The notes beneath the pieces were generated by a model, which was given only the letters and a program-made list of their open reading frames with translations, had not been told where the DNA came from and did not search any database. Both the position numbers and the translations under genes were made by a program. From a virus, in the IMG/VR virus record IMGVR_UViG_3300045988_144274, positions 1 through 64,000 of that record: a DNA stretch of 64,000 nucleotides, one strand, 5' to 3'. This document shows, in pieces, positions 1 to 64,000 of this stretch; position 1 is the first letter of the stretch; every line of letters begins with the position of its first letter.

Positions 1-33
1 CTTTTTTTTTTGTAAAGTTAATGATTTATTTCA

Positions 34-89
34 AATTTCTCTCAAAACGGTTATCAAAAGTTCAATAATGGGCTGATGATTCAGTGGGG
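34..89. repeat. Left copy of a perfect 56-bp inverted repeat (partner 590-645)
   Basis: Base-by-base reverse complement of 590-645 equals 34-89. The match breaks at 33/646 and 90/589. Confidence 0.97.
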
Positions 90-336
90 GAGAGTTGGAG
101 GTTCATCTACAGCTTCGTATGGTGTGACTATGCCTACATCTTTTTATAATACTGAATATAAAATATTTGCGACTGTATACAAACCTAGTAGTGACTCTGC
201 GATATATTCAGCTTCTCCTATAGCAACAAATAAGACCGTTAGTAGATTTTACTTAAATAGGAATTATGCAAGTGGGGGTACTACTGGATTATCGCAAGAA
301 TCATGGGATTGGTTTGCAATAGGACGTTGGAAGTAA
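76..336 (+). CDS. Silent alternative tail-fibre C-terminal cassette (would fuse to the fibre after inversion)
   Basis: Starts inside the left IR (MIQWG). Homologous to the C-terminus of 337..1269 (MPTSF..., W.F/W.AIGRWK end). No obvious own promoter. Confidence 0.6.
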   Translation: MIQWGRVGGSSTASYGVTMPTSFYNTEYKIFATVYKPSSDSAIYSASPIATNKTVSRFYLNRNYASGGTTGLSQESWDWFAIGRWK

Positions 337-589
337 TTATTTCCATCTGCCTATTGCTATCCATTCAAAGTACCAAGTTGTAGTTTCAACATTAGTACTT
401 CCTTGCCCTATATATCTAGTATAAATAGTAAAATTGGAAGTATTTTTAGTATAAACAGAGGGTGAATAAACTATTCTTTCATATATATTACTTAATATAC
501 CTGCTGATTGTACGTTATAAGTGGAATTAATAAAGCTCGTAGGCATAAATACGGTTTTCCCACTACCTGCCCCTGCACCTTGTGTATAT
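90..589. other. Putative invertible DNA segment (500 bp) carrying two opposed tail-fibre tip cassettes
   Basis: Flanked by the 56-bp IRs. The two cassettes meet stop-to-stop at 336/337, and both are in frame with the IR-encoded MIQWG. Confidence 0.6.
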
Positions 590-1269
590 CCCCACTGAAT
601 CATCAGCCCATTATTGAACTTTTGATAACCGTTTTGAGAGAAATTATGCGCTGAATCCCAATCTAAGCCGCTTCCACCACCGCCAGCACTTATATCTAAT
701 ACAGACCAATTATTTGTACTTAGATTTAAAGAATATAAAGTTATAGCATCATTATATGGAATACTAAAAACCACATCAGAACCATCTACTATGCTAAAAT
801 TCAATACACCTACATAGCCTTTTCTATCAACACTAGTTTGTAAATAAAGAGGAATAACTTTAACCCCCCATCTTTTTAAAATAGTCATTACTTCTGCCAA
901 TTCATTATCGGTTGCAGCCTTGCCATCTGATATTAATTCAAAATTTAAATTATCAGTATTAACCATATATATATCACCTCCACCACTACTTCCTATTCCT
1001 GCATCCTCAAATGTATTGCTAGAATTTAACCTGTAATATCTATCATTTTTTACATATACTAGCATTCCTTCTTTTCTTCTTGCAGCAGGAATAGCATTCA
1101 TCTCGCTTACACTATCTACTGTTCTATATCCTCCTACACCATATTTTTCGTCATGAGTAGCATATTCGTCTGAATCAGTATAGGGAACTATTTTAGATGC
1201 AACATTTGTACCTTTGATTTCTGCCATAAGATTATATTTTGGAGAGAGAGCGATTTTGCCCCCCCCCAT
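337..1269 (-). CDS. Tail fibre protein with exchangeable C-terminal tip
   Basis: N-terminus (MAEIKGTNVASKIVPYTDSDEYATHD...) is paralogous to 1280..3364. The C-terminal tip is homologous to 76..336. Sits in the tail-fibre cluster. Confidence 0.75.
   Translation of the reverse strand: MGGGKIALSPKYNLMAEIKGTNVASKIVPYTDSDEYATHDEKYGVGGYRTVDSVSEMNAIPAARRKEGMLVYVKNDRYYRLNSSNTFEDAGIGSSGGGDIYMVNTDNLNFELISDGKAATDNELAEVMTILKRWGVKVIPLYLQTSVDRKGYVGVLNFSIVDGSDVVFSIPYNDAITLYSLNLSTNNWSVLDISAGGGGSGLDWDSAHNFSQNGYQKFNNGLMIQWGYTQGAGAGSGKTVFMPTSFINSTYNVQSAGILSNIYERIVYSPSVYTKNTSNFTIYTRYIGQGSTNVETTTWYFEWIAIGRWK
590..645. repeat. Right copy of the perfect 56-bp inverted repeat; lies inside the tail-fibre ORF 337..1269
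   Basis: Reverse complement is identical to 34-89. Encodes ...FSQNGYQKFNNGLMIQWG of the fibre. Confidence 0.97.
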
Positions 1270-1279
1270 TTGTAAATAA

Positions 1280-3364
1280 TTATTTAAATTCTACAGAGAG
1301 GACTCCTGTCTGAATATTCGCTAGTCGCATAATTGAGTATGTAGCACTTCCTCCTGATGCATTGGTTACAGTAGCACTTGTAGTAACGACATCTGTATTT
1401 TTTAGTCCTCCTACCCAAAATTCGGGAGTTCCTAATGAAGATGGTATTACATAATAGACATACTTTCCGCCCGTACAGTCAAAAGTAGTTGCGCCCATAG
1501 CTTTTGAACCAGCCCATGTACTTCCTGCTAATGCAATAACTTGGGAAGAAGTTAGAGAAGCACTAGTTGATGTACCCCAATACTTTTTATATTTAAAAGT
1601 ATAATTTACAGTTTTGGTAGCATTTTGTGAACCGTAGGTAGCCTTAACTGCAACAGAAGTATTAGATGATATATTTGTTGATGGTGTCCAAGTTTTTTTA
1701 TCAGAACTTAGCGAACCTGTCACACTTCCTGATGCTGTTACTGTTATTGTCGAACTAGAAGTGACATCTGTTCCTTTTCTAGTTACAATTATACCTATTG
1801 CATTTTTATTGCTTGACCCTACTTCAAAAGTTCCTCCGCCACTAGCAGTTAACGATAGAGGGAATGTAGCTAATTCTATCTCTTGCAGGGTCTTGTACAT
1901 ATCTGCTGTCATAACACCTGCTTTTGTAGTTGTAGCGGCAGGTATATCATATCCATCGCCAGTATTAACCTCTCCAATCAAATATACTATATCATTTTGT
2001 AATCTAACAAAATTGGCTTCCGGTTGAACAACCAAATCCTTTAATATGCTTGTGTTCCCTAATGAATTAAACAACGACATATTATGGAAAAAATCACGTG
2101 CAGCTCGTGTTCCTGTTAGATTAGTACCACTACCAAAATTTGTATAAAGCGTGTTACCATAGTCACCTCGGAAAGCGGTAGAAGAAGTTGTACCTAAAGC
2201 CAAAGCGTTTCCGCTACCGATATTAACCATATCCGTACCAGTCCAATAATACGATTTGTTTGCATTTTGGTCAATATAAATCATATCATTACCAATAGGG
2301 TCAGATACAGAACCGCTTGTAGCACTTGTTGCAGTAAATATCTTCTTAGTAGTAGTATTATACCATTTTTGCCCGATAGTCATTCCAGAACTAGGGTTAG
2401 TTGTAACAAATGCTACTAACTTGTCAACGTTATCATATCCTGCCGGAAGCTGTGACGCTGAAATCTTACCGCTAGCATCAAGACCCGCTACGCCATTAGC
2501 CTGATTCTTATTGCCTATACCGTTCTTCCATGTTTCAAGAGTAGTAACCCTTCCTGAAACAGCATTTATACTTCCATCTATCGCAGTTCTTTGTGACTTA
2601 ACATAAGTTACTACAGCACCCACAGACGGGACTGCATCATGCGCTGTCTCTGTTCCATCAATACCAGTATCTATCTTTGATTTTGGGATAGCCGCATTTG
2701 CTATATTATAAGCTTCAACAGCACGGTCTAGTACGCTCTGTATTGCTATTGATATATTTGTAGCGGTTGTATTTAATAGCTTTGTACTAGGAACTCTTGT
2801 ATCTAATACATTATCGTCAAAAGCTGTATCAATATAGCTTTTAGGAATAGCTGCGTTAGCTGTTGCTAATGCACTATCTGCTTTAGCATTTGCCGAATTT
2901 GCTGTAGTTTTTATAGGTGAAATTGCACTGTTTATTGCCTTTGATGAAGCCGGATTGTCACTTGTTGCGTTCCAAACTGTATCAACAGTAATAATAGGAA
3001 TGTTATGAGTATATTCTGAAAGGAGTGTTATATTATTTTCTATAGTATGCACCCTAGTTGTTATCGCCTTATTTTGTACTGGATTAGTACTGGTTGCATT
3101 AAGAGCTGTATCTATTACAATATTCCCTTTAGGTAACCATTCAACCCAAGCATTATTTTTCCACTCATAGTTCAAACCATTCGCTGTCACACGAACAATC
3201 ATACCCTCCGTTTTTCGCTCAACCGGAATTGCGTCACGATCCTCGATTGTCGATACACTTCTAAAACCACCTTTCCCATACTCCGCATCATGTGTTGCGT
3301 ATTTATCAGCATCGGTGAATGGAACTACTATCGCAGCGACCTGCGTTCCTTTTAATTCTGCCAT
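1280..3364 (-). CDS. Tail fibre protein (694 aa)
   Basis: Shares its N-terminal ~60 aa with 337..1269 and its C-terminal ~110 aa (KKYWG...FDCTGGKY.YY.IP...MRL.NIQTG.L.VEFK) with 3373..7098. Ala/Thr/Ser-rich repeats. Confidence 0.75.
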   Translation of the reverse strand: MAELKGTQVAAIVVPFTDADKYATHDAEYGKGGFRSVSTIEDRDAIPVERKTEGMIVRVTANGLNYEWKNNAWVEWLPKGNIVIDTALNATSTNPVQNKAITTRVHTIENNITLLSEYTHNIPIITVDTVWNATSDNPASSKAINSAISPIKTTANSANAKADSALATANAAIPKSYIDTAFDDNVLDTRVPSTKLLNTTATNISIAIQSVLDRAVEAYNIANAAIPKSKIDTGIDGTETAHDAVPSVGAVVTYVKSQRTAIDGSINAVSGRVTTLETWKNGIGNKNQANGVAGLDASGKISASQLPAGYDNVDKLVAFVTTNPSSGMTIGQKWYNTTTKKIFTATSATSGSVSDPIGNDMIYIDQNANKSYYWTGTDMVNIGSGNALALGTTSSTAFRGDYGNTLYTNFGSGTNLTGTRAARDFFHNMSLFNSLGNTSILKDLVVQPEANFVRLQNDIVYLIGEVNTGDGYDIPAATTTKAGVMTADMYKTLQEIELATFPLSLTASGGGTFEVGSSNKNAIGIIVTRKGTDVTSSSTITVTASGSVTGSLSSDKKTWTPSTNISSNTSVAVKATYGSQNATKTVNYTFKYKKYWGTSTSASLTSSQVIALAGSTWAGSKAMGATTFDCTGGKYVYYVIPSSLGTPEFWVGGLKNTDVVTTSATVTNASGGSATYSIMRLANIQTGVLSVEFK

Positions 3365-3372
3365 TTTTCTTA

Positions 3373-6300
3373 TTATTTAAATTCAACTTCTAGAATCCCA
3401 GTTTGAATGTTATTTAGACGCATTACTTTGTATGTTTCAGTTACGTTTTTACCATTTGTTATTTCCATATCATAGACAATAACATCGGTATTCTTGAAAC
3501 CGTTTATCCAAAAACTAACGCCTTCTCCATAAACATCAAACGGTATAATGTAATAAATATATTTCCCACCTGTACAATCAAAAGTCGTTTTCCCCATAGT
3601 ACGACTAGCCCATCCGTTATTCATTAACATCACATCACCATTGGTCAATTCAGTTACAGAAGATGCGCCCCAATACTTTTTCAAAGAAAAAATATAGTTT
3701 GCTGTTTTTTCAATAGATTGGCTTCCGTAAGTACAAATCACTTTATAATTTTTATCTGTAGTAATTGTAGTAGGAGACGAATATTTGGATTTCTCCTCAT
3801 TAACTCCTTCCGTGCTCCCATTTACGGTTGCAGTTGTTGGCACAACTTCTTCATCTTTATATAAAATAGACCAAAAAATATACGGAGTAACAACTGATCC
3901 CTTTTCAAAAGTTCCTCCGCCAACAAAAGTATCGAACGAAATTTTAAATACCTCGTCCATTAATTCATTTATATTCATAGTTACAACTTTATTTTGCACT
4001 GCATTTGTTGAATTTAAATCCAAGTGGTCGTCTATTGTTATGCTACCACCGCCACCTGTCGGTATGTTAACTGTAATTGGTGCAGAACCATCATATATAG
4101 CTTGTATTGCACCTGTAAAAGAAAGAGCATTAGGATTAGGAAGTTTTGTCGGAGTGTCAGGAACTTTAATCCACTCTTTGTTTTTACGACCATATAAGAT
4201 GTTATTGCTTGGGGCATCAGTTATGCCTTCTGTCATACTCTTTCTTTCCTGCGTCCATTCCGTAGAACCAACTTTTTTTACAAGTACGACATCTTCTGTA
4301 GCAATCTCATCTACAATAGGATTGACATTATATAAACTACCAAGAGTTTGAGGAATTTCTACAGCTTTGATAATCCCGGAATCTTCCTGTATGAAATCTC
4401 CGTTACCCTCTTGAATATTATCTATGCCACCTTCACGCAGGAAATCGGTAGCTCCTTCCTCGCTATTCCCAGTAACATAAATCCCGTCTTTAAATATTAT
4501 ATGTCCGTTAGCTGTATCATCAACATCTTTTCTAATAAAGTATTTCAGTCCCATCTTTAAAAAGTCGATAGAACCGATAGACGACATAATATCCTGTTTT
4601 ACAGCATCAATAGATTTTTGGACATTACCTTTACGTATCGTTATGGTATCGGATAATTCTACCGTAATTTCAGGAAGAGGGTCTGTCTCATTTACCTTAT
4701 AAGTGTATTGACTGATATACAGTTCATGCAGCTTGTTGTTATACTCTATCTGCAATCGTGCATTAGCATCAATCTGTGAAAGCATTTCAGGATATTCAGC
4801 AAAGAATATACGCTTAAAGTTAATAGAGAAGTTGAATTTTTCACTATTATTGGCAGCCATATACTTAATGATAGCTTCTTTAAGCTCATTCTCTGCATTA
4901 AGGATATATTGTTTAGGCAAATCAATATGTAACAGAACAAACGAATCTCCTGATTTAGGCTTATAGTTGCGGTTGTTAGATGGCATTACAACTCCGAATG
5001 TATCATCATCTTTGCTTACCCTAATCCATACCTCATTTGTGGTTGTATCTTGTTGTTGAGGCTGAATATTTGCCTCATTCCATTTATCATCCTCACTACC
5101 TGTTACAATATTGCCATTAGAATCCACTTGTACAGGATTCTTGAATATTGTGATATTATTGTCTTTATCTTCTACTTCTAATACGGATATGACAAAATTA
5201 CAAGCAGCACAATTACCACTCGTCATTGAGATGGTCATATCACTACCTACGATAGCTTGGTCAAAGAGATTAAAGCCATAATCCCCATCAAATTTTCTTA
5301 GCTTTATGTAGAAATATTTATGTTCGTATTCATTTGTGTTAGGGTCTATTTCATCGTTATCATCATCATCAAAAGCTACATCTAATATTTCTCCTATTTT
5401 ATATCCTGCTGCATTTTCAATACCTTTAATAGTTGGCTTGATATAGTCAAAGGAAACAATCATTTCCTTAGGATTACCTTCCGTATAAGGGTTCTCGAAG
5501 TCGTAGTAGCTTCCTGTATCAGGATTTATATAGGTTTGGTTTTTTGCGTCATAGAATCGTTCTGCACCAAACGTCTCTCTGTATATAGATGGCAATAGAT
5601 TAGGAGAAGTAATCATATAATTTCCTTCAACTTGCTTTTGAACAAAGTAATCTCCAATAGAAGGTGTTTTTGTAATATATATGCCAATATTGCTAAGACT
5701 AACAGTATTATCTTTATAACTCCATAAGTTATATTCTGCTGTTGATTCTCTACTTATTTCAAGAAAAGCTTTTTGATTCCCATATACATAATAATCACTA
5801 ACATTTACTAAGGTAGAATAAGAACCTACTATTTTTAATTTATTTGTTCCTTCATTAAGATTAAACGATACTGTCGTTTCAGAGTTTTGGTCGGCTTTAA
5901 TTAAAATCCAATCTGTATCTGATTCATTTCTTTTATATAAAGAAAATGAAGCAAAATCCATTTTTCTTGAAGCTTGCTTTTCTCCCAATATAATACCACC
6001 CTTTTGTATATAGGAATATTTTAAGTTAGCCCATAATTTTAAAGTTAAATAAATAGTAGCTTCATCAGATAAATCTATTATTGCATAATAATTATAAGAC
6101 GTTTCAAACCATTTAAAATTCGCTGTAGATCCATCTCTAATAGTTGGAACAGTCTCTACCGCTTGTGTATAAGGGTATTGCTCATTTAAATTAATGTATA
6201 ATTGAGTAGTAATAGGAAGCTTAGTTTTTTTAAATTCAACCTTTTCTTCCAATGAAACCTTCTCTTTATATAAATCGTTATTTACGACTTGTATATCTTC

Positions 6301-7098
6301 TGTTTTAATTGAGATATTATCTTCTCCGGCAACAGCCCTGACATCTCCTTTTCTCGTATCATTTGGATAGTAATAAGGAATATTTTCAGTACTACCGATA
6401 CCTGTACAGCGATTAACTATTTTATAGTTTGCGTTTGTTTTGGTTATTGTCAGTAGTTCCCTATCATAACCGTATTTAAATGTATGAGTAATAGCATTAT
6501 TAGTAAATCCGATATGGATTACCTTACCGACAAAATAATAAGGTAGTTCATAAACATTAAATACTTCTTGTAGAACTTCACTAAAATACTTGTCCTCAAA
6601 CGACATTAGTTTAGCTTCGGAGGATATACCTTCGTCAATTACAACAGAATAACCTACTCCACTGTATTGTAAAGAGTAATTCAATCTTGTTGCAAACTCT
6701 GCAATATCTCCAAAGAAGGTGAACTTTGTACTATTGCTGACAAATTGGTCTACATCACCTGCATCAGGAGATACTACATCAAAGAAATAAGTATTATCCA
6801 GTTTAGTTCTATCGGATTTAAATACAAGCTCATGTTTATATCTTAAATCTGTATTTGACTTAGATGAAGTAGGTGTATCTAAAATCCAATATCTTTCTCC
6901 CCTAAATTCCACAAATTCCCTCTGCGTCCATTCATCATCCAAGCACTTAGGATACATGAGACTGCTACTTATATTTACGCTACCCATTCTTCCCTCGGTG
7001 AATGTATAACTACTAAGGGCAGCTTGCGTTCCATCTTTAGGGAAAGATATAACGCCTAATTCCTCATCATCAGTATATATAAGTAACTTTTCTACCAT
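3373..7098 (-). CDS. Large tail/baseplate structural protein (Tal-like N-terminus, fibre-like C-terminus)
   Basis: 1241 aa. The N-terminus resembles the siphovirus tail-associated / prophage-tail N-terminal region. The C-terminal domain is paralogous to 1280..3364. Confidence 0.65.
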   Translation of the reverse strand: MVEKLLIYTDDEELGVISFPKDGTQAALSSYTFTEGRMGSVNISSSLMYPKCLDDEWTQREFVEFRGERYWILDTPTSSKSNTDLRYKHELVFKSDRTKLDNTYFFDVVSPDAGDVDQFVSNSTKFTFFGDIAEFATRLNYSLQYSGVGYSVVIDEGISSEAKLMSFEDKYFSEVLQEVFNVYELPYYFVGKVIHIGFTNNAITHTFKYGYDRELLTITKTNANYKIVNRCTGIGSTENIPYYYPNDTRKGDVRAVAGEDNISIKTEDIQVVNNDLYKEKVSLEEKVEFKKTKLPITTQLYINLNEQYPYTQAVETVPTIRDGSTANFKWFETSYNYYAIIDLSDEATIYLTLKLWANLKYSYIQKGGIILGEKQASRKMDFASFSLYKRNESDTDWILIKADQNSETTVSFNLNEGTNKLKIVGSYSTLVNVSDYYVYGNQKAFLEISRESTAEYNLWSYKDNTVSLSNIGIYITKTPSIGDYFVQKQVEGNYMITSPNLLPSIYRETFGAERFYDAKNQTYINPDTGSYYDFENPYTEGNPKEMIVSFDYIKPTIKGIENAAGYKIGEILDVAFDDDDNDEIDPNTNEYEHKYFYIKLRKFDGDYGFNLFDQAIVGSDMTISMTSGNCAACNFVISVLEVEDKDNNITIFKNPVQVDSNGNIVTGSEDDKWNEANIQPQQQDTTTNEVWIRVSKDDDTFGVVMPSNNRNYKPKSGDSFVLLHIDLPKQYILNAENELKEAIIKYMAANNSEKFNFSINFKRIFFAEYPEMLSQIDANARLQIEYNNKLHELYISQYTYKVNETDPLPEITVELSDTITIRKGNVQKSIDAVKQDIMSSIGSIDFLKMGLKYFIRKDVDDTANGHIIFKDGIYVTGNSEEGATDFLREGGIDNIQEGNGDFIQEDSGIIKAVEIPQTLGSLYNVNPIVDEIATEDVVLVKKVGSTEWTQERKSMTEGITDAPSNNILYGRKNKEWIKVPDTPTKLPNPNALSFTGAIQAIYDGSAPITVNIPTGGGGSITIDDHLDLNSTNAVQNKVVTMNINELMDEVFKISFDTFVGGGTFEKGSVVTPYIFWSILYKDEEVVPTTATVNGSTEGVNEEKSKYSSPTTITTDKNYKVICTYGSQSIEKTANYIFSLKKYWGASSVTELTNGDVMLMNNGWASRTMGKTTFDCTGGKYIYYIIPFDVYGEGVSFWINGFKNTDVIVYDMEITNGKNVTETYKVMRLNNIQTGILEVEFK

Positions 7099-7102
7099 TA
7101 TA

Positions 7103-7133
7103 TTTGCTATTTTAAAATAAAGCCGTATATTTG
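7103..7133 (+). promoter_or_regulatory. Bacteroidota-type promoter-like element, TTTG-N19-TAnnTTTG
   Basis: TTTG at 7103-7106, a 19-nt spacer, and TATATTTG at 7126-7133, on the strand opposite the surrounding genes. Confidence 0.35.
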
Positions 7134-7172
7134 TATGTGTTTATTATATGGCTTTGGATAAGGACATTTTTT

Positions 7173-7225
7173 CCCACTACGTTTATCGACATTTGCGTAG
7201 TGGGGTTCTTTATTCTTTATTATTT
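7173..7225 (+). terminator. Intrinsic terminator oriented for the plus strand
   Basis: A 9-bp stem (cccactacg 7173-7181 / cgtagtggg 7196-7204) followed by a T-rich tract. On the minus strand it would be followed by A6. Confidence 0.45.
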
Positions 7226-7600
7226 TCTTTCATGGATTGGTGCAACGCTTCTACCTTTTTTAGTTATTAGCTCTTCGGCTCGGTCTACGAAATCAGATAC
7301 GGGACACACTGCATCTTTTGGTAAATGGGAACATTTAACCCATTGTTGAATAGCTTTCTGTAATACAGAATTGGTTATTTCTATTTCACCTAATCTTCGT
7401 TCCAATTTTTGCCTTTCTTGTGCAGCCTCTAGCTTGTCCTCTTCTCTCTCTTTCTTTATAGTTTCTATTATTTCACGAAGAGTTTTTACCTCGTAGGATA
7501 TTTTTTCAGGACGTGCTTTATAGAAAGCTATCAATACTGTCAATATTCCCCCACTTCCCCCTATAGCTAATGCTAATTGTATAATATTTGACCAATCCAT
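7220..7600 (-). CDS. Membrane-anchored coiled-coil protein
   Basis: N-terminal TM segment (IIQLALAIGGSGGILTVLIAF), then a charged coiled coil. Operon context. Confidence 0.55.
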   Translation of the reverse strand: MDWSNIIQLALAIGGSGGILTVLIAFYKARPEKISYEVKTLREIIETIKKEREEDKLEAAQERQKLERRLGEIEITNSVLQKAIQQWVKCSHLPKDAVCPVSDFVDRAEELITKKGRSVAPIHERK

Positions 7601-7648
7601 TATTTCTATATTTCTTTGTTAATATTTATACAAAGATAATAATATTTT

Positions 7649-8005
7649 TTATAACACGGTATTTTTTGTACTCTTTCTTGTTTTAGAAGAAGTAGTTTTC
7701 ACCGTTGGAGATTCAAGAATAGATTCGCCTAAAACAGAATTATCTTGACTAGTCCATTCGCTACTTTGCAATAAAGTATTTAGGGCATCTCCTTCATAAG
7801 TAGGATATGGATATATTGGTTCAACAGGAGTATCTTCTCCTAGTTCAGGAAGAGTTACAGCAAGAGGGAAAAGTAATTCGTAATTTGCGACTTTCATTAA
7901 TACAGATTCCCCATCTGTGCTTACTCTAGGTACTAAATGCAACTCATTTAACGTCTCTTGTGGAACTTCGTCTAAAACGGATTTTGGTAATACAATATAT
8001 TTCAT
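7649..8005 (-). CDS. Hypothetical protein
   Basis: ORF in the operon, tightly spaced with 8007..8303. Confidence 0.5.
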   Translation of the reverse strand: MKYIVLPKSVLDEVPQETLNELHLVPRVSTDGESVLMKVANYELLFPLAVTLPELGEDTPVEPIYPYPTYEGDALNTLLQSSEWTSQDNSVLGESILESPTVKTTSSKTRKSTKNTVL

Positions 8006-8006
8006 C

Positions 8007-8303
8007 TTATTTTATAATTAAGTAAATAATTAAACAAACAATATCAATCAGTATAGGATATGTCATACCCGCAAGAATATCTAGCCAATCAAACAAAGAG
8101 CCATGTTCCTTGTCTTTATATTCAGCTGACATCATAGAAGCTACTGTAGCTCCTGTAGCGATAACAGCATTAGGAATAAGTTCTATCCCTAATGCAAAAC
8201 CTACTACAAAAAAAGTACAATAGATGATAGCACCCACGTATGAGTGCTTATCTCTATTGCTTTCTTTATACCAAGCTTTTATTTTTTCAATTAACTTTTT
8301 CAT
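8007..8303 (-). CDS. Small multi-TM membrane protein (holin-like; speculative)
   Basis: 98 aa with 2-3 hydrophobic segments, abutting the giant fibre gene. Confidence 0.45.
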   Translation of the reverse strand: MKKLIEKIKAWYKESNRDKHSYVGAIIYCTFFVVGFALGIELIPNAVIATGATVASMMSAEYKDKEHGSLFDWLDILAGMTYPILIDIVCLIIYLIIK

Positions 8304-8304
8304 T

Positions 8305-11300
8305 TTATTGTATAAATATTGGGTTAGTTAAATCAATTATTTCATCCTTTTCCATCAGGTTCTTTAGGAAGTTAATCTGTAATAATGGTATGGTTTTAGG
8401 ATAGAGGATTAGTTTGTAGAATACCATATTAGCAAATCCTGCATTACCATCGCCAGCGATACATATTCCATTTGTATCTTGTTCACTTCCTCTAGTTATA
8501 ACATTACCGTTATAATTTGTAGGAGTAATAAAAGATATATTGTCCGGTAGTTCTCCTTCCATAATGTCAGTTCTTTTATAGAAAACAAAATTATATGCTT
8601 TATCCCATTCAAGTAACAAAGCATTTCCATTGCCTCCTTCATACACTTTACTTCCTTTTATTAAAGGACAACCCTGTTTTTTTAGCCATTCCCTTTTTAT
8701 TATTGCTGTAAAATCATCAAGTGCGGGAATATTGGCGTTCTTACTATAATCAGTTATTCCGTCATATACTAGACCATTTTCATATTCAGGAAGAACTTCG
8801 ATAGTAATATCACAATCAAATTCTTTAACTCCTTCGGAAATAGGAGTTACTGTAAATCCTACCCATACACCATTATGTAATGAATCACTTGGAATATAAG
8901 ACTTGGGTAATTCATGAGTACCATTTTCTAAAACCGCTATGGTTTCAGAGATAGCATCTTCTGTTTTTAAATACCTATACCATAATTTACTTTTTCCTTC
9001 AAGTCCACTTACTTTAATTTTAAAAGAAGGTATTTCTTTAACATTAAGAAGAGAACCATTTAGTTTTACATAACTAAACAGTAAACCGTTACCTGCAATT
9101 AACGCTTTAGTGATATGTAATTTATTATCCTCAATATTCCATGTAAAATTCCCTGTTGACATTTGTTCCCAATTTTTATTAGCACCAAACACAACAGGGT
9201 AACCATTATATCCACTCATACCTTCGTAAGCATGATTATAATTAGTTAAATCATAATCACCTATGGCTATACCTCTCTGTTGAATAGTGTCTTTATCAGC
9301 ATCAGAGTTAGTCTTACCATAAGCGTCCCAATAATAAGGCGGTAATTCTACTTTAGCTTCAACGCCCACATACTCGTTCAATTCCTGTATCTTGTCATCT
9401 GTTGATATTTCATCGAAGAGCATGAAGTCGTAGAGAGACATTTTTAAGAAGTTCTCTAAAGAATATCTACAACCAATATAAGGAATACCACTTGCATTAT
9501 TGAATTGACTAGTAATATTGTGAGTTATATCCTTTAAATCACCGGAAGTAAGATTTGCATTTAAAATTCCATCTATATATGTTTTAGAGGCATTTTCATA
9601 GGCTATTTGTTCTTTGTTTCCCTTGATGATAAAGTTTCTATATTCTCCTGTATTACTATCATACATATAACCCGGAGCATCATAATCATTCTGCCAATTC
9701 ACCTTCATCAACACCTGCTTACCACCACTAAACAAAGTAGGAATAGTAACAAAGTCGTTTACACCATCGAACTGGTATGAACCATCTTCATTAACTCCAC
9801 TACCTTTTGCATAAACAGAATTATGAATGACACCATGATTACCATGACCTGATATATCGGGGATATAACCTAAAATCTTATATGAACTATTGGGTATTCT
9901 TAATAATCTAGGAGATAAGATTACTTTTGGTTCATTGTTGTCAATTAGATATTTAAATGGCATATTCCAACTAAAGACCATCTCTTTGGCAACAACTCCG
10001 GGCTTAATACCCCAATTTAATACTTCTCCATTATATAATACATTACCTTGCCATTCGTACATATTAGGTAATAAGTTAACTACGTCACCCTTAAACCTAG
10101 CACCTAGTTTTAGTTTACTTCCCCAACTATATACCTCTTCTGTATCATAATCAATAAGAGTAAATAAAGATGGATACGGCTGCACAATATCCTCGTATCT
10201 GATGTACTCGTCAATAGTGATGTCTATCTTTTGAGGGGACTTGGAAGTTAGATTGAAATCATATTGATATATATTATTATTAGCATCATGAAATTTAAAA
10301 GTAGCTGGAATTCCATTAACAGTAATAGATTTTATTTCATTAACAGGACTACTACTTAAACGTATGTGCATACCAATAGAAGAACCAACCGTAAGATAAG
10401 TCCCATTTTCTACTTTCTCATTTTTATAATAAAATACGATATTGTCATACGAAGTATTACTCTTAATAACAGGTCTAAATTCAACCATATTAGGATATAG
10501 AGTACCCAGCTTGTGCTTCTTCAACTGGCGCTCTATCAAGAACTCGGACATGCTATAAGGGAAGGACATGAGAGAGTAGATAGCTCCGTTGAAGAAACGA
10601 TGATCATTATCTCGAATCGTGCCTAACCACATATCAGTGCCATCTTCTGCTGCACCTGCTGTTATAGATTGCCCGCAATAAGAGTATTTAGATAAATAAG
10701 ATATACTTCTAGTAGAAATAAAATTTAGACGAGAAGTAGCTTGACCAAAACTATAAACACTATTTCCGGCAGTTTCCACAAATGCTCCCGGATTATTCTT
10801 TGACGATATAGCTCCAGTATTAGCAAATATTTCTCTATCGGTTACTACCGTATAATCCTTGTAAATCGGCATTCCTGTCACCTTACCGAAGTCATTTACT
10901 CCGTCAAGGCATAGACCACCTGCGTGGGAGGGAATCTGGGTGATGGTTATTATGTTGGCTTCGTTCTTTACAACTTGAAATCCCGAAGTATTACTAATTT
11001 GAGGCTTGGCAGTTCTGAAATCAGATGGTAATGTATAATCTCCGTCTTTAGTTATCGAATAAACATTACTTTGTCCGTTTGAATCATAATATCTATAAAT
11101 CAACTCTTGACCTTCTAATAAACCTTTTACTTGGATTTTAAAAGAAGGCATATCGACACTATTGGTTAGTTCTGTATTAGCAAATATTATCCATCCTGAT
11201 AAACCATTATAACTACTACTAAAAGGAGAAGAAGTTGTTTCTTTACTTTGAGTCCATATACTTGTATTAGAAAGTTCTGTCTCATACTTCCCAATACCTG

Positions 11301-12486
11301 AATCCCCCTTCCAAGCAATATTGTTCAACTGAATATCTCTACCATTACCTGAAAAGTCAATCAGCTTGTCGCCAAACTCTGCGTGGTTCTCGTTGGTGAT
11401 TCCCTGCTTAGCAATATTGCAATAGATGTCAGATTTGAGCGTTCTATCCAAGTTGAAGTAGGCTATTACTTGGTTGATTTGGTCGGTAGTCAGTACCTTG
11501 TTGGCGATGATTGTCCAGTACCAAGCGACAGAGCTAAAATCACCAGTATTATTACCGTCATTATACGAATATCCTTGAACGCTAAAATTGCCATTGATTA
11601 TGGAGTCTCTATTGTCACCATTAGCTGTATAATCATTCTTATCGCCTAATATATTATTTACAACTGACAAACCTATTAAGTCAGAAGAAGTATATCCATA
11701 TATTCCAGTCTTGTCGTAGTTATTCACGATATTACGGAAATAGCCATTGGCACTACCTCTTATATAATTGGTAAAAGATACATTATTAACTGAATCTTTA
11801 ACCTGATGAATCATACTCACCACCGTAATCTCATTACTTCCTCCCAGCATCTCCTGTACGGTCTTGGTGGAAGTAATCAGGTCGTTGATTCCATCGGTTA
11901 CGAATGCGCCTTCAAAAGAGGGGATTTGCTCGATAGTAATCTCGCTATCTCCTGATATGTAAGCAAAGCCTATATTGTACGTTTGTCCATCGTCCTTCGC
12001 ATAGCTTTTCGGAAGAGTATTTATACCAGAAGTCAGTCTTATTTCCGACCTAGTAGTATCATCAGGATTTGCTATATACCAATATATTAATTCGGTAACA
12101 TTCCCGATGATGTTTACTTTCATTTCATCAACTTCAATAGCCGTATGATTGCACAGCCTACCGTTGAGTGATATAGTGGCTTTGTTGTGTTGTTTTTGGC
12201 TTATGTTGACAGCCCAATCAAAAGATTCGAAATCTGCACTATACTTTCCAAACCCGCTATTGAGCTTGAAAGCGGTATTACTTATGATGAACGGATTACT
12301 AGCATCAACCAGATTCTTAACTATAGAACGGTCAGCATCATTATTAGATTTACCATAAGCAGAAGCAACAACACGTAATGAATCTAATACGTCTTTTTCA
12401 ATGTAGGGCTTACTAGTAGCCCTACAGTATTGATTTGGTATACCAAAATCAATACCAATGCCTATACCTTTAGCCCCACCAATCAT
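8305..12486 (-). CDS. Giant tail fibre / receptor-binding protein with repeated LamG-like modules
   Basis: 1393 aa. Recurrent module ...L.Y.Y...LP.S...I..IP...G....DG(V/I)(N/T)D(F/Y/L), seen as FVTDGINDL, LCLDGVNDF, YQFDGVNDF, LVYDGITDY. Confidence 0.7.
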   Translation of the reverse strand: MIGGAKGIGIGIDFGIPNQYCRATSKPYIEKDVLDSLRVVASAYGKSNNDADRSIVKNLVDASNPFIISNTAFKLNSGFGKYSADFESFDWAVNISQKQHNKATISLNGRLCNHTAIEVDEMKVNIIGNVTELIYWYIANPDDTTRSEIRLTSGINTLPKSYAKDDGQTYNIGFAYISGDSEITIEQIPSFEGAFVTDGINDLITSTKTVQEMLGGSNEITVVSMIHQVKDSVNNVSFTNYIRGSANGYFRNIVNNYDKTGIYGYTSSDLIGLSVVNNILGDKNDYTANGDNRDSIINGNFSVQGYSYNDGNNTGDFSSVAWYWTIIANKVLTTDQINQVIAYFNLDRTLKSDIYCNIAKQGITNENHAEFGDKLIDFSGNGRDIQLNNIAWKGDSGIGKYETELSNTSIWTQSKETTSSPFSSSYNGLSGWIIFANTELTNSVDMPSFKIQVKGLLEGQELIYRYYDSNGQSNVYSITKDGDYTLPSDFRTAKPQISNTSGFQVVKNEANIITITQIPSHAGGLCLDGVNDFGKVTGMPIYKDYTVVTDREIFANTGAISSKNNPGAFVETAGNSVYSFGQATSRLNFISTRSISYLSKYSYCGQSITAGAAEDGTDMWLGTIRDNDHRFFNGAIYSLMSFPYSMSEFLIERQLKKHKLGTLYPNMVEFRPVIKSNTSYDNIVFYYKNEKVENGTYLTVGSSIGMHIRLSSSPVNEIKSITVNGIPATFKFHDANNNIYQYDFNLTSKSPQKIDITIDEYIRYEDIVQPYPSLFTLIDYDTEEVYSWGSKLKLGARFKGDVVNLLPNMYEWQGNVLYNGEVLNWGIKPGVVAKEMVFSWNMPFKYLIDNNEPKVILSPRLLRIPNSSYKILGYIPDISGHGNHGVIHNSVYAKGSGVNEDGSYQFDGVNDFVTIPTLFSGGKQVLMKVNWQNDYDAPGYMYDSNTGEYRNFIIKGNKEQIAYENASKTYIDGILNANLTSGDLKDITHNITSQFNNASGIPYIGCRYSLENFLKMSLYDFMLFDEISTDDKIQELNEYVGVEAKVELPPYYWDAYGKTNSDADKDTIQQRGIAIGDYDLTNYNHAYEGMSGYNGYPVVFGANKNWEQMSTGNFTWNIEDNKLHITKALIAGNGLLFSYVKLNGSLLNVKEIPSFKIKVSGLEGKSKLWYRYLKTEDAISETIAVLENGTHELPKSYIPSDSLHNGVWVGFTVTPISEGVKEFDCDITIEVLPEYENGLVYDGITDYSKNANIPALDDFTAIIKREWLKKQGCPLIKGSKVYEGGNGNALLLEWDKAYNFVFYKRTDIMEGELPDNISFITPTNYNGNVITRGSEQDTNGICIAGDGNAGFANMVFYKLILYPKTIPLLQINFLKNLMEKDEIIDLTNPIFIQ

Positions 12487-12752
12487 TGTATATAACCTAT
12501 AAATATTCTATAATTTGAAAGCATATCATCTGTAACAACAATGTTGTTTAATGCAATAGGATTCCAAACGCAAGTTAACAGAGGCAAAGCTAAATTTTCT
12601 TTCTTACTCTGATATGTAGGTAGACCATCTACAATAATCACATTGCTAGCATCCTCTGATTTCGGATATAAGAAAACATAGTAAGGTTTTATATCAATAA
12701 ATGTTTCTACCTTTTCTAATTCTATAATGTTGTTTATGATATTCGTGTACAT
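12483..12752 (-). CDS. Hypothetical protein
   Basis: ORF overlaps its neighbours by 4 nt (translational-coupling pattern). Confidence 0.5.
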   Translation of the reverse strand: MYTNIINNIIELEKVETFIDIKPYYVFLYPKSEDASNVIIVDGLPTYQSKKENLALPLLTCVWNPIALNNIVVTDDMLSNYRIFIGYIQ

Positions 12753-12754
12753 AG

Positions 12755-14314
12755 TTATTCCTCCTTTTTATTATTATTATCTTGTTCTGAATATTTTTGA
12801 GATATTATCAATGCCTGTTCCTGTTGGTATAGTTGCTCATCTATTTTATTTTGCTTTTCTTTTTCAAGTCTAGCTTTCTCATCCGGTTTTGCGTCAGGGT
12901 TCATTTCACTGGCAGTTTCAACAGAAAGAAATCCTGATGTAACTCCTGTTTGTAATCTTGTTACAATATCAGTTTCAGATTGAGGTCTATATACTTTGAA
13001 TTTAGCGTTAATATGTAAGTTGTCGAAATCCGTAATAGCACTGGGTTGAATTTGTGAGACTACAAGTTCTTTTGCTAATCCTTGTTTGAATAGACGAACC
13101 ATTTTATCCGCAACATTTTGCCATTCTATTACACCTTTTGATGCATTCTCAATATCCATTGATTGAGTAAGCATTATAGCAACACCTGATATATCTCCTG
13201 TTGTCTTTACATCTTTAGGGAGCAAGAACGTTGTACTGGAATTTTTCTGTATAGTTTCCTCCATTAACTGCAAAGTATCTATCGTTCCCTGTGGTGATGG
13301 TGGAGTTAAAAATTTAGCATCATCCGTATTTGCTTCTTGACTATATGATGTGTTTTTACTGTTTAAGATAACTGAACCTGCTATCTTCTTTCCATTGTTT
13401 TCAAAATCTCCTTTTATATATAATATTCCCCATCCATGTCTCTTTTGAATTACAAGGAAGATATTGTATAATATTTCATAAGCCTCAATAACACTTTGAG
13501 CATTTTCCCATGCGACCTTTCCTCTTTTAGTTATTAAAGGGATTTCTGTAAAACCATGAGCCTTTGGTGCTAGACGTCTCCATCCATTATCATCTACGTT
13601 AGTATTATCTCTTATCATGCGATAAAAATAAGTATCATCGTATGAATCAATATATTCTACATCATCAATCTTATAATAAACGCTTTCTAATATACGGTCG
13701 CCATTATCATCGTCATGCGGACATAAGACATAGCCATCCATATAGGATAATATACGGGATTTTATTCTATTGTTTTTATCAAAATAATATAAAAGTCCTA
13801 CATCACCAACTGATTTTTGAACGTCAACCATTTTGGTTTTCATTCCGTCTTGGTTTCTTAAATCCCAATACTGTTTAAAGGTAACAAAGTCAGCTCTTTG
13901 TTTTTCATCAGGATTGGCATCCATAAGAGTAAAAGACATTGGAAGTCCGCATAAATGTTGTACCTGCTTGTCTTTAATATTTTGTTGGAAAGAAACCGCC
14001 ATTTTCTTATATTGAACCTCAACAAAGCCACCATTATCAAGTTTCATCGTAATAGAAGGTATGTTCTGATCGTATAAAACCTTATGGTTTTCAGGCTCTA
14101 ATTCCATCAAATACTCATCTTGCGTAATAACACGTTTTTTTAATTGAGGAAGAGTAACCGAAATCATATCTGTAAATCCGGCTCTTTTCAAATAATTATT
14201 CAGTGTATTGTTACATACACACGATGTATCATAACCTCGAAAAAAAGGTTTCTTTTGTAGTATCTTTTCAGGGTTATTCAATAATTCTTGTACTTGTTCT
14301 GAAATTTCACTCAT
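12755..14314 (-). CDS. Portal protein
   Basis: 519 aa, downstream of the terminase. Size, acidic C-terminus and general resemblance to SPP1 gp6-type portals (from memory). Confidence 0.65.
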   Translation of the reverse strand: MSEISEQVQELLNNPEKILQKKPFFRGYDTSCVCNNTLNNYLKRAGFTDMISVTLPQLKKRVITQDEYLMELEPENHKVLYDQNIPSITMKLDNGGFVEVQYKKMAVSFQQNIKDKQVQHLCGLPMSFTLMDANPDEKQRADFVTFKQYWDLRNQDGMKTKMVDVQKSVGDVGLLYYFDKNNRIKSRILSYMDGYVLCPHDDDNGDRILESVYYKIDDVEYIDSYDDTYFYRMIRDNTNVDDNGWRRLAPKAHGFTEIPLITKRGKVAWENAQSVIEAYEILYNIFLVIQKRHGWGILYIKGDFENNGKKIAGSVILNSKNTSYSQEANTDDAKFLTPPSPQGTIDTLQLMEETIQKNSSTTFLLPKDVKTTGDISGVAIMLTQSMDIENASKGVIEWQNVADKMVRLFKQGLAKELVVSQIQPSAITDFDNLHINAKFKVYRPQSETDIVTRLQTGVTSGFLSVETASEMNPDAKPDEKARLEKEKQNKIDEQLYQQEQALIISQKYSEQDNNNKKEE

Positions 14315-14882
14315 TGTCTTTTTCTACTAGGTTATATTTTTTCATTAAATCTTCTTTTGTGGGGACTGAAATTTCTCGCCCACAATATTCGCATATAGAA
14401 TTGAATTTTTGATTGACAATGATAAATTGCATAATATCTTCATTGCCCGAATCCAATTTGTTATCAAGTTTATTGCGTAAATCAGCTTGCATTTTTAGAC
14501 TATCTTTCTTGTCTATTAAACCGTCATTTTCTGCTTGCTTGATTTCATCAATCAAAGCAATAATAGCTGCTTTATTTTCTTCCTTGCTTATATCTGCTTC
14601 TATCTTTGAAACGACAAGAGACTCTTTTGATTTATCTTCATCTTTTTTCTTTTGGTTACTAGCAATATACATTTTCAAGAACTCAATTTTTTTGCTTGTA
14701 TCATACTTCCTAATACTATCTTCGTCAGCATCCTTATCGAAAATAGATTTATAAGCTACAACAGAGCTGCAATATTCAAAGAATAAGATAACATACGATA
14801 TGTCTCTTACTGTCACTTCATGCTTCATCTTAGAAGCATCCTTAATTGTATTTTCTATATCTTTAACTGTCATTACGCCCAA
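14307..14882 (-). CDS. Hypothetical protein between terminase and portal (C-terminal CxxC)
   Basis: 191 aa, charged coiled coil, CEYCG motif. Overlaps both neighbours. Confidence 0.5.
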   Translation of the reverse strand: MGVMTVKDIENTIKDASKMKHEVTVRDISYVILFFEYCSSVVAYKSIFDKDADEDSIRKYDTSKKIEFLKMYIASNQKKKDEDKSKESLVVSKIEADISKEENKAAIIALIDEIKQAENDGLIDKKDSLKMQADLRNKLDNKLDSGNEDIMQFIIVNQKFNSICEYCGREISVPTKEDLMKKYNLVEKDNE

Positions 14883-16483
14883 AAACTATCGTTATAAATT
14901 TCAAGATTTGTCTCTCCGGTTTTTCTATCGTTTCTTTTGATAGAAGTTTTTTCTAGCTCATCTCCTTTTTGATATTGGAGAACAGGCAAAAATCTCATAG
15001 CTATTGGATCTAACACGTCCATTGAACGTCCTCGACCAAGCATTTGATTCATCTCTTTTTTAGATGCTAATCGTTTCCTTCCTGTCCCTTGTTCATTAAA
15101 ACGCACTACTGAACATTCTTCAACAAATTCATCAAAAACAGTAATTTCGTCTTTCATTTTTTCATGGGTATACATTTTGGAAGCAACCTTATCACTAAAA
15201 GATATGCCTTTTTCATTCACATGGTAAACAACTCTATCGTAGCATTCATCTTTTAATGTGCAGAAGGCTCTAAAATAAACACCCATAGTTTTACTATATG
15301 ATATGAAAGGTATAGCATCAGGTAAATAATCATTGATATAAGCACCATTATTGCCGTCAAATATGATATGAGTGTCGGGAATATTATATTTAGCTCCTAG
15401 TATTTGTAGTGTATTCGCATTTTGTTGTGGCGTTGAATGTCCCAATACTACAATATCTATAATGTGAAATCCATCCCATACCAATGCAACGAAATTATCT
15501 TTTCCTGTATCTGCCAAGTCAGCAGTAATCCACCTATCGCCATTAATTTGTGGGTCTGCCAATTTTATTTCACGAGCTTTATAGAATGAGATAGGTGCTT
15601 CTGAATCATCATCTTCGTCCACATTCCAATTACCTTCCAATAGTATTTGACCTCTTTTCCCACCAGATGCAGCAACACTACCAATATAATCTTTATTGTT
15701 TTCTAATGAAGCCTTGTTTTCAGAAATATTACCCAAAATAAAGGAAAAGGACTTTATAAGATTTTCGTAAGTGAATACCTCCTTACCTTTATTGACTGCA
15801 TTTAGCTTTCGATCAATATCTATTTTGCATTGTCTATAAACATCTTCTTTAGATTCACCCCATATAACAGAATCGACAGTTTCTCCTGTGACATAAAAAT
15901 ACATAACCTTTCTATCCATTTCTGGACGAATAAATCCATCTACCCCTATATAGTGTTTTAAGAAAATACGCAGCCAATGATTTTTTTTAGGATTTGTCGT
16001 ACCTCTGATTTTTGAACCGATTCCAGCTTTTCCACGATTACGAGTAATAATAGTATTGAATGTGCTCCAATCGTATGATGTCAACTCATCTAGGTATACT
16101 AAATCATATTGCCATCCTTTTACACGTTCCATCAGTTTCTTGGGATTCTCATCCGCTAAGTGCGTCAAATCTATAAATGCTTTTGATTTAAAAGTAATGC
16201 GAGGGCTGTCGGACTCTTTAACATTAGCAAATTTTCCATAAACAGCTTGTATGTCATCCAACATACCGCCTCCTACTTTTGTTTCTCCCAAGTTACGTCT
16301 AGTAAATACAGCACGAAATTCAGGTATTTTTACCCATTCCGCTACAGATAGAATTGCTCCAAAAGACTTACCACAGTTGAGAACTCCGCCATAGAAGCAG
16401 ACATCTACATTTGAACGGACAAAAGCTTCTTGTCCGCCTTCTTGTGGTTTAAATATTTTGGGTTCAACTTTTAAATCTGACAT
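14873..16483 (-). CDS. terL: Terminase large subunit
   Basis: Walker A-like FYGGVLNCGKSF, Walker B-like DLVYLDELT, 536 aa, adjacent to the portal. Confidence 0.85.
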   Translation of the reverse strand: MSDLKVEPKIFKPQEGGQEAFVRSNVDVCFYGGVLNCGKSFGAILSVAEWVKIPEFRAVFTRRNLGETKVGGGMLDDIQAVYGKFANVKESDSPRITFKSKAFIDLTHLADENPKKLMERVKGWQYDLVYLDELTSYDWSTFNTIITRNRGKAGIGSKIRGTTNPKKNHWLRIFLKHYIGVDGFIRPEMDRKVMYFYVTGETVDSVIWGESKEDVYRQCKIDIDRKLNAVNKGKEVFTYENLIKSFSFILGNISENKASLENNKDYIGSVAASGGKRGQILLEGNWNVDEDDDSEAPISFYKAREIKLADPQINGDRWITADLADTGKDNFVALVWDGFHIIDIVVLGHSTPQQNANTLQILGAKYNIPDTHIIFDGNNGAYINDYLPDAIPFISYSKTMGVYFRAFCTLKDECYDRVVYHVNEKGISFSDKVASKMYTHEKMKDEITVFDEFVEECSVVRFNEQGTGRKRLASKKEMNQMLGRGRSMDVLDPIAMRFLPVLQYQKGDELEKTSIKRNDRKTGETNLEIYNDSFWA

Positions 16484-16546
16484 GACTAAACTATTTTATG
16501 CAAAAATACTATTCTAAATCTTCTGCTTTTTTAATATTAGAAAAAC

Positions 16547-16566
16547 TTAGTACACCGGTGTACTAA
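16547..16566. promoter_or_regulatory. Perfect 20-bp palindrome TTAGTACACC|GGTGTACTAA in the divergent terminase/scaffold intergenic region
   Basis: Self-complementary by inspection. Contains the 8-mer TAGTACAC on both strands; the same 8-mer recurs at 28699-28706 and 28729-28736. Confidence 0.6.
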
Positions 16567-16645
16567 ATAGTTCCCTTATTTCATGGGATAACTTAGTTTA
16601 TTCCTTTATTTTGTGTGCAAATTATTAACATAACTTAGAGGAATT

Positions 16646-17266
16646 ATGAAGTTTACAAAAGAACAAGCCGTTGAACAACTCAAAGGCTTACTGACAGAAG
16701 GTGGGAAAACCCTGCATTTGTCAGACAGAACAATTAATGAGAATATAGATGACCTAATTCCATTATTGGTAAATGATGAAACTGAACTTTCTGATTTTAT
16801 AAGTAAGGCATTACCTTTTGTAAAAAGGACAAATGCAAACTTTGAAAAAGAAAAGGCAGATTTTATTAAGAGCTATAAACCCACTCAATCTCAAACTACA
16901 CAGCAGCAACAGTCTAAAACTCCGCCTACTGATGACGATGCCTTATCGCAATTACAAGCGCAGATACAGCAGTTGCAAGACAAAATAGAAAGAGAAGAAA
17001 AGGAAAAAGCTCTATCGCAAGTAAGGAAAAACTTTAAGTCTGAATTGAAATCCGCTGGGATTAAGGATGATAAGTGGATTGACACTTACATTTCTAAAAT
17101 TCAAATTTCGGAAGATTTAGATATAAAGGAAGAAGCGAAGTCTACATTAGAATTATACAACCTTTCCAGAGTTGATATACCTGATGGGACAACCCCTTAC
17201 AAGCCTATTGGTGGTGATCCCTCTAAGAGTAAGATAAGTTGGGATGATGTTAAAAATGAAAAATAA
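16646..17266 (+). CDS. Scaffolding-like protein
   Basis: 206 aa, Gln-rich and charged coiled coil. First gene of the head module, upstream of the capsid genes. Confidence 0.45.
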   Translation: MKFTKEQAVEQLKGLLTEGGKTLHLSDRTINENIDDLIPLLVNDETELSDFISKALPFVKRTNANFEKEKADFIKSYKPTQSQTTQQQQSKTPPTDDDALSQLQAQIQQLQDKIEREEKEKALSQVRKNFKSELKSAGIKDDKWIDTYISKIQISEDLDIKEEAKSTLELYNLSRVDIPDGTTPYKPIGGDPSKSKISWDDVKNEK

Positions 17267-17281
17267 AAAAATTATAAGAAT

Positions 17282-18025
17282 ATGGTAGAAAATCTTTTAA
17301 ATACGACCGCAGCCGTAATGTATGGTAGAACCATGTTACAGGGGAGTGGTATTATCGGAGGTACTAGAGAAGTCTTTGTGCCGAGAGTATGCGTATTGAA
17401 TGACCAAGTATTCCCTCAAACTGGTGGTATTATCAAGAATCCGTTTAAAACAGGCGGTAAGATGTACGCAGGTGATTTGGTAGAATATCATTGGAATGGT
17501 AATGGTGTCGCTAATAGTCACGAAAATGCAGAAGTGATTCTTTTGAAGGTATTTGAAGTTCAGGCAGCTACTGGTTCTTCCGATACAACAGTATATATAA
17601 AAAGAGATGGTTTCAGACATAAACCTTGTGTAGGTGATGTTTTAATGAAAGCTCCTGATGATTTTGCTACGACAGGTACAGCAGTCACAGTTTCAGCAGT
17701 AGAGGCAACAACTAATACAAAAGAAAATGTATGGAAATTAACGTTGTCTGCAACTCTTGGAACATTGGCAAAAAATGATATTTTGGTTGAAGCTGCCGAA
17801 GCTGGTTCCGGTAAAAAGATGCTTGTTCAGAATCCGAATGCTGTTCTTCCTTGTGATTTGGATTTGAAATATAGACCTGCAACAGATGAAGATGATGAGG
17901 AAGGAGCTACGTATATGGTTACACCTGCATTGCACGCAACAATGTACACCTATTTGATGTCTCCGATCCCTCCGGCTGTTAAAACTATTAACAAGTCAAG
18001 AATTGATGGTTGGTTTGAAATTTAA
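17282..18025 (+). CDS. Head protein (decoration or auxiliary capsid protein; uncertain)
   Basis: Lies between the scaffold-like and major-capsid-like genes. Confidence 0.35.
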   Translation: MVENLLNTTAAVMYGRTMLQGSGIIGGTREVFVPRVCVLNDQVFPQTGGIIKNPFKTGGKMYAGDLVEYHWNGNGVANSHENAEVILLKVFEVQAATGSSDTTVYIKRDGFRHKPCVGDVLMKAPDDFATTGTAVTVSAVEATTNTKENVWKLTLSATLGTLAKNDILVEAAEAGSGKKMLVQNPNAVLPCDLDLKYRPATDEDDEEGATYMVTPALHATMYTYLMSPIPPAVKTINKSRIDGWFEI

Positions 18026-18039
18026 AGAAAATAAGAAGT

Positions 18040-19215
18040 ATGTCAAGATTCGATTTTAATAATAGTAGATATGCGGCTTTTTTCCGTAGCGGAGAAGGTC
18101 AGCAAATACTCCGTGATTATATTGATAATTCAGGAATGATTAATATCAATTATAATTGGTGGAGAAATCAATTTGCAGTTAATCCTGAAGTAACTCCTAC
18201 CGATTCTTCTGGTAAGGCTAGCTTCATGGTTCAAGCATCTGAAAATCGTGCTGCTGGTGTTTTGGATATGCGTGCTCCATTAGGTAAGGCACATCCGTAT
18301 AAAAAGGAAGGAATTTCTTTCTATACAGGAACAATCCCCGACTTTACATCAGATGCTATTGCTGAAACAGCAATGGAACGTATGTATAAGGAAAAATATT
18401 TTGCAGAATTTGGGAATGATGCTAAATTTATCAGAGAATGGACTAAAAGAGTCCAAGACTTGATTGATGCTAAAGACCAAACTGCAAATTATATGTGCGC
18501 TCAACTTCAGACAGAAGGTTATGTTAAGTATGATATTGGTCGAGGTATCAAAGGCATTAAACAAAAAGCCGCTATTCCAGAAGAAAACTTTGTAAAGGCA
18601 GGAGAAAAAGTGTGGACTGCTCCCGATGCTAAATTATTCTCTCAAATGGCAATTATTGAAGATGGATTTAGACAAAGAACAGGATTTACTGGTGCGATGA
18701 AATGGCTTATCCCAAAGAAAATGTACAGTGATGTATTTCTGCATAATGCGGAAGTCAAACAGTGGATAAACTATTTGCGTAATTTGAACACAAATAGCCC
18801 AATGGAAGCCCCAGATATTCCTGTTGTTCTGAAAAAACAATTCGATGATGCTGTTGCAGCATTTGATGGTCTTTCTCCTATCGAAATTGTAGTAGAGGAA
18901 GAAAAGAATAAGGATTGGAAAGGTGATACTACTGTTAATGGTTGGGCTGCAAACGTTGCTGTACTTCGTCCAGTCGGATATGCAGGTCTTATTATGCATA
19001 CAACTAGTTTAGACCAAGAGATGGCTAATATGGCGGGTAATAACGTTGTGTCACAGGCTTTTGCTCCAATTGATGGATTCTCGCTTATCCATAATGCTGA
19101 AATGGTAGATGGTGAATATAAGTCATGGAATACTCGTTTGATTACGTCATTTATTCCTGCTTTAACAGAGTTCCCGGAACATATTATTGTTGATACAGCA
19201 ACAGCAGATTCTTAA
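18040..19215 (+). CDS. Major capsid protein (putative)
   Basis: 391 aa. Position in the head module after the scaffold, and before the head-tail joining genes. Confidence 0.55.
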   Translation: MSRFDFNNSRYAAFFRSGEGQQILRDYIDNSGMININYNWWRNQFAVNPEVTPTDSSGKASFMVQASENRAAGVLDMRAPLGKAHPYKKEGISFYTGTIPDFTSDAIAETAMERMYKEKYFAEFGNDAKFIREWTKRVQDLIDAKDQTANYMCAQLQTEGYVKYDIGRGIKGIKQKAAIPEENFVKAGEKVWTAPDAKLFSQMAIIEDGFRQRTGFTGAMKWLIPKKMYSDVFLHNAEVKQWINYLRNLNTNSPMEAPDIPVVLKKQFDDAVAAFDGLSPIEIVVEEEKNKDWKGDTTVNGWAANVAVLRPVGYAGLIMHTTSLDQEMANMAGNNVVSQAFAPIDGFSLIHNAEMVDGEYKSWNTRLITSFIPALTEFPEHIIVDTATADS

Positions 19216-19216
19216 T

Positions 19217-19579
19217 ATGGCTCAAATTGATATTATACACTATCTTGAAGGTTTGACTGCCTTTGTCTTTGACAAGGCAGTCCTTACCCGTATTGCAGTA
19301 GATAGAGACGTTATAGATATTGCAGATACCAAACAGCTTACACAACAGCAAAAAGATTTGCTATTGGCTGATTTGCTTTATGTTATTTTTACCGCTCCCA
19401 ATTACACTGCTAGTCTGACGAACCAACATGGAGCTTATACTCAAACGATTGGTAGCCAACGATACGATTCTAAAAAAGATGTATATAATATTATGATAGG
19501 TCTGTATAAGAAATGGGACGATCCAAAGGCTGAATTATTAGGTGGTAGTACAACAACTTGGATAAATGAGTACGACTGA
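19217..19579 (+). CDS. Head-tail connector/adaptor (putative)
   Basis: I chose the ATG at 19217 (MAQIDII...), immediately after the capsid stop. Synteny. Confidence 0.45.
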   Translation: MAQIDIIHYLEGLTAFVFDKAVLTRIAVDRDVIDIADTKQLTQQQKDLLLADLLYVIFTAPNYTASLTNQHGAYTQTIGSQRYDSKKDVYNIMIGLYKKWDDPKAELLGGSTTTWINEYD

Positions 19580-19926
19580 TGATTATAGATAGGGACATAA
19601 TGCAAGAATATCCTTTTGATGGAGTATTTTACACTTATGGGATTGATGGAAGCAAACCTGCCGATCAACAGGTAGAAGAAGAGATTATAGTCTTGGAAAC
19701 TAAATGTGATATACAAGGGGCGCAGAAAGAAGATTCAGGTGTAATATCAAACGCATACAATGTGTATTTCCCTTTTGATAAATCAGTAGGTATATCAATA
19801 AAAAAAGGTCATAAATTTAGGAGCAAGATGTATGGCTTCTCTATTACTGATGCTATCGTTATTGATATTATACCAACTCAATTAGGTGGTTGTGCAGTTT
19901 ATGTAAAAGATAATACTAGTGGATAA
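19579..19926 (+). CDS. Head-tail joining protein (putative)
   Basis: Overlapping start/stop (ATGA). Synteny. Confidence 0.45.
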   Translation: MIIDRDIMQEYPFDGVFYTYGIDGSKPADQQVEEEIIVLETKCDIQGAQKEDSGVISNAYNVYFPFDKSVGISIKKGHKFRSKMYGFSITDAIVIDIIPTQLGGCAVYVKDNTSG

Positions 19927-20396
19927 TGAGACGTGTAAGTCCATATATTGATGATTTGGCGAAGAAATTAGCTATAAAAGGTCGAAACTTAATTGAAAAG
20001 GCTTATTTAGAGGCTGACTACAATAAGAATAAGACCCAAAATCTTCACGATAGTTATGGGAGTGCAGTTTTTTATAATGGCGAACTTTATCCAAATAGTA
20101 AAATGTATTTTAGTAAAGCTGCAACAACTTCTAAATACGATCCATATCAACAAGAGGCAATTACAGGTAGACAGGCTATCTCTGAATTTTTCGATGATTA
20201 TAAGCCAAAAGATAAGGGAATGCAGCTTGTAGTTGCAGTAGCCATATTTTATGGTGGAATATTAGAATTAGGCGGAGGTAATTTACGTAGGAAATATAAA
20301 GTTATATCTATGATTGGAGATGACATTAGAGCATTGGCACAAGAAGTAGGTAAAGCTAAAGTTTCTATAATTCAAAACGGGAAAGTAAATGGATAA
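19926..20396 (+). CDS. Head-tail joining / tail completion protein (putative)
   Basis: Synteny and translational coupling. Confidence 0.45.
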   Translation: MRRVSPYIDDLAKKLAIKGRNLIEKAYLEADYNKNKTQNLHDSYGSAVFYNGELYPNSKMYFSKAATTSKYDPYQQEAITGRQAISEFFDDYKPKDKGMQLVVAVAIFYGGILELGGGNLRRKYKVISMIGDDIRALAQEVGKAKVSIIQNGKVNG

Positions 20397-20781
20397 GAAT
20401 TTATTAAATATATCAACTATTGAAACCTTTTTCAATGAATTATTGGATGAAAAAGTATCTTCTAATACTTTCTTTACAACTGTCCCTACAAATATTGATA
20501 CTACTTGGTCTGACCTTGTTGTGATTGACTGTGCTAATTCTATCCAAGATTTGAATGCCTATGGTGTAGGAACTGTATTAGTTTGGTTATATGCAAAGCC
20601 ATTCAGCAATGGACGTAAGAATGTTGCTGTAATGTCTAAACTCGAAAAAGCTCTAAATGAAGCTTTAGAAAACAATAAAAATGCGTCTTATGCAGTTAGT
20701 AAGAAAGGCACATTTGCTGATTTTGACAGTGATGCTAAGATGCATTGTAATATAGTAGAAATTCAATTATTAATCGTTTAA
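20389..20781 (+). CDS. Tail terminator-like protein (putative)
   Basis: Synteny, directly upstream of the major tail gene. Confidence 0.4.
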   Translation: MDKNLLNISTIETFFNELLDEKVSSNTFFTTVPTNIDTTWSDLVVIDCANSIQDLNAYGVGTVLVWLYAKPFSNGRKNVAVMSKLEKALNEALENNKNASYAVSKKGTFADFDSDAKMHCNIVEIQLLIV

Positions 20782-20793
20782 AAATAAAAAATT

Positions 20794-21393
20794 ATGGCAT
20801 TAACAGTTACAGAAACTAGAAAAGATAATGCTAACTCCATTATCTACAATCCCAAGTTTTTATATGTAACACCGTATGTAGGTGGTAAACCCGGTACAAA
20901 AACTTGGCAATGTATGGATATTATTCGTGATTCAACAACTATCACACAAGAGGATAATACTGAAAATCCTATTGAAAATGAATTATCTTCAACTCCAATC
21001 ATTAATAACATTCAAGCAGGTAACTATACGTTTACTACTGAAATTGGAGATTTGCAGGCAGGACTCTTAAAAGATTTGCTAGGATTCACCATTGGTACAG
21101 GTAACAACGCCTATGCGCCTGATGGCTATGTAGAGAAATTTGCTCGTATCGACATGGTATTTCAAAATGGCAGTAAATATACCGCTGTTGTATTGCCGAA
21201 ATTGCAATTGAGTCCGACAATTACTCTTGATTCAATGAGTACTTCTATTGGTCGTATTGCACTTGGCGGATCTGCACAGGCTGTTCAGTTCAAATATGGG
21301 GAAGATACTGCGTCATTGACTCCTTTGGCTATGATTTATGATTACACCGTTCCGCCTACAGATATGTCATTAGATGGCACGGGGGGAGCGTAA
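20794..21393 (+). CDS. Major tail protein (putative)
   Basis: 199 aa. Followed by a strong terminator, then the chaperone pair and tape measure. Confidence 0.55.
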   Translation: MALTVTETRKDNANSIIYNPKFLYVTPYVGGKPGTKTWQCMDIIRDSTTITQEDNTENPIENELSSTPIINNIQAGNYTFTTEIGDLQAGLLKDLLGFTIGTGNNAYAPDGYVEKFARIDMVFQNGSKYTAVVLPKLQLSPTITLDSMSTSIGRIALGGSAQAVQFKYGEDTASLTPLAMIYDYTVPPTDMSLDGTGGA

Positions 21394-21439
21394 GGGAATC
21401 AGTATCTCCGGCTAATTCCCTAGAAAGTTCAATCGGAGA
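21381..21439 (+). promoter_or_regulatory. Candidate -1 programmed frameshift cassette (G GGG GGA heptamer, 6-nt spacer, H-type pseudoknot)
   Basis: Heptamer 21381-21387 in phase (ggg gga). S1 is 21394-99 / 21415-20; S2 is 21405-10 / 21434-39. The -1 frame is open to 21494. Confidence 0.4.
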
Positions 21440-21497
21440 AGCAGCGGTAGCTTCTAATGGAGTTACATCTAAAAAGAAAAATACAATTCTTTAATAA

Positions 21498-21530
21498 AAG
21501 GGAGGGAGGTTACTCCTTCCCTTGTTTTTT
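21498..21530 (+). terminator. Intrinsic terminator after the major tail gene
   Basis: 11-bp GC-rich stem (21498-21508 / 21513-21523, one G-U), GTTA loop, T6 run. Confidence 0.8.
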
Positions 21531-21538
21531 AAAAAGAT

Positions 21539-22072
21539 ATGACAAATAGTAAAATAACATATAAAACGATAAAAGATCCTGTTTCTGATGAAGCTATGGA
21601 ACGTCTTGTGCAGATTATGACTGACAGCCCTAGCCTTTTAAAATTAAAAGATACAGAATGGGAAATTACAGCATTGAAACCCGGTATAATGTGGCTGATA
21701 GCTAAAGAAGCCGCACAAATAAATAAAGTAGAAAAGGCGACCTTTAGTGATGTATTACAAGGTCTTTCTATCAATATGCCATCTGTCTGTCGTATTCTGA
21801 CGCTTGCTTTGTTGAATAATAAAAACCATATTAAAAGTGGTGATCCTGAATATGACAAAGTATATGATGCTTTATTTTGGGAATGCGAGGATATGAAAGA
21901 CTGGGCTACTATTCTATTTGAAGTTCTTAACTTATTGTCAGTTGAGTTTTTTTTTGCGATTACAGAATTGACACAGACGTTCCGCCAAATGACACTGGAA
22001 AGAAAGACGAAGATGGAAGAACGAAAACAGTCATCGCAAGAACAAGCTACGGGGAAATGTTTGATTTTATAA
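21539..22072 (+). CDS. Tail assembly chaperone (G-like)
   Basis: Immediately upstream of the tape measure. Overlapped by a -1 frame ORF. Confidence 0.6.
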   Translation: MTNSKITYKTIKDPVSDEAMERLVQIMTDSPSLLKLKDTEWEITALKPGIMWLIAKEAAQINKVEKATFSDVLQGLSINMPSVCRILTLALLNNKNHIKSGDPEYDKVYDALFWECEDMKDWATILFEVLNLLSVEFFFAITELTQTFRQMTLERKTKMEERKQSSQEQATGKCLIL

Positions 22073-22269
22073 AAGCTTATCCATCTGTGACTATGGAACA
22101 ATACATGTGGCACATGACAGTTCCTCAAATATTGCTAGCACAATACGATACAACTCATATTGAATATTTGTCAGAAGAACAAGCTAAAAAAGACAAAGCA
22201 CCAAAAATAAATTCAGCCGACGACTTATTTAAAAACGATTTTGGCATACCAATTTTTAATCAAAAATAA
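22057..22269 (+). CDS. Tail assembly chaperone -1 frame extension (GT-like) or a small independent ORF
   Basis: The -1 frame relative to 21539..22072 is open from 21946. Candidate slip sites are the T9 run at 21947-21955 and GGGGAAA at 22051-22057. Confidence 0.45.
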   Translation: MFDFIKAYPSVTMEQYMWHMTVPQILLAQYDTTHIEYLSEEQAKKDKAPKINSADDLFKNDFGIPIFNQK

Positions 22270-22278
22270 ATAATAACA

Positions 22279-25200
22279 ATGGGAGCAACAGGATATGTAT
22301 TAACAATACCTGATGAGGTATTAAAGAAACTAGAATTAGCAGATACTAAAATAAATGCTATAGCTGAAAGTAGCGAAAAAACAGCAAACAGGTTCAATCA
22401 AGCATTTTCGAGCATGGCTTTATCTGTTGACCCATTGATAAAACGGCTTGATGCATTAAAAAATATAGGTAAATTAGATTTAGGGTCAGGGTTAAAAAAA
22501 TACACGAGTGATTCGGAAAAGGCTGCTGCTGGAATAGCCGAAGTTGCGAATAAGCTGAATCAATTAAAATATATATCTTCTCAATCATCGTCTGCCAATA
22601 ATTCTGTTTTGGCATGGCAAGGTATTAATGAGAACTTAAAGATACAACAACAGCGATTAGATGCAATAAATCGTTCAATCAAAGAATATGAAAACACTTT
22701 ATCTCAAATACAAAGTGGTAAGGGTGGTGTATTATCAAAAGAAGATCAGTCTAATTACGCTGCAAATCTAGCCGAAGCCGAATCAATCAAACAAACAATA
22801 GCATTATATCAACAAAAACAACAAGCGATTGTAAATTACCAGTTAGAACAAAAGAAGGTTGCTGACAATTTAGCTAAACTAAAAAGTTTAGAATCCGACT
22901 CAAAATCTTTGCCTGAACAAAGAAAACGTGAAGAATTAGAAAGATTGAATGCTTTATATAGAAGTGGTCAATCCTTACTGCAAAAACAAGCGAAGGCGGA
23001 AGATGAACTTGGTAAAGCTGCTCAAAAGGTTGCAATAGCATTAGATAAAGCTGCGAAAGCCGAAGAAAAGAAAAATAGCGCAAGAGCAAATAAGGCTAAT
23101 CAAGAAGCAGCAAGAGCCGAAGAACAATACGCAAGAGCATTAAATAAAAGCGAGGTCACTATTGTTCAACGGGCAAGAAAGATTGAAGCATTAGCTAATG
23201 CACAAAGAGCCTTAAACTCTACTGGACGAGATTACTCTTCCCAATTATCTAAAATAGCATCGGAAACACAACGGCTTCAACAAGCAAACGATAATGTTGC
23301 AAAAAGTATGGAACGAGTTAAAAGATCTCAAAGTAGTGTACTCAATACTACCGATCAATTAACTAGGAAAATAGCATTATTATTTAGCGTTTCAGCTATA
23401 CAGGGATATGTGGAAAAGCTAGTTTCTGTACGAGGAGAATTTGAACTACAGCAAAGAGCATTGCAAGCAATTTTGCAAAACAAAGATGAGGCAAACGCTT
23501 TATGGGAAAAAACAGTGGCATTAGCTGTTAAATCACCATTCCAAGTAAAAGAATTGGTAACTTATACAAAACAGCTAGCAGCATATAGAATAGAATCTGA
23601 TAAACTATATGATACAACCAAAATGCTTGCTGACGTATCAGCAGGATTAGGCGTAGATATGGGTCGTCTTATTCTTGCATACGGACAGGTTAAGGCTGCT
23701 AACTATTTACGTGCGTCAGAAGTAAGACAATTTACAGAAGCTGGTGTCGGATTGCTTCAAGAGCTTGCCACTATGTATACAGAACTAGAGGGTCGTATGG
23801 TATCTGTTGGCGAAGTCCAAGCTAGAATAACTAAACGTATGGTTGCCTTTGGTGATGTAGAAGAAGTTTTTAAACGAATTACGTCAGCAGGAGGTATATT
23901 TTATAACATGCAAGAAATCCAAGCCGAGACATTGGCAGGTATGATTTCCAATCTTAAAGATAACTTTGATGTTATGTTTAATGAGATAGGAAAGGCTAAT
24001 GATGGAGTTTTGAAAGGATTTATAAATATATTAAATACTGTAGTTGCACAATGGAGAGATTTTGCAATAGCATTAAATACCGCAGGCGCAGTTTTTGTTA
24101 CATATTCTATAAAAGCTGCAATAGCAGCAGCAGCGAATAGAAAGATTGGCGTATCGGCAATCGAAGCAATGATAGCACAAGGTGGATTAGCTAAAGCTAT
24201 TGGGTATACTACAAATGCTCTAATAAAATCATTTAATTTTGTAAAGGCAAACCCGTGGATTCTTGTAGCTACAGCTATTGCAGGAACTATCTTCTATCTA
24301 AAAGATTTAACAGAAAGACTTGACGAAACTCGTGCTACATACGATGTTTTAAATAATCAAATAGATACTCAAAAAAGCAATCTTGAATCTTTAACAAATA
24401 AAATAGAGAAGCAAGTTAAGGCACAAGAAGATGCAGAATCTTCTTTATCAAACGTAAAGAAGGGGACGCAAGAATATAAAGAAGCCGAACAAAAAGCTAA
24501 TGAAGAAAGAGAAAAAACGCAGAAACTTTTAAATATACTAAAAACGCAATATCCCGAAGTATACGCAAAGGTAATGCAGAATAAAGAAGGTATAAAATCA
24601 TTAGCATCTGAACAAAAAAAATACAATGATGAACTTGAAAGAACGCAGACCTTAAATCGCTTAATGCAAGCAGGAACTCCTTTATTTGGAGATAGTTTTA
24701 GAGAACAAGCAGAATCTTATACACAATCTTTAGATAGACAAAAAAAAGCTATCAAAAATCTAACAGGAGATTATGATTCTTTAGTAAAAGAAATCCAATT
24801 CCTATTTAAAACGGAAAAAGAAATACCAGATTCTATTAAAACACAGGTTAATTCAATAATAAATAGTAATACGACTATTGAAGAAAAAACACAGGCTCTT
24901 TTAGCATACGCTAGATCATTGGCGACGCATACTCAAACATCAAATCGTATGCTCAATAATCTAAGGATTACAGCTAAAAAATCACTTGAAGATTTAGAAG
25001 ATGCTAATAAAAATAGAGTAGTTCAAATGCAGGAGATGAACAAAAGTTATGTTTCTTTAAGAGATAACGCTCTTAAAGAAGCAAATATTACATTAGCTGA
25101 ATTTAAAGCTTTATCAAAAGAGCAACAAGAAGATTTAGGAAAGAGAATGGCAACATTTATAAAATCTTCTGCCGGGGCGGAAAGCAATTTTGCACGCTTT

Positions 25201-28080
25201 TTTTTAAAAAATAGAATAAAACAAGATTTAGGTATTAGCATTTCTTATGACGAAAAGGAAGTCGAGAAAGAAATGACCGACCTGCAAAAAAAACTATCTG
25301 AATATGTAAATGAATATAATAATAAGCCTGAAATAAAAGGGAAAAACGCTTTAAAATTGCCAATTGTTACAGCAGAAACAGATGTAGAAGAATATAGAGA
25401 TAAAATTTTTGCAGCTGGTAAAGCCTTAATTGAAGCAGCGCAGGAAAATGCCAATTCTGTTGAGAATCTTGCACCTCATATAGATAAGAATCAAAAGGTC
25501 GCAATTCAGTTAGCAAAATCAGCTGGGGAGGCTCAACAAGCTCTAGCTAAACTTTTTGGATATACGGATAAGAAAGGCGAAAAAGCCGGAGAGACAGCCT
25601 ATGAGCGTAAGATAAAGGCTCAATTAGACTTATTGAAAAAAATGCAATCTCAATATGAGAAGCTAAGACAGACAATGGGAGAAGAAGATGCTACAAGCAC
25701 TATAACTTCATCTTTTGGAACAGCTTATCAAAAATTATTCAATAAGCCATTAAAACTTAAATTTGATAAGGCTTCGATAGCTAATGAGATGGAGTCCATT
25801 TCTAATACTATTAGTGGTAAATCAGCGGAAGCATTAAAGAGAAGTTGGCAAAATACCATTGGTGAATTACGTTCAGAAATTACAGTTTCAGCAACTCTTG
25901 ATAATATCAGTGAATTTGAACGTCAAATGGACTCAATGTTTAATAGCTATCAACTGTATATCGAATTGGAGGCTAAAGGTGTTCCTAAAGATCTGATTCA
26001 AAATCTGTTTGGCATTGATGTAACTACGTTGGACGATATAGCTAGAGCGTTAGAGGAAAAATATCCCGATGTTAAAAAATTAGGAGAAAAAGAACTTGAT
26101 TCTTATTTCAAGATACAGAAAAAAATAACTGATAATCAAAAGAACGAACTTGAAAGACGTTCTGATTTATTGTATAATTATTTAGAACAATCTGTAGACA
26201 AGGTTAAACAAGTACAAAATTCAGGAGCACTTGAAATCAGCTTTGCCACTGATTTCTTCAATAAAGGAAGCTTGAATGCCGAACAATATGCGACAGTCGT
26301 TAAAAATGTCACAGAGAAAGTAAATAAGGAAGTTAGCAAGATTAATACAGATAAGTTCAAAGAAACTCCTGAATATATTCAAGCTATGGGTGACTTATCC
26401 GCTTATTCTGCTTCTCAATTAGAAGTAATGATAGCTAGAATGCAGGAACTTATAAACTCTTCTGCCGGAAATCTAAATGCATCAGATTTGAAAGTATATA
26501 CAGATTTGATAGATAAGATACAAGACAGATTAAAGCAGATTAAATCTCCGTTTAGTAAAAATGCTTTTGCAGAATTTAGAGAACTAAAAAGACTACAAGC
26601 GGAATTTAATGCAGAAACAGAAAGATATAATCAACTGTTGAGAGAGCAGAATATTGCTAAAGATAGACTTGAAAGCGCAAAAACAGAAGCCGAACAAGCT
26701 AGAGGTAGAGTTGGAATAGATGCGTCCGCAAAAGATGACCTTATAGCAGCTACAGAGAGTTTGCAAGATGCTAATAGTGCTTTAAATAATTCTAATGATA
26801 AATTGAACATTTCACAAGGTAAACTGTCTAACATATCCGGTAAAATGGGACAGATACAGGGTGGAATGAGTGCAGCCATGTCAATGATTGACAAGATAGT
26901 TACTGGTATTTACCAATCTATTGAAGCGACCATTGATATAATGAATCAATTTAAAGAACTTCAAGAATCACAAGGCGTTGATACGTCCAAAGGAGGATGG
27001 AGAGAAGCGGCACAAGCAGGAGAATTATTGGGTAATGTAAATAATAAAGTGATGTCCTCTTGGAACAATTTCAAGAGTGGCAATATTGCCGGAGCAGTAG
27101 CCGATGCGGTTGGCTCTATAACATCTATTTTCACAACATTAAATAAGCAACATGATGCTAGAAGAGAGCAAACCATTCAAGAGGAAATAAAGCAAGTAGA
27201 AAAGCTTCAAAAGGCTTATCAAAGATTAGGTGATGCAATAGAAAATGCATATACTATTGATACTCTGAATATGAGTACTGAAAATGCTCAACGTAATATT
27301 CAAGACCAAATCAAGAGCTATCAAAACATGATAGCTGCCGAAGAAGATAAGAAAGATACAGATTGGGATAGAATAGATGAATGGAAAGAAGCTATAATTG
27401 ATTTGCAAGAACAGGCAGATGAACTTAGGAGTCAAAAACTTAATGAATTAGGAGGTTTTGGTAGCGGAGCAGACATGAAATCTGCCGCAGAAGAATTTGC
27501 ATCTGCTTGGCTAGAAGCCTATAAAGAAACAGGTGATGGATTAACAGCATTAGAAGATAAATGGGATGAATATATCAATAATGTAATTATGAAACAGTTG
27601 GCTCTAAGAGGAATAGAAAAATTCTTAGAACCAATAATGAATAATCTGAATAATATGATCGGTTCGGATTCATATTTATCTGATGATGAATTAAAAGCGT
27701 TGCAGAAACAAATTGAAGAAAAGATGCCTGCTTTAAATGAGTATTTCAAAACAATATCAGAGAATTTCGGTGTACCAATTACTGGTGGAGAGGACAATGG
27801 CTCTACTCTTAACAAAGGTATTCAAGGTGTGACGGAAGAAACCGCTAATGTTATTGAAGCTTATCTTAATTCAATGAGATATTTTGTCGCAGACACCAAT
27901 ATGGTTATCAACAATTTCTTTGCTGCATTTACTAGCTTAGACCCATTGCAGAACCCAATGTACAGTGAGCTTGCAAATCAAACTAAACTTTTGAGAAGCA
28001 TAGATGATAGATTGGCAAGTGTTATTACATACAGTGGCGACCATCCTAACGGTGGGGCATCAATAAAAGTACTAACATAA
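22279..28080 (+). CDS. Tape measure protein
   Basis: 1933 aa, long coiled coils with a central hydrophobic block (FAIALNTAGAVFVTYSIKAAIAAAA...). Position after the chaperones. Confidence 0.85.
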   Translation: MGATGYVLTIPDEVLKKLELADTKINAIAESSEKTANRFNQAFSSMALSVDPLIKRLDALKNIGKLDLGSGLKKYTSDSEKAAAGIAEVANKLNQLKYISSQSSSANNSVLAWQGINENLKIQQQRLDAINRSIKEYENTLSQIQSGKGGVLSKEDQSNYAANLAEAESIKQTIALYQQKQQAIVNYQLEQKKVADNLAKLKSLESDSKSLPEQRKREELERLNALYRSGQSLLQKQAKAEDELGKAAQKVAIALDKAAKAEEKKNSARANKANQEAARAEEQYARALNKSEVTIVQRARKIEALANAQRALNSTGRDYSSQLSKIASETQRLQQANDNVAKSMERVKRSQSSVLNTTDQLTRKIALLFSVSAIQGYVEKLVSVRGEFELQQRALQAILQNKDEANALWEKTVALAVKSPFQVKELVTYTKQLAAYRIESDKLYDTTKMLADVSAGLGVDMGRLILAYGQVKAANYLRASEVRQFTEAGVGLLQELATMYTELEGRMVSVGEVQARITKRMVAFGDVEEVFKRITSAGGIFYNMQEIQAETLAGMISNLKDNFDVMFNEIGKANDGVLKGFINILNTVVAQWRDFAIALNTAGAVFVTYSIKAAIAAAANRKIGVSAIEAMIAQGGLAKAIGYTTNALIKSFNFVKANPWILVATAIAGTIFYLKDLTERLDETRATYDVLNNQIDTQKSNLESLTNKIEKQVKAQEDAESSLSNVKKGTQEYKEAEQKANEEREKTQKLLNILKTQYPEVYAKVMQNKEGIKSLASEQKKYNDELERTQTLNRLMQAGTPLFGDSFREQAESYTQSLDRQKKAIKNLTGDYDSLVKEIQFLFKTEKEIPDSIKTQVNSIINSNTTIEEKTQALLAYARSLATHTQTSNRMLNNLRITAKKSLEDLEDANKNRVVQMQEMNKSYVSLRDNALKEANITLAEFKALSKEQQEDLGKRMATFIKSSAGAESNFARFFLKNRIKQDLGISISYDEKEVEKEMTDLQKKLSEYVNEYNNKPEIKGKNALKLPIVTAETDVEEYRDKIFAAGKALIEAAQENANSVENLAPHIDKNQKVAIQLAKSAGEAQQALAKLFGYTDKKGEKAGETAYERKIKAQLDLLKKMQSQYEKLRQTMGEEDATSTITSSFGTAYQKLFNKPLKLKFDKASIANEMESISNTISGKSAEALKRSWQNTIGELRSEITVSATLDNISEFERQMDSMFNSYQLYIELEAKGVPKDLIQNLFGIDVTTLDDIARALEEKYPDVKKLGEKELDSYFKIQKKITDNQKNELERRSDLLYNYLEQSVDKVKQVQNSGALEISFATDFFNKGSLNAEQYATVVKNVTEKVNKEVSKINTDKFKETPEYIQAMGDLSAYSASQLEVMIARMQELINSSAGNLNASDLKVYTDLIDKIQDRLKQIKSPFSKNAFAEFRELKRLQAEFNAETERYNQLLREQNIAKDRLESAKTEAEQARGRVGIDASAKDDLIAATESLQDANSALNNSNDKLNISQGKLSNISGKMGQIQGGMSAAMSMIDKIVTGIYQSIEATIDIMNQFKELQESQGVDTSKGGWREAAQAGELLGNVNNKVMSSWNNFKSGNIAGAVADAVGSITSIFTTLNKQHDARREQTIQEEIKQVEKLQKAYQRLGDAIENAYTIDTLNMSTENAQRNIQDQIKSYQNMIAAEEDKKDTDWDRIDEWKEAIIDLQEQADELRSQKLNELGGFGSGADMKSAAEEFASAWLEAYKETGDGLTALEDKWDEYINNVIMKQLALRGIEKFLEPIMNNLNNMIGSDSYLSDDELKALQKQIEEKMPALNEYFKTISENFGVPITGGEDNGSTLNKGIQGVTEETANVIEAYLNSMRYFVADTNMVINNFFAAFTSLDPLQNPMYSELANQTKLLRSIDDRLASVITYSGDHPNGGASIKVLT

Positions 28081-28100
28081 TATTGTTTTCAGGAAGGATT

Positions 28101-28130
28101 AGCCGGAGTAAATTCCGGCTTTTCTTATTT
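28101..28130 (+). terminator. Intrinsic terminator after the tape measure gene
   Basis: agccgga (28101-07) / tccggct (28114-20) stem followed by a T-rich run. Confidence 0.7.
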
Positions 28131-28154
28131 AATAGCTATTCTATACAAAAATAT

Positions 28155-28180
28155 AGGAGTATGTTTTCTAGACCACTCCT
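28155..28180 (-). terminator. Minus-strand hairpin with U-run (probable 3' end of the regulator transcript)
   Basis: aggagt / actcct stem. On the minus strand it is followed by ATATTTTTG. Confidence 0.4.
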
Positions 28181-28210
28181 ATATATAAATAAGACAACCA
28201 TAATAAATAG

Positions 28211-28240
28211 ACTCGTACGCATTGTACGTACTGTACGAGT
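28211..28240. promoter_or_regulatory. GTAC-dense hairpin/palindrome (actcgtac...gtacgagt)
   Basis: 8-bp inverted arms. Four GTAC tetramers fall within these 30 nt. Confidence 0.4.
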
Positions 28241-28349
28241 TAGAACTCAAATTAGAAACCGAATTATTAAACATTAATCTCTTTTTGCAATGCAGGTAGC
28301 TCCAACTATCTGCATTCTTTGCTCCTAACTTTCTGCTGCAAATATAGTA

Positions 28350-28697
28350 CTAATTTTCTCTATTCCAAAATTTGTCTAAGTCTTTTGGTAGAATTGGTTC
28401 TATTTTTTTCAGTAAATCTTCATAAATAGAAGTATATACCTTGTGAAATTTCAATCCATTCTTTATTTTAGCACACATTTTTTTTATAGATCGAGGTTGT
28501 CTTGGATATACTTTACTAATTGTCAATGGAGACATTTCCAACTTATAATGTAATATATAAAAAAGGAAAGCTCTAGCCGATACGACATTTTCCATCCTTT
28601 CTTTATTTACAAGTTCTTGTTCTGTCACTCCAAAATGAGTGCAGACTATTTTCTCAATCTCATCTATTTTCTTTGCTACATCAAGTTCTAAAGTCAT
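28350..28697 (-). CDS. DnaA C-terminal-domain-like HTH DNA-binding protein (putative transcriptional regulator)
   Basis: The pattern KERMENVVSARAFLFYILHYKLEMSPLTISKVY.R..RSIKKMCAKI resembles the Bac_DnaA_C helix-turn-helix (from memory). Lone minus-strand gene. Confidence 0.55.
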   Translation of the reverse strand: MTLELDVAKKIDEIEKIVCTHFGVTEQELVNKERMENVVSARAFLFYILHYKLEMSPLTISKVYPRQPRSIKKMCAKIKNGLKFHKVYTSIYEDLLKKIEPILPKDLDKFWNREN

Positions 28698-28736
28698 AGT
28701 GTACTATTATGGACACAAATGTACTAATTAGTACAC
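28697..28736. promoter_or_regulatory. Cluster of TAGTACAC/GTGTACTA boxes in the divergent promoter region of the HTH regulator
   Basis: GTGTACTA at 28699-28706, aTGTACTA at 28719-28726, TAGTACAC at 28729-28736. Same 8-mer as in the palindrome at 16547-16566. Confidence 0.5.
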
Positions 28737-28881
28737 TACCTTCCAAATATATTCGGGAATATTTCATATACAGTTGGTATTCAACGTGATATATACTATA
28801 AAATACTGCGTAGTGTATTTCTGTAGTTTTCACCTTATTTATTGCATAGTTCAATGTCGGACTATATTAAATGTATTTTTT

Positions 28882-29865
28882 ATGGAATCAAAAACAGTTG
28901 TTTATACTCCTGATGCAGGGAGTGGAAGCGGAAGTGGAATGATGGCTATGCTTGCTCCACTTTTGCAGCAGAAAGGTATTGATCCTAACTTGTTAATGGC
29001 TTTGAATAGCAAAGGAAATGGAAACGGGTTTGGTGGAGATGGCTCATGGTTCTTATGGATTATCTTCTTGTTCTTCCTTTTCCCTCTTTTCGGTCGTAAT
29101 GGTTGGGGTAATAATGGTGGTAACGATGGTGGAAATGGTGGCGGATATGGTGTCGCTGGTATTCCAAATTTGATTAACAATGATGCAGGAAGGGAATTAC
29201 TAATGAGTGCTATTCAAGGAAATGGTCAGGCTATTAACACTTTAGCTACCAATTTGAATTGTTCGGTTGGACAAATTCAACAGTCTATTAATGGCGTTAT
29301 GACACAAATTCAAGGTGTTGGTAATCAAGTGGGTATGTCAAGCCAACAAATTATCAATAGCATTCAATCTGGAAATTGTCAGATTGCACAGGCTATTGCA
29401 GATTGTTGCTGCAAGACACAGAATGCTATTACTACGCAAGGTTATGAAAATCAGTTGTCTATTTGCAATCAGACCAATACATTGGTTAACACTGCAAATC
29501 AGAACACTTTGGCTTTACGTGATGGAGCAACTGCCAATACGCAAGCTATCTTGTCTAAATTGGATGCTATGCAGAATCAGAACTTGCTTGATAAAATTGA
29601 CAAGCTTCGTGAAGATAAGAGTACTTTGCTTGCTCAAATTTCTAACGATGCACAGACAAGAAATATTCAAGCTTTCCAAGCTCAAACTATTGCGCCTGTA
29701 AATGCTGCTCTTAGTGATTTAAGTGCTCGATTGGCTAAAATTGAATGTAAACAACCTGAAACAGTAACAATTCCATACATTCCAGCAATGGGAAGTATGA
29801 TTCCTGTAAACTATAGTGTGCCTGTAAGTATGGGGGTTACTCCTTACACTAACTGCGGTTGTTAA
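28882..29865 (+). CDS. Gly-rich, TM-containing, Q/N-rich coiled-coil, Cys-rich protein of unknown function
   Basis: Start chosen at MESKTVVY. GSGSGSG and GNGNG tracts, TM segment WFLWIIFLFFLFPLF, long Q/N heptad region, CCC and C-terminal NCGC. Confidence 0.55.
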   Translation: MESKTVVYTPDAGSGSGSGMMAMLAPLLQQKGIDPNLLMALNSKGNGNGFGGDGSWFLWIIFLFFLFPLFGRNGWGNNGGNDGGNGGGYGVAGIPNLINNDAGRELLMSAIQGNGQAINTLATNLNCSVGQIQQSINGVMTQIQGVGNQVGMSSQQIINSIQSGNCQIAQAIADCCCKTQNAITTQGYENQLSICNQTNTLVNTANQNTLALRDGATANTQAILSKLDAMQNQNLLDKIDKLREDKSTLLAQISNDAQTRNIQAFQAQTIAPVNAALSDLSARLAKIECKQPETVTIPYIPAMGSMIPVNYSVPVSMGVTPYTNCGC

Positions 29866-29879
29866 GAAAGGAGGTATCT

Positions 29880-30368
29880 ATGTATGGTAATCCTTTAAAT
29901 CCGTTCAATCCATATTGGTGGGTAGGTGGTCCCGGTCCAGCTATTCCGACAAGACAACGTTCTTGTTTGAAACAACTCTGTATATTTGAGTTGCCGACAA
30001 CAAACGTAGCCTTATCAGAGACGAGTGTAGACTATGGGATTGATAAATGTCTGTATAATCAGCTTCCTTGTGAATGTTATGTGACTGTGCAAGTTAATCA
30101 AGCAGTTCCAACAGGTGGTGAAGCACTGCCTGTAACGATTGCTATTCCAACGTCCAATAATAGTACAAATGTAGGGAGTTCTTCTTCTAATAATGGTGAA
30201 AGTAAAGTAAATGTTATAGACCATAACAGTTCAAATGTTATTGGTTCTGATATAACAAACTCAAAAGAAGTATTTGCTTTTATCAATAAAAGAGAAGGGA
30301 TTATACGTTTTGTCAATTTTCAGACAGGCGGAACAACCCCTGCACCTACATCAGTAGCAAGTAAGTGA
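29880..30368 (+). CDS. Hypothetical protein (Pro/Trp-rich N-terminus, Cys-containing)
   Basis: ATG at 29880 preceded by AAAGGAGG. Follows the previous stop by 14 nt. Confidence 0.5.
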   Translation: MYGNPLNPFNPYWWVGGPGPAIPTRQRSCLKQLCIFELPTTNVALSETSVDYGIDKCLYNQLPCECYVTVQVNQAVPTGGEALPVTIAIPTSNNSTNVGSSSSNNGESKVNVIDHNSSNVIGSDITNSKEVFAFINKREGIIRFVNFQTGGTTPAPTSVASK

Positions 30369-30372
30369 ATCT

Positions 30373-30398
30373 ATAGACGGGAGTAAAATCCCGTCTAT
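30373..30398 (+). terminator. Stem-loop after 29880..30368 (weak terminator candidate)
   Basis: 10-bp stem atagacggga / tcccgtctat, with no clear T-run. Confidence 0.35.
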
Positions 30399-30423
30399 GT
30401 AAAACAAATTAAAAGTTTATTAT

Positions 30424-30954
30424 ATGTTTTCATCAAGTAGACAAGGTGGTTTTATATATGTTCTTTCTAAAGGAGAAAGACCAACAGTTAAGATAGGGCA
30501 GATTGAATCTGTAAGTTCACCTGTCCCTAAATATCCTACTTATAATCCGTCAATACCTTATAGTCCTCAACCAGAAATGCTTATTGACATTAAGGTAAGA
30601 TGTGGCGAGGAAGTTTTAGACTTTCAAAAATTACCAGCAAATGGTGAAATGTTCGCTTATCCAAATGTGATTGTTTCCGAAAAGAAGGAGGCTATCATTT
30701 CGGAAGTTGAAGCAATGATACAAACTAGTAAGCAAATTGTAGAAAGCGTTCCATATCATAAGTCTGTTATAGAATCTTGTGATAGTATTTTAAAAGAACT
30801 AAATCCTCAATTTGCTAAAGAGAAGCAACAAGAAGATAGGATTAATTCATTGGAACAGGAGGTTAAATCCGTAAAAGATGGATTGGGAGATATAAAATCT
30901 CTTTTGATAGAAATGAATACGTCTAATAAACCCAAAACAACAAATTCTAAATAA
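30424..30954 (+). CDS. Hypothetical protein with C-terminal coiled coil
   Basis: 176-aa ORF in a plus-strand series. Confidence 0.5.
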   Translation: MFSSSRQGGFIYVLSKGERPTVKIGQIESVSSPVPKYPTYNPSIPYSPQPEMLIDIKVRCGEEVLDFQKLPANGEMFAYPNVIVSEKKEAIISEVEAMIQTSKQIVESVPYHKSVIESCDSILKELNPQFAKEKQQEDRINSLEQEVKSVKDGLGDIKSLLIEMNTSNKPKTTNSK

Positions 30955-30961
30955 TAATATT

Positions 30962-31237
30962 ATGGGAATGATTGAAATAATGGAAGGCGAAAGAAAAGGC
31001 GGATTAGGAAAAGCCTTTAAGGACTTCAAAGAGAGTCTTGAATGCCTAAAAGAAGATTTCGAAACCCTTTGGGACGAAATGGAATCAATGGGAGAACGTA
31101 GCGGACAAGGCGGTTCTTATGGTGGTGGTAGTCGTGGTGGTTCTTACGGGAATAGATACGATGAATACGATGATGAAGAAATGATGGGAGAACGCAGAGG
31201 TGTAAGAGGCTCTGGTCGTGGTCGTCGTCGTCGCTAA
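30962..31237 (+). CDS. Small protein with RGG/GY-rich, Arg-terminated low-complexity tail
   Basis: GGSYGGGSRGGSYGNRYDEYDDEE...GRGRRRR. Followed by a hairpin. Confidence 0.5.
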   Translation: MGMIEIMEGERKGGLGKAFKDFKESLECLKEDFETLWDEMESMGERSGQGGSYGGGSRGGSYGNRYDEYDDEEMMGERRGVRGSGRGRRRR

Positions 31238-31245
31238 TACAAACT

Positions 31246-31270
31246 AAGGGGGATATAATAGTCCCCCTTT
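31246..31270 (+). terminator. Stem-loop terminator candidate
   Basis: aaggggga (31246-53) / tccccctt (31262-69). Confidence 0.5.
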
Positions 31271-31283
31271 AATACTAAAAGAT

Positions 31284-31700
31284 ATGAAAAAAGGAGCAAG
31301 CTTTGATTTATATGATAATATCCCGGAAGATATGCGGATTTATCTACAAAATTATGGGTTTAATTTTAGTGAGAAAATGGCAGAATTTGCTATTTCTAAA
31401 ATGAAAGATAAAGATGATAATCCATACATTCCTGTGCCAAAAGAAAAAGTAAAAGAGCTATTAACCAGATATGGTGTCACATTAGAATTAGACAATGGCT
31501 CTAATAGTTGGTATGTATGCAACATGCTTAAAAGTGATAACTGGGGTAGTTCTATTTCCGATGAGCAGCATTTGGCATTAGCAATTAAAGATTATATAGA
31601 TGACAAAGATGCAGGAGTTGGTACAGAAAAGCCTTTCAGATATTTTTTCGCTTTATGTATGGGTAATGGTACAGCATTAAATTGGAGAGAAATGCTTTAA
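31284..31700 (+). CDS. Hypothetical protein
   Basis: 138-aa ORF followed by a clear terminator. Confidence 0.55.
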   Translation: MKKGASFDLYDNIPEDMRIYLQNYGFNFSEKMAEFAISKMKDKDDNPYIPVPKEKVKELLTRYGVTLELDNGSNSWYVCNMLKSDNWGSSISDEQHLALAIKDYIDDKDAGVGTEKPFRYFFALCMGNGTALNWREML

Positions 31701-31704
31701 TTTT

Positions 31705-31729
31705 AGGCACTTAAAATGTGCCTTTTTTT
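31705..31729 (+). terminator. Intrinsic terminator
   Basis: aggcac / gtgcct stem followed by T7. Confidence 0.65.
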
Positions 31730-31735
31730 AATGTT

Positions 31736-32149
31736 ATGGAAATAAAAACAATATATTTATCTAAATACGATTGGACTGTCACTATCTTTTATGATTATAC
31801 TTGCAAATATTTTGAAGATGTAATAGAAGAATTAGAATATATCGAATGTGGAGAAGAGTCTCTTAAAAGAGCTTATAAAAATCTAACTACATGTGGATAT
31901 AATAACGGACTTACATTTTCTAATCACTTAGCGCATAAAAGTGTAATTGTTATAGGTAGAACGAGCAGTGCAAAAGAGTTTGAAAAAACTTGGTCTCATG
32001 AATCAGGACACTTAGCAGACCATATATGCCTTACTTATGATATAAGTCCTCATGGTGAGGAAATACAATATTTAGGTGATTACATCATAGATAAGACATG
32101 GGATTCGGCAAAGAAATATTTATGTGATTGTTGTAGAATAAAGAAATGA
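31736..32149 (+). CDS. Small HExxH-motif protein (putative zinc metallopeptidase)
   Basis: WSHESGHLADH motif. Start chosen at MEIKTIY, downstream of the terminator. Confidence 0.45.
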   Translation: MEIKTIYLSKYDWTVTIFYDYTCKYFEDVIEELEYIECGEESLKRAYKNLTTCGYNNGLTFSNHLAHKSVIVIGRTSSAKEFEKTWSHESGHLADHICLTYDISPHGEEIQYLGDYIIDKTWDSAKKYLCDCCRIKK

Positions 32150-32153
32150 TAAT

Positions 32154-32315
32154 ATGAAAAACAAAGATTTCAAGAAAGCATTACAGAGTGATAAACCTAT
32201 CAACTCTATGTTTGCACTTATTCCCGAAAAGCAAAAGAAGTCTTTTATGAAATTTGCTAAGCAATTTGGATTTACAGAAGAGAAAATAGAGCAACTTTTG
32301 AAGTCTGAAAAATGA
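32154..32315 (+). CDS. Small hypothetical protein (53 aa, below the ORF-track cutoff)
   Basis: ATG at 32154, 5 nt after the previous stop. Frame checked to the TGA at 32313-15. The antisense ORF 32120..32368 is less plausible. Confidence 0.4.
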   Translation: MKNKDFKKALQSDKPINSMFALIPEKQKKSFMKFAKQFGFTEEKIEQLLKSEK

Positions 32316-32321
32316 TAGCCT

Positions 32322-32507
32322 ATGAAAACAAAAAGAGTAAAATATGATGCTGTCAAATTGGCAATCATACGTAAGAATTACATGATTAATGAGGCAATCA
32401 ATGATTTAGTGAGAGATTTACCTCATTGTGATTTTGAGAAATTAAGATTTCAACTTACAAATGAAATTATGGAGTTGCAATCACTAAAAAGCGAAGGGGC
32501 TAAATAG
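32322..32507 (+). CDS. Small hypothetical protein
   Basis: 61 aa. Last gene before the convergent terminator. Confidence 0.45.
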   Translation: MKTKRVKYDAVKLAIIRKNYMINEAINDLVRDLPHCDFEKLRFQLTNEIMELQSLKSEGAK

Positions 32508-32512
32508 CCCCT
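32495..32512. terminator. Hairpin at the convergence of the plus and minus modules
   Basis: aggggct / agcccct stem with an AAAT loop. Confidence 0.55.
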
Positions 32513-32516
32513 CTTC

Positions 32517-32984
32517 TTACTCTATCGTAATTACAATTTTCTCACCTCTTTTATGTGCTGCATCCATTTTTTTATAAAGATTGGTGAATGTTTCAGTACT
32601 ATTAATGACTTGTCCTTTAATCTTATTTTGTCCAACAAGAATGCAACCTAGCGTATCTTCCGGCTTGTTTCCAACATGAATTAATACTCCTTCAAATCCT
32701 CTAACATCACATAATCTAGGAAGTTTACCATCACAGAATTTAGCCCATATCCTATCTTTGAATTTAGGACTAACAATATTCATGTCAATTGCATAAGTTC
32801 CCGTAGGAATAGCGGTTTTCCCATACACCTTTTTTGTTTGAATAACAGACAAAGGCATCTCATTGCTTAGTCCTCTATCTGTATCTTCGATAGTGTCACA
32901 TTCATATACATTATTTATAAAAAGAGAACCAATAGTATAATTCGTTCCTTTAAATCTTCTTTTTAATTTTATTTCCATATTCAA
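32517..32984 (-). CDS. DUF5675-like protein (possible cell-wall-acting enzyme; uncertain)
   Basis: The N-terminal pattern KGTNYTIGSLFINNVYECDTIEDTDRGL resembles the DUF5675 family as I recall it. Confidence 0.35.
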   Translation of the reverse strand: MNMEIKLKRRFKGTNYTIGSLFINNVYECDTIEDTDRGLSNEMPLSVIQTKKVYGKTAIPTGTYAIDMNIVSPKFKDRIWAKFCDGKLPRLCDVRGFEGVLIHVGNKPEDTLGCILVGQNKIKGQVINSTETFTNLYKKMDAAHKRGEKIVITIE

Positions 32985-33205
32985 TCTTTATTTTCATTAC
33001 GTGTATTATATTTCTTCAATGCAAGTTCGCTTATATTATTATCTTTGATATATTGATTACGTCTTTTCAGAGCATCTTCTAATGTTCTAAACATGCCGAC
33101 ATCAATACTTTTAGCACCGTAATATACACGAACCTTATACCTTATCGGGTTTTTAAGACGAGGTATTATTTTGCGGTATATCCATTTATGTCCAGTATTA
33201 CTCAT
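32981..33205 (-). CDS. AP2-like DNA-binding domain protein
   Basis: SNTGHKWIYR...YKVRVYYGAKSIDVGMFRTLEDALKRRN resembles phage AP2 domains. Confidence 0.45.
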   Translation of the reverse strand: MSNTGHKWIYRKIIPRLKNPIRYKVRVYYGAKSIDVGMFRTLEDALKRRNQYIKDNNISELALKKYNTRNENKD

Positions 33206-33663
33206 TTCTTAAACAACAAAATTAATTCTTCAACACTAGCCTTATGATAATAATCTTTATCATTATCTTTGGGTGGATACAAAAATTCGATTTCTGATAA
33301 TCCTCCTTCTAATTCGTTATCATGATATATACCCCAATCTCCTTTACTGTTAGTAAAGACTTGTCTGTCATCGGTATCATCTCGGAGTGCAGCAATAAAA
33401 TAGAATAAGTTTTCATTTTCACCGCAATCAATATCGTTTTCTTCCCTTTCTGATAAAAAACGTTTCAATTCGTCCTCTAATGAAAGATTATAACACTCAT
33501 CAGGATAACCAACGCCATGAATAGATTGGGTAGGAATACATATATGAATCCATACAGCTCTATCAAAATAACAGCAAGGACAAATATGATAACCAAGTTC
33601 CTTTAGTTTATCTAATATTTTCTTGTTGTTTGCTCTTAAAAAAGCTTTTTGAATAAATCCCAT
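33202..33663 (-). CDS. Hypothetical protein, paralogous to the C-terminal half of 49062..49703
   Basis: Shared ENLF..I.ALRDDT...Q.F and HKA(S/T)VEELI..FK motifs. Confidence 0.55.
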   Translation of the reverse strand: MGFIQKAFLRANNKKILDKLKELGYHICPCCYFDRAVWIHICIPTQSIHGVGYPDECYNLSLEDELKRFLSEREENDIDCGENENLFYFIAALRDDTDDRQVFTNSKGDWGIYHDNELEGGLSEIEFLYPPKDNDKDYYHKASVEELILLFKK

Positions 33664-33668
33664 GACAT

Positions 33669-34187
33669 TTATTTTAAGCCAGTACTTCCATATCCATTCT
33701 CATTTCTATCTGTTTTTGACAATTCTTCTACTTCTTCCCATTCAATAGGCAAAGTAAAACCAAATTTACATTGAACAACTCTATCTCCGATTTTATATTT
33801 AGGCATGTTAGGCATTACATGATAAAATACTGCTGATACTTCTCCGCGAAAAAGTTCATCAACAGTACCAACGCAATTACTTAATACCATCCCAGTTTTC
33901 CAAACACTTGACCGAGGGCGGAAATCAATAGAAAAATTTAACGGAGAGTTCTTCATATTTACAACTGAATGGAATGCTACATTTTGTCTGTCCAATACAT
34001 TAGAATATTCAGTTTCAATGATTTCATAACCACGTTCAATCTGAAATGCTAATCCCAAACCATATTTCCATACATTAGGAGCTATCTCTTCGCATGAAGT
34101 AGCATATAAGTCATAACAAAAATCTTCATCGTAATGTTTTACTGGAATCTTTGCATCTGGATGCATTTTCTTAAATTTTACTTTCAT
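33669..34187 (-). CDS. dut: dUTPase-like protein (trimeric Dut fold) with an internal insertion
   Basis: Motif-like strings CYDLYA (I), RPRSS (II), GTVDELFRGEV (III), DRVVQ (IV), GYGSTG (V), with a ~45-aa insert between I and II. Confidence 0.65.
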   Translation of the reverse strand: MKVKFKKMHPDAKIPVKHYDEDFCYDLYATSCEEIAPNVWKYGLGLAFQIERGYEIIETEYSNVLDRQNVAFHSVVNMKNSPLNFSIDFRPRSSVWKTGMVLSNCVGTVDELFRGEVSAVFYHVMPNMPKYKIGDRVVQCKFGFTLPIEWEEVEELSKTDRNENGYGSTGLK

Positions 34188-35628
34188 CTTCTTTATCGTT
34201 TAATTGTTGAGCTTTAATAATACATTCACCAATAATGTTTGGGTTTTGATATGCGTCTACTAGATTCTTATATGCTTCTACACATTCAGAGCTATCATTG
34301 TAGTTTATATCTTCTGCTTTTCTAAACACCCAGTTTACAAGATTGTTTATAATGTCCAATAATTCTTTCTGCTTATAATGTCTTAGAGCAATCGAATCTT
34401 CCGCAAATTTAATACATTCTTTTATTCTGTTTGATATTTCGGTGATAGAAAGTTTAGTCATTGAGCGAGCAACTTCTACCAATGATGCAAAATAGGGATT
34501 TTCGACACCTTTAATTGTAGATAGATAATCCTCTAAAGCTTGACGATATTTGAATAAAAGAGGCTGTATGTAAACGTCTAAATTATCGTTGAAGTCTGCA
34601 TAAACTGTTCCACTGGAAATAGTCAGGTTATTAACTTCCTTTTGATACCAATTTACCCTTTTCTTTGCGGCATAAAATAGTTTCTTGGTTTCTTTATCTT
34701 TATTTTTTATTGAGGGTTCAATATCCAAAACGCAACAGTTGCACATTTCATTTAGAGCCATTACCTGATAAACACTTACCAGCAATATCTGGTTAGATTT
34801 CATTGGTACTTCCTCTGGCTCTTCAAACTCTTTGGGATGCGCTTCTTCATACGACTTGCCAAATAGATAAAAATCAAGAGATGTTGGGTCATTAGGGCAA
34901 ATAGTTTTAGCCCAATTGGTCGCTTCTATGACTGTTTTCATGTCATTACTCTTTCTCTTGATTGCTCCGATTTCTCTTAGGGTATTAAGAGAATGAACAT
35001 CAAGCGGAAGAAGAAGTTTTGATTGGTCTAATGACTTCCATATTCCTACATCTATTGGACTATTTTTGCGACCTAACCATCTTAGCATTAAATTAAGTCG
35101 TTTACAACACGATTTGGTATTTTGGGGTATTCCATTGCATCCAATAAAAATAGCCGTTAAAACCTCAATATGTGAGGTAAATCCATTATTATTCATTGCA
35201 TCAATTATGCAATCTTCAAGTGAATCAAATTTTTCATATATCTGTCTTAAAAAATAACAAATATTTGAAAAATCGAACTTTTTGAGCATCCTATACCAAC
35301 AACCATCATCTCCAATGTGTACTGGATATTTTTTAGACATAATCCATTGGTATGGTGAATCTCCCATAATAGCCAATGTCTTTTCGCAAGCTTTATAGAT
35401 TTGTTGACGGTTGCCGAAAGCTAGGATAGAACAGATTACTGCTGCGACTTCAATGTCTCGCTTGTCTTTATACTTCCAAAGGAAAGAAACAGGGTCTTTC
35501 TCGAAGTATTTTCGATCTTCATATTTCTTTGATAGTTCTATTATTTCTTGATTATTCATACGGATCTTAATATAACAATTAAACTTATGATGATAGATAT
35601 TAGACTTATTATGTTTGGGATAAGCCAT
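34171..35628 (-). CDS. TIGR02757/DUF2400-like domain fused to a ~210-aa helical C-terminal domain
   Basis: The N-terminal half (EKDPVSFLWKYKDKRDIEVAAVICSILAFGNRQ...) resembles the TIGR02757 family (from memory). The start may instead be the internal MNNQEII. Confidence 0.5.
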   Translation of the reverse strand: MAYPKHNKSNIYHHKFNCYIKIRMNNQEIIELSKKYEDRKYFEKDPVSFLWKYKDKRDIEVAAVICSILAFGNRQQIYKACEKTLAIMGDSPYQWIMSKKYPVHIGDDGCWYRMLKKFDFSNICYFLRQIYEKFDSLEDCIIDAMNNNGFTSHIEVLTAIFIGCNGIPQNTKSCCKRLNLMLRWLGRKNSPIDVGIWKSLDQSKLLLPLDVHSLNTLREIGAIKRKSNDMKTVIEATNWAKTICPNDPTSLDFYLFGKSYEEAHPKEFEEPEEVPMKSNQILLVSVYQVMALNEMCNCCVLDIEPSIKNKDKETKKLFYAAKKRVNWYQKEVNNLTISSGTVYADFNDNLDVYIQPLLFKYRQALEDYLSTIKGVENPYFASLVEVARSMTKLSITEISNRIKECIKFAEDSIALRHYKQKELLDIINNLVNWVFRKAEDINYNDSSECVEAYKNLVDAYQNPNIIGECIIKAQQLNDKEDESKI

Positions 35629-35634
35629 CGTAAA

Positions 35635-35931
35635 TCATCTTTTTTCATATCCCTTATTTTCTAAAATAATAATATGGCTATGTTCTTTCCCTGCCGACCA
35701 ACTTTCTCCTTTGATAACAGTGTAATCTTTAAGAGAATTTTCTGCGCATTTAACAAAGTCATCGACTCCATCAAAGATTAATGGTTCTTTATTCTCTAAT
35801 TTTTTCTTTGGTCTATTTAAGAACTTATAAGTTTTATCTCCAAGATAAGTTAAGACACGACCGATAAACAGTCCTATAATGAATGCTAAAAAGTTTCCTA
35901 TTGTCATAATCCAACGTAAAATGTGTAACAA
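35635..35931 (-). CDS. Small membrane protein
   Basis: N-terminal TM segment (IMTIGNFLAFIIGLFIG). Confidence 0.5.
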   Translation of the reverse strand: MLHILRWIMTIGNFLAFIIGLFIGRVLTYLGDKTYKFLNRPKKKLENKEPLIFDGVDDFVKCAENSLKDYTVIKGESWSAGKEHSHIIILENKGYEKR

Positions 35932-36347
35932 TTTCTAAATTCTTTTTTTACTAATTCTATTGTATCTTCATTGTACCAATTAGGTACATTGTTTACAATA
36001 GCAAACATCTTTTCCCCTCCCATGTAATATTTATTTAAGAACTCTCCTGTTGTACATCTATATATATCGCAATTAGGAGCTTTAAACATTTCTTTCCCAT
36101 CTATTTCTATAGGAGATATAGCTATATATCTTTTATGTTTGGTGAAAAAATAACATTGAGGGTTATAGGCTGCACCAAAATCGAATACAATATGGTTCTT
36201 TGGTATTATCTTTGATAGATAATAATATGGTTCTAAAAAACCAATAAAACTATTATCTATACCACAACATTCTTGTCTGAATACTCTATCTTTTTCTTCT
36301 TTGGGAATTAAGGATAAAGTATAGTTTATTAATTCTTGTTCCGTCAT
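35904..36347 (-). CDS. Hypothetical protein (weak Rossmann/methyltransferase-like IVFDFGAAYNP string)
   Basis: 147-aa ORF in the operon. The motif resemblance is weak. Confidence 0.45.
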   Translation of the reverse strand: MTEQELINYTLSLIPKEEKDRVFRQECCGIDNSFIGFLEPYYYLSKIIPKNHIVFDFGAAYNPQCYFFTKHKRYIAISPIEIDGKEMFKAPNCDIYRCTTGEFLNKYYMGGEKMFAIVNNVPNWYNEDTIELVKKEFRNCYTFYVGL

Positions 36348-36499
36348 TTCTTCTCCTTCCTTTTTTTACATTCTTCTTCATATAAGCGTTCCCATTTTTC
36401 AGCTTCTTTCTTATATGATTGCAAACTCATAACAGTTGGTATTAGAAGAGTTAATAAAAAACCTATAATAAATAAGCAAATGCTTAATGTTGTTTCCAT
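36344..36499 (-). CDS. Small TM protein (51 aa, below the track cutoff)
   Basis: METTLSICLFIIGFLLTLLIPTV... The frame was checked. ATGA overlap with the next gene. Confidence 0.4.
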   Translation of the reverse strand: METTLSICLFIIGFLLTLLIPTVMSLQSYKKEAEKWERLYEEECKKRKEKK

Positions 36500-36500
36500 A

Positions 36501-36692
36501 TTATAATGATTTTAGAAGTTCCTCTTTTGTAGAAAACAAATGCTTTTCAGATAACCATATTTCATCAAACATATATTGGACATACTTGTGATATACGTCT
36601 ATGTTTATATTTTCAACTTTCTTTAATACACAGATATTGTCATACATAAACCAAACCATATCTCCAATATCATATTTTGTACTTATTGTCAT
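36501..36692 (-). CDS. Hypothetical protein
   Basis: Operon context. Confidence 0.5.
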   Translation of the reverse strand: MTISTKYDIGDMVWFMYDNICVLKKVENINIDVYHKYVQYMFDEIWLSEKHLFSTKEELLKSL

Positions 36693-36696
36693 AAAG

Positions 36697-36939
36697 CTAC
36701 ATTTTTAACTGATTAATAATATCTTTTATTTCTTCCGAATTGATATGACCTCTCCCTTTTGGTTGAAGGAGCATATCTGCAAACAAGTCGGCTACAACGT
36801 TATTGATAAATTCTTGAAGTAAATGCTTGGCTAAATAATCATCATCGGTGATTTTTTCTATGTGTGAGATTATCTTGGCAAGCATTTCATTGTTTTCTTT
36901 CGTTAGCCGAAGAAGCTCATTTATCTGTTCATCACTCAT
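36697..36939 (-). CDS. Hypothetical protein
   Basis: Operon context. Confidence 0.5.
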   Translation of the reverse strand: MSDEQINELLRLTKENNEMLAKIISHIEKITDDDYLAKHLLQEFINNVVADLFADMLLQPKGRGHINSEEIKDIINQLKM

Positions 36940-37196
36940 GGCATTAATTCAGATAATTGTTCGTTGGTAAATTTGATAATTTCGGTTTCATATAGATCAT
37001 AACCGGAATCATAAACTTTAACATTAATGAAATTTGGGTAAAAAACTATTCGTACAAGACTTGCATATTCGCCAAAAGAAGATTTAGCCTTTACTTCACT
37101 TTTAATATTATTCCAAATATAATCTTCAATGTCTAGTAGTCTTTCCTGTAAAACATGAGCTTCATTTGCCAAAAGCTTTATTTCTTTCTCTTTCAT
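36936..37196 (-). CDS. Hypothetical protein
   Basis: Operon context, 4-nt overlap. Confidence 0.5.
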   Translation of the reverse strand: MKEKEIKLLANEAHVLQERLLDIEDYIWNNIKSEVKAKSSFGEYASLVRIVFYPNFINVKVYDSGYDLYETEIIKFTNEQLSELMP

Positions 37197-37201
37197 AATC
37201 C

Positions 37202-37684
37202 TTAATTTATTCGTACATATTTCCCTGCAATATTACAAGTTCTTAATATTTCGGCATTATCTTCACCGAAAGCTATTAGGATACTGCCGCAACCGGGCGA
37301 ATCTCCACGAGTTCCATCCGGTCGGTAGAAACGTATTCGGTTACGTAGAAATTTCATAGCCGTCGCTTTCTCAAATATAATGTCCTGAAACATCTTTGAA
37401 TCACAACGATTAAAGAGTAATGCAATTCCGTTTCCATGCTCCGCCATCCGTTTTATAAACTGTTCAATAAGCGGACGGGAATAAGGAGGATTTAGCCAAA
37501 CACGACCTACCCAATCTTTAGTTAATCCGTCATGGTTCTTGTTGTACATTTGTGTAGCTGTTTGCCAAAGCGGTTTAACCGGAGCGCATGGATCTAAATC
37601 GAACTTTCCCAATGCGTCTATAATTTCTTTTGGCGTGTACCATTCATCAGTGGTATTAGCCGATTTTTCAAAGGTTGTATTCAT
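37202..37684 (-). CDS. dam: DNA N6-adenine methyltransferase (phage Dam family)
   Basis: DEWYTPKEIIDALGKFDLDPCA and WLNPPYS motifs, typical of the phage N6A methylase family. Confidence 0.85.
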   Translation of the reverse strand: MNTTFEKSANTTDEWYTPKEIIDALGKFDLDPCAPVKPLWQTATQMYNKNHDGLTKDWVGRVWLNPPYSRPLIEQFIKRMAEHGNGIALLFNRCDSKMFQDIIFEKATAMKFLRNRIRFYRPDGTRGDSPGCGSILIAFGEDNAEILRTCNIAGKYVRIN

Positions 37685-37686
37685 TG

Positions 37687-37968
37687 CTATTTACCTCCAA
37701 TTATTTTATAATCGCAAACATCATCTTTCAATATTAACCCATTGCTTTGAACGGTAGAATACAAATGGATTATAACCTGCGTATCATCTCTGTTGTCGAT
37801 ATAAACTTCTTGCCAAAGCTTTGCTATTTGTTTCATTGTTTTTTCCAGCTTGTCTTTGCCTATATCTCCATATCCGATCCATTGTTTTTGCTCTAACAAA
37901 GAGATATGTTCGTCTTTCGCCCAATGATAAGCGGATGCTTCTAATATATAAATATTTTTATTTTCCAT
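37687..37968 (-). CDS. Hypothetical protein
   Basis: Operon context. Confidence 0.5.
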   Translation of the reverse strand: MENKNIYILEASAYHWAKDEHISLLEQKQWIGYGDIGKDKLEKTMKQIAKLWQEVYIDNRDDTQVIIHLYSTVQSNGLILKDDVCDYKIIGGK

Positions 37969-38215
37969 ATTTTTCTTTAATTTGCTCCAAAGTTATTCTC
38001 ATACCTTCTTGTAATCCTTTCGAATAGGCATCTTGTCTTTCTCCAAAATTCCAAAGTATATATGTAATAAGAAGTAGAATCATACATACTACTCTATGCC
38101 ACATTGGTAGTTTAATACTAAATGGAGATAAATTTATTTCCATGTGTCCAACAAATGCAGCAACAAATACAAAGGCTACAATCATTATTATCAAATCTTT
38201 CATGGTTTCATTCAA
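37958..38215 (-). CDS. Small membrane protein
   Basis: Two hydrophobic segments. Confidence 0.5.
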   Translation of the reverse strand: MNETMKDLIIMIVAFVFVAAFVGHMEINLSPFSIKLPMWHRVVCMILLLITYILWNFGERQDAYSKGLQEGMRITLEQIKEKYGK

Positions 38216-38426
38216 TTAAATTACTTGCTAAATAATCATCTTCTGACATTTCAAAGATACCTGTAATTATCACATTATCACATTTTTTTGTCCTTTCTAT
38301 ATAGTGTTCAACTTCCCGTATAGACAGATCGCCTGTAACAGTGAATAGTTGTCTCCCATACACATATATTCCATATTTCACAGCCATGTAAGGGAATAAG
38401 AAGTATCTAGTTTTGTTTATTTCCAT
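38208..38426 (-). CDS. Hypothetical protein
   Basis: Operon context. Confidence 0.45.
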   Translation of the reverse strand: MEINKTRYFLFPYMAVKYGIYVYGRQLFTVTGDLSIREVEHYIERTKKCDNVIITGIFEMSEDDYLASNLIE

Positions 38427-38598
38427 CTCCTATATATATTAATTGTTTTCCCCATAATTTGATTGTTTGCACCTTACCTTTTTTTATAAGATCATAAACC
38501 CATCTACGCTTAATCCCTTTCAAAAATGCGTATGTGTCAATAGTAACCCATTTATCAGTATCTATCATCATAAGTTTTTTCTCCTTAAATATTCGCAA
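38407..38598 (-). CDS. Small HTH DNA-binding protein (excisionase/MerR-like; uncertain)
   Basis: WVTIDTYAFLKGIKRRWVYDLIKKGKV pattern. Confidence 0.4.
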   Translation of the reverse strand: MRIFKEKKLMMIDTDKWVTIDTYAFLKGIKRRWVYDLIKKGKVQTIKLWGKQLIYIGDGNKQN

Positions 38599-39095
38599 AT
38601 TAAAGTTGCATCTACTTTGTTATCATCAATATTATCACATCTATCGGTTCGCCTAAAATCCAATTCAGGGAAAAGACGTTTTGCGGCATTGATTGATGTT
38701 GCTTTAGTATTCACTTCTTTCTTGTTAATCTCTTTATTTTTGATTTTTACTTTCTTATATGTTACCACCATATCACCGTTTTGCCATATATCGCTTTGCC
38801 ATGTTTTAGGAGCAATAAGATGATAAGGTATTTTATGAGCTATAAGCAAGGCTTGTAATTTCCCATATACTTCTCCAAAAGAGAATGTAGCTTTTGCACT
38901 ACTACCAAATATAGCATGAACACATTCAAGTCCTGCTACTATGTTTGGATATTTAGACTTTAGATATTCAAGCATATCTGATATTTGGTAAAAGTCATTA
39001 TCCTTTAAACTCATGTGAGTCCATTCTCCATTTACTTGTATCGCAAGATAACCCAAAGCACCGGGGTCTATCCCTATGTAACATTTATTTTCCAT
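38568..39095 (-). CDS. RuvC-like Holliday junction resolvase
   Basis: CYIGIDPGALGYLA (Asp), GLECVH (Glu) and C-terminal DNKVDATLI acidic residues. 175 aa. Confidence 0.65.
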   Translation of the reverse strand: MENKCYIGIDPGALGYLAIQVNGEWTHMSLKDNDFYQISDMLEYLKSKYPNIVAGLECVHAIFGSSAKATFSFGEVYGKLQALLIAHKIPYHLIAPKTWQSDIWQNGDMVVTYKKVKIKNKEINKKEVNTKATSINAAKRLFPELDFRRTDRCDNIDDNKVDATLICEYLRRKNL

Positions 39096-39372
39096 ATCCC
39101 ATCATTCTTTTAGCTTGTTCATAATATTCTTCTTCGTTTGAAGATGCAAATTCTCCTAAATATCCTAATCTCCTTATTTCATTAATCCAATCATCCTTTG
39201 TGAATGATTCTGCAACATCGACATTACATTCTTTTAAAGCCATTTTAATAATATGACTATCTTCATATAACTCATGCTCTAATGTGTAGAAAAATACACG
39301 CATCGCAATATATTGACCATAAGTATATAGGATTTTCTTTATCAATTCAGATTTAATTAGTTCATTTTCCAT
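39085..39372 (-). CDS. Hypothetical protein
   Basis: Operon context. Confidence 0.5.
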   Translation of the reverse strand: MENELIKSELIKKILYTYGQYIAMRVFFYTLEHELYEDSHIIKMALKECNVDVAESFTKDDWINEIRRLGYLGEFASSNEEEYYEQAKRMMGYGK

Positions 39373-39739
39373 ACCATATATCTTTTAAAGTTTGAAGTTC
39401 ATTTGATACTTTCATATATTTAGAAAGTAAATCATCATAAGCTAATTTTAATCTTTTCCCTCTTAACCCTGAACCACTAAGGTTTTCAGCGGCAGGTTTT
39501 AGACCTATTTGTTCATAATAAGCCATCATATATTCCTTTCTTTCATCTTTAGGTATATCCTTTAAATGGACTTGCATAATTTGAGGTCTTTTTGCCTTTT
39601 TTAATTGATAATTTAACTCTGCTATTTCAGATTGGAGCATTCCTATTTCAACCTTTGCAGCTTTATAATCTCTTAAAAGATACTTAAATAAAACCTCAAT
39701 AGGTAAATCTTCTAAATCAATTTTATTATCATTCTTCAT
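39362..39739 (-). CDS. Hypothetical coiled-coil protein
   Basis: Operon context. Confidence 0.5.
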   Translation of the reverse strand: MKNDNKIDLEDLPIEVLFKYLLRDYKAAKVEIGMLQSEIAELNYQLKKAKRPQIMQVHLKDIPKDERKEYMMAYYEQIGLKPAAENLSGSGLRGKRLKLAYDDLLSKYMKVSNELQTLKDIWYGK

Positions 39740-39947
39740 TTTTCTTTTTATCCATTATTTGCCATAATAAATTAACAGGTAATATATCCTTATTATACCC
39801 ATTTTTTATTAATTCCATATTCTTTGCTAAATCCCTAGAATCAATAGGGAAATAATAGTATATAGAATTTTTATTCTCCGCTTCTATCGTCATATCTATT
39901 AAAGATTGTAGATAGTCTCTAAGTTTAAAGTAATTAGGATTTGCCAT
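39729..39947 (-). CDS. Hypothetical protein
   Basis: Operon context. Confidence 0.5.
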   Translation of the reverse strand: MANPNYFKLRDYLQSLIDMTIEAENKNSIYYYFPIDSRDLAKNMELIKNGYNKDILPVNLLWQIMDKKKNEE

Positions 39948-39960
39948 ACTTGTACAACTA

Positions 39961-40128
39961 TTATATTACTTCATAATCTCTAATTATAAACTCCCAACTT
40001 TTAAAATCTAGTTCTCTTGCTGTCATCATAGCTTTTTCTTTTGAGCTGAACACGCCAATAACAACTCTTCTTTCAACATTAGGGAAAGAAGAATTTTCAA
40101 ACTTATACAATATCCAAACTTTATTCAT
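39961..40128 (-). CDS. Small hypothetical protein (55 aa, below the track cutoff)
   Basis: MNKVWILYKFENSS... The frame was checked codon by codon. ATGA overlap with 40125..40367. Confidence 0.4.
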   Translation of the reverse strand: MNKVWILYKFENSSFPNVERRVVIGVFSSKEKAMMTARELDFKSWEFIIRDYEVI

Positions 40129-40367
40129 AACCAAATCCTCACTTTCTTAACTCCATAACTTGTGAAAATATCAACTCCCATAATTTCGTTTCTTCTAAAA
40201 TTTGATAGAATATTATGAATACCATATTTTTTGTTAGCTTCATCCCATATACGTTTAGGTGTCTTTAATAAATAAGGAGGATTAATCCCTATTTCCTTAT
40301 AATAATTACATAGAAAATCAAGAGTTTTTAATAGTCCTTTGTAATTTACTTCTTTTATAAAATCCAT
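40125..40367 (-). CDS. Hypothetical protein
   Basis: Abuts the MBL gene. Confidence 0.5.
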   Translation of the reverse strand: MDFIKEVNYKGLLKTLDFLCNYYKEIGINPPYLLKTPKRIWDEANKKYGIHNILSNFRRNEIMGVDIFTSYGVKKVRIWL

Positions 40368-41081
40368 TTAGAATTCCTCCTTTTTTAGTTCTACTGTGAT
40401 ACCGCTATCTGCAAATATAGCTCTAAATCCTGTCTCTTCAAATATTCTCTCACCAAACTTTTTTTCATCGCTATTTTGATTACTTAGATGAAGCCCTATG
40501 ACTGTCTTTAAATTACGAGACTTATGTCTTTTAATAACTTCGATAGCCTGATCTAATGATAAGTGATTTTCAGATGCACTAGACGACCATTCATCATGTA
40601 TCGCATTATTTACAATCACATCATTACTGTAATTAGTTTCAATCATTAAAACATTTACATCTTTCACCTTATATTTAAAATAAGAACAATCAGTTATAAA
40701 CAAGACTCTCATTCCATCAGGGCAATCTATTATATATGAATAACATTGTGCATTATGAGGAACTTCTAAGCATTGGATATAAAAATTGCCAATATGATAT
40801 TTCTTTTTAGGAAATATTGAAATAACTCCTTCATATTTATTTGCAACTTCTGAATTGCTATATACCGGAATAGTCCTTAATAAAAATTCCGGTATATATT
40901 TAGCATGGTCAATGTGCAAATGGGAAACAATGCATCCAACAATATTCCTAAATTTATAGGAAATATTCTTATTTATAGGTCTAAATGGGATTCCTGCTTC
41001 AATTAAAAGAATTTCGTTATTACATTCAAGGATATACGCATTTCCTTTACTACTGCTCCCCGCTATCCTTAGAATTGTCAT
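40368..41081 (-). CDS. MBL-fold metallo-hydrolase (possible nuclease partner of RecT)
   Basis: HLHIDH (HxHxDH) motif, 237 aa. Confidence 0.7.
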   Translation of the reverse strand: MTILRIAGSSSKGNAYILECNNEILLIEAGIPFRPINKNISYKFRNIVGCIVSHLHIDHAKYIPEFLLRTIPVYSNSEVANKYEGVISIFPKKKYHIGNFYIQCLEVPHNAQCYSYIIDCPDGMRVLFITDCSYFKYKVKDVNVLMIETNYSNDVIVNNAIHDEWSSSASENHLSLDQAIEVIKRHKSRNLKTVIGLHLSNQNSDEKKFGERIFEETGFRAIFADSGITVELKKEEF

Positions 41082-41352
41082 AATCCTCTTTCATTAAATA
41101 AAATAATTCTTCAAATATATTATAGTCCAACAAACGTGGGTCACATATTCCCATAATACTTTTGATTCTATATATTAAGCTTCCTACTAAATCGTCATCT
41201 GTTAAAACTTGGAAAGGCTCTTGAAGATGATTGTCTAACTCATCGAGAATATCATCAATCGTATCAATGGTGAATTGTCTATATTTCCCCATATCATAAT
41301 ATAGTTTTAATTCTATATCCTCTACTTTACTTAATAATTCCTTCGCTGTCAT
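41050..41352 (-). CDS. Hypothetical protein
   Basis: Operon context. Confidence 0.45.
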   Translation of the reverse strand: MTAKELLSKVEDIELKLYYDMGKYRQFTIDTIDDILDELDNHLQEPFQVLTDDDLVGSLIYRIKSIMGICDPRLLDYNIFEELFYLMKEDYDNSKDSGEQ

Positions 41353-41542
41353 ATATTACTGTAAATTTTTCTTTTAACATTTCAGGTGTATATTCAGGAT
41401 AATCTTCTTCATTGAAATCATCATATCTATATGGGTAAGATATCCATTTGTCAACTCCGGCACATTCCAATGCGTTTAATTCTCTTTCAGCGTTTAACAA
41501 TGAAAGTAATTTTTCTTCTGATATTACATAAAAAGTTCTCAT
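41327..41542 (-). CDS. Hypothetical protein
   Basis: Operon context. Confidence 0.45.
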   Translation of the reverse strand: MRTFYVISEEKLLSLLNAERELNALECAGVDKWISYPYRYDDFNEEDYPEYTPEMLKEKFTVIYDSEGIIK

Positions 41543-41543
41543 A

Positions 41544-41744
41544 TCATTCTTCTTTTAATCCAAAATCACCAAAATCGCAATTTCTATCTTTCAATACTTC
41601 TACAAGTTCACTATCATCAAGATAGTCAAGAGCTATATCACAAAACTCTGCTTTTTCTTTTACAGACATAGATTCAAACAAGTCTTGTACATCAATACTA
41701 ACAGTTACATTTACGTTCATGATTATATCTTTTTGAAATAACAA
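41544..41744 (-). CDS. Hypothetical acidic protein
   Basis: Operon context. Confidence 0.45.
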   Translation of the reverse strand: MLFQKDIIMNVNVTVSIDVQDLFESMSVKEKAEFCDIALDYLDDSELVEVLKDRNCDFGDFGLKEE

Positions 41745-42133
41745 TTAATATCTTCCTCTTTTACCCACCAATGAGATTTATCACCATATTCATCAGTTAT
41801 ACACCCTTCATTTTCTGATAAGTATATTTCCCCTTGAAAATAAGCAATCTCGTCAGGTTCATTATTCATTATTACATCTTTAATACATAAGAATTTGTCC
41901 CCTCTCTGTATTCCTGTACTCTCTGATAATTCACCTTTTCTATATTTGTCGTATCGCTCAAAATAGTATTTGCTGAATTTTTCTGTTTTATGATTTATTA
42001 ACTCCTCTTTAAACTGTTCATCGGTCATTGGAATTAATTCGTCATTAGACATGTATATTCGATACTTCCGCATATACAATTCAATACCTTTGCATACACA
42101 TTTTGCGAGGAAATTTTCAATTCTTCTTTTCAT
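41723..42133 (-). CDS. Hypothetical protein
   Basis: Operon context. Confidence 0.5.
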   Translation of the reverse strand: MKRRIENFLAKCVCKGIELYMRKYRIYMSNDELIPMTDEQFKEELINHKTEKFSKYYFERYDKYRKGELSESTGIQRGDKFLCIKDVIMNNEPDEIAYFQGEIYLSENEGCITDEYGDKSHWWVKEEDINCYFKKI

Positions 42134-42137
42134 AATC

Positions 42138-42362
42138 TTAATTCACATAAACATATTGATAACTACTTATCCAAAAAAACTCTTGAAGATTATCCCCTAA
42201 ATAATTACGAATGTCTTTTTCTAAATAATCCTCAATATATTGGCAATCTTGTCGCCATCTTACTCCATTCTCTCTAGTAAGACATTGTACTTTTAAGTTT
42301 GAATATTTATTACATAAGTATTCAAATAGTTTTTGAACTATGTCTGTTGTATTTTCACTCAT
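42138..42362 (-). CDS. Hypothetical protein
   Basis: Operon context. Confidence 0.5.
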   Translation of the reverse strand: MSENTTDIVQKLFEYLCNKYSNLKVQCLTRENGVRWRQDCQYIEDYLEKDIRNYLGDNLQEFFWISSYQYVYVN

Positions 42363-42373
42363 ATTTTTCTAAT

Positions 42374-42421
42374 TAAAAAGTCCCATCCGAATAGGTATTA
42401 CTACCTAAACAAAATGGGACT
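42374..42421 (-). terminator. Mid-operon hairpin with U-run (terminator/attenuator candidate)
   Basis: 8-bp stem agtcccat / atgggact with a 27-nt loop that contains its own taggta/taccta stem. Followed by a U-run on the minus strand. Confidence 0.4.
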
Positions 42422-42522
42422 AAGTTGTGATTTATTTACTCAATATATATCTGCATCACCATCTATCCAATCGGGCATCATTTCGCCCAAAAAAGAATCT
42501 AGTTCATCGTCATCATCCATAA

Positions 42523-43416
42523 TTAAAACGGGCGTGCTTTAACTTGTTTTTTCTTTTCTTCCTTGATAGTTTCCGGTTCACCTGCACTTGCATTTGCACC
42601 ACTAAGCTCTTCTTTATTATTCAATGTGGACGCATCTACAGTTTCCGTTACTTCTTCGTATTCTACAACTTCACCTACTTGTTCAGTGCTTAGTTGCTTC
42701 AAATTACTATTTGTTTGTTCCTCATTATCATCATCATCAAAAGCTTTTAATTCAGGAGTGGAATTTATAATCATTGTACATCCTGAATTTACAAGTGTCT
42801 TTTGCAGCATTTTCTCATCAAACTGTTTATGCGTTGCTTGCTCCCTAGATGAACTCTTAGACCATGCAGTCAATATTTGTTTACGAGTCATTTCGTAAAG
42901 ATACATCTCTCCATCTTTAGATGGCAAATATATATATCCTCCTATAAAATCTTTATCTAGGTTTTCTAATTTTTGTACGTGTTTCAAAAGTTTCTTCTTA
43001 CCTGTCTTAGGATCAACTTCTGTTACATATTCATCCCCTTCTCTAATTGAGTGCGGCATTGGCTCCCAATCAGGAAATATGCGTTTTACCATAAGTACAT
43101 TCCCAAAATATCCGGGGTCTATACAAAGATCTGTTCCACGAACTACAGCATACGCCTGATTATAAGCTAAATTCAATCCTTTTGTAGCCATTTTAAAAAG
43201 TGCTGAACTAATGCTTACAGGGTCACAAACCTCTAATGCCGGACGCTTATCCTTATCTTTCAACTCTTGTAACTTTAGAACGCTCATCTTGATAGCATTC
43301 ACATAGTTATAATCTTTAGGGAAATTGAAATTAGCTTGGGCTAATTCATTCAATCTTCCAATTACTTGGTCGCCAATGTTATTTCTTAAAGCGACATTTT
43401 TTTTCTCATCTGCCAT
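42523..43416 (-). CDS. recT: RecT-family single-strand annealing protein
   Basis: The pattern SISSALFKMATKGLNLAYNQAYAVVRG...DPGYFGNVLM resembles the RecT core. Acidic C-terminus. Confidence 0.7.
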   Translation of the reverse strand: MADEKKNVALRNNIGDQVIGRLNELAQANFNFPKDYNYVNAIKMSVLKLQELKDKDKRPALEVCDPVSISSALFKMATKGLNLAYNQAYAVVRGTDLCIDPGYFGNVLMVKRIFPDWEPMPHSIREGDEYVTEVDPKTGKKKLLKHVQKLENLDKDFIGGYIYLPSKDGEMYLYEMTRKQILTAWSKSSSREQATHKQFDEKMLQKTLVNSGCTMIINSTPELKAFDDDDNEEQTNSNLKQLSTEQVGEVVEYEEVTETVDASTLNNKEELSGANASAGEPETIKEEKKKQVKARPF

Positions 43417-44126
43417 TATTTATATTTATTATTGATTAATTTTCTAATGAAATCTACGCCCTTTTGATAAACTAAAGTCTTGAAATTAATACATTCTTCA
43501 TAGTTTTTAGTATATTTCTGCTCTATTACTCTGAAATATCCTAAATCTTGATAACGCTGATACGGAATGTTATTATTCATAAGCACTTTTTCTTGTCGAA
43601 GAAATTCAAATAGGTTATTTCTTCCCATTCCTTTTATTCCAAGAACTTTAGCAACTTCTAGCATAGGAACAGCATCTTTACTATCTGCTACCGCATCGAA
43701 AAATTCTGCTTTAGGAGCTTGTTCTGCAATCAATGCTTGTTGTTTTTCTATTTGTTCAGCTTGTTCAGCAGCAAGCCTTAATGCTTCTGCAAAAGTTTTG
43801 GGGAGAGCTTTTTCTATAGTGCTTTTTGCTATTCTTTCACATTCCAAAAAGTAGTTTCTATACTCATAACTTTTTTCTGTTCTCGCCATCATTGCAAGAT
43901 GTTTTGCAAAGTCAAGAGTGATAGCATAATCTTTTGTTTCATTACCGTTCGCCATTGTGGCGAACCCCACCCAATCTTCATTTTCATTGAAGAATTTATC
44001 TTCTTCAATGTTTTGCATACTCCATCTCGTCCAATGTGATTTGTCTAATCCAAGTCCAAGATACAATTCTTTAGCGGAAACGACTTGTTTTCCGTTTTTT
44101 TCTGTAATTTTGATTAATTCATTCAT
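43416..44126 (-). CDS. Phage antirepressor (AntA-like N-terminus plus KilAC domain)
   Basis: The N-terminal KELYLGLGLDKSHWTRW and the C-terminal FFDAVADSKDA..MLEVAKVLGIKGMGRNNLFEFLR resemble ANT/KilAC. Start chosen at MNELIKI; the ORF track extends to 44222. Confidence 0.75.
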   Translation of the reverse strand: MNELIKITEKNGKQVVSAKELYLGLGLDKSHWTRWSMQNIEEDKFFNENEDWVGFATMANGNETKDYAITLDFAKHLAMMARTEKSYEYRNYFLECERIAKSTIEKALPKTFAEALRLAAEQAEQIEKQQALIAEQAPKAEFFDAVADSKDAVPMLEVAKVLGIKGMGRNNLFEFLRQEKVLMNNNIPYQRYQDLGYFRVIEQKYTKNYEECINFKTLVYQKGVDFIRKLINNKYK

Positions 44127-44226
44127 ATTACCAACATTATTTGTGAGCCAACAATAAGGAAGAAAGGGAAACCTGTTGGCATAGCTTTCAGTGGGAGTAC
44201 TAAATCCACCTATCCCTTTCATTCCA

Positions 44227-44234
44227 CAAATATA
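44227..44234 (-). promoter_or_regulatory. TAnnTTTG (-7 type) promoter box on the minus strand
   Basis: The plus strand reads CAAATATA, which is TATATTTG on the minus strand, upstream of the antirepressor gene. Confidence 0.35.
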
Positions 44235-44309
44235 GAGATATTATTTGTTATATCCAATAACCTCTACGTCAATTCCATTAACTTTAAACTTCTGTAACAC
44301 ATCAGATAT

Positions 44310-44696
44310 TCAAAATGGTAGTGCATCGGCAGCACTTTGACTCATTGATGAAAAATTTTGTGTTGGTTGCGATGACTGTGGTGTTGGGACAGGAGGTGCT
44401 TGCTTAGCTGCCTGTGACTCAAACTTCTTTTTAACACTCCATGCTTTTATAGATGTATACCAACGTCCCTTAAATTCTCTGGATTCAAGATTTACTCCAA
44501 TACTAACAACATCTCCGATTCTAATGTTCGCTTCTTTAATCTTGTCTGCTCCCAAAATAGTGAAACAAATATTTTTAGGATAGTTATCGTCTGTCTTTAA
44601 TACAAAATCTTGGCTAACCCATTCACCTCTCTGTCCCACACCTCTAGTTTCGGGGAGTATGGCAGTAATTTGACCTTCAATATATATTGCTTCCAT
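44310..44696 (-). CDS. DUF3127-like OB-fold protein (SSB-like, C-terminal DALPF tip)
   Basis: The N-terminal IEGQITAILPETRGVGQRGEWVSQDFVLKTDDNYPK resembles DUF3127. The Pro/Gln-rich linker and acidic ...DALPF tail are like the SSB tip. Confidence 0.65.
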   Translation of the reverse strand: MEAIYIEGQITAILPETRGVGQRGEWVSQDFVLKTDDNYPKNICFTILGADKIKEANIRIGDVVSIGVNLESREFKGRWYTSIKAWSVKKKFESQAAKQAPPVPTPQSSQPTQNFSSMSQSAADALPF

Positions 44697-44698
44697 TA

Positions 44699-45136
44699 TT
44701 ATTTGTTATTATATGGATAAACGTCCATTATTTTACTATTAGATACACTTTCGATTCTATAATCAGCCATTGTACCTTTCATGTATTCGTCTAAATTCTT
44801 TACAGCTTGTCTTAAATCTGCTGCTTGTACAAGCATATTGGTTGTCATAGTCTTTTCAGCCCCAGTCTTTTCGTCTAAGGTGATATACCCAAGTTTACAC
44901 TTAAACCAAGTATCATCAGCTTCATTATCGCTTGGAACTACTTCTGCGTATTTTGTATCTACCACAGCTTTTATCGAAAAATCACCACTGATAAAGGGAG
45001 ACATCTCTTCTATTAGTCTAGCTTCGGCTTCTGTCACAGATAAGGCATCTATTAGATATTTTTCTGTAACTTTTTTTTCTTTCCCGTTCTCCATTACTTT
45101 TTCGTATTTCAGAGAACCTAAAAACCATTTTTTCAT
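44699..45136 (-). CDS. DUF4494-like protein
   Basis: MKKWFLGSLKYEKVMENGKEKKVTEKYLIDALSVTEAEARL is typical of DUF4494, which commonly neighbours DUF3127. Start chosen at the internal Met. Confidence 0.55.
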   Translation of the reverse strand: MKKWFLGSLKYEKVMENGKEKKVTEKYLIDALSVTEAEARLIEEMSPFISGDFSIKAVVDTKYAEVVPSDNEADDTWFKCKLGYITLDEKTGAEKTMTTNMLVQAADLRQAVKNLDEYMKGTMADYRIESVSNSKIMDVYPYNNK

Positions 45137-45168
45137 AATAATGTTTTTTAAAATGTAAATATATAAAA

Positions 45169-45534
45169 CTAACAATCGCAATTTTTATTATCTACTTCTT
45201 CATCTTCATCTTCATTAAATAAGCCGTTAAAGGTTTCATCATATTCCTTAATAGCAACCAATACATTCCTTTGAAACTCAAAGAACTTTCTATGATTCAT
45301 AGAACATTGTGAACCCATCGTTAATGTAGCTATATAAGACAAAGCATGTCCTAAATCGTCATCATCATGTGATTGTTTTGCAAATAATTCCGTAATATCA
45401 TCTATATTAGAAATTGTTGCTGAAAAATGACTTTCATTTGTTTTAATTAATATTAAAGCAGGAATATCATTTTCTTCTATAAATTTAGAAAGACTTTCAA
45501 ATTTCTTTATTAATTCATTTTCTTTATTTTTCAT
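45169..45534 (-). CDS. Hypothetical acidic protein
   Basis: Operon context. Confidence 0.5.
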   Translation of the reverse strand: MKNKENELIKKFESLSKFIEENDIPALILIKTNESHFSATISNIDDITELFAKQSHDDDDLGHALSYIATLTMGSQCSMNHRKFFEFQRNVLVAIKEYDETFNGLFNEDEDEEVDNKNCDC

Positions 45535-45538
45535 ATTG

Positions 45539-45892
45539 TTATTTTTTTAACGCATCATCTATTGACACTCTGTTTTTTTTAACTTTTGTATATTCAGTGC
45601 TTCTTATTATATTTCCACACCAAGTATTAGTACTTTGTCCTAACATTTCAAGCTCTTTATTTTTTTTCTTGGAAGCTTTAGGGAGTAAGCCGTATACATA
45701 ACCATACTGATTAGGCTTTTTCTCAACAGCTTTCAATGTCAGTATGTACTCCCCTTTTCTGTTCCTATATATTGTATTAAATCTTAGTGGGATAAAAATA
45801 CCTTTTTCCTCCACCCCACCCACCTCATCATTAGTTATGATAACCCCATTCAGTTCAGATAGGGTCACATTTACACTTAAATTATTATTCAT
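45539..45892 (-). CDS. Hypothetical basic protein
   Basis: Operon context. Confidence 0.5.
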   Translation of the reverse strand: MNNNLSVNVTLSELNGVIITNDEVGGVEEKGIFIPLRFNTIYRNRKGEYILTLKAVEKKPNQYGYVYGLLPKASKKKNKELEMLGQSTNTWCGNIIRSTEYTKVKKNRVSIDDALKK

Positions 45893-46287
45893 TTTCCTAT
45901 TTCTATTTTCTTAAAGATACGTTCATACCACGGAAGATTATTGAAATCATCTATTTTATTTTTAATGTTAGTTACTTTTTTACATTCTTTATCTAACATA
46001 TCTAGCCGTTCTTTATAATTTTCTAGCTGTTCTTCCATCTTTTTTATTAGATTATCCTCATCACAAATATAAACAGAAGAAAGTGTCCCCCAACCCCAAA
46101 ACCTAGTATACGCTGCCATCTTTTCAGATATTAATGCGGTAATAAGAGCTAAATCTTCTGCATTTATCAGATAATCTCCTTTTAGTTCGAAATCTTCTGG
46201 GAATTTACCATTAATAACTTCTACATCACCAACCTTGTAGCTAAGTTCCCTACCATTAAAATAAACACGATTAAATTTGTCATTCAT
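45889..46287 (-). CDS. Hypothetical protein
   Basis: Operon context. Confidence 0.5.
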   Translation of the reverse strand: MNDKFNRVYFNGRELSYKVGDVEVINGKFPEDFELKGDYLINAEDLALITALISEKMAAYTRFWGWGTLSSVYICDEDNLIKKMEEQLENYKERLDMLDKECKKVTNIKNKIDDFNNLPWYERIFKKIEIGK

Positions 46288-46298
46288 AACTTTTACTT

Positions 46299-46733
46299 TT
46301 AAAGATTTATATTTAATTCTTTCCCATTAATTGCAAAAAACAAGTTTTGTAATTGGTGGACATATTCTACATTTTGTTTTACTGTGAAATCAGCTATTTT
46401 AGCACAATTAGGGTTAAGGTATATGTATAATGGCATGTAAGCATTTATATCTTTTAAACTCTTTCTATTAAAAGAATAAAAAGAATATCCACAAATATGA
46501 TTTATTTTCTCAAATCCGCAATTTAAAAGTATTTCTTCTGTTAGAGGAATTCCTTTAACTTCATGTAATATTGCGGTAATAAATCCATCAAAAAGCAAAT
46601 CTACAAGAATTGTATTGTCGTATCTCTTTTCACTTCTTGGATATTTATTTTCAAAAGAATATACTTCTAAATTTAATCCATTATAGCTGACATAATTCCC
46701 AACTCTTAATTCATTTATTTCCATGTTATTCAA
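46299..46733 (-). CDS. Hypothetical protein, paralog of 51961..52377
   Basis: Shared ELR(V/I)GNYV..., GIPLTEE.LL.CGFE.IN and LQNL(F/Y)FAI..KELNI.L motifs. Confidence 0.55.
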   Translation of the reverse strand: MNNMEINELRVGNYVSYNGLNLEVYSFENKYPRSEKRYDNTILVDLLFDGFITAILHEVKGIPLTEEILLNCGFEKINHICGYSFYSFNRKSLKDINAYMPLYIYLNPNCAKIADFTVKQNVEYVHQLQNLFFAINGKELNINL

Positions 46734-48687
46734 CTCTTAATTCATTATCACTGTCATTTACTATTAATTCGATTAATTGATGGCAAGTTTTTATTTCATT
46801 GCTAGAATCTATTAGATTCATATCATCAACAAACAGAGGCAAACTTACATTGAAGAAATCTGCAAAAGCATTTGCAATATCAATACCAATAAGTATTCTT
46901 TCTGCACCGTTTGATGTAGCAGCAATTGCTCCATCTATTCCAGTAATCACGCAATCAGGAATCCAAACACCGGATTTATCCTGTGACATCATGGTAATAT
47001 TGCACCGTTTGAAGAATTTATTTACTCTATCAGAAATAATCTTAGCTCTTTCTTCTTCGTATGTTTTAATTTGATTATCTAACTTTTCTTGTTCTGCTAA
47101 AGCATTGGCAGTATCTTTCAGTTGTTTCTTAAATTCTTCTATTTTTTTCTCTTGTTTTTTGCGCTCATCAATAAGTCCCATTTTTTTGCTTTCCTCTTCA
47201 ATATTCGACATTAAAGCTTTTTTCATGGAAAGTAAACCTGAATTATCTTGTTCAGGAATAGTTGTTATTGTCTTTTTCTTTTCTTCTAATAAGCTAACTA
47301 ATGATTTATATTTTTCAGTTTGCTCAAATGGGATAACATTTTGTTGAACTTCATCATATTCTTTTTGTAAAGTAGACAGATCTTTCTTCTCCAAAAGAGC
47401 AGTCGGAATATCAGCAAGATTCTCTTCACATTCTGCAATTACTTTAGTTACATCATCAATTCTTGCTTTTACATTCAGCCCTTCTTTTATTATATTTTCT
47501 TTTTCTATTTCTACTTGTTTATAAAACTCCTTTTTTAATAATTCTAATTTGTCATCAGGAAGAGTTTGTCCACAATAAGAACATTTATCTGCTGAAAATT
47601 CCTTTTCCAAACATTCATCCAATTTAGTTAATAGATTATTTCTTCTTTCATTTAGAATTCCTAAATCTATATTTAATGATTTTATTTTATCAGATAGAAC
47701 TCTTCTTTTTCTTCGGTTTTCTTCGTTTTTATTATCTATATTTTTATTCTCTTCTGTTACAGAACATATATTAGAAAGAATAGAAGCTGAAATCTTATTC
47801 TGTTCTTCATCGTATTTTTCTTTTTCAGTTCTAATATTCCGTTCCCAATCAGATATTTCTTGCAAATCTTTATTTCTCTTTTCTATTAGAGGTTTAATAG
47901 ATTCAGCACTTCCTTGTAATTCTTTATCTATATCCGAAATTTGATTTTTATAATTTTCTATGGCTTTCTTAGCACTTTCCGCCTCTTCTACATTTGGCAG
48001 ATTTTCCTCCAAAGTTTTTATCGTAAGAGGAAGGGATTTAAGAGAGTCTTTTAGAGGTTTAATATCTGACGAAATTCGGGCTTTTAATTCAGAGAGTGAA
48101 TACTTCTCTAGTTGCTCTAATAATTCCTTGTAATTACCCGTTAAGTCGTTGTCTGTTATTTCACCTGCCATTACAGCAAGATATTTACGTTGTTCTTTCC
48201 AATCTAAATATAAAAAGTAATTAATATCCAAAATAGAGCGAAGAACTTCCAAATCACAAAATAAATCTGCAATCTTTTCTTTATACTTTCCGGCACTTAA
48301 CTCTACTCCATCAATAAAGAACTTATAATCATCTGTTCCTTTTCTTTCATAAGAATTGCTTCCTCTACGTCTAATCCATCCCACTTCTGCTGTTTTTTTC
48401 AATGAATATTCATATCCATTTGCCTCGATGATAGCCTCAACGACAGCGGCAGGAGAATCTTCTGGTATATATGTTTTAGTATTGTCGAATAAATTATAGT
48501 TCATTCTATTTTCCCCATCATATCCTGTAATAAGCCATAGGAATGCATGACGAAGAGAGGACTTACCTGCTTTATTTTGACCATATACTTTAGTAATATC
48601 TTCATTAAAAGATATTTCTTTGTTTTGTTTTCTCCAATTTTGAAGAATAAGCTTTTTTAAAATTACTTTTTTCATTTCGTTTATCAT
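46726..48687 (-). CDS. Rad50/SbcC-like AAA ATPase with coiled coil and CxxC hook
   Basis: Walker A QNKAGKSSL, Walker B LPLFVDDMNLID, a long coiled coil with a central CSYCGQ. Confidence 0.7.
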   Translation of the reverse strand: MINEMKKVILKKLILQNWRKQNKEISFNEDITKVYGQNKAGKSSLRHAFLWLITGYDGENRMNYNLFDNTKTYIPEDSPAAVVEAIIEANGYEYSLKKTAEVGWIRRRGSNSYERKGTDDYKFFIDGVELSAGKYKEKIADLFCDLEVLRSILDINYFLYLDWKEQRKYLAVMAGEITDNDLTGNYKELLEQLEKYSLSELKARISSDIKPLKDSLKSLPLTIKTLEENLPNVEEAESAKKAIENYKNQISDIDKELQGSAESIKPLIEKRNKDLQEISDWERNIRTEKEKYDEEQNKISASILSNICSVTEENKNIDNKNEENRRKRRVLSDKIKSLNIDLGILNERRNNLLTKLDECLEKEFSADKCSYCGQTLPDDKLELLKKEFYKQVEIEKENIIKEGLNVKARIDDVTKVIAECEENLADIPTALLEKKDLSTLQKEYDEVQQNVIPFEQTEKYKSLVSLLEEKKKTITTIPEQDNSGLLSMKKALMSNIEEESKKMGLIDERKKQEKKIEEFKKQLKDTANALAEQEKLDNQIKTYEEERAKIISDRVNKFFKRCNITMMSQDKSGVWIPDCVITGIDGAIAATSNGAERILIGIDIANAFADFFNVSLPLFVDDMNLIDSSNEIKTCHQLIELIVNDSDNELRVE

Positions 48688-48700
48688 TATAGTTAATTAT

Positions 48701-49075
48701 CTATTCCTCCCATTCTATTTTAGCGGTATCAATAAAAAGCTTGTCTGATGCTTTATACTTCAACGCTTCTTCTTTTGTCTTATATATGATTGAAGAACCA
48801 ATAAAATTTTCTCCATTGGTGCACTTGTATATATTTATCCATCCTTCTCTCTTCTCTCCGACCATACATAAATTCTTGTCTTTTGTAAGTGCTTTTTCCC
48901 AATATATGCCATCTTGGGTATAAGAATATGGTTTTTCGCCTTCGTCCGTAAAAATTAACGCAACAATAGGATATTGGTAATTCACAGCGTCAAAACATAT
49001 AATCCGAACTGCTTCACCTTTCACTGTGCATACTTTAGCACCTTCTTTGGCTTTTTCTAAATCAAATGGTTTCAT
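48701..49075 (-). CDS. Hypothetical protein
   Basis: Operon context. Confidence 0.5.
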   Translation of the reverse strand: MKPFDLEKAKEGAKVCTVKGEAVRIICFDAVNYQYPIVALIFTDEGEKPYSYTQDGIYWEKALTKDKNLCMVGEKREGWINIYKCTNGENFIGSSIIYKTKEEALKYKASDKLFIDTAKIEWEE

Positions 49076-49703
49076 ATTTTTTATTTTTAAAGTGTTTAAT
49101 TAGCTCTTCCACGGTAGCCTTGTGAAAACTTCCTGAAATGATTGTTGCGTGCATCCAATTTATATCCCAAAAGAATACGCTACCTTTAGGTTCTGTAAAA
49201 TAGTGGTCGTTACCCACAGCATCATCATAAGAAACGCTAAGGGGTGAATCTGCTATAAACCATTGATTTTCATTTGTATCATCCCTTAATGCAACTATAG
49301 CAAGAAAAAGATTTTCGTTGGTTCCGCAATCAATAAAACTATCGTCTAGTGATACATTATAAGGAACGTATTCGCCATCAATAGTTGTAATTAATTTGCT
49401 ATCATCAGTTATTTGGAAAGGATTTCCATATTTTTTATATCCCAACTCTTCCAACTTCTTCCGAAGCTCCGGTGTATTTTTGCGTATAAACGCTGCTGTT
49501 GTAAATCTCATAGTTATTTCCTCCTTCTTTACCAATTCAACTTCTGTCGGCTCTTCATCTTCCCATTTTACTTCGGGAAACAGTTCAGAATCAAGCCTAA
49601 TCCAATCAAAGCAATGTTTTGTTGGTTGCCAATATTCATCAATCTTTACGGGTCCTCCAGTGAAAAGGCATAAATCCCCACATTTGTCTCTTGTTACATA
49701 CAT
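49062..49703 (-). CDS. Hypothetical protein; C-terminal half paralogous to 33202..33663
   Basis: Shared motifs (see 33202..33663). Confidence 0.55.
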   Translation of the reverse strand: MYVTRDKCGDLCLFTGGPVKIDEYWQPTKHCFDWIRLDSELFPEVKWEDEEPTEVELVKKEEITMRFTTAAFIRKNTPELRKKLEELGYKKYGNPFQITDDSKLITTIDGEYVPYNVSLDDSFIDCGTNENLFLAIVALRDDTNENQWFIADSPLSVSYDDAVGNDHYFTEPKGSVFFWDINWMHATIISGSFHKATVEELIKHFKNKKYETI

Positions 49704-49731
49704 ATTATCATCCTTTCTATTTAACGCTATG

Positions 49732-49974
49732 CTAATTAATCTTATAAGTTACGCCCAAACATAACACTTTATCAGACACACCTATATCGTCAAATTCAAG
49801 TTCTACATATTGGGTTTCGTATGGATAAGGATATATTCGACCATATTTGTTATGCAACTCTCTTACTTCATCATCCGACAATTTGCGCCTAACTCTCATC
49901 TCAATTTCGTAATCATCGGAAAGATTTTCAATGATTTTTCTAAGCTGCCCTACATTCTTTACCTCCATGTTCAA
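49732..49974 (-). CDS. Hypothetical protein
   Basis: Operon context. Confidence 0.5.
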   Translation of the reverse strand: MNMEVKNVGQLRKIIENLSDDYEIEMRVRRKLSDDEVRELHNKYGRIYPYPYETQYVELEFDDIGVSDKVLCLGVTYKIN

Positions 49975-50174
49975 TCTCCTTCCCCCTTTAAATCATTAAT
50001 TGCAATATCCCTAATACTTCTAGTGCCAAATCCGCTATAAGTCAACGTTCCTCCATAAAACTTAAGAGTGTCTCCTTTAACAGTAATAATCGTTCCACCT
50101 TTTAAAGGACCAGCTATATCATCTTTACAAGATAATAACATGATTATCATAAGTATAATTAATATAAATCTCAT
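49971..50174 (-). CDS. Small lipoprotein
   Basis: Signal peptide plus lipobox LLSC followed by KDD. AAGGAG upstream. Confidence 0.5.
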   Translation of the reverse strand: MRFILIILMIIMLLSCKDDIAGPLKGGTIITVKGDTLKFYGGTLTYSGFGTRSIRDIAINDLKGEGD

Positions 50175-50193
50175 TAGTCAATCTCCTTTCTCT

Positions 50194-50331
50194 TTAATCT
50201 GTTCTAGTATATTCTATCTTAATTTTTTTAATTTTACACCACTCGTCAAAGGTTATTACACTTATATGCCCATATTGTTCCAATAAAGATTGTTCATATT
50301 GAAACAGTTCTTTTGCTGCTTCTTCAGTCAT
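50194..50331 (-). CDS. Small hypothetical protein (45 aa, below the track cutoff)
   Basis: MTEEAAKELFQYEQ... The frame was checked. AAGGAG lies 8 nt upstream. Confidence 0.35.
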   Translation of the reverse strand: MTEEAAKELFQYEQSLLEQYGHISVITFDEWCKIKKIKIEYTRTD

Positions 50332-50353
50332 TTATTAATCTCCTTTCTAATAT

Positions 50354-50668
50354 TTATTCGTCAAACTTCGGTATTGGCATCCAGTGGGTAATTTCTCCGA
50401 AGACTTTATAAGCGTCTTCTCCGTAAGTAATAAATCCACTATTTTTGCCATGAAGATAGGCAGTGCACTTTCCACCATATTCACCACGTACTAATACTAT
50501 GTCTTGATTATCCGGCAACCTGTCCTCTACGCTTATCCATGGAGATTGCTTTGCGTTCCATTCAGCACCAGCGATAAAATCATCCTGTGTTTCTCTATAC
50601 AAAATTCCTCTATCAGTAGGTTCATACTGCCCGTCAGCGTATTCTTTTGCAGCTTCTTGTATATTCAT
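50354..50668 (-). CDS. DUF551-like protein
   Basis: WISVEDRLPDNQDIVLV...ITHWMPIPK pattern, typical of DUF551. Confidence 0.55.
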   Translation of the reverse strand: MNIQEAAKEYADGQYEPTDRGILYRETQDDFIAGAEWNAKQSPWISVEDRLPDNQDIVLVRGEYGGKCTAYLHGKNSGFITYGEDAYKVFGEITHWMPIPKFDE

Positions 50669-50680
50669 ATTTTATTTGTT

Positions 50681-50896
50681 TTAAATAAATACATAATCTC
50701 CGTTTTGGAATCCCCAAATAGTATGTAGTAAAATCCAATCATCTTGAAATTTACATCCATCCTTTTCGCATTCAACCACCAGCATATTTGCTTTATCAGC
50801 ATAAATTAATGGGGTTACGATACCTGTAAATACACCATTTCGTCCGGTGAATTTATTACCTTCCTTTAATCGCTTGATTATTTCCTCTTGATTCAT
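50681..50896 (-). CDS. Hypothetical protein
   Basis: Operon context. Confidence 0.5.
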   Translation of the reverse strand: MNQEEIIKRLKEGNKFTGRNGVFTGIVTPLIYADKANMLVVECEKDGCKFQDDWILLHTIWGFQNGDYVFI

Positions 50897-50898
50897 AT

Positions 50899-51138
50899 TT
50901 ATCTTGTTTTACGTTTTTCTATTAGTTCTTCTTCACTGACGGTCGTATTAGAAAGGTCGCAAAGATTAGAAATATTTGTTGTATTATTTGGTTTACAATA
51001 CAAACACATTTGAGTAAACGGTGAATATACCCTTCCACACTTCGGACAAATCCATCCTTGCTGTCCGAACATTCCGTTATACGTATTTACTGCACTTGAT
51101 TCTATTTTTGGGACAGAACCTTGATTTATACTTTCCAT
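50899..51138 (-). CDS. Small zinc-ribbon protein
   Basis: CPKCG...CLYC. Confidence 0.5.
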   Translation of the reverse strand: MESINQGSVPKIESSAVNTYNGMFGQQGWICPKCGRVYSPFTQMCLYCKPNNTTNISNLCDLSNTTVSEEELIEKRKTR

Positions 51139-51153
51139 ATTTTTATATTTTAG

Positions 51154-51375
51154 TTATTTCTTATGTATCAATCGTTTAATAGCATCCTTTTTAGAGTATG
51201 CCATAACTTTCTTTCCTTTTATGGTAAACTCTCTCAACTCTTTAATTGATGACTTAACTTTATAGTCAGGATTAAAAGCCATTTCTTTTTTACGATTTAT
51301 TGAGTATGAATTATAACTTTGCGCTGCTGCACACATTGCTGCTGTTGCCAGTAACATTTGCTTTATCTTACTCAT
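51154..51375 (-). CDS. Small basic protein with N-terminal signal/TM segment
   Basis: Operon context. Confidence 0.45.
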   Translation of the reverse strand: MSKIKQMLLATAAMCAAAQSYNSYSINRKKEMAFNPDYKVKSSIKELREFTIKGKKVMAYSKKDAIKRLIHKK

Positions 51376-51650
51376 AATGATAGTTTTTTAATGTCATCCA
51401 CTGATAGTTTATCCTTTCCTTTGGCATATTCGAAGAATCCTACTACAGAACATACACGTTCAGGAAGGTCATAATCACCTGTTTCAGGTAATGTCACCAA
51501 GATACTAAGTCCTGTTCCATTAATATATTCGCAAGAAACGAAATCGTCAAAATCAATATACTTTTGTGCCTCTACAGCTAGAAGGTCGCAGTAGTGTAGA
51601 TATGTATTGTAGCCTCCAATAGCATCATCTATTAATTTATCTATATTCAT
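51372..51650 (-). CDS. Hypothetical protein
   Basis: Operon context. Confidence 0.5.
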   Translation of the reverse strand: MNIDKLIDDAIGGYNTYLHYCDLLAVEAQKYIDFDDFVSCEYINGTGLSILVTLPETGDYDLPERVCSVVGFFEYAKGKDKLSVDDIKKLSL

Positions 51651-51652
51651 TT

Positions 51653-51964
51653 CTATTCTTGTTTAACATATTTATAAATTAGGATAGTATCAGTAACAGT
51701 CTTATGTTCTGTATTAGCATCAATCTTCTGTTTAAATTCTGTACTATTCCTTTCTTTGCAATACTTACAATTCCCTTTATGATCGATGCTAGTTACTATA
51801 TATCCATAATAAGTCCTTGATTGAACCATAATGTACTCACACGAATCAATCTCAATTACATCATATTCAAGAGTTGAATCTTTCTCTGTTCTTGCTTTTT
51901 GTCCACATGACATTAATAATAACGCCATTAGTGCTAAAAATAAATAGTAAATATTACTTTTCAT
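51653..51964 (-). CDS. Small lipoprotein
   Basis: Signal peptide plus lipobox LLMSC. Confidence 0.5.
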   Translation of the reverse strand: MKSNIYYLFLALMALLLMSCGQKARTEKDSTLEYDVIEIDSCEYIMVQSRTYYGYIVTSIDHKGNCKYCKERNSTEFKQKIDANTEHKTVTDTILIYKYVKQE

Positions 51965-52377
51965 AATTGTATGTTTAATTCTTTATTTGTAATTGCAAAA
52001 TATAAGTTTTGTACCTCATGTATATAATTAATAGGCATGTAATTCCATGTATTCAATATCGTTCTAAAATTATTGTCAAAATACATAATTCGTTGTTTCT
52101 TTCCTTGTCCATCATCGGGAGAAAGCATACCACACATTTTATTATCAGAATTTATATATTCAAATCCACAAGTCAAAAGTACTTCTTCGGTCAGAGGAAT
52201 ACCTTCAACTTTAGATTCCTCCTCTTCTCTGAAAGTACCATCTTCCATCTCTATTGTTATGTTGTAATCGTCATTAGCACATTCATTACAAAATGTATTA
52301 CTCATTAGAGATACTACTTTCCCAATTCCTTCGTCTATTTTAACGTAATTACCAATTCTTAATTCTTCTGCTTTCAT
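51961..52377 (-). CDS. Hypothetical protein, paralog of 46299..46733
   Basis: See 46299..46733. Confidence 0.55.
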   Translation of the reverse strand: MKAEELRIGNYVKIDEGIGKVVSLMSNTFCNECANDDYNITIEMEDGTFREEEESKVEGIPLTEEVLLTCGFEYINSDNKMCGMLSPDDGQGKKQRIMYFDNNFRTILNTWNYMPINYIHEVQNLYFAITNKELNIQL

Positions 52378-52379
52378 GA

Positions 52380-52538
52380 TTATTTATATTTTTTAGAAAG
52401 TTTGATAACAAAATCAATAACATCAAAGCCTATAAAAAAAGGCATACATATAGATAAAAGATCCACATTCTCGTTTACACATTGATGGTTAATGCTTTCA
52501 GCTATTAATATAGCTGATAATAATATTACTGTTCGCAT
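52380..52538 (-). CDS. Small hydrophobic protein (52 aa, below the track cutoff)
   Basis: MRTVILLSAILIAES... The frame was checked codon by codon. Confidence 0.3.
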   Translation of the reverse strand: MRTVILLSAILIAESINHQCVNENVDLLSICMPFFIGFDVIDFVIKLSKKYK

Positions 52539-52927
52539 AATGGTTTCATTCTTTGTATTAAGTGAAGAGAGAGAGTCATTAATTGTTTAACTTGCTCTTC
52601 ATTTGGATAATCTTCTTCGTAAAAGTCTATTATATTCAATAAGGTATCACAACCGGAACAAGAACCATAATAGGTATGTGTCATAAGATAATCTTCTATT
52701 CCAGGCTGATATACATCTTTTTCAGGGATGATGAATATCTCTGTACCTGACCAATCTCCATCATCAATTACGTGTATATTTTCCACATCATATTCAGATA
52801 TAACATACGTGAATATAGCTCTTACTATTTTTAAGTATGAATCATATTCTTTCAATTCGTTTTCTCTAAACCATTTTTCCAACTTATGCTTATTAGCTTC
52901 CCATTGATCTATAATTTCTTTTATCAT
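52526..52927 (-). CDS. Hypothetical protein
   Basis: 133-aa ORF, 77 nt downstream of tnpB. Confidence 0.55.
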   Translation of the reverse strand: MIKEIIDQWEANKHKLEKWFRENELKEYDSYLKIVRAIFTYVISEYDVENIHVIDDGDWSGTEIFIIPEKDVYQPGIEDYLMTHTYYGSCSGCDTLLNIIDFYEEDYPNEEQVKQLMTLSLHLIQRMKPLCEQ

Positions 52928-52929
52928 AG

Positions 52930-53150
52930 CTTTTATTATTAAATTCGTTTACACATTGGTATTATTACTTCTTCGATTTCTCTCCATGGTACTTATTTAT
53001 GAGTCTACACAAGTATTCTCAATGGTGTCTCCACTCCACCTCTACTCACTACTTGCATATAGCTTTCGTGAGATACTTTTCTTAAAATTCCTATCGTTCC
53101 GTTAAGGTCAGCATTCAGGATTTTCCCTGTACTGCTACGGTATAGACCTC
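52930..53150 (-). ncRNA. Predicted position of the TnpB guide (omega/right-end) RNA; position inferred, not seen
   Basis: By analogy with IS200/IS605 TnpB systems, the scaffold overlaps the 3' end of tnpB and runs into the right end. Only 77 nt separate the tnpB stop from the next gene. Confidence 0.25.
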
Positions 53151-54180
53151 TCTTTATTCGTTTACCCAAGTAACTATCATGGTGACACATCTCTTCTCCG
53201 GCATAGTGGTCAACTTTAGAAGTATAGCTTTCTTCTGTTATGACTACCCTTATTCCCACTTCTTCGGATTTATACTGTATCATGGATATAAGCTTTTCAA
53301 ATGGTATGCTTACAAAGTTCTGATTGTTTCTCTTTCCCATATTACAGTTTTGCTTCCAGTCTTTATTGTTTCCTATTACAATAGTACCGATATGATGTTC
53401 TATACAATAGTTTACAATAAAACGTGATGCTTTATGCATATAGTCATTTACTTTACAATTTCTCTTTAATGTCAGCTTACCTATTCTATTACTCGTACCT
53501 CTGTTCCCTATATAGCTCATGAGTAATGATATTTTCTTGTTAAAGTATTGGTTGATGGATTTCAACGGTCTGCCATTTACGATAAAACTCTTTTGATTGA
53601 GTGAATCGTATGAAGTTACAAGATTATTCAATCCTAAATCAATACTCAAATAAGAATCCGGCTCTAGTCCGGTGGTTTCAATACTTTCCTTTTCATATAC
53701 TACTTCTATTATGTGGCAACTACATTGAGGTATAATCCTCACTTGGCACAAATTAGTCACCTTTGTTCTTAACGGTTGTATGTTCGCTTTCTTCGGGAAG
53801 TGGATGTATCCGTCATTCAACTTGCATTGTTGCGAGGTGAATACGACTATGTTCCGTCCTTTCGTCTTATGCTTGTACTTTGGAAGTTTCGGTTTTCCTT
53901 TCAACTTGTCCTTGCACTTGCACAGCTTGAAGAACGACTCCCAGTTCTTGAATAGCAACTTAACTATCTGTTGACTTGTCTGTGACGGTAGAACGATATA
54001 GTCAGCCTGTTTTTCTTTTGCAAGCCTTGTAGTAACTTCATATTCAGATAACATCTTCCCATTCTGCGTAAATTCCTGACGTATCAGATAGTTCACGTAG
54101 TTGTACAAGTTCTTGGATAAAAAGCAAAGATTATCCAAATTCTTATCTCCAATGATAATATGTCGTTCTACTCGCTGCAT
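53005..54180 (-). CDS. tnpB: TnpB (IS200/IS605-family RNA-guided nuclease, OrfB); no tnpA present
   Basis: RuvC-like triad strings SIDLGLNNL (D), ITEESYTSKVD (E), ILNADLNGTIGILRK (D). 391 aa. The GKRIKRGLYRSSTGKILNADLNG segment is typical of one TnpB subgroup. Confidence 0.8.
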   Translation of the reverse strand: MQRVERHIIIGDKNLDNLCFLSKNLYNYVNYLIRQEFTQNGKMLSEYEVTTRLAKEKQADYIVLPSQTSQQIVKLLFKNWESFFKLCKCKDKLKGKPKLPKYKHKTKGRNIVVFTSQQCKLNDGYIHFPKKANIQPLRTKVTNLCQVRIIPQCSCHIIEVVYEKESIETTGLEPDSYLSIDLGLNNLVTSYDSLNQKSFIVNGRPLKSINQYFNKKISLLMSYIGNRGTSNRIGKLTLKRNCKVNDYMHKASRFIVNYCIEHHIGTIVIGNNKDWKQNCNMGKRNNQNFVSIPFEKLISMIQYKSEEVGIRVVITEESYTSKVDHYAGEEMCHHDSYLGKRIKRGLYRSSTGKILNADLNGTIGILRKVSHESYMQVVSRGGVETPLRILV

Positions 54181-54520
54181 ACATAAATATAATCAATTAT
54201 ATGCTTGTTTTTATTAATTATCTTTCATTTATTAAACTATCCAAGAGCTTTAAGCCTTCACGAGCAGGTAAAAGTTTGCCTAAAGAGAAATATTTCTATC
54301 TCTCTCGGCTTAAACTTTAAAAGTCTACGATTGAACTATCCTGTCGCCCATCGCCTCTTTCGCAGTCTTGAATATCAACGTAAATAATTCAAGTTCACTC
54401 TAATCGGTTTACGTCCCGAACATACAGACATCGTTTATGCCATTGTGATATGTATGTAGCCCCTTGTATCACATTTACAACTTTCTTTCCAAGCGGTCTT
54501 TACTGCAATAATTTTCGGTG

Positions 54521-54558
54521 TAAAAAGAAAGCCGTATTAAGAATCAACTTAATACGGC
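54521..54558 (-). terminator. Intrinsic terminator (minus strand), perfect 11-bp stem
   Basis: gccgtattaag (54531-41) / cttaatacggc (54548-58). On the minus strand it is followed by TTTCTTTTT. Confidence 0.65.
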
Positions 54559-54562
54559 ATCC

Positions 54563-54622
54563 TAAAAAGGAAATCCGTATTAGCGAACTGTCTATGACAG
54601 GTAGGACACACTATACGGATTT
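54563..54622 (-). terminator. Second terminator-like hairpin (10-bp stem, large structured loop)
   Basis: aaatccgtat (54571-80) / atacggattt (54613-22), with an inner ctgtc/gacag hairpin. Followed by CCTTTTT on the minus strand. Confidence 0.5.
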
Positions 54623-54797
54623 ATTATTATATCCAATTTTAAAAAAAAATGTTTCTATAATGTCTGCATAGGTGTCCTACTTCCTAATACATCGGCAAAT
54701 ATCTTCTTTATTTTTGAGATGAGCAAGAGAAAAGTAGTATTTAACATTTATATAACTTTTAAACAACCTTATGGATAACCATACTAAAACCACATGG

Positions 54798-54934
54798 TTA
54801 TAATAGGATAACATCTTTGGTTGCTTCGGTTTTCACATTTTCAATGAGATAATCACTCCATCCATCGTTGAATTTCACATCTCTAGTTTTATCTTCTACT
54901 TCTTCAAGTAGTTCAATCAAAGCTTCAACTGTCA
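54798..54934 (-). pseudogene. Frameshifted paralog of the 54953..55072 micro-ORF
   Basis: MTVEALIELLEE then TAG. One frame over, VEDKTRDVKFNDGWSDYLIENVKTEATKDVILL continues. A single missing A in GAAGA(A)GTA would restore 45 aa. Confidence 0.35.
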
Positions 54935-54952
54935 TATTCAATAATCATAAAG

Positions 54953-55072
54953 TTCAACACAATCTTCACGCTCTATGACATCTTTCACTTCATCGTCAAA
55001 AATGTCTATTCTCACAGGTTTGCTTTTATCTTTAATTTCAGATAAAATATCAATTAGTTCTTGCACTGTCAT
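54953..55072 (-). CDS. Micro-ORF (39 aa)
   Basis: MTVQELIDILSEIKDKSKPV... preceded by AGGAGG. Paralogous N-terminus to the neighbouring frameshifted copy. Confidence 0.35.
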
Positions 55073-55113
55073 AATTTATCCTCCTATTTTACATTAAGTG
55101 TTCACTGCCTTAA

Positions 55114-55317
55114 TTAAACCTCTTGTACTTTCAATATTTCATCTAGCCGAAACAAAGCTCTATCATATTCTACTTCATTGTCAAAGTAGAAATACCTTGT
55201 TCCGTTCCCGTACTTCATTTCAATGCAGAATTTACCACTTGAAACACTATTTCCACGTCCTTTGTATTCTTTGATACTTGCGTCTTTCAATCGTTGATTT
55301 TGTATTCTTATCCACAT
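55114..55317 (-). CDS. Hypothetical protein
   Basis: 67-aa ORF in the minus-strand series. Confidence 0.45.
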   Translation of the reverse strand: MWIRIQNQRLKDASIKEYKGRGNSVSSGKFCIEMKYGNGTRYFYFDNEVEYDRALFRLDEILKVQEV

Positions 55318-55426
55318 ATTTTTATGATTTAAATGATTCTACTAGTCACCAAATTAACAAACTTTCTATTGCTATTCTAATAAAAGGGAATAAATTCAGT
55401 TTCTTTTAGCTTTCTCATATCATTTG

Positions 55427-55720
55427 TTATTGATTAAATACTATAATAATATCACCATTAATTAAAATAGATTCATAATTAGGGATACAAACATCTTTTA
55501 TAAAGATACAATTTGTCTTTTTCAATTTATATAAATATTCATCTAATAAATCTTGTTTCTTAATAGGAACATTCACTACTAGACAAATATCTTCATCGTT
55601 TCCGTTAATTGTTGTAATAAAAGCACCATCACTAGCGTTAATTGTTAATGTCTTAGGATTATTTGTCGTTTGAGAATCAAACACTAAGGTAATTTTATTT
55701 GTTTTCATATCATTATTCAA
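55427..55720 (-). CDS. Hypothetical protein
   Basis: Operon context. Confidence 0.45.
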   Translation of the reverse strand: MNNDMKTNKITLVFDSQTTNNPKTLTINASDGAFITTINGNDEDICLVVNVPIKKQDLLDEYLYKLKKTNCIFIKDVCIPNYESILINGDIIIVFNQ

Positions 55721-55916
55721 TTACATACATTAATAAACCATCTTTTGCTTTTATTTCTACCAATATTTCTTTGCAATTTAATCTCTTTTTTAGAAATTCT
55801 AAGGTGCTTGTTCTAGCAAAGCAATTCTTTGTGGAAACATACATAACTTCCCCATTACTTTCAATAGAAACTATTCCTTTGATATACTTTCTAATAATAT
55901 CTTCTTTGCTTTCCAT
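55713..55916 (-). CDS. Hypothetical protein
   Basis: Operon context. Confidence 0.45.
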   Translation of the reverse strand: MESKEDIIRKYIKGIVSIESNGEVMYVSTKNCFARTSTLEFLKKRLNCKEILVEIKAKDGLLMYVIE

Positions 55917-55919
55917 AAC

Positions 55920-56123
55920 TTAAATGTTTAATAATTCACTTTCTTTAATTCTTAACTCCAATGTTTTAGGGTATCTCATCTTCACATCTATAAATTCAAC
56001 GACATAAAGATTATTTCCCTTGACTCCAAACATATCCTTTATAGTATGATATGCTTTGAACTGATACCTTTCATCAGGATATTTATTCCTGAAATAATTC
56101 TCTATTAAAATTCTTTTGCTCAT
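55920..56123 (-). CDS. Hypothetical protein
   Basis: Operon context. Confidence 0.45.
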   Translation of the reverse strand: MSKRILIENYFRNKYPDERYQFKAYHTIKDMFGVKGNNLYVVEFIDVKMRYPKTLELRIKESELLNI

Positions 56124-56154
56124 AGCTTTATATAAATTTAATATTATCTCGTTT

Positions 56155-56889
56155 TTACTTCATTATCTTTTTAAGTTTCCGATACATTGCAGCAGCACGA
56201 ACTGAATTATATTCCATTCCTGTAGCTGTCTTTTGATTCAGATTATTCAATTTTTGTGCAATATCTCCCCAAATTTCGTAGTTTCTAGGCTCTCCCTTAT
56301 CTTTTATCCAATCAGTAATGAAAGCCCAAAAAAACACATTACTTTCATTAACACGTGCATTTTCTCGCCTTTTGTTTGCGGACTCATCGTGCATCTTATT
56401 TATTGAAACTATTCTATCTGTAGAACTATTCTTTCCCCACAATTCTTTTGTTCCTCCTGTTTGCTCATTACGTTTTTTCTTTGCTGCTAAAGCCGCTTTT
56501 GTACGTATGCTAACCAACAATGCTTCTCTTTCAGCCAAACTGAAGAATAATGTCAAAGTAAATTTGTCACTATTAGGTAAATCACAAAAAACAATATTGT
56601 TTTCACCAATTTCCGCTAATACTTGTAGTGCCTCTAATGTATTACGGAAACGATCGCACTTAGCAATAATCAATTTAGCATTTTCTTTCTTTGCGTGTTC
56701 AATCGCTTTCCGTAATTCCGTACATTTAGACAATTCCGTTCCGGTATAAATTTCTTCATAGTCCGCCAACAACAAACCGTTATCTTTTTCTATGAAGTAA
56801 TTTATAATGTCTTTTTGTGCCTCAAGTCCTAAACCAGATCGACCTTGTTTTTGCGTTGACACCCTACGCCAAGAAATATACTTATTCAT
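56155..56889 (-). CDS. Small serine recombinase (resolvase/invertase family)
   Basis: N-terminal YISWRRVSTQKQ (catalytic Ser), LIIAKCDRFRNT, E-helix-like AEREALLVSIRTKAALAAKK, C-terminal helical/HTH-like region. At 244 aa it is too small for a large serine integrase. Confidence 0.8.
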   Translation of the reverse strand: MNKYISWRRVSTQKQGRSGLGLEAQKDIINYFIEKDNGLLLADYEEIYTGTELSKCTELRKAIEHAKKENAKLIIAKCDRFRNTLEALQVLAEIGENNIVFCDLPNSDKFTLTLFFSLAEREALLVSIRTKAALAAKKKRNEQTGGTKELWGKNSSTDRIVSINKMHDESANKRRENARVNESNVFFWAFITDWIKDKGEPRNYEIWGDIAQKLNNLNQKTATGMEYNSVRAAAMYRKLKKIMK

Positions 56890-56981
56890 ATTACTATTTT
56901 TTAGTTAGCCCTTCAAATACAGTACATCCACCCCAAATAATCAAACATATTATAAACAACATTTTTTACTCCTTTCTTTAT

Positions 56982-57185
56982 TTAAAGACCATTATCAATA
57001 GCCTTGTCGACACTCATAAATGAGAATATTTTTGAATTTATTTCATGTAAATTCATTCTATATTTGGCTTTTCTCATTTCGTAATAACTTTTAAAACCTT
57101 TCGTTATTTCCGGCTTATTGGCAAAATTAGTGATTTCAACCAATACATGTGTATATCCATTCTCTTTGTAATCTTTTGCTTTCAT
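56982..57185 (-). CDS. Hypothetical protein
   Basis: Operon context. Confidence 0.45.
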   Translation of the reverse strand: MKAKDYKENGYTHVLVEITNFANKPEITKGFKSYYEMRKAKYRMNLHEINSKIFSFMSVDKAIDNGL

Positions 57186-57189
57186 ATTA

Positions 57190-57357
57190 TCACTTTTTAT
57201 TAATATGTTTATTACTTTTCTTTAATAATAACTCCCTTTGAATTTCATTCGCTGCAAGTCCTTCCAGTTCTTTTTCAAAAGATTCATTAAAAATACCTCT
57301 TTGATATTTTGACTGATTAGGAATGAAATTTATTGGATCAAACTTTTTCTTTTTCAT
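57190..57357 (-). CDS. Small basic protein (55 aa, below the track cutoff)
   Basis: MKKKKFDPINFIPNQ... The frame was checked. ATGA overlap with the upstream gene. Confidence 0.4.
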   Translation of the reverse strand: MKKKKFDPINFIPNQSKYQRGIFNESFEKELEGLAANEIQRELLLKKSNKHINKK

Positions 57358-57698
57358 AGTATTTCATTTAATTCTTTTATAATTTCTTCCTTTGTAGCGT
57401 AATCTCGTAAACCTAACAACTTTATCATATATCTTCGGTCTACTTGATCAGGAAACAAATATTCCGAATAAGTTTTAACTATATCCTTTAAAATGATTTC
57501 CGGCTTGTCGTAACTTTCTATCAAGCTGTCGATTAAATGCCCTTTTTCTCCTCTAGCGTCCCACTGATTTACAATTTCATTTGTAGAAAGATTTTCAAAA
57601 GTAAAATACCCTTCTTCGATTTCGTGAACATCACGTACAATCTTTCTACATAGTTCCGGGTATCCATCAATTTGAGATATTATACCGTTATTAATCAT
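57354..57698 (-). CDS. Hypothetical protein
   Basis: 114-aa ORF. Confidence 0.5.
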   Translation of the reverse strand: MINNGIISQIDGYPELCRKIVRDVHEIEEGYFTFENLSTNEIVNQWDARGEKGHLIDSLIESYDKPEIILKDIVKTYSEYLFPDQVDRRYMIKLLGLRDYATKEEIIKELNEIL

Positions 57699-57744
57699 TT
57701 CTTTAAATGACTCTATTTGCTTTTCTGTATACTTTTTTCATAAC

Positions 57745-57894
57745 TCATTCCTCCATTAATTTTACTTTGAGTACTTTCAAGCCGTTTGTAAGTTGCTTTT
57801 CTATTATCTCTTTTGCTTCTTTTTCGTCATTGGCTAATACACCTATATAATAACAAATATTTCCTAGTCCGTAATATACAATATATTCTTTCAT
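57745..57894 (-). CDS. Small hypothetical protein (49 aa)
   Basis: MKEYIVYYGLGN... The frame was checked. Confidence 0.35.
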   Translation of the reverse strand: MKEYIVYYGLGNICYYIGVLANDEKEAKEIIEKQLTNGLKVLKVKLMEE

Positions 57895-57898
57895 AATA

Positions 57899-58123
57899 TT
57901 ATTCTTTAACCGCTACTTTTATACCGTTATGTATTAACTTTACTAAAATACTATCTAACAATTCCCAAGAAAAACACAATATACCGTTTTTATTTAATTT
58001 AATATCTAAAATTTCCTTAGCTATAATTGCATCACTTTCATATATTTGTCCCAAATTATTCTTTTTTATAATTATTAAATAATCGGGGTGTGATTTCTTT
58101 ATTCGTTTAAATATCTCTTTCAT
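57899..58123 (-). CDS. Stand-alone MutS domain I-like protein (74 aa)
   Basis: HPDYLIIIKK..LGQIYESDAIIAKEILDIKL....LDSILVKLIHNGIKVAVKE parallels MutS HP..LLF.R.GDFYE.F..DA......L.I.LT...Y...L...G.KVAI.EQ (aligned from memory). Confidence 0.45.
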   Translation of the reverse strand: MKEIFKRIKKSHPDYLIIIKKNNLGQIYESDAIIAKEILDIKLNKNGILCFSWELLDSILVKLIHNGIKVAVKE

Positions 58124-58232
58124 GGCTTTAATATTTTAAATTGTTTAATATAAACATTCTTCTTTCTATTCTTTTGCGTTCTTTCTCTGAATAATATACT
58201 TTGTTATTCATCACCGTACAAACGAATTCTAT

Positions 58233-58240
58233 TCTTTTAT
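58233..58240. repeat. Left 8-bp target-site duplication TCTTTTAT
   Basis: Identical to 62895-62902, and immediately outside the terminal inverted repeats. Confidence 0.8.
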
Positions 58241-58256
58241 GGCACTTATATACGAC
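58241..58256. repeat. Left terminal inverted repeat core (16 bp perfect)
   Basis: ggcacttatatacgac. The reverse complement is found at 62879-62894. Confidence 0.85.
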
Positions 58257-58316
58257 TCAACACCTAGCCTTGTGCCATAACTTTTAGTTATAACTTTGTT
58301 AATCTTTATGAGAGTA

Positions 58317-59181
58317 TCATTTTCTGATACTCTCTATTTTATTTGTAAATTCAGAAATGTCTTTTCCTTCTAGTTCTAAAGTCTCTTTGACCTCTGCTAG
58401 AACTTTTGGTAAATATTCTAATGAAAGTGGATCTTTCTTCCCTAAATATTTGGCAGCATAAACAGGTAGCCAAACTCCATGTACAAACTCTATAAATATA
58501 TGAAGCATTTCATTTGGATACATATTTGCAGGGAACTCATACCCATTAGGAAACTTGTGTTTATAGTTTCTTTTATTGTTCAGCATTTCAGGATATTTAT
58601 CTTCTAAATAGGCGACAAAACGCCTTCCCACTGAATTATCTGGGCGAATCTCCTTATCATCAATACCTTTATTAGGTATAACATATCCATGATATTCAAA
58701 TAATCGGTTTAATGTTAAATATAATTGAGATACAACAGAAAAATAAGTTATTGGTGTTCGTTTATCATTTTCTTTAAATCTAGTGAGAAAATTAGGTTCT
58801 TCTTTCCTATTAATTTTGCCATAATATCCTTTCTCCCGAATAGAAGGAATCACTTCATCAAATATCCATGATTCAAATCTTTCAGCAGATGGGAGTTTAG
58901 AACGAATAATTAAGCGGTAAACATCTCCTTCGGGTATAAAATTCATATTTACTCCACCTATGCCATTGGCATGAGCAACATAGCATTTCTCTATATTGCC
59001 TGATTTACAATGAGTTGTAACAGCTTCTGCGGGGTTTTCATATCCTAACATTTTCGCTACATCGGATGCACAAAAAAAGTATTTTACCATCTTCCTTTTC
59101 GATAGTTCTCAATTCGTTAAATTGAGATTCTTCTTCCGATTCATATTTGAATATCTCAAATTGATAATTAATATTTTCCAT
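58317..59181 (-). pseudogene. Bro-N domain protein gene split by a 1-nt frameshift in a homopolymer
   Basis: Fragment 59181->59038 encodes MENINYQFEIFKYES..NELRTIEKEDGKI. The ORF 59090->58317 continues YFFCASDVAKMLGYENP. Together they rebuild a canonical Bro-N. The shift lies in A4 (59082-85) or T7 (59072-78). Confidence 0.6.
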
Positions 59182-59274
59182 ATTTTCTTCATTTATACTT
59201 ATAAATAAAAAAGCTCTTTCTAGTTGGTGTTAACTGGAAAGAGCATGTTTCTTTTTCGACTGCTAAGATAGCAA

Positions 59275-59472
59275 TTATTTTTCAATCTTCCAATTTATTT
59301 TTGTATAAAGTGAAATAAAGAAGAAGCCTATCAGGCACATAGATACTATATCTGTTACCATAGATATAATTGGTGAAATTTTAGTGATTAGACAAATAAT
59401 CGCCATGATTGCTTTTAATAGGCATCCTATAAATGCTATTAAAGATGCTGTTTTGAAATTTGTTATTCTCAT
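59275..59472 (-). CDS. Small two-TM membrane protein
   Basis: 65 aa, hydrophobic. Confidence 0.5.
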   Translation of the reverse strand: MRITNFKTASLIAFIGCLLKAIMAIICLITKISPIISMVTDIVSMCLIGFFFISLYTKINWKIEK

Positions 59473-59501
59473 TTTATTGGGTTATTAATTTACTTATAGA
59501 G

Positions 59502-60068
59502 TTATTTCCATTTATCAAGATTTCCTTTCTGTATTTCTTTCTCAAATAAACTATAGGCGTCCCTTGCTTTTTCAGCTGCACTCTTTTTGATTTTAAAATC
59601 AAAATATCCATCAGTAGTATAGATTCTTACAGAAGTCATCAACTTATTTTTGAATACAGATAAATCACCTAATAACAAATACCTTATTCCCCATGAATCC
59701 ATACCTAGTGCTCCTACAGTTCCTTCACCATGTCCTGCTGCATAATCTGATATAGTAAAGATGTGTGTATTATCATCTTCATCAAGGAAAATAACTTTAG
59801 ATTCATTTCTTTTGGCTATATATACATTTATTGACATCCATTTCATCAACATCATATCTAACCCATTCTCATGTCCAAAGCATATCCATATAGTTTTCCC
59901 TAATTGTCTCCCCATTATTAATGGTTCAGAAGATATTTTCTCATAAGACGTGTACACAACTTTGTCTTTTGTGAATTTATCAGTTTTGCTAACTTTAATA
60001 CTTTGAGCTTGAATATTGATGCTAAACATCAATAATAATAGAAGTATAATATTCTGTTTCATAATCAT
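59502..60068 (-). CDS. Secreted protein (signal peptide)
   Basis: N-terminal IILLLLLMFSINIQAQS signal-like sequence. Confidence 0.55.
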   Translation of the reverse strand: MIMKQNIILLLLLMFSINIQAQSIKVSKTDKFTKDKVVYTSYEKISSEPLIMGRQLGKTIWICFGHENGLDMMLMKWMSINVYIAKRNESKVIFLDEDDNTHIFTISDYAAGHGEGTVGALGMDSWGIRYLLLGDLSVFKNKLMTSVRIYTTDGYFDFKIKKSAAEKARDAYSLFEKEIQKGNLDKWK

Positions 60069-60445
60069 TTCTTGTTACATTTAAATTTAGTGTATATTGT
60101 TTCATTATTTAAAGTGAACTGTAATTCACAATATTCCCACCATAATTCAGTTACATAACATTTAATGTACTCTTGTTCTCCTACATAAAAAGTTAGATTT
60201 CTTTTGGACAGGTGCCATGTACCTGATACATTTCCTAGATAGCCATTTGTCGAATATGAGCCATCAGGTCTGATTGTTAAAGTAATTTGTAAACTTGGAT
60301 TTTTAGAAACTCCAACCCATTCTTCATTTTGTTTTATTTGTTGCAATTTCCATGTTCCCATCAAAGCATCTTTATAAAGATTGTCTTTTGCACAACTTGT
60401 GCATAATAGAATAGTGAATACAAAAAACGGCAAATACTTTCTCAT
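60065..60445 (-). CDS. Lipocalin-like lipoprotein
   Basis: Lipobox LLCTSC followed by AKDN. GTWKL motif typical of lipocalin-like domains. Confidence 0.6.
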   Translation of the reverse strand: MRKYLPFFVFTILLCTSCAKDNLYKDALMGTWKLQQIKQNEEWVGVSKNPSLQITLTIRPDGSYSTNGYLGNVSGTWHLSKRNLTFYVGEQEYIKCYVTELWWEYCELQFTLNNETIYTKFKCNKK

Positions 60446-60453
60446 ACACTTGT

Positions 60454-60472
60454 GTTTTATTGGTTAATACTA
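60454..60472. repeat. Inner inverted repeat, left copy (18/19 match to 62444-62462)
   Basis: gttttaTtggttaatacta versus the reverse complement of tagtattaaccaTtaaaac. Ends 8 nt from the ATG of 60065..60445. Confidence 0.8.
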
Positions 60473-60514
60473 AATAATAATGTTTCCATTTAGTTAGCAT
60501 CACCTCACGCATAT

Positions 60515-60725
60515 ATATGAAAAAGGCGTAGAGCTAATGCCTAACGCCATCGAGGGCTACCACACCCTACTCACTTATAGGCAAAAGTCTACGCCAGTAT
60601 ATGGCGTATAAACGCAATACACCCATAAGTGAGTTCCAAAATAGCCTTATTGCTGTCAATGTGGTAGTTCGATGGCGATTAGGCTATAATACGTAAAAAG
60701 CGTACCATCTATTCGATGATACGCT
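60515..60725 (-). promoter_or_regulatory. Highly structured 5' leader (riboswitch-like) of the lipoprotein operon
   Basis: Nested helices: P1 60539-60553 / 60669-60684 (15 bp, 1 bulge), P2 60557-64 / 60660-67, P3 60569-81 / 60623-34, P4 60590-95 / 60603-08. A terminator at 60520-60548 shares its 5' arm with the P1 3' strand. Confidence 0.5.
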
Positions 60726-60726
60726 G

Positions 60727-60757
60727 CAAATATAGATATAAAGTTTGATATTTCAAA
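60727..60757 (-). promoter_or_regulatory. Promoter-like TTTG-N19-TAnnTTTG on the minus strand
   Basis: The plus strand shows CAAATATA at 60727-34 and CAAA at 60754-57, with a 19-nt spacer. Confidence 0.4.
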
Positions 60758-60890
60758 TTAAAGTATTAATTATAGTTACTGATAATCTTCCTTAAAAAAT
60801 AAAGAAAATATTTTTTAATCACGTAATAAATTATACATTTGCATTGACTTTTGGAAAAGGAGCTAATAACACTTACCGTTTTTGCACCTA

Positions 60891-60927
60891 AAAAAAATGA
60901 AACCCAGTATCCTACTACTGGGTTTTT
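60891..60927. terminator. Bidirectional intrinsic terminator
   Basis: 10-bp stem aaacccagta (60900-09) / tactgggttt (60916-25), with A7 upstream and T5 downstream. Confidence 0.7.
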
Positions 60928-60990
60928 GTCTTGTAGTAGGATACAGGACATTAAACAGGCTAAAAGCCAAAAAAGGAAGGAGGTGTTATT

Positions 60991-61128
60991 ATGTCCAATT
61001 CCAAAGTCATCAATGGTAAATTATGCAAGTTGATATTTGCTAAATCTATTATTAGAAATGGTAAAACGATTTATCCAAAGAAATCTAAAGTATTCGCTTT
61101 TTGGATTCCAGTAGAGAAATCGGCTTAA
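60991..61128 (+). CDS. Small basic protein (45 aa) with a strong SD-like leader
   Basis: GGAAGGAGG lies 8 nt upstream of the ATG. The frame was checked to the TAA at 61126-28. Followed by a hairpin. Confidence 0.3.
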   Translation: MSNSKVINGKLCKLIFAKSIIRNGKTIYPKKSKVFAFWIPVEKSA

Positions 61129-61140
61129 TAATTTATCGCT

Positions 61141-61162
61141 ATGGGGTGGTAGGACACCCCAT
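61141..61162 (+). terminator. Hairpin after the small ORF
   Basis: atggggtg / caccccat stem with a weak T-run. Confidence 0.4.
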
Positions 61163-61182
61163 ATTTAATCATAGCATTACCG

Positions 61183-61374
61183 TTACTCCTTCTTCTTTTC
61201 CTCCTTGTCTTTATCTTTCTCATCTTCAACTTGATCCGGTGTTTTCCCTTCCGCAATGTGCGCCATCTTTCGGAGCAGTTCATCGAACTGTTCTTTAGGA
61301 ACAGAAAAGTTAATCTCTAACCTCACTGTTTTAATGTTACTTAGGTCTATTTCTTGTTTCTTTTTCTTTCCCAT
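61183..61374 (-). CDS. Small Lys/Glu/Asp-rich protein downstream of the transposase
   Basis: Starts 3 nt after the transposase stop. Confidence 0.45.
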   Translation of the reverse strand: MGKKKKQEIDLSNIKTVRLEINFSVPKEQFDELLRKMAHIAEGKTPDQVEDEKDKDKEEKKKE

Positions 61375-61376
61375 AA

Positions 61377-62279
61377 CTAAGCTGCATTACGCAAAAGTAA
61401 ATTAAATCTTTGAGAATCGGTAAAATTTCGAGTATTAAATCGGAAAATATATTCGTCAATATACCTCTGCATATATTTTTTGCTTACATGATAGTATATC
61501 CCAAATATCATTCTCTTGAAATGCGACCACACATTTTCGATACCGTTCGTACTAACAACGATTATCTCACCTTCATCTGTTGCATAGGTCGTACCATAGA
61601 AATGTTTTTCATGGTCTACTGACCTTTGTACATACTTCCCATGCAGTCCACTGTAATCCCAACCATCAGTATAAACAACACTACCTAATTCAACTTTTTC
61701 TTTGATAATCGGAACTATAGTTTTAGCTTGTGTATTGGGAACAACTTTGGCAATAACCTTACCACCTCTTTCAAGTATTCCGAATACAGGAACTTTATCC
61801 TTATAACTACGTCCTTGACATTTCTCTACTTTCTTATCCTTATGTCTATTTTTATTCTTCCCACCTACAAACGCTTCATCAATTTCAACCTCACCGGATA
61901 AAGTATGGCTATTCTCCATCTCCATATATTGTCTAATCTTATGGAGCATCTTCCACGCTGTTTTTTGAGTTATACCTAAATCTCTCGCTAATTGACATGA
62001 TGAAACACCTCTCTTATGTGACAAGAATAACATCATAGCATAAAACCATGCTTTCATAGGCAGTTTAGTATTGGCAAATGCAGTACCAGTTTTAACATCA
62101 AAGTATCTTCCAGTATTCTTGCATTTATACTTACCATTACCACATTTATAAACCTTAGAATTGCTGTCATAAGGCGAAATGACTTCATCTCCCCATCGCA
62201 TCTTCTCAAAATATCTGATGCAACTTTCTTCATCAGGAAAGTTTTCAGATAGAGTTAAAAGAGTAAAATCGGTTTTCAT
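61377..62279 (-). CDS. IS1595-family (ISXO2-like) DDE transposase
   Basis: N-terminal zinc ribbon (YKCGNGKYKCKNTGRYFDVKTGTAF) followed by HTH (SSCQLARDLGITQKTAWKMLHKIR), then EVEIDEAFVGGK and YTDGW DDE-domain strings. Confidence 0.85.
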   Translation of the reverse strand: MKTDFTLLTLSENFPDEESCIRYFEKMRWGDEVISPYDSNSKVYKCGNGKYKCKNTGRYFDVKTGTAFANTKLPMKAWFYAMMLFLSHKRGVSSCQLARDLGITQKTAWKMLHKIRQYMEMENSHTLSGEVEIDEAFVGGKNKNRHKDKKVEKCQGRSYKDKVPVFGILERGGKVIAKVVPNTQAKTIVPIIKEKVELGSVVYTDGWDYSGLHGKYVQRSVDHEKHFYGTTYATDEGEIIVVSTNGIENVWSHFKRMIFGIYYHVSKKYMQRYIDEYIFRFNTRNFTDSQRFNLLLRNAA

Positions 62280-62431
62280 AACGTCAAATTTTTAGCTATC
62301 CAAATATACTAAAAATCAACGATATTAGCAAGCCATTTGCAATATATTTTCAAGGAAGTTTTTCGCAAGAATGCTAAAGAACATTCTTATACAACATATA
62401 GAGCAATGTACTGCTTACAAACTATAAACAG

Positions 62432-62439
62432 TACATTTG
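62432..62439 (+). promoter_or_regulatory. TAnnTTTG box upstream of the KTSC gene
   Basis: TACATTTG. No clear TTTG at -33. Confidence 0.3.
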
Positions 62440-62443
62440 CGAC

Positions 62444-62462
62444 TAGTATTAACCATTAAAAC
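62444..62462. repeat. Inner inverted repeat, right copy
   Basis: See 60454-60472. Ends 8 nt from the ATG of 62471..62662. Confidence 0.8.
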
Positions 62463-62470
62463 GACAAAAT

Positions 62471-62662
62471 ATGATACCTATTGCATCCTCTGCATTTCTC
62501 GGAGTAGATTATAATTCCGAAACAAGAGCTTTAACAGTATATTTTAGAGATGGAAGAAATTACACTCATCATGGAGTGCCAGAATCAGTATACAAACAAT
62601 TTCTTAACGCTCCTTCAAAGGGCAAGTTTTACAATCAGTACATAAAAGGGATTTATCAATAG
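62471..62662 (+). CDS. KTSC domain protein
   Basis: GVDYNSETRALTVYFRDGRNYTHHGVPESVYKQFLNAPSKGKFYNQYIK matches the KTSC domain pattern. Confidence 0.7.
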   Translation: MIPIASSAFLGVDYNSETRALTVYFRDGRNYTHHGVPESVYKQFLNAPSKGKFYNQYIKGIYQ

Positions 62663-62822
62663 GTTTTAATTGCCAAGCATTTTCCCTAATCCAATCAATA
62701 TCTACCTCATGTGGGTCACGGTCTATAGCCCATGCTCCACATGAGGTATCATAAAACTCTCTTAATTGTTCATACGTAAGCTCATTTTTTACTTTTTTTT
62801 CTTCTTCAATTTTCTTTTCCAT
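62604..62822 (-). CDS. Hypothetical protein (3' end overlaps the KTSC gene convergently by 59 nt)
   Basis: 72-aa ORF. The first gene inside the right end of the transposon. Confidence 0.4.
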   Translation of the reverse strand: MEKKIEEEKKVKNELTYEQLREFYDTSCGAWAIDRDPHEVDIDWIRENAWQLKPIDKSLLCTDCKTCPLKER

Positions 62823-62878
62823 AATCTTTATTTTTTAATTGTTATTACTTTTTGTTATGACCTAAACACTAGTGTCGG

Positions 62879-62894
62879 GTCGTATATAAGTGCC
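62879..62894. repeat. Right terminal inverted repeat core (16 bp perfect)
   Basis: gtcgtatataagtgcc is the reverse complement of 58241-58256. Confidence 0.85.
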
Positions 62895-62902
62895 TCTTTT
62901 AT
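62895..62902. repeat. Right 8-bp target-site duplication TCTTTTAT
   Basis: Identical to 58233-58240. Confidence 0.8.
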
Positions 62903-62926
62903 TTATAATTGTTCTTTTTTTCATGA

Positions 62927-63142
62927 TTACATATTTTCTTTAATAACGTTACCGCTTAAATTCCATTCATCGAATGTGTCTAGTATAATTTCCTCTGTTT
63001 TTCTTTCCGAAATTATAATACGGTCGCTATATAAACCGCTAATATCAGACCCTCCGCTACATGTAAATATTATATTTACGTTATACTCGTCTAACAAACT
63101 AGCTAATTTTGTTAGAAACTCTTTTCTTTTTTCTTCACTCAT
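62927..63142 (-). CDS. Hypothetical protein
   Basis: Operon context. Confidence 0.5.
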   Translation of the reverse strand: MSEEKRKEFLTKLASLLDEYNVNIIFTCSGGSDISGLYSDRIIISERKTEEIILDTFDEWNLSGNVIKENM

Positions 63143-63446
63143 TGGTAAAATCTTTATTTTCTATCAAATTAGGTTCGTGCCTTTCCAAAAAAGATATTAA
63201 TTCTTTGTAAGACGTATTATTATCTATAGCACAAGATAGCGAATAATTAAACTTACCTTTATACATTTTGGGCTTCAATTCGCCTAGATTATTAAAATAC
63301 ATTTGTCTAACTGATACAAATAATTTACTTTGTAAATATTTGGAAAAAGACACAATATGATCACAAATAGATACAATGTTATTATTATAAACGTTACTAT
63401 AAACTAGTTCGTTATCTCTATAAATATCTAATTTAAATGCTTTCAT
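63135..63446 (-). CDS. Hypothetical protein
   Basis: Operon context. Confidence 0.5.
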   Translation of the reverse strand: MKAFKLDIYRDNELVYSNVYNNNIVSICDHIVSFSKYLQSKLFVSVRQMYFNNLGELKPKMYKGKFNYSLSCAIDNNTSYKELISFLERHEPNLIENKDFTNE

Positions 63447-63565
63447 GACTTTCTTTTTTATTTGGTTAGCAAAATATAATTCCTAATATATACAATACTA
63501 AAAGTATTCCATATAAAGCGGAAAAGCCTTTTATTATCTCTTTAAATTCTTTCCGTTCCATAAAA

Positions 63566-63814
63566 TTAAAATTTCATTCTCGATAATATTTCTATATTTT
63601 TATAGCCTCTATTTTTTAAATAGTCTAGTAATTCACTTGTATTATACCCTTTTGCTGGTTTACATTCTCTTATATAGGTACTGTCAGCCTCAAAGTGCAT
63701 GTTATCATACAAAGAATATACTAAAAAATTATCATTAATTAGCTTTTCTATAAACACGGCAATAATTTCACCGTCTCGTGTTATTCTAAAATTTACTTTT
63801 GTTTTCATTTCCAT
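63566..63814 (-). CDS. Hypothetical protein
   Basis: Operon context. Confidence 0.5.
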   Translation of the reverse strand: MEMKTKVNFRITRDGEIIAVFIEKLINDNFLVYSLYDNMHFEADSTYIRECKPAKGYNTSELLDYLKNRGYKNIEILSRMKF

Positions 63815-63996
63815 TATTTATTAAAACGTTTCCTACAGTAATCGAAAGCCTCGCCGGATAAACTATTGCTAAAGCCCCTTTTATCAATGTAAAAACATTG
63901 AAACAAACTAGTATCTCCGTAATTATTTACAAGGTTATGAAACATTTGTTTTTGCGCTTTCTTTGTTGCAAAACAATATTTGGAAAAGTTTTGCAA
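63814..63996 (-). CDS. Hypothetical protein (may extend beyond the window)
   Basis: ORF at the window edge. Confidence 0.4.
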   Translation of the reverse strand: MQNFSKYCFATKKAQKQMFHNLVNNYGDTSLFQCFYIDKRGFSNSLSGEAFDYCRKRFNK

Positions 63997-64000
63997 TACC

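Follow-up and report, generated by a model that had tools for sequence, protein, structure and literature searches.

The 64,000-nucleotide window of viral DNA analysed here (IMGVR_UViG_3300045988_144274:1-64000) carries at its left end a locus by which a phage most likely, with a probability of about 0.8, switches the receptor-binding tip of a tail fibre between two states through DNA inversion. Three parts make up this fibre: a constant body (residues 1-208), a junction of 19 residues specified by an inverted repeat (IR), and a lectin-like tip of about 83 residues. A second, diverged tip cassette lies tail-to-tail behind the first one, with an exact inverted copy of the junction before it. 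Reciprocal recombination inside the IR of 49–58 bp would flip the 500-bp segment, so that the other tip would be joined in frame to the same body and the previous tip would become a silent copy. A weakly tail-fibre-assembly-like gene outside the segment would serve both states. That an invertible segment swaps the fibre tip had been proposed in an earlier note on this DNA, and the proposal is supported by the finding of both orientations in near-identical genomes from different samples.

Fibre gene, tip cassettes and inverted repeat

The fibre ORF (337..1269, minus strand, 310 aa) reads through the right IR arm into cassette B (337..589, minus strand), which is expressed in the window and encodes the last 83 residues of the fibre (tip B) and the stop codon. 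The upstream end of this ORF is a run of nine G (1261-1269). The earlier note had read the fibre from 1269 to 337; the ORF is indeed present, but its true start is more probably the ATG at 1227, giving a protein of 296 aa (MAEIKG...), since it agrees with how the neighbouring paralogue begins (MAELKG...) and most gene calls of the relatives use it. The constant part of the fibre (646..1269, minus strand) comprises an N-terminal anchor domain, a middle domain, and a Gly-rich linker. Cassette A (90..336, plus strand) is silent in the window and encodes 81 residues followed by a stop codon; it is the expressed tip in the relatives P0020, P0035, and P0044. Together with the in-frame ATG of the IR, this cassette makes up a short ORF of 86 aa (76..336, plus strand; tip A), whose start is a Met codon within the left arm. 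The stop codons of the two cassettes abut (334-336 and 337-339). The invertible segment (90..589), which is reversed in near-identical genomes, contains the two tail-to-tail cassettes and nothing else.

The two tips share 37% protein identity (E=6e-13), while the DNA identity of the cassettes beyond the IR is 46%. Both matched the full-length domain Gp53-like_C (Pfam PF21882) with 42 and 45.9 bits, above the gathering cut-off of 24.9. When 90-589 was flipped in silico, tip A became the end of an uninterrupted 308-aa fibre, and tip B passed to a short ORF of 88 aa.

The IR arms are located at 34..89 (plus strand), preceding the silent cassette, and at 590..645 (minus strand), within the expressed fibre gene. 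They are reverse-complementary at 56 of 56 positions and 500 nt apart. This is the sole long perfect IR in the 64-kb window, where other perfect IRs do not exceed about 22 nt; the second-longest IR, with arms of 54 nt and 70% identity, represents transposon ends. Outside the arms the flanks are unrelated (6 of 33 positions identical). Since the cassettes have only 46% DNA identity and the flanks match at 6 of 33 positions, the block of 100% identity is sharp-edged. It encodes fibre residues 209-227, NFSQNGYQKFNNGLMIQWG, which form the opening helix and strands of the tip domain, straight after the low-confidence Gly-rich linker. A scan of metagenome contigs with the exact IR gave three loci. 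The perfect 56-bp repeat, the two opposed cassettes with abutting stops, the assignment of 76..336 to a diverged homologue of the same tip, and the in-frame replacement of the tip upon inversion had all been claimed in the earlier note, and these analyses bear them out.

The AlphaFold2 model of the fibre has a mean pLDDT of 72.8 (about 80 in the tip) and three domains. In the model, the tip domain starts exactly at the start of the IR, following the linker, and ends in a conserved W-x-A-I-G-R-W strand. A phmmer search of the fibre against PDB gave no match, and a profile of the tip was needed; it matched the AP22 gp53 tail fibre (4mtm, E=1.9e-8), as well as the short tail fibre in 9zd7. The tip fold search retrieved the C-termini of R1-type pyocin fibres (6cl5, 6cxb), 4mtm, and the GalNAc-binding Helix pomatia agglutinin. 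The tip is thus homologous to, or alike in fold with, AP22 gp53 and the C-terminal domain of R1-type pyocin fibres, neither of which is known to us from an invertible module. A glycan-binding, receptor-recognising role predicted for the tip is well supported by this homology, and flipping would probably alter which Bacteroides surface glycan or strain is bound.

Both orientations in natural genomes

The window lies within the ENA contig ERZ27260994:k119_58613 (85,761 bp), from which locus L001 was taken. This locus is 100% identical to the window across their 11,269-bp overlap and reaches 9.6 kb further left. Three contig pairs from different gut metagenomes have the IR-segment-IR block reversed at 99.5%–99.8% identity; in two of the three the flanks also match, and the breakpoints are inside the IRs. 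L001 and L004, the latter from another human-gut study, have 8 differences per 3,400 bp after an in silico flip versus 292 without it. In the blastn alignment of these two loci, a 612-bp block (10625-11236) matched 9847-9236 in reverse at 99.67% identity, and the forward alignments stopped and started at the IRs. A second backbone was represented in three samples, with tip A expressed and tip B silent in L079, and tip B expressed and tip A silent in L080 and L081. Here the downstream region is 100% identical over 2,747 bp, the upstream region is 99.8% identical, and 598 bp are reversed at 99.83% identity. The outer 7 nt of the arms differ in this lineage and remain with the flanks in both states; therefore, the crossover lies within the shared 49 bp. 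In the third pair, tip A is expressed and tip C silent in L002, and the reverse holds for L053; a 612-bp module is reversed at 99.5% identity, while the flanks differ (84% identity downstream and fibre bodies of different types). This pair has the same module in opposite orientations on different backbones.

Neither the predicted chimera nor the 88-aa ORF was found in the protein collection by an exact look-up. The proteins P0020, P0035, and P0044 combine the fibre body of the window with tip A and correspond to the predicted chimera but for 1–5 residues. Short ORFs of 88 aa from at least 21 contigs fell into the tip-B cluster at 90% identity; the 86-aa short ORFs with tip A were found on 10 plus 8 contigs, and the tip-A cluster also held full-length 308-aa fibres. 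Since short ORFs of both tips are common, both states are common. The orientations were compared between samples, using assembled contigs. These comparisons show inversion at the IR to be a recurrent natural event, quicker than substitution in the flanks, since it recurred in at least two independent backbones with essentially identical flanks and is in this sense faster than point mutation. Flipping inside a phage population would probably be frequent as well.

Relatives retain the IR-cassette-cassette-IR layout that the earlier note had suggested looking for, and both orientations occur among them. The IMG/VR survey yielded 18 related loci. An intact two-cassette module was present in five (L007, L009, L010, L017, and L019), and a decayed silent cassette in three (contigs 161124, 146366, and 144273), where the outer 31 nt of the silent arm are followed by a deletion and then by the last 36 or so codons of the cassette. 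Nine loci have a single tip with the next gene directly after it, as in L003, and one (L022) had no tip match. Every locus with the module has one IR pair and two cassettes. Since half of the relatives are single-tip and three have a decayed silent cassette, the module is dispensable and sometimes lost.

The IR sequence itself varies between genomes. Junction types QKFNNG, QKFSNG, and VKFQTG were found, with MI or ML. Between arms of different genomes there are up to about 10 differences, whereas the two arms of one genome are identical or have 1–2. The runs of perfect identity in intact modules are about 47–58 bp, each of at least 47 bp. The sole exception is L055, in which the arms differ mid-way and the silent cassette is frameshifted. 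Judging from this co-variation, the arms are evolving in concert at the DNA level, which indicates that gene conversion between them occurs. The outer edge of the IR is at the identical nucleotide in all intact modules examined, and the blocks CTCAAAACGGTTAT, GGGCTGATG, and CAGTGGGG are invariant between genomes.

The 143 retrieved proteins comprised at least 11 tip families at 60% identity, and the fibre body occurs in versions of 196, 296, and 400 aa. Fibre bodies at least 98% identical bear up to five different tips. The presence of many tips on near-identical bodies indicates that the junction is a general hotspot at which tips are exchanged, the invertible module being one of its uses. 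Such extensive swapping would also fit an explanation in which there is no adaptive switch, the second cassette being a leftover of tip replacement through recombination at the conserved junction and the orientation changes being occasional, neutral rearrangements involving the repeats. The number of tip families and of tips per haplotype, the single-tip state of half of the relatives, and the loss by deletion of three silent cassettes and by frameshift of one are all consistent with it. We nevertheless consider this explanation unlikely, because in 12 loci the silent cassette is full-length and open, with an intact IR of at least 47 bp, and the silent cassette of one genome is expressed elsewhere. 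The commonness of short ORFs with both tips and the inversions in at least two independent backbones with near-identical flanks, faster than point mutation, are likewise against it.

It is very improbable that the orientations are an assembly artefact or that 76..336 is expressed on its own as a small protein. Assemblers can be misled by repeats, and the 86/88-aa ORF does appear among gene calls, but the MEGAHIT assemblies used k=119-141, longer than the 56-bp IR, so that the inversion junctions are spanned by real k-mers, and independent assemblies across studies agree. The short ORF runs antisense inside an array of co-directional fibre genes, its start is simply the Met codon belonging to the junction peptide, and it was never seen without the IR, being also absent from IR-less relatives such as L003.

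Candidate recombination pathways

No recombinase gene was found near the segment, within 9.6 kb on one side and about 40 kb on the other. The earlier note had remarked that any adjacent invertase or further cassettes would be out of view; the 9.6 kb to the left of the window contain neither. Among the genes located there are one with a weak tail-fibre-assembly likeness and a further fibre-like one. Pfam scans of 98 ORFs from 7–64 kb returned 9 and 20 families, both lists being complete. The recombination-related matches were one Resolvase-domain protein, a DDE transposase of IS1595, IS605 OrfB/TnpB, RecT, and a T7 gp5.9-like RecBCD inhibitor, the last family being matched somewhere in 36–64 kb. 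Tyrosine recombinases (Phage_integrase) and reverse transcriptases were missing among the Pfam matches of these 98 ORFs, and a relative covering most of the genome beyond the window had no other recombinase. The Resolvase-domain protein, a serine recombinase of 244 aa (56155..56889, minus strand), is the sole site-specific recombinase in the approximately 83 kb examined. Its pairing with TnpB in an IS607-type element was considered and rejected, as 2 kb separate the two genes and the catalytic domain is located at the N-terminus. The RecT-family single-strand annealing protein (42523..43416, minus strand) is a candidate for homology-driven exchange between the arms.

We tentatively favour inversion by such homology-driven arm exchange, through the RecT pathway of the phage or host RecA, at a little short of even odds, and rate it slightly ahead of the serine recombinase acting in trans. 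The reasons are that co-variation of the arms shows homologous exchange and that all intact modules have at least 47 bp of identity. The only genome with unhomogenised arms (L055) has a frameshifted silent cassette, which was also counted in favour. The same applies to the lack of an adjoining recombinase, the presence of RecT and the RecBCD-inhibitor-like gene, and, as weak evidence, the absence of dyad symmetry in the IR, for which a dyad scan gave a best score of 8/12, no better than shuffled controls. The element TTATCAAAAG in the IR bears what we take to be a casual likeness to a hix half-site. Counted against homology-driven inversion are the serine recombinase matching phrog_125 in all near-complete genomes examined, and the fact that every characterised phage fibre switch uses, to our knowledge, a site-specific invertase.

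A serious competitor, somewhat less probable in our assessment, is the same switch operated site-specifically: the serine recombinase of the phage would work in trans at a core site within the IR. This candidate trans-acting invertase has the catalytic motif RVSTxxQ and matched Resolvase (3e-13) and phrog_125 'DNA invertase' (1.5e-17), and it is encoded in all near-complete two-cassette genomes checked. The fixed outer boundary of the IR and its three invariant blocks are also in line with a recombination site, and master invertases, for example, Mpi of Bacteroides, act on distant sites. However, some 55 kb separate the gene from the segment (about 30 kb in the opposite direction around the circle), and it was found in every near-complete genome examined, including the single-tip ones, where the protein identity reaches 100%. 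Virulent phages of other hosts, with no known invertible segments, commonly have homologues of it. Since it is shared with single-tip relatives and with such phages, its presence says little about the switch. In addition, the protein scored 28 bits against the Mpi model (NCBIfam NF009949; cut-off 272), had the Resolvase-domain match alone with no match to HTH_7, and would lack a dyad-symmetric core in the IR to act upon. Site-specific exchange alone also leaves the co-variation of the arms unexplained. The earlier note had drawn an analogy to systems with serine or tyrosine invertases; a serine recombinase does occur in the window, but its gene is not specific to switch-bearing genomes.

A third explanation, in which a serine or tyrosine invertase of the Bacteroides host flips the segment in step with phase variation of the host surface, appears improbable. 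Bacteroides genomes have many trans-acting invertases, and no dedicated phage invertase adjoins the segment; on the other hand, the likeness of the repeat to the Mpi IR consensus is limited to a partial match by eye, and an IR sequence that varies between genomes is a poor fit to the site of one enzyme.

Known switches and the biology of the phage

The closest analogues are the switches of Mu (G segment, Gin), P1/P7 (C segment, Cin), e14 (Pin), and p15B (Min), in which an IR-flanked segment likewise lies inside a fibre gene at the junction of its constant and variable parts. As in Mu G and P1 C, the window has opposed alternative C-terminal parts of the fibre, an in-frame swap, and a presumed change of host range. 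An IR-flanked segment found in both orientations and alternative C-termini in frame with the constant part are features of Din-type systems, whereas the present locus lacks a Din invertase beside the segment, a crossover site with dyad symmetry in the IR, and an assembly gene among the contents of the segment. In Mu and P1, the Din invertase (about 190 aa, with a C-terminal HTH) adjoins the segment, and the crossover site is a 26-bp dyad-symmetric sequence of the gix/cix/hix type; in the window, the serine recombinase is distal and divergent, and the IR of 49–58 bp has no dyad core. The genes U/U' of Mu are inside the segment, but the putative fibre-assembly gene of our phage is outside and common to both states. 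The segment is 500 bp long and has two single-domain cassettes of 81–83 residues each. Mu and P1 infect Enterobacteria, while the host of the window phage belongs to Bacteroidota. The earlier note regarded recombination sites within the coding sequence as setting this locus apart; this does not hold, since the IRs of Mu also sit at the Sc/Sv junction.

R64-type shufflons (Rci, 19-bp sfx) likewise exchange the C-terminus of an adhesin by inversion. They have multiple segments with numerous sites of crossover, repeats that are short and asymmetric, and a tyrosine recombinase encoded next to them, in contrast to the two cassettes and one IR pair of the window, with no tyrosine recombinase among the Pfam matches. 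Diversity-generating retroelements (DGRs) in phage fibres, such as those of BPP-1 and the Bacteroides Hankyphage, serve the same goal of a varied receptor-binding tip by an unrelated mechanism, whereas in the window two pre-formed cassettes alternate. Gut Bacteroides phages are known to carry DGRs; a DGR was rejected here, as no reverse transcriptase was matched.

Gene-altering programmed inversions, including switches of Type I R-M hsdS genes, have been catalogued in bacterial genomes and prophages, with phage tail proteins an enriched target class and recombinase genes enriched among the neighbours (Milman et al. 2023, PMC9881135). The window shares with these cases the architecture of a long gene and a shorter inverted partial homologue with a CDS-overlapping IR; unlike them, it belongs to a free, apparently non-integrating phage of about 86 kb without a neighbouring recombinase. 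The full-text literature searched, the coverage of which is incomplete, did not describe an invertible fibre tip for gut phages of Bacteroidota. The principle of the switch is textbook knowledge; what is new is the setting, the natural evidence of two states, the minimal architecture, and the lack of an adjacent invertase.

The phage is long-tailed, with a tape measure protein of 1,933 aa, TerL, and a major capsid protein, and its genome is about 86 kb. The fibre-like genes form a co-directional array (1,241, 694, and 310 aa), in which the 694-aa and 310-aa proteins share the N-terminal anchor. Downstream, outside the segment, a 182-aa gene product has a weak tail-fibre-assembly match (phrog_188, 1.3e-7). 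A related fibre is also present in an integrated prophage. Assignment to Flandersviridae, phages of which encode polA, was dropped, since no DNA polymerase A family was among the Pfam matches. A blastn search of 1-3400 against GenBank phages gave no match, and tblastn found solely matches of about 45% to the N-terminal anchor, in B. thetaiotaomicron phages. The source phage is uncultured and has no cultured relative. The window also contains a 4,654-bp transposon with an IS1595 transposase identical to copies on chromosomal contigs bearing SusC/SusD and 84%–88% identical to genomes of Bacteroides species; the ORF 61377-62279 encodes an IS transposase whose matches fall on host chromosomes. The IS1595 transposase, the fibre anchor similar to that of B. 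thetaiotaomicron phages, and the related fibre in a prophage agree with the association with Bacteroidota made in the earlier note, and a human-gut Bacteroides is supported as the probable host.

A bolder interpretation, possible but in our view rather unlikely, is that the module is a self-sufficient minimal host-range plug-in without a dedicated invertase. It would be flipped by RecT or RecA across a coding repeat of about 56 bp kept perfect by gene conversion, would move as a block between unrelated fibre backbones, and would take its tips from a common pool of at least 11 families. Were it true, abundant human-gut Bacteroides phages would have a combinatorial counter to the phase-variable capsules of their hosts.

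Bacteroides escape phages by phase-varying their capsules and surface proteins, and the phage counter-measure known to us in the gut Bacteroides ecosystem is the DGR. Phage genomes assembled from a large number of human gut samples repeatedly show the fibre-tip flip-switch, which would add a second counter-measure of a simpler kind and could explain the persistence of such phages beside phase-variable hosts. For metagenomics, it means that apparent strain-level differences at this locus are one genome in two states, and it also bears on host prediction and on the engineering of phages with switchable receptor-binding tips. If inversion is recombinase-independent, about 50 bp of coding homology alone can maintain programmed-looking switches.

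Modularity of the fibre genes and decay of the switch

Judged by domain sharing, the fibre genes of window 337-7098 and of the related genomes are a strongly modular set. An N-terminal anchor (phrog_23630) is common to the 694-aa and 310-aa fibre-like genes, and the C-terminal ~150 residues are similar between the 694-aa protein and the 1,241-aa product of a third fibre-like gene, adjacent to these two. In the related genomes the 310-aa fibre contains 0, 1 or 2 middle domains, corresponding to lengths of 196, 296 or 400 aa.

Three genomes carried a partial silent arm of the inverted repeat together with a cassette remnant (L043 4710-5160, L044 2522-2972 and L046 3884-4334). Of the silent arm only its outer 31 nt remain there, and of the cassette only the last ~36 codons. 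In one further genome (L055 4600-5330) the two arms are not homogenised and the silent cassette is frameshifted. All four loci are decay products of the switch and are probably in locked states.

Ends of the fibre gene and of the contig

The conserved C-terminal codons of both cassettes (W-x-A-I-G-R-W-K-stop) abut tail to tail at window 310-363, and the abutting ends form an imperfect palindrome (e.g., TTGGAAGTAATTATTTCCA) that is unchanged by the orientation of the segment. This palindrome might serve as a hairpin or terminator at the end of the fibre gene.

At the other end of the gene, the fibre ORF has a G9 homopolymer (1261-1269; C9 on the plus strand) directly behind its upstream ATG. 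The same stretch reads MGGGK, MGGGGK, MGGEGK or MGGAK in relatives, and most gene calls place the fibre start 14 codons downstream of this ATG. The tract could be slippage-prone and lie 5' of the real start, or else represent sequencing noise.

Window position 1 and the end of the related locus L007 (IMGVR_UViG_3300045988_157758 position 1) fall on the identical homologous nucleotide in independent related contigs. This nucleotide, a C, lies 32-33 nt outside the silent repeat arm and is followed by a T9-10 run. The ENA assembly of the window's contig is continuous across window position 1. The shared contig end may reflect a site at which assemblies repeatedly break, or else a true genome terminus.

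Mobile elements and recombinase homologues

Comparison with the close relative L059 revealed an extra 4,654-bp insertion at window 58241-62894, bounded by imperfect terminal inverted repeats of 54 nt and flanked by an 8-bp target duplication, TCTTTTAT. It contains a Bro-N gene (58317-59090), an IS1595-family DDE transposase gene (61377-62279) and further ORFs. An identical transposase protein was found in 2,264 blocks of the sequence collection, and both contigs examined (2/2) were chromosomal, Bacteroides-like and SusC/SusD-bearing. A host transposon has thus moved into the phage genome.

An IS605 OrfB/TnpB-type gene encoding 391 aa is located at 53005-54180 with no adjoining TnpA. A similar TnpB of 395 aa is inserted in the single-tip relative L003 (6703-7890) with a fibre gene on either side; TnpB-only elements thus seem able to move within this group of phages.

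The small serine recombinase encoded at 56155-56889, the candidate invertase of the switch, has homologues in many virulent phages, labelled resolvase, invertase or integrase. Escherichia phages accounted for 54 of the 76 matching records; Klebsiella, Vibrio and Phapecoctavirus records also matched, as did Bacteroides and Parabacteroides phages.

Fibre module in a prophage

A related single-tip fibre, with the 182-aa gene downstream as in the window's phage, was present in a prophage (L056 10001-15135) that has a tyrosine integrase and is located on a 516-kb chromosomal contig. The ~86-kb phage thus has its fibre module in common with a temperate prophage.

Follow-up and report, generated by a model that had tools for sequence, protein, structure and literature searches.

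Gene content of the locus

The window, by which we mean the whole stretch of viral DNA analysed (64 kb, 64,000 nucleotides), has a phage context that includes a large terminase (4e-56) and a portal. Within it, the 16-mer GGCACTTATATACGAC at 58241-58256 recurs as its reverse complement at 62879-62894, and these two sites are the outer ends of a segment of 4,654 bp (58241-62894). Both ends are directly abutted by the 8-mer TCTTTTAT (58233-58240 on the left, 62895-62902 on the right), exactly at the positions given in the original prediction. The perfect 16 bp belong to an inverted repeat that extends to 54 nt with 70% complementarity (58241-58294, plus strand, and 62841-62894, minus strand), matching the looser inward similarity of about 55 nt noted earlier, and it is the longest inverted pair of the region. 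The first of these ends, distal to the transposase, contains the subterminal motif ATAAC-N5-GTTAT. A serine recombinase of the DNA-invertase type is encoded at 56155-56889, 1.3 kb from the segment.

The transposase gene (61377-62279, minus strand) is intact and encodes 300 amino acids matching DDE_Tnp_IS1595 (1.1e-42, over 1-153/153) and NF033547 (200 bits, cutoff 75). The IS1595 type proposed for it is borne out by a full-length family enzyme in which D134, D205, E248 and K255 are invariant. Homologues number 3,784; those in B. fragilis and B. finegoldii bear the name "IS1595 family transposase", and source names for elements of this type say nothing beyond that. A zinc-ribbon match stays below the Pfam cutoff (20.1 vs 25.4 bits). 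Starting 3 nt past the transposase stop, a 63-aa ORF (61183-61374, minus strand; MGKKKK...FSVPKEQFDELLRKMAH) is conserved across the clade and had no family match in profile searches.

The remaining genes are passengers, which occupy four slots, all of them filled in the window copy. Slot 1, next to the transposase-proximal end, holds a 63-aa KTSC-domain protein (62471-62662, plus strand; KTSC 1.2e-19) and, convergent with it, a 72-aa ORF (62604-62822, minus strand) that accompanies KTSC in L034, L042 and L091. Upstream of the KTSC gene are TAcaTTTG and a 19-nt 5'-UTR motif shared with the lipocalin gene. Slot 2 is an extra module of 444 bp (60735-61178), found among relatives only in L043; it contains a 45-aa ORF (60991-61128, plus strand) and a bidirectional hairpin (60899-60926), and has no Pfam match.

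Slot 3 is an envelope operon on the minus strand. Its first gene encodes a 126-aa lipocalin-like lipoprotein with the lipobox LLCTSC (60065-60445; Pfam Lipocalin_4 1.8e-5), and a lipocalin lipoprotein with 34% identity is also among the cargo of the distant elements L036 and L037. The second gene encodes a 188-aa protein with a signal peptide (59502-60068), from a Bacteroides-restricted family of 63 members that are all named "hypothetical"; its AF2 model (pLDDT 81.5) has no fold match in the PDB. The third encodes a 65-aa hydrophobic membrane protein (59275-59472); L009, L042 and L046 each have a homologue of it after their 188-aa gene. Profile, PADLOC and fold searches returned no family or fold match for the 188-aa, 65-aa and 72-aa proteins or for the 63-aa backbone protein. 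The operon ends in a terminator hairpin (59213-59244, minus strand) that is part of the backbone and kept in all relatives; the surrounding region (WIN 3615-3702) is 93-96% conserved.

Slot 4 holds a split Bro-N/BstA-like gene (58317-59181, minus strand). The frameshift that had been suspected comes from an additional T in the homopolymer stretch 59072-59078, which is T7 in the window and T6 in a sibling copy (L074), where an intact allele of 287 aa is present. The Bro-N score of 1.4e-18 as found becomes 1.6e-21 over the full profile once the frameshift is repaired, and the C-terminal half matches PADLOC BstA (1.7e-10) and phrog_6287 (4.9e-17). Pfam matches thus confirm the predicted gene content with regard to transposase, Bro-N, lipocalin-like lipoprotein and KTSC protein.

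Evidence for insertion as one unit

The 8-mer TCTTTTAT is weak evidence by itself, as it occurs 22 times in the window. Among 47 exact 16-nt inverted pairs lying at most 10 kb apart in the window, the pair described here is the only one with identical abutting 8-mers, and the combination of inverted pair and abutting 8-mers appeared in 0 of 100 Markov-simulated windows. The original prediction would have failed if the 8-mer were part of a longer local repeat; the duplication is not extendable, the adjacent bases differ at either side, and empty sites hold the 8-mer once. Such uninterrupted sites, with a single TCTTTTAT joining 58232 to 62903, are present in 9 viral contigs, one of which (L025) is 100% identical to the window flanks over 387 and 1,106 bases. 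The search for the empty site that had been proposed as a check therefore yielded the exact junction. A second contig sharing the filled site was not found, and the insertion of the window itself is seen once. Because relatives with an empty site exist, the phage can dispense with the inserted genes.

This data shows an insertion with an 8-bp target-site duplication. With regard to its extent, one might suppose that only an IS of about 1-1.5 kb is mobile, the left repeat being an older solo end and the lipoprotein and Bro-N genes being phage morons, which the passengers do resemble; ordinary members of the IS1595 family are also about 1 kb long. We regard this as very improbable. The empty site misses all 4,654 bp together between identical flanks, and no third or internal end exists in the 64-kb window, where GGCACTTATATACGAC has only its two places even with up to 3 mismatches allowed. 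Furthermore, all complete relatives (n=42) measure 2.5-4.9 kb, the same cargo accompanies a transposase of 70% identity in L042, a Bacteroides genome, and the same right half is found at another site (L074). The absence of all passengers at once from the empty site, together with the lack of an internal end, upholds the earlier claim that they are transposon cargo. The length of 4,654 bp was likewise predicted correctly; its supposed oddity for the family was not, since the complete transposase-bearing copies recovered all measure at least 2.5 kb and a MITE of 88 bp is the one unit below that.

Entry by recombination, either as illegitimate or homologous moron exchange or via the nearby invertase-like recombinase, would turn repeat and duplication into coincidences. 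The mosaic nature of the family indicates that modules do get shuffled by recombination. Such an entry is hardly credible for the unit as a whole, as it is contradicted by the empty site and by duplications at many sites: perfect 8-bp duplications flank the same ends at 35 further, unrelated positions, duplications of 8 bp are not a product of serine recombinases, and the layout is missing from the simulated windows. A third possibility is that assembly mis-joined a chromosomal transposon copy into a phage contig. The window is probably of metagenomic origin, and bacterial and metagenome contigs do contain the element far more often (at least 120 matches) than viral ones (7 matches). A mis-join, however, does not create precise junctions with a duplicated 8-mer, and duplication-flanked relatives lie in other large viral contigs (L038, 83 kb; L036, 63 kb; L037, 97 kb), so that we consider an artefact highly unlikely.

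Based on this dataset, positions 58241-62894 very probably constitute one unit transposon and, within the IS1595 family, a "transporter IS" (tIS).

A mobile and mosaic family

Relatives are found in Bacteroides genomes, gut metagenomes and other phages, with transposases 33-100% identical. The transposase-proximal end recurs in L002, L012, L018, L033 and others, and the cargo-distal end in L013, L040 and many metagenome loci. The second copies that had been proposed as a test thus exist: the same termini bound dozens of elements, each elsewhere, 35 of them with a perfect duplication of their own. Including the window, 36 complete copies carry perfect 8-bp duplications, of which 35 are distinct, with 94% A+T. 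The other 6 of the 42 (L034, L035, L078, L094, L139, L149) have no matching duplication, as recombination between copies at a later time might have caused. Bacteroides sp. f07 has two copies (L046, L048) with unlike duplications, and the sibling L074 is 99.9% identical from leader to end, including the Bro-N gene, at a different site.

The family, a clade spread throughout Bacteroides, is a mosaic of a conserved backbone and four variable cargo slots. In the orientation of the transposase, the order is end repeat, slot 1, transposase, the ORF of about 60 aa, slot 2, terminator hairpin, two-state leader RNA, slot 3, terminator, slot 4 and end repeat. Slot 3 mostly contains lipoproteins, secreted or membrane proteins; in elements without slot 4, the terminator hairpin behind slot 3 adjoins the end repeat.

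These features suggest a probable mechanism. The 300-aa D-D-E-K transposase would recognise both terminal inverted repeats through their 16-bp perfect core, and probably the subterminal ATAAC-N5-GTTAT motifs as well. The enzyme would cut A+T-rich DNA with an 8-bp stagger, which repair would turn into the 8-bp duplication, and everything between the two ends would be carried along, by either cut-and-paste or copy-and-paste transposition. The landing place is a spacer of about 140 nt that separates two small genes of the same direction in a gut Bacteroides phage of about 85 kb. Most likely the element stems from a copy on the chromosome of a Bacteroides host, and transfer would then have run from chromosome to phage. 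The cargo may play a role in inter-phage competition or surface modification.

A two-state leader RNA

Between transposase operon and slot 3 lies a conserved backbone RNA of about 170 nt (60520-60692, minus strand) with two mutually exclusive folds, both with covariation. The structured leader foreseen before the lipocalin operon is evident from its minimum free energy of -70.4 kcal/mol (z = -7.0). Compensatory changes are seen at 16 pairs of fold 1 and at 13 of fold 2; the latter is paired to 94.8% and closes with a U-tract. Each fold beat 500 of 500 shuffles and all slid controls. Forcing the terminator fold on the window copy costs 11 kcal/mol of stability relative to fold 1. Rfam 15 gave no match at E up to 1. 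Upstream, the transposase operon is closed by a hairpin with T-run (60699-60725, minus strand), replaced by a different hairpin with compensatory changes in L046 and L051, and overlapped by a Bacteroides-type -7 box, TAtaTTTG (60727-60734, minus strand).

We infer that the leader is a transcription attenuator gating the slot-3 cargo. Its exclusive second fold builds the U-tract terminator, the start codon of the first cargo gene comes next, at a short and constant distance after the conserved 19-nt motif, and the genes downstream almost always encode envelope proteins. These observations speak against a different function, namely a stand-alone sRNA (antitoxin, decoy or transposition regulator) or a stabilising 5' UTR. 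Such a function appears less likely, albeit with some points in its favour: fold 1 is very stable and thermodynamically dominant, the RNA comes with a promoter-like box and a U-tract end of its own, and in some relatives Panacea toxin-antitoxin modules occupy slots adjoining the leader.

As an attenuator, the leader would share with riboswitch and attenuator leaders its conserved 5' position and two exclusive covariation-supported folds, one of them a terminator stem with U-tract. Unlike these, it matches no Rfam 15 class and lies within a DDE transposon, ahead of cargo that is interchangeable. Metagenomes hold at least 120 copies. Among the 120 loci listed, 85 have the leader directly downstream of a transposase, and 16 lack an upstream transposase and have a promoter of their own instead; because of the latter, the leader may belong to a cargo cassette that was captured, and not to the machinery of transposition.

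Relation to known systems

Passenger-carrying tIS of the IS1595 family have already been described, with a definition in TnCentral. This known class covers such elements, and the window element is therefore a new member and not a new kind. The class comprises the ISNwi1+ and ISPna2+ groups of ISfinder, and these groups were reportedly treated by Siguier, Gagnevin and Chandler in 2009. Common to tIS and the window element are a single IS1595-type DDE transposase, terminal inverted repeats, the 8-bp duplication and passengers unrelated to transposition within one pair of ends. The element bears a tentative likeness to the ISNwi1+ subgroup: its size falls within 1.75-4.75 kb, its end GGCACTTAT is similar to the ISNwi1 consensus ggnnatTAT, and D-D-E-K followed by E..R fits the signature DDEK+ER4. 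The window clade differs from other tIS in its hosts (Bacteroides and their phages), in its four fixed cargo slots, structured leader RNA and ORF of about 60 aa, and in its passengers (envelope proteins, a BstA-like gene, Panacea toxin-antitoxin modules).

Ordinary IS of the family (IS1595, ISPna2, IS1016) measure about 0.7-1.2 kb and carry the transposase alone. They share transposase family, end repeats and 8-bp duplication with the window type, whose autonomous elements, among those seen, are never below 2.5 kb.

BstA is an abortive-infection protein described in Proteobacterial prophages (Owen et al. 2021, PMC8585504), with aba as its self-immunity element. The window gene shows the same two-domain layout, with an N-terminal DNA-binding domain of KilA-N/Bro-N type and a C-terminal part matching BstA models. 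It differs in being frameshifted transposon cargo in a Bacteroides phage.

Like phage morons, the passengers are accessory genes placed between phage genes, which have promoters and terminators of their own and which the phage can do without. Unlike in morons, the delivery is explicit, namely DDE transposition of a cargo-carrying IS: a phage accessory cluster of surface-protein and phage-defence-like genes was very probably brought in by an IS1595-family transposon.

Short derivatives reminiscent of MITEs and mobile insertion cassettes also exist, as by-products of the family and distinct from the window element. An 88-bp MITE in L004 consists of two fused ends with its own duplication TAAAATAA, and transposase-less units of end, leader and cargo occur, e.g. 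L150. The empty-site phage has a TnpB unit whose start is the same 26 nt as at the terminus of the transposon.

Insertion of the cargo-bearing element into phage DNA

The ends of the element are formed by GGCACTTATATACGAC at 58241-58256 and its exact reverse complement at 62879-62894, and an 8-bp target-site duplication (TCTTTTAT) abuts both of them (58233-58240 and 62895-62902), with coordinates and sequence exactly as originally described. The terminal inverted repeats are perfect at 16 of 16 positions and form the longest inverted pair of the region; the looser similarity that had been claimed to continue inward for about 55 nt corresponds to an inverted repeat of 54 nt at 70%. A third copy of the end 16-mer was not found in the 64-kb window, allowing up to three mismatches. 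Taken alone, TCTTTTAT proves nothing, being a frequent A+T-rich 8-mer that the window contains 22 times. The window has 47 inverted pairs of exactly matching 16-mers no more than 10 kb apart; only that of the element has identical 8-mers directly outside, and an inverted pair with flanking identical 8-mers occurred in none of 100 simulated windows. It is this combination of repeat and duplication which is decisive for an insertion.

The unoccupied site that follows from the original prediction does exist. A 27-nt probe across the predicted uninterrupted junction, holding a single copy of TCTTTTAT, is present in 9 viral contigs. For one of these, the locus L025 on an 85-kb contig, 387 bases of one flank and 1,106 of the other match the window at 100%, which implies that the same phage occurs both uninterrupted and with an insertion of exactly 4,654 bp plus one 8-mer copy. 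Inside the element (58241-62894) there is one transposase gene and not a single internal end; the whole cargo-bearing unit inserts, with one duplication around all of it, and is not a compound of two IS copies. The cargo-bearing variant was also found at a second site, on an 84-kb metagenome contig (L074). Were the unit a short IS accompanied by a coincidental solo end, or a block acquired by recombination, or a chimera of the assembly, neither the precision of the empty site nor the lack of internal ends nor the many independent duplications around relatives would be expected, and all three explanations are in conflict with these data.

Filled and empty sites in otherwise identical phage sequence indicate that the event was one transposition of a cargo-carrying IS. 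The original finding is real and was correctly interpreted, and DDE transposition of a cargo unit is the account best supported. It would have placed the unit in A+T-rich phage DNA between two genes, both of them on the minus strand as had been predicted (57899-58123 and 62927-63142). We regard this as an unusually clean case, at the sequence level, of the acquisition of a phage moron cluster.

Transposase and assignment to the IS1595 family

The 300-aa transposase (61377-62279) matches the IS1595 DDE domain PF12762 over its full length (1-153 of 153, 1.1e-42) and the NCBIfam model NF033547 (IS1595) with 200.2 bits at a cutoff of 75. Catalytic residues of the IS1595 type are D, D, then E, N or H with K or R seven residues later; the corresponding D134, D205, E248 and K255 are invariant among relatives down to 38% identity. 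An N-terminal zinc ribbon (PF12760) is matched weakly (6.4e-4; 20.1 bits, under the cutoff of 25.4), with only C46 and C53 invariant, and some transposase homologues bear a precomputed PF12760 hit. At E up to 1e-20 the transposase has 3,784 homologues, of which the named ones (from B. fragilis and B. finegoldii) are designated only as "IS1595 family transposase".

DDE domain, catalytic residues, 8-bp duplication and terminal inverted repeats are all those of the IS1595 family. The end GGCACTTAT resembles what we take to be the ISNwi1 consensus, and this end together with the DDEK...ER motif presumably fits the ISNwi1 group, the "+" members of which reach about 4.75 kb. The element is a unit tIS (transporter IS) of the IS1595 family, with modest novelty as a transposon. 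Transporter ISs are an established passenger-carrying category, reportedly restricted to the IS1595 and IS66 families (Siguier et al., 2009, as represented in a citing source), and in the element, too, the passengers between its one pair of IS ends are genes unrelated to transposition.

Relatives and mobility of the family

The transposase search retrieved relatives in viral contigs, Bacteroides sp. f07, B. thetaiotaomicron, B. ovatus, B. caecimuris and B. vicugnae, as well as more distant ones in Taibaiella and a Thiotrichales bin. An exact copy of the 16-mer is present in 21 viral contigs, 16 of which share extended end similarity; the other five matches (L006, L008, L011, L017 and L020) were rejected as chance occurrences in unrelated G+C-rich sequence. 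All 42 complete elements with both ends in view have lengths of 2.5-4.9 kb, and 36 of them are flanked by perfect 8-bp duplications, that is, 35 besides the window's own (35 distinct sequences, 94% A+T). Further copies of the element in viral contigs and Bacteroides genomes, as expected from the original prediction, are thus documented together with their duplications. Two 3,416-bp copies in one genome have different duplications. Matching duplications are missing in six complete relatives, likely due to recombination between copies. In addition, an 88-bp MITE consists only of two fused tIS ends and is present in two loci (L004, 2077-2164; L021, 807-894); the copy in L004 is flanked by its own duplication TAAAATAA, and the copy in L021 shares the right flank of L004 and not the left one. 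Bacteroidota IS1595 transposases should be annotated together with their units of 2.5-5 kb rather than as ISs of about 1 kb.

Because the family is much more common in bacterial sequence (more than 120 copies of its leader RNA pattern in gut metagenomes) than in viral contigs (7 copies), a chromosomal copy, in a Bacteroides cell that was infected or lysogenic, probably served as donor of the insertion.

Conserved backbone and variable cargo slots

Comparison of the window's element with about 30 relatives shows that the backbone is conserved and that four slots in it vary. In the orientation of the transposase, an end repeat (62841-62894) is followed by slot 1, holding a KTSC gene and a 72-aa ORF, by the transposase and by an ORF of about 60 aa (MGKKKK..., 61183-61374). 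Slot 2 is occupied by a 444-bp module (60735-61178) and followed by a terminator hairpin (60699-60725) and the leader RNA (60520-60692). Slot 3 encodes a lipocalin lipoprotein, a 188-aa secreted protein and a 65-aa membrane protein; a second terminator (59213-59244), slot 4 with a Bro-N/BstA-like gene, and the other end repeat (58241-58294) complete the unit. All of the passengers which the original prediction had placed inside one pair of ends were confirmed there. The end 16-mer is conserved in the close subclade of the element, where the window's copy is the longest because all four slots are filled. The 188-aa, 65-aa, 63-aa, 72-aa and 45-aa proteins have no match in Pfam, NCBIfam, PHROGs or PADLOC, and when the 188-aa protein was modelled with AlphaFold (pLDDT 81.5), no PDB match was better than E = 0.045 (TM 0.29).

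Modules are swapped between divergent backbones. One relative (L042) has the same cargo in slots 1 and 3 and a transposase only 70% identical, and a lipocalin-like lipoprotein recurs even where the transposase is only 56% identical. In slot 3, relatives carry other lipoproteins or membrane proteins, the latter in some cases with a zinc ribbon. The module of slot 2, between the small ORF and the leader, is present in no close relative; elsewhere it was found only in L043, in the same slot, at 95% identity, with a transposase only 69% identical. It comprises a bidirectional hairpin (60899-60926) and, on the opposite strand, a basic ORF of 45 aa (60991-61128) that has a Shine-Dalgarno-like GGAGG, which is unusual for Bacteroides. 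In Bacteroides genomes (L045, L046/L048, L051), gene pairs with a Panacea domain (SocA-like antitoxin) lie on the opposite strand between transposase and leader of elements whose transposases are about 65% identical; toxin-antitoxin modules are thus another recurrent cargo of the transposon family.

These data define an abundant, previously unnamed and modular tIS family of Bacteroides, with surface lipoproteins, a BstA-like gene and toxin-antitoxin modules, which would carry cargo between the chromosomes of a dominant gut genus and its phages. Such cargo may bear on competition in the gut, both of phages with their hosts and among phages.

A BstA-like passenger

The Bro-N gene was predicted to be frameshifted, and it is: the sole cause of the split (+1) is one extra T in a run of seven (T7) at 59072-59078. 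Removal of one T yields a 287-aa protein, the N-terminus of which matches Bro-N over 1-96 of 96, while its C-terminal half matches PADLOC BstA (1.7e-10, model positions 146-270 of 292) and phrog_6287 (4.9e-17). BstA combines an N-terminal KilA-N/Bro-N-like domain with a BstA C-terminal domain (PMC8585504). The repaired passenger has both domains in the same architecture and is thus BstA-like in this respect, which suggests a putative defence gene; unlike an intact BstA-family ORF, the window's copy is frameshifted. The right half of the element on the contig L074 is 99.9% identical, with two differences only, at another insertion site, which shows that the variant with Bro-N has moved in one piece. 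In L074 the run has six Ts (T6) and the Bro-N/BstA-like gene is intact, for which reason the frameshift in the window could be a very recent mutation, a sequencing error in the homopolymer, or phase variation.

A two-state leader RNA

Besides the clean pair of filled and empty sites and the modular tIS family, in which the value of the finding lies, the leader RNA is its most novel lead. The leader (60520-60692, minus strand) is more conserved than the transposase (95.6% versus 81% in the comparison with the relative L038), and its folding z-score is -7.0. An Rfam scan of 57500-63500 with E up to 1 gave only a spurious 30-nt hit to the L25 leader (E = 0.72), in another part of the element. Among 120 matches of the leader pattern that were listed, 85 directly follow an IS1595 transposase encoded on the same strand, 18 are cut by contig ends, and 16 are without a transposase, with a TAnnTTTG promoter of their own and upstream of lipoprotein or membrane-protein genes.

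Covariation was analysed in 14 diverse sequences, with 500 shuffles and slid alignments as controls. A long-range three-helix fold is 81.8% paired, with compensatory changes at 16 pairs, versus 32-46% paired in the slid controls and 0 of 500 shuffles as good. The second fold consists of a 5' local helix and a 9-bp 3' stem (GGCGUAGAC/GUCUACGCC) followed by a U-tract, and is 94.8% paired with 13 covarying pairs. Both are better than all 500 shuffles and all slid controls; they are mutually exclusive, and each is supported by covariation. For the 3' stem, a 5-bp terminator pairing of the P1 3' strand with ACGCC was dropped, as the 9-bp apical-strand stem fits two relatives (L097 and L144) better. 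In the window's copy the second fold has -59.3 versus -70.4 kcal/mol for the long-range fold; in prefix folding the 5' local helix forms first, and needs to be displaced before the long-range fold.

By this logic we infer that the leader would behave as a candidate transcription attenuator or riboswitch. To our knowledge, few riboswitch-like elements have been characterised in the phylum of Bacteroides, and the leader is a candidate new cis-regulatory RNA, which in its two-state form is concrete and testable. A further reading, which we put forward tentatively and consider less likely than not, is that it is a new class of riboswitch or attenuator built into a Bacteroides transposon family, with the element as a mobile regulated expression cassette. 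If so, a fixed promoter, switch and 5' UTR would precede a slot in which envelope or defence genes can be exchanged, and such genes would travel between phages and the chromosomes of their Bacteroides hosts.

The 19-nt motif TAGTATTAACCAWTAAAAC is present at 60454-60472 (minus strand) and 62444-62462 (plus strand). In each case the start codon of a cargo gene follows 8-9 nt downstream; the two genes, lipocalin and KTSC, are unrelated and lie on opposite strands. After the leader, it is conserved ahead of the first cargo gene in relatives. A role as a phage-wide signal was rejected, as in the window it occurs only inside the element, before these two genes; it may serve both as a common module of the 5' UTR or of translation initiation.

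Phage surroundings and TnpB units sharing the tIS end

The window is phage DNA, encoding a large terminase (4e-56), an SbcC-like nuclease and a portal gene. A methyltransferase gene, with 88% identity to cultured Bacteroides phages, was the only match of the phage body in the phage GenBank collection, from which the phage itself is thus absent; the transposon region matched one unannotated 5-kb fragment (MT838557, 78%) and nothing else in this collection. Next to the insertion, the small minus-strand gene at 62927-63142 lies on one side and a 74-aa gene (57899-58123) just downstream on the other. The latter matches MutS domain I (6.5e-7), a stand-alone fragment of which is odd for a phage accessory gene. 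A 244-aa serine recombinase (56155-56889, minus strand; PHROG "DNA invertase", 1.5e-17) is encoded 1.3 kb from the insertion, and no link between it and the transposon was found.

TnpB units in sister phages start with the same terminal sequence as the tIS. Such a unit of 1,343 bp (L010 5485-6827, contig IMGVR_UViG_3300045988_162524) lies on a phage contig holding the empty tIS site. It encodes TnpB only (OrfB_IS605 and a Cas12f-like TNB domain); the tIS end GGCACTTATATACGACCCGAYACC makes up its first 26 nt, and its far end is an inverted GGCACTTATAT. Units of this kind are present in three of the compared loci (L007, L010 and L015), and an 8-bp duplication was found around none of them. They were considered as short members of the tIS family and rejected, being TnpB-encoding, without the 8-bp duplication and a different kind of element. 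The unit is located at the 3' end of the portal gene and provides its last 9 codons. The window is without it, the corresponding empty site being 12780-12797 (minus strand), and the joint reads TCTCAA-AAA-TATTCAGAAC in the window versus TCTCAA, the unit, and TATTCAGGAC in L010.

Follow-up and report, generated by a model that had tools for sequence, protein, structure and literature searches.

The window analysed here is a stretch of 64,000 nucleotides of viral DNA, and the feature under study lies at positions 60515–60757, read on the minus strand. Downstream of it, on the same strand, the ORF list places a gene for a 126-aa lipocalin-like lipoprotein (MRKYLPFFVFTILLCTSC..., 60065–60445, ATG at 60445) that matches Pfam Lipocalin_4 with an E value of 1.8e-05, and a further gene follows at 59502–60068. 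The minus-strand read confirmed all coordinates previously given for helices, promoter and terminator, and the region was indeed richer in GC than its flanks (0.425 versus 0.25–0.33). Folding of the minus-strand RNA gave −92.7 kcal/mol, compared with −57.6 ± 4.4 kcal/mol for shuffled sequences (n = 200; z −7.95). The plus strand of the leader region was likewise stable (z −7.6), as is expected of any inverted repeat. Across homologues, G-U and U-G wobble cells numbered 336 and A-C and C-A cells 41, an asymmetry that identifies the minus strand as the RNA. A scan of the window detected no tRNA or tmRNA. A leader peptide was considered and rejected because the AUG within P3 of the window copy is not kept in the family.

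The leader is preceded by a Bacteroidetes-type promoter sequence (60727–60757, minus strand) with a −33 TTTG at 60757–60754, a 19-nt spacer and a −7 element TATATTTG at 60734–60727. A sequence-only reading of the window had placed the TTTG-N19-TATATTTG element at exactly this position. Among 156 distinct contexts, 150 had an exact TAnnTTTG within 100 nt upstream of the RNA motif, whereas only 8 had one between the U-run and the ORF. Spacings between the −7 box and the structured core fall into classes of 22–23, 50–55 and 62–68 nt. An 11-bp hairpin followed by U5 at 60695–60725 (minus strand) resembles a terminator; its sequence varies among phage subtypes, other hairpins take its place in three loci (L012, L003 and L064), and it is absent from the chromosomal (Alistipes-type) subtype. 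These data support the earlier proposal of a structured minus-strand 5′ leader with its own Bacteroidetes promoter, for which the transcription start, the 3′ end near 60520 and read-through into the gene are predictions.

Helices P1 to P4, all on the minus strand, were found where the sequence-only reading had positioned them. P1 pairs GCCUAAUCGCCAUCGA (60684–60669) with UCGAUGGCGUUAGGC (60553–60539), the complementarity having been checked on the minus-strand read, and P2 pairs CUACCACA (60667–60660) with UGUGGUAG (60564–60557). P3 is formed by 60634–60623 with 60581–60569 and P4 by UACGCC (60608–60603) with GGCGUA (60595–60590). Together P3 and P4 make up a long imperfect hairpin of variable sequence (60569–60635) that was present in every representative folded. 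We refer to the 5′ strand of P1 as segment b (AAUCGCCAUCGA, 60669–60680), to its 3′ strand as b′ (UCGAUGGCGUU, 60543–60553) and to the 5′ strand of P2 as c (60660–60667). In the window the core of the leader comprises 172 nt (60519–60690). The final bases of b′ also serve as 5′ arm for the intrinsic terminator at 60520–60548, GGCGU-UA-GGC-AUUA-GCU-CU-ACGCC (GGCGUUAGG...CUCUACGCC, 60548–60525) followed by U5 at 60524–60520, with a local folding energy of −10.8 kcal/mol in the window copy.

Pattern scans served to collect homologues, which profile and covariance-model searches then confirmed. About 200 copies were obtained, from phage contigs of the human gut as well as from genomes of Alistipes, Tidjanibacter, Rikenellaceae, Bacteroidaceae, Muribaculaceae, Prevotella and Flavobacteriales; the genome matches include Bacteroides sp. 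f07, B. caecimuris and B. hominis. A covariance search with model R1 recovered 102 of 102 sequences at 50–201 bits. In isolate phage collections the sole match was an unannotated fragment, MT838557, and plasmid collections contained no family match. The sequences were aligned by covariance model because MAFFT combined with RNAalifold misaligned P3 and P4 in a set of 34 diverse sequences, and individual duplexes were examined by anchored tests with shuffled and cross-sequence controls. In line with the earlier view that the leader belongs to no known riboswitch class, neither the window nor the motif region of 14 genome loci matched any Rfam 15 family at gathering thresholds. At relaxed thresholds the window and homologous loci gave only chance-level matches, apart from a weak resemblance to c4-a1b1. 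A literature search found no description of the motif.

Covariation among 99 distinct sequences supported P1, P2, P3 and the a:a′ pairing described below. Overall 92.1% of cells were paired, compared with 79.7% in shuffles and 30–47% with slid partners. Changes on both sides were seen for 34 of 47 pairs, and none of 500 shuffles matched the observed score, a comparison in which kinship among the sequences is left uncorrected. In P3, 15 of 15 pairs changed on both sides and 89.5% of cells were paired. P1 was 98.7% paired with 4 of 8 pairs covarying, and P2 was 99.9% paired with CU:AG replaced by UC:GA in about half of the sequences; the near-invariance of these two cores was largely imposed by the search patterns. 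The P1 sequence itself is not constrained, since loci L245 and L247 carry a wholly different but still paired P1 (CUGCUCACAG:UUGUGAGCAG). Of P1 as originally drawn, the inner part is conserved and covaries; the outer six pairs (GCCUAA:UUAGGC) are not conserved in the family, where the outer 5′ segment pairs with the junction instead. The terminator stem was 87.3% paired. The proposal that the P1 3′ strand doubles as the terminator 5′ arm was borne out: GGCG is shared, and at a base common to both a G-C to A-U change occurred with both helices covarying. The terminator of the window subtype is weak (5 + 3 bp, U5) and that of the Alistipes subtype canonical (GCGUGCA-N7-UGCACGC-U7). Junction loops are poorly conserved in sequence, and adenosines are conserved in the a–b and b–c linkers. 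We conclude that the region encodes a genuine structured leader RNA that had not been catalogued before.

The alternative pairing of AUAGCCU with AGGCUAU that had been pointed out in the window is also real. It joins segment a (60681–60687, minus strand) to segment a′ (60641–60647), which lies within the 25-nt asymmetric junction, and crosses both P1 and P2. Six of its seven pairs change on both sides, with variants such as AGCCU:AGGCU, UGCCU:AGGCA, UUGCUC:GAGCAA, GCCC:GGGC and UUAGCCA:UGGCUAA, and in 34 representatives the mean duplex energy was −8.8 kcal/mol, compared with −4.1 kcal/mol for shuffled partners. Two further covarying pairings had escaped the sequence-only reading. The first is hairpin H (60553–60568, minus strand), in which AGGG (60568–60565) and CCCU (60556–60553) enclose the loop UGUGGUAG (c′, 60564–60557), so that the loop of H is the 3′ strand of P2. 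All 102 aligned copies contain hairpin H, with a stem that takes forms as different as AGGG:CCCU, GAGG:CCUC, GAGA:UCUC, GGGA:UCCC, AGGC:GCCU, GGCU:AGCC and GGUU:AACC. The second involves the 3′ strand of the apical helix P4, segment e′ (GGCGUAGAC, 60586–60595, minus strand), which is complementary to the loop and 3′ arm (T3′) of the terminator. A complement to e′ of 8–10 bp was found at the terminator in 120 of 124 unique sequences, and the mean e′:T3′ duplex energy was −12.1 kcal/mol, compared with −6.6 kcal/mol for shuffled and −8.4 kcal/mol for cross-sequence partners. Among 99 sequences, 91% of e′:T3′ cells were paired and 7 of 10 pairs covaried. In each of a:a′, H and e′:T3′ complementarity is thus kept despite sequence change, and from its complementarity we take e′ to be a second antiterminator strand.

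The gene behind the leader varies. The lipoprotein had been regarded as its partner, a view that did not hold: it is missing in the close relatives L001, L003 and L010, in which the leader directly precedes a homologue of the next gene (59502–60068). The ORFs following the leader belong to 41 unrelated families, mostly lipoproteins and secreted or membrane proteins, and a Pfam search with ten of these proteins returned only DUF4352 and GIY-YIG. No common pathway and no transporter or biosynthetic theme was found among the regulated genes. The lipoprotein is best read as swappable cargo; what follows the leader is an accessory gene that can be exchanged and that in most cases codes for an exported protein. 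Of 195 copies examined, 186 had a downstream ORF, which in 180 lay on the same strand within about 80 nt of the U-run. Since an ORF follows closely on the same strand and almost never has a promoter of its own, the arrangement is leader-like.

This arrangement bears on the possibility that the element is a stand-alone small RNA of about 175–205 nt, the terminated transcript acting in trans and read-through being incidental. Such an RNA could, for example, be an antisense or kissing-loop regulator of other family copies or targets, in the manner of C4 of phages P1 and P7. In its favor, the element is equipped with a promoter of its own and, in copies of the Alistipes subtype, with a strong canonical terminator. 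The conserved 8-nt loop UGUGGUAG on a 4-bp G/C stem is a typical antisense recognition element, as is the single-stranded stretch of about 20 nt comprising b and c in the large loop; in addition, hairpin H has a weak likeness to Rfam c4-a1b1, and the start-codon box of some variants contains ACCACA, which is complementary to the H loop. However, the placement of ORFs, almost all of them without a promoter of their own, 0–80 nt past the U-run is that of a leader, and all complementary partners are in cis. In L245 and L247 P1 was swapped along with its cis partner, which is easier to reconcile with pairing in cis than with a common trans code, and the c4-a1b1 score is far under the gathering score of 46.7. 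We therefore consider a trans-acting RNA unlikely.

The start-codon box just mentioned is itself conserved. In the window it reads UAGUAUUAACCAAUAAAAC (60454–60472, minus strand), ends 8 nt before the start codon and has the core UUAACC at −22. It is identical in relatives that show only 68% identity elsewhere, and a twin occurs at 62444–62462 on the plus strand, likewise 8 nt before an ATG. A UUAACY or UUUACC box at −21 to −24 was present in 51 of 102 family ORFs and in 27 of 691 other ORFs. The two copies form 19-nt inverted repeats, and we examined whether they could be the ends of an insertion sequence; this was rejected because a start codon follows each copy after exactly 8 nt and because the two are flanked by different 8-mers.

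The same repeats bear on the idea that the element acts at the DNA level, as a recombination site, or as a guide RNA of the neighboring IS1595-family transposase (61377–62279; Pfam E 1e-42), which lies upstream of the leader. In 91 of 106 metagenome loci such a gene precedes the leader on its own strand, and a relative was located within 4 kb, in various orientations, in 11 of 64 genome loci. No such gene lies near the remaining 53 of the 64 genome copies, and close homologues of the transposase (97% identity in L008; also L013 and L014) occur without the RNA. The 19-nt repeats flanking the module stand before start codons and are not accompanied by a target duplication. Furthermore, the G-U asymmetry, the promoter and the terminator indicate an RNA read off one strand, and a DNA-level or transposase-linked role appears extremely improbable. 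Bridge RNA, omega RNA and seekRNA are obligatorily linked to their transposase genes, and the leader family is not.

The explanation that we favor, with a probability of about 0.6, is that the element is a cis-acting, riboswitch-like leader that controls transcription by conditional termination and antitermination. A conserved structured leader lies between promoter and ORF, one terminator arm is common to a competing conserved helix, and e′ competes for the other arm. As it can adopt two conserved folds around the terminator, the leader probably determines if transcription extends into the gene that follows, a variable one for a surface or exported protein. In this mechanism the Bacteroidetes promoter would drive synthesis of the leader, which would in turn control read-through into whichever gene follows. 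The termination fold would consist of four consecutive local hairpins, namely a:a′, P3–P4, H and the terminator T5′:T3′ with its U-run, with b and c residing in the a:a′ loop and c′ in the loop of H. In the read-through fold, formation of b:b′ (P1) would remove the terminator 5′ arm, c would pair with the H loop to give P2, possibly beginning as a loop–loop kiss, and e′ would quit P4 to pair with the terminator loop and 3′ arm. We infer that the choice between these folds is regulated by an effector that tips the balance; the ON polarity and the sensing of a small molecule put forward in the sequence-only reading may apply. Besides small molecules, candidate effectors are proteins, other RNAs, temperature and polymerase speed.

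Predicted folding energies are in agreement with such a succession of states. In the minimum free energy (MFE) structures predicted for the nascent RNA, a:a′ was present in 34 of 34 representatives and hairpin H in 27 of 34, and both occurred together just before emergence of b′ in 27 of 34. The full-length MFE structure contained P1 and P2 in 32 of 34 representatives, the terminator-forced state being on average 6.4 kcal/mol higher. For the window copy the terminator-forced state was computed at −61.4 kcal/mol, compared with −71.3 kcal/mol, which became about −78.6 kcal/mol when e′:T3′ was added.

The same calculations can be read differently. The leader might be a static, compact pseudoknotted 5′ UTR that stabilizes the mRNA or serves in its processing, with a leaky or constitutive attenuator setting the expression level. 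The long-range fold is after all the thermodynamic minimum in those 32 of 34 representatives, and steric reasoning suggests that, with the exception of the terminator and P4, the helices could in principle be present at once. Indeed, the only strictly exclusive pairs are the terminator with P1 or e′:T3′, and P4 with e′:T3′; the other helices could be combined in one pseudoknotted fold instead of alternating. However, the terminator stem and P4 are conserved with covariation despite their competition with P1 and e′:T3′. Selection on both members of exclusive pairs is otherwise hard to explain, which favors switching, and we regard a static leader as very unlikely.

A special case of the conditional terminator would be a true riboswitch for a small molecule or ion, in which the pseudoknotted core of a:a′, the P2/H kiss and the linker adenosines would form the aptamer, and the availability of b for P1 would depend on ligand binding. 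The size, the multiple pseudoknots and the covariation are aptamer-like, the expression platform overlaps the terminator, and the conserved adenosines in the linkers and the wide spread across Bacteroidales families would suit a ligand-binding RNA. Against this stand the 41 families of unrelated, mostly unannotated exported proteins, which reveal no transporter or biosynthetic theme, and the poor sequence conservation of the junction loops. A ligand-binding riboswitch is thus a somewhat unlikely form of the conditional terminator.

The conditional terminator can be compared with known regulatory RNAs. In the pbuE adenine ON-switch, for example, the terminator takes its 5′ arm from the 3′ strand of P1. 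The leader shares with switches of this type its promoter-proximal position, mutually exclusive P1 and terminator helices, a U-run and a regulated ORF. It differs in that each terminator arm has a dedicated competitor (b for the 5′ arm, e′ for the loop and 3′ arm), in that at least two of its pairings cross (a:a′ and H/P2), in having no Rfam match, and in preceding unrelated accessory genes for exported proteins instead of genes of one pathway. In cobalamin-class riboswitches, which in Bacteroides also precede surface lipoprotein genes, a kissing loop connects aptamer and expression platform. Similarly, the loop of a hairpin in the 3′ part of the leader would control the expression platform by pairing with a loop nearer the 5′ end, but the leader has no B12 box and a different architecture, and it gave no match to the Rfam Cobalamin or AdoCbl-variant models at E ≤ 10.

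C4 of phages P1 and P7 (Rfam clan CL00128: C4, c4-2 and c4-a1b1) blocks translation of icd, with Rho-dependent polarity. Like C4, the element is phage-borne, is located within the leader of the genes that it would control and displays short complementary elements in loops, including an 8-nt loop on a 4-bp G/C stem; AGGG-UGUGGUAG-CCCU resembles the c4-a1b1 consensus CGGG-UUUGGCAG-CCCG. Membership of c4-a1b1 (RF03163) was rejected on scores of 10.7 bits in the window and 16.3 bits (E 0.05) in a 181-nt search, compared with the gathering score of 46.7, and the Rfam scan gave no match to C4 or c4-2 anywhere in the window. Unlike C4, the leader has its partners in cis, where they compete with an intrinsic terminator, and the family is mostly chromosomal in Bacteroidales. 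The put RNA of HK022 and EAR are phage RNAs for processive antitermination. As with put and EAR, a structured RNA follows directly on a phage promoter and precedes a terminator, but there is no similarity in sequence or structure, and modification of the polymerase would not be needed since the leader RNA pairs directly with the terminator arms.

Two sets of repeats from the literature were also compared. The unnamed candidates HMP2_4205 and HMP2_4078 are palindromic Bacteroidetes elements of 109–132 bp with no mechanism described (Fremin and Bhatt 2021, PMC8040213). They share palindromy and host phylum with the leader family, whose sequence was not found in the 200 searchable supplementary files. 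The rAID-1 arrays consist of integron-like repeats between every gene, adjoining a XerD-type recombinase (bioRxiv 10.1101/471110). The leader was not assigned to them, as it occurs in at most two copies per locus with no recurrent recombinase in its neighborhoods; B. fragilis and other rAID-1 hosts of 10.1101/471110 are not among the genome matches listed.

The leader family is abundant, occurs in chromosomes and phages, carries its own promoter and terminator and typically stands before a variable gene for a surface or exported protein. Its design is unusual, with a separate antiterminator strand for each terminator arm and a hairpin loop that doubles as a strand of P2. We tentatively propose that it could be a new class of RNA switch confined to Bacteroidales and their phages, either a riboswitch for some signal or a self-contained kinetic switch based on a loop–loop kiss, governing a large and fast-evolving range of surface and exported proteins including phage "moron" genes; this is possible, though doubtful. 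With a size of about 170 nt the leader is compact enough to be of use as a part for engineering Bacteroides. In the human gut Bacteroidales are dominant, and to our knowledge few cis-regulatory RNAs are known in them beyond the common riboswitches. Genes for surface and exported proteins are the class that decides phage sensitivity, immune recognition and strain competition. If the switch responds to a signal, that signal would explain the timing with which these bacteria and their prophages display accessory surface proteins, and if it is indeed a new class, gut Bacteroidales and their phages would share a regulatory plug for surface genes that they have newly acquired.

The element lies on the minus strand, from about 60757 to 60519, in a tailed phage with a G+C content of about 30% and Bacteroidetes-type promoters that encodes a large terminase (14873-16483), a major head protein (18040-19215) and a tape-measure protein (22279-28080). 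The sequence-only reading had described the region as GC-rich for its locale, which was confirmed (0.425 versus 0.25-0.33 in the surroundings), and all its parts were recovered at the same positions when this strand was read: a promoter composed of TTTG, 19 nt and TATATTTG (60757-60727), a 5' hairpin with U5 (60725-60695), the helices P1 (60684-60669 with 60553-60539), P2 (60667-60660 with 60564-60557), P3 (60634-60623 with 60581-60569) and P4 (60608-60603 with 60595-60590), an alternative pairing AUAGCCU:AGGCUAU (60687-60681 with 60647-60641), a terminator (60548-60525) followed by U5 (60524-60520), and a lipoprotein ATG at 60445. The element occurs once in the window. Minus-strand RNA folded at −92.7 kcal/mol versus −57.6 ± 4.4 kcal/mol in shuffles (z −7.95). 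Since the complementary strand also folded strongly (z −7.6), the fold alone cannot separate RNA from a DNA palindrome, nor one strand from the other.

A scan against Rfam 15 gave no family match in the window, in agreement with the earlier failure to recognize a riboswitch class, and none in 14 homologous loci. Relatives were found in seven IMG/VR contigs and in a single phage fragment lacking annotation (MT838557). A 22-base pattern taken from the 3' half of the element matched at least 120 metagenome contigs, nearly all from the human gut, and a second pattern, run on species-representative genomes, yielded about 64 true copies, in Alistipes, Tidjanibacter, Rikenellaceae, Bacteroidaceae, Muribaculaceae, Prevotella and Flavobacteriales; GC-rich matches in this genome scan were due to chance and were left out. 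Clustering at 90% identity gave 34 sequence clusters. All 102 copies tested scored 50-201 bits with a covariance model built on eight phage-type sequences, the window reaching 200.9 bits at 60519-60690. Two copies, separated by 2.6-4.3 kb and each preceding an exported-protein gene of its own, are present in some Bacteroidaceae contigs (L157, 300-460 and 4651-4810; L179, 3002-3162 and 5598-5752). With 49.7 bits, the second L179 copy diverges most among the members seen.

Covariation was analyzed in 99 distinct rows obtained by covariance-model search. The fraction of paired cells was 92.1%, versus 79.7% after shuffling and 30-47% with partners slid; both sides changed in 34 of 47 pairs, and none of 500 shuffles reached the observed covariation. 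All 15 pairs of P3 covary, as do four positions in P1 and two in P2; the near-invariance of the P1 and P2 cores is partly an ascertainment artefact because the search patterns fixed most of the core bases. A scan with P1 left free found CUGCUCACAG:UUGUGAGCAG instead of AUCGCCAUCGA:UCGAUGGCGU in loci L245 and L247, and the divergent second L179 copy has CGCCUCUG:CAGGAGGCG, which shows that P1 is free to change provided that pairing is kept. The excess of G-U/U-G cells (336) over A-C/C-A cells (41) shows that the RNA is read from the minus strand. Comparison of homologues thus settles that the element is an RNA rather than a DNA palindrome.

A transposase- or DNA-level element had to be considered because an IS1595-family DDE transposase gene (61377-62279, minus; Pfam E 1e-42) and a 63-aa Lys/Glu-rich ORF (61183-61374, minus) lie upstream, and both share synteny with the leader in most (91 of 106) related phage contigs. 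This is not so in the chromosomal copies. An obligate partnership was rejected since 53 of the 64 genome copies have no transposase nearby and transposase homologues in L008, L013 and L014 occur without the RNA; together with the G-U excess, which indicates an RNA read from one strand, this makes a DNA-level identity very improbable. Neither terminal inverted repeats nor a target duplication was found for the transposase gene, which may therefore be domesticated. An integron-like repeat of the rAID-1 type was ruled out. The 5' hairpin with U5 (60695-60725, minus) scored as terminator-like and lies about 70 nt past the stop codon of the 63-aa ORF in relatives without a ca. 415-nt insert. From this position it may end the transposase unit, in which case the leader would start inside the hairpin 5' arm. 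At this position other phage subtypes have unrelated hairpins, and the chromosomal subtype lacks a hairpin. The insert (60766-61180), missing from the closest relatives L007 and L009, contains a bidirectional terminator (60899-60926) and, on the plus strand, a 45-aa ORF (60991-61128) whose ATG is preceded at 7 nt by GGAGG, an unusual feature in Bacteroidetes. A palindrome at 62703-62748, with a perfect centre and directly abutting 23-nt arms that are 83% complementary, sits inside or beside small ORFs upstream of the transposase. The phage has a second transposase-like gene at 53005-54180 (minus; 391 aa, PHROG 506, E 2e-49).

Three further conserved pairings extend beyond the rod, the nested P1-P4 fold. 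The alternative pairing of the 5' flank (a) with the junction (a') is real: it was found in 34 of 34 representatives, at a mean of −8.8 kcal/mol versus −4.1 with a shuffled partner, in variants including AGCCU:AGGCU, UGCCU:AGGCA, UUGCUC:GAGCAA, GCCC:GGGC and UUAGCCA:UGGCUAA. P1 had been drawn too long: pairing of its core is kept in homologues, but the outer six pairs are not conserved and their sequence belongs to a. Hairpin H (60568-60553) presents UGUGGUAG, the 3' strand of P2 (c'), as the loop on a 3-6 bp stem. Its stems include AGGG:CCCU, GAGG:CCUC, GAGA:UCUC, GGGA:UCCC, AGGC:GCCU, GGCU:AGCC and GGUU:AACC, a covariation unexplained by the rod model. Furthermore, the P4 3' strand with the following bases (e', GGCGUAGAC, 60595-60586) is complementary to CUCUACGCC, which comprises the terminator loop and 3' arm (T3'). 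Of 124 unique sequences, 120 can form this e':T3' helix of 8-10 bp, in versions such as GACGUGGUGC:GCACUACGUC, GCGUGUGCUU:AAGUGCACGC, GCGUAAGAC:GUCUUACGC and CGUAGGGUU:AGCCCUACG, with a mean duplex energy of −12.1 kcal/mol versus −6.6 when shuffled and 7 of 10 pairs covarying. The terminator stem is 87% paired, and a G-C pair in it becomes A-U together with the P1 pair that uses the same base.

The helices form a local set of four successive hairpins (a:a', P3-P4, H, terminator) and a long-range set (P1, P2, e':T3'). As proposed from the start, P1 and the terminator are mutually exclusive, GGCG being common to both; e':T3' also strictly excludes the terminator, with which it shares the 3' arm, and P4, with which it shares e'. 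MFE folds of the growing transcript reproduce a local-then-long-range order: a:a' appeared in 34 of 34 representatives, together with H in 27 just before synthesis of the P1 3' strand (b'), and P1 plus P2 in the full-length MFE of 32. The terminator-containing state exceeded the minimum by a mean of 6.4 kcal/mol. In the window, the RNA had −61.4 in the termination fold versus −71.3 in the rod, and about −78.6 in the rod with e':T3' added and no pseudoknot penalty. These models suggest kinetic switching by the leader: local hairpins would form first, and the outcome would be set by whether b' and c' are captured by b and c, the 5' strands of P1 and P2, before the polymerase has moved past the U-run. 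For this, b would lie unpaired in the loop closed by a:a' and c would be the partner of the H loop, while e' could begin to pair with the terminator loop ahead of synthesis of the 3' arm. The long-range helices may either join a:a' and H in a compact pseudoknot or displace both. A leader of purely static structure is quite improbable for a large uncatalogued family in which, judged by sequence, both alternative helix sets covary strongly.

In 150 of 156 distinct contexts an exact TAnnTTTG occurs upstream at a distance of no more than 100 nt, and 186 of 195 copies are followed, at most 300 nt after the U-run, by the start of an ORF of at least 40 aa on the same strand (within about 80 nt in 180 of the 186). 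This placement identifies the RNA as a leader, not solely an RNA gene. A small RNA acting in trans is unlikely, given the ORF close behind the U-run and a TAnnTTTG of its own between the two in just 8 of 156 contexts. We favor a regulated cis-acting terminator/antiterminator leader, with a probability of about 0.6. Of the original interpretation, the structured promoter-proximal leader with competing P1 and terminator holds at the sequence level; a small-molecule riboswitch, a subset of the cis-acting reading, is overall less likely than not.

The downstream ORFs form 41 unrelated clusters. Pfam recognized almost none of their proteins, a scan of ten giving only DUF4352 and GIY-YIG. By a crude hydrophobicity rule, 28 clusters have a membrane segment or signal at the N-terminus; the rule missed the two largest, which begin MKKLKLLSLLVLLGFNSC and MCNKFFVIISVFAIICSC. 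In the window the element indeed precedes a gene for a lipocalin-like lipoprotein of 126 aa (60065-60445, minus), behind which lie genes for a signal-peptide-bearing protein of 188 aa and for a Bro-N protein. The lipoprotein is not a fixed partner: its gene is absent from the close relatives L001, L003 and L010, in which the homologue of 59502-60068 comes directly after the leader. Cargo is thus exchangeable, the lipoprotein gene being an example of insertion or loss behind the leader. Chromosomal copies are single leader-gene units between housekeeping genes. In six Bacteroides loci a Panacea/SocA-like gene (DUF4065-type, judged by eye) recurs upstream of and divergent to the leader, on the opposite strand at a distance of about 110-670 nt (L232, L150, L163 and related loci). 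A 19-nt twin, UAGUAUUAACCAWUAAAAC, occurs at 60454-60472 (minus) and 62444-62462 (plus), each exactly 8 nt before a divergent start codon (lipoprotein, 60445; KTSC-domain gene, 62471); with this position and no target duplication, the inverted repeats were rejected as IS ends. Immediately upstream of the plus-strand copy is a canonical TACATTTG −7 box (62431-62438). Of 102 family ORFs, 51 had a UUAACY/UUUACC box located 21-24 nt upstream of the start codon, versus 27 of 691 other same-locus ORFs. The 19-nt box could serve as a signal for translation or processing, or offer the H loop a second target.

Membership of the C4 clan was rejected, with scores of 10.7-16.3 bits versus a threshold of 46.7. 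The nearest Rfam resemblance is nevertheless to the c4-a1b1 hairpin, CGGG-UUUGGCAG-CCCG versus AGGG-UGUGGUAG-CCCU in the element. This likeness is a lead on mechanism, namely antisense elements displayed in loops of a phage leader, rather than a sign of membership.
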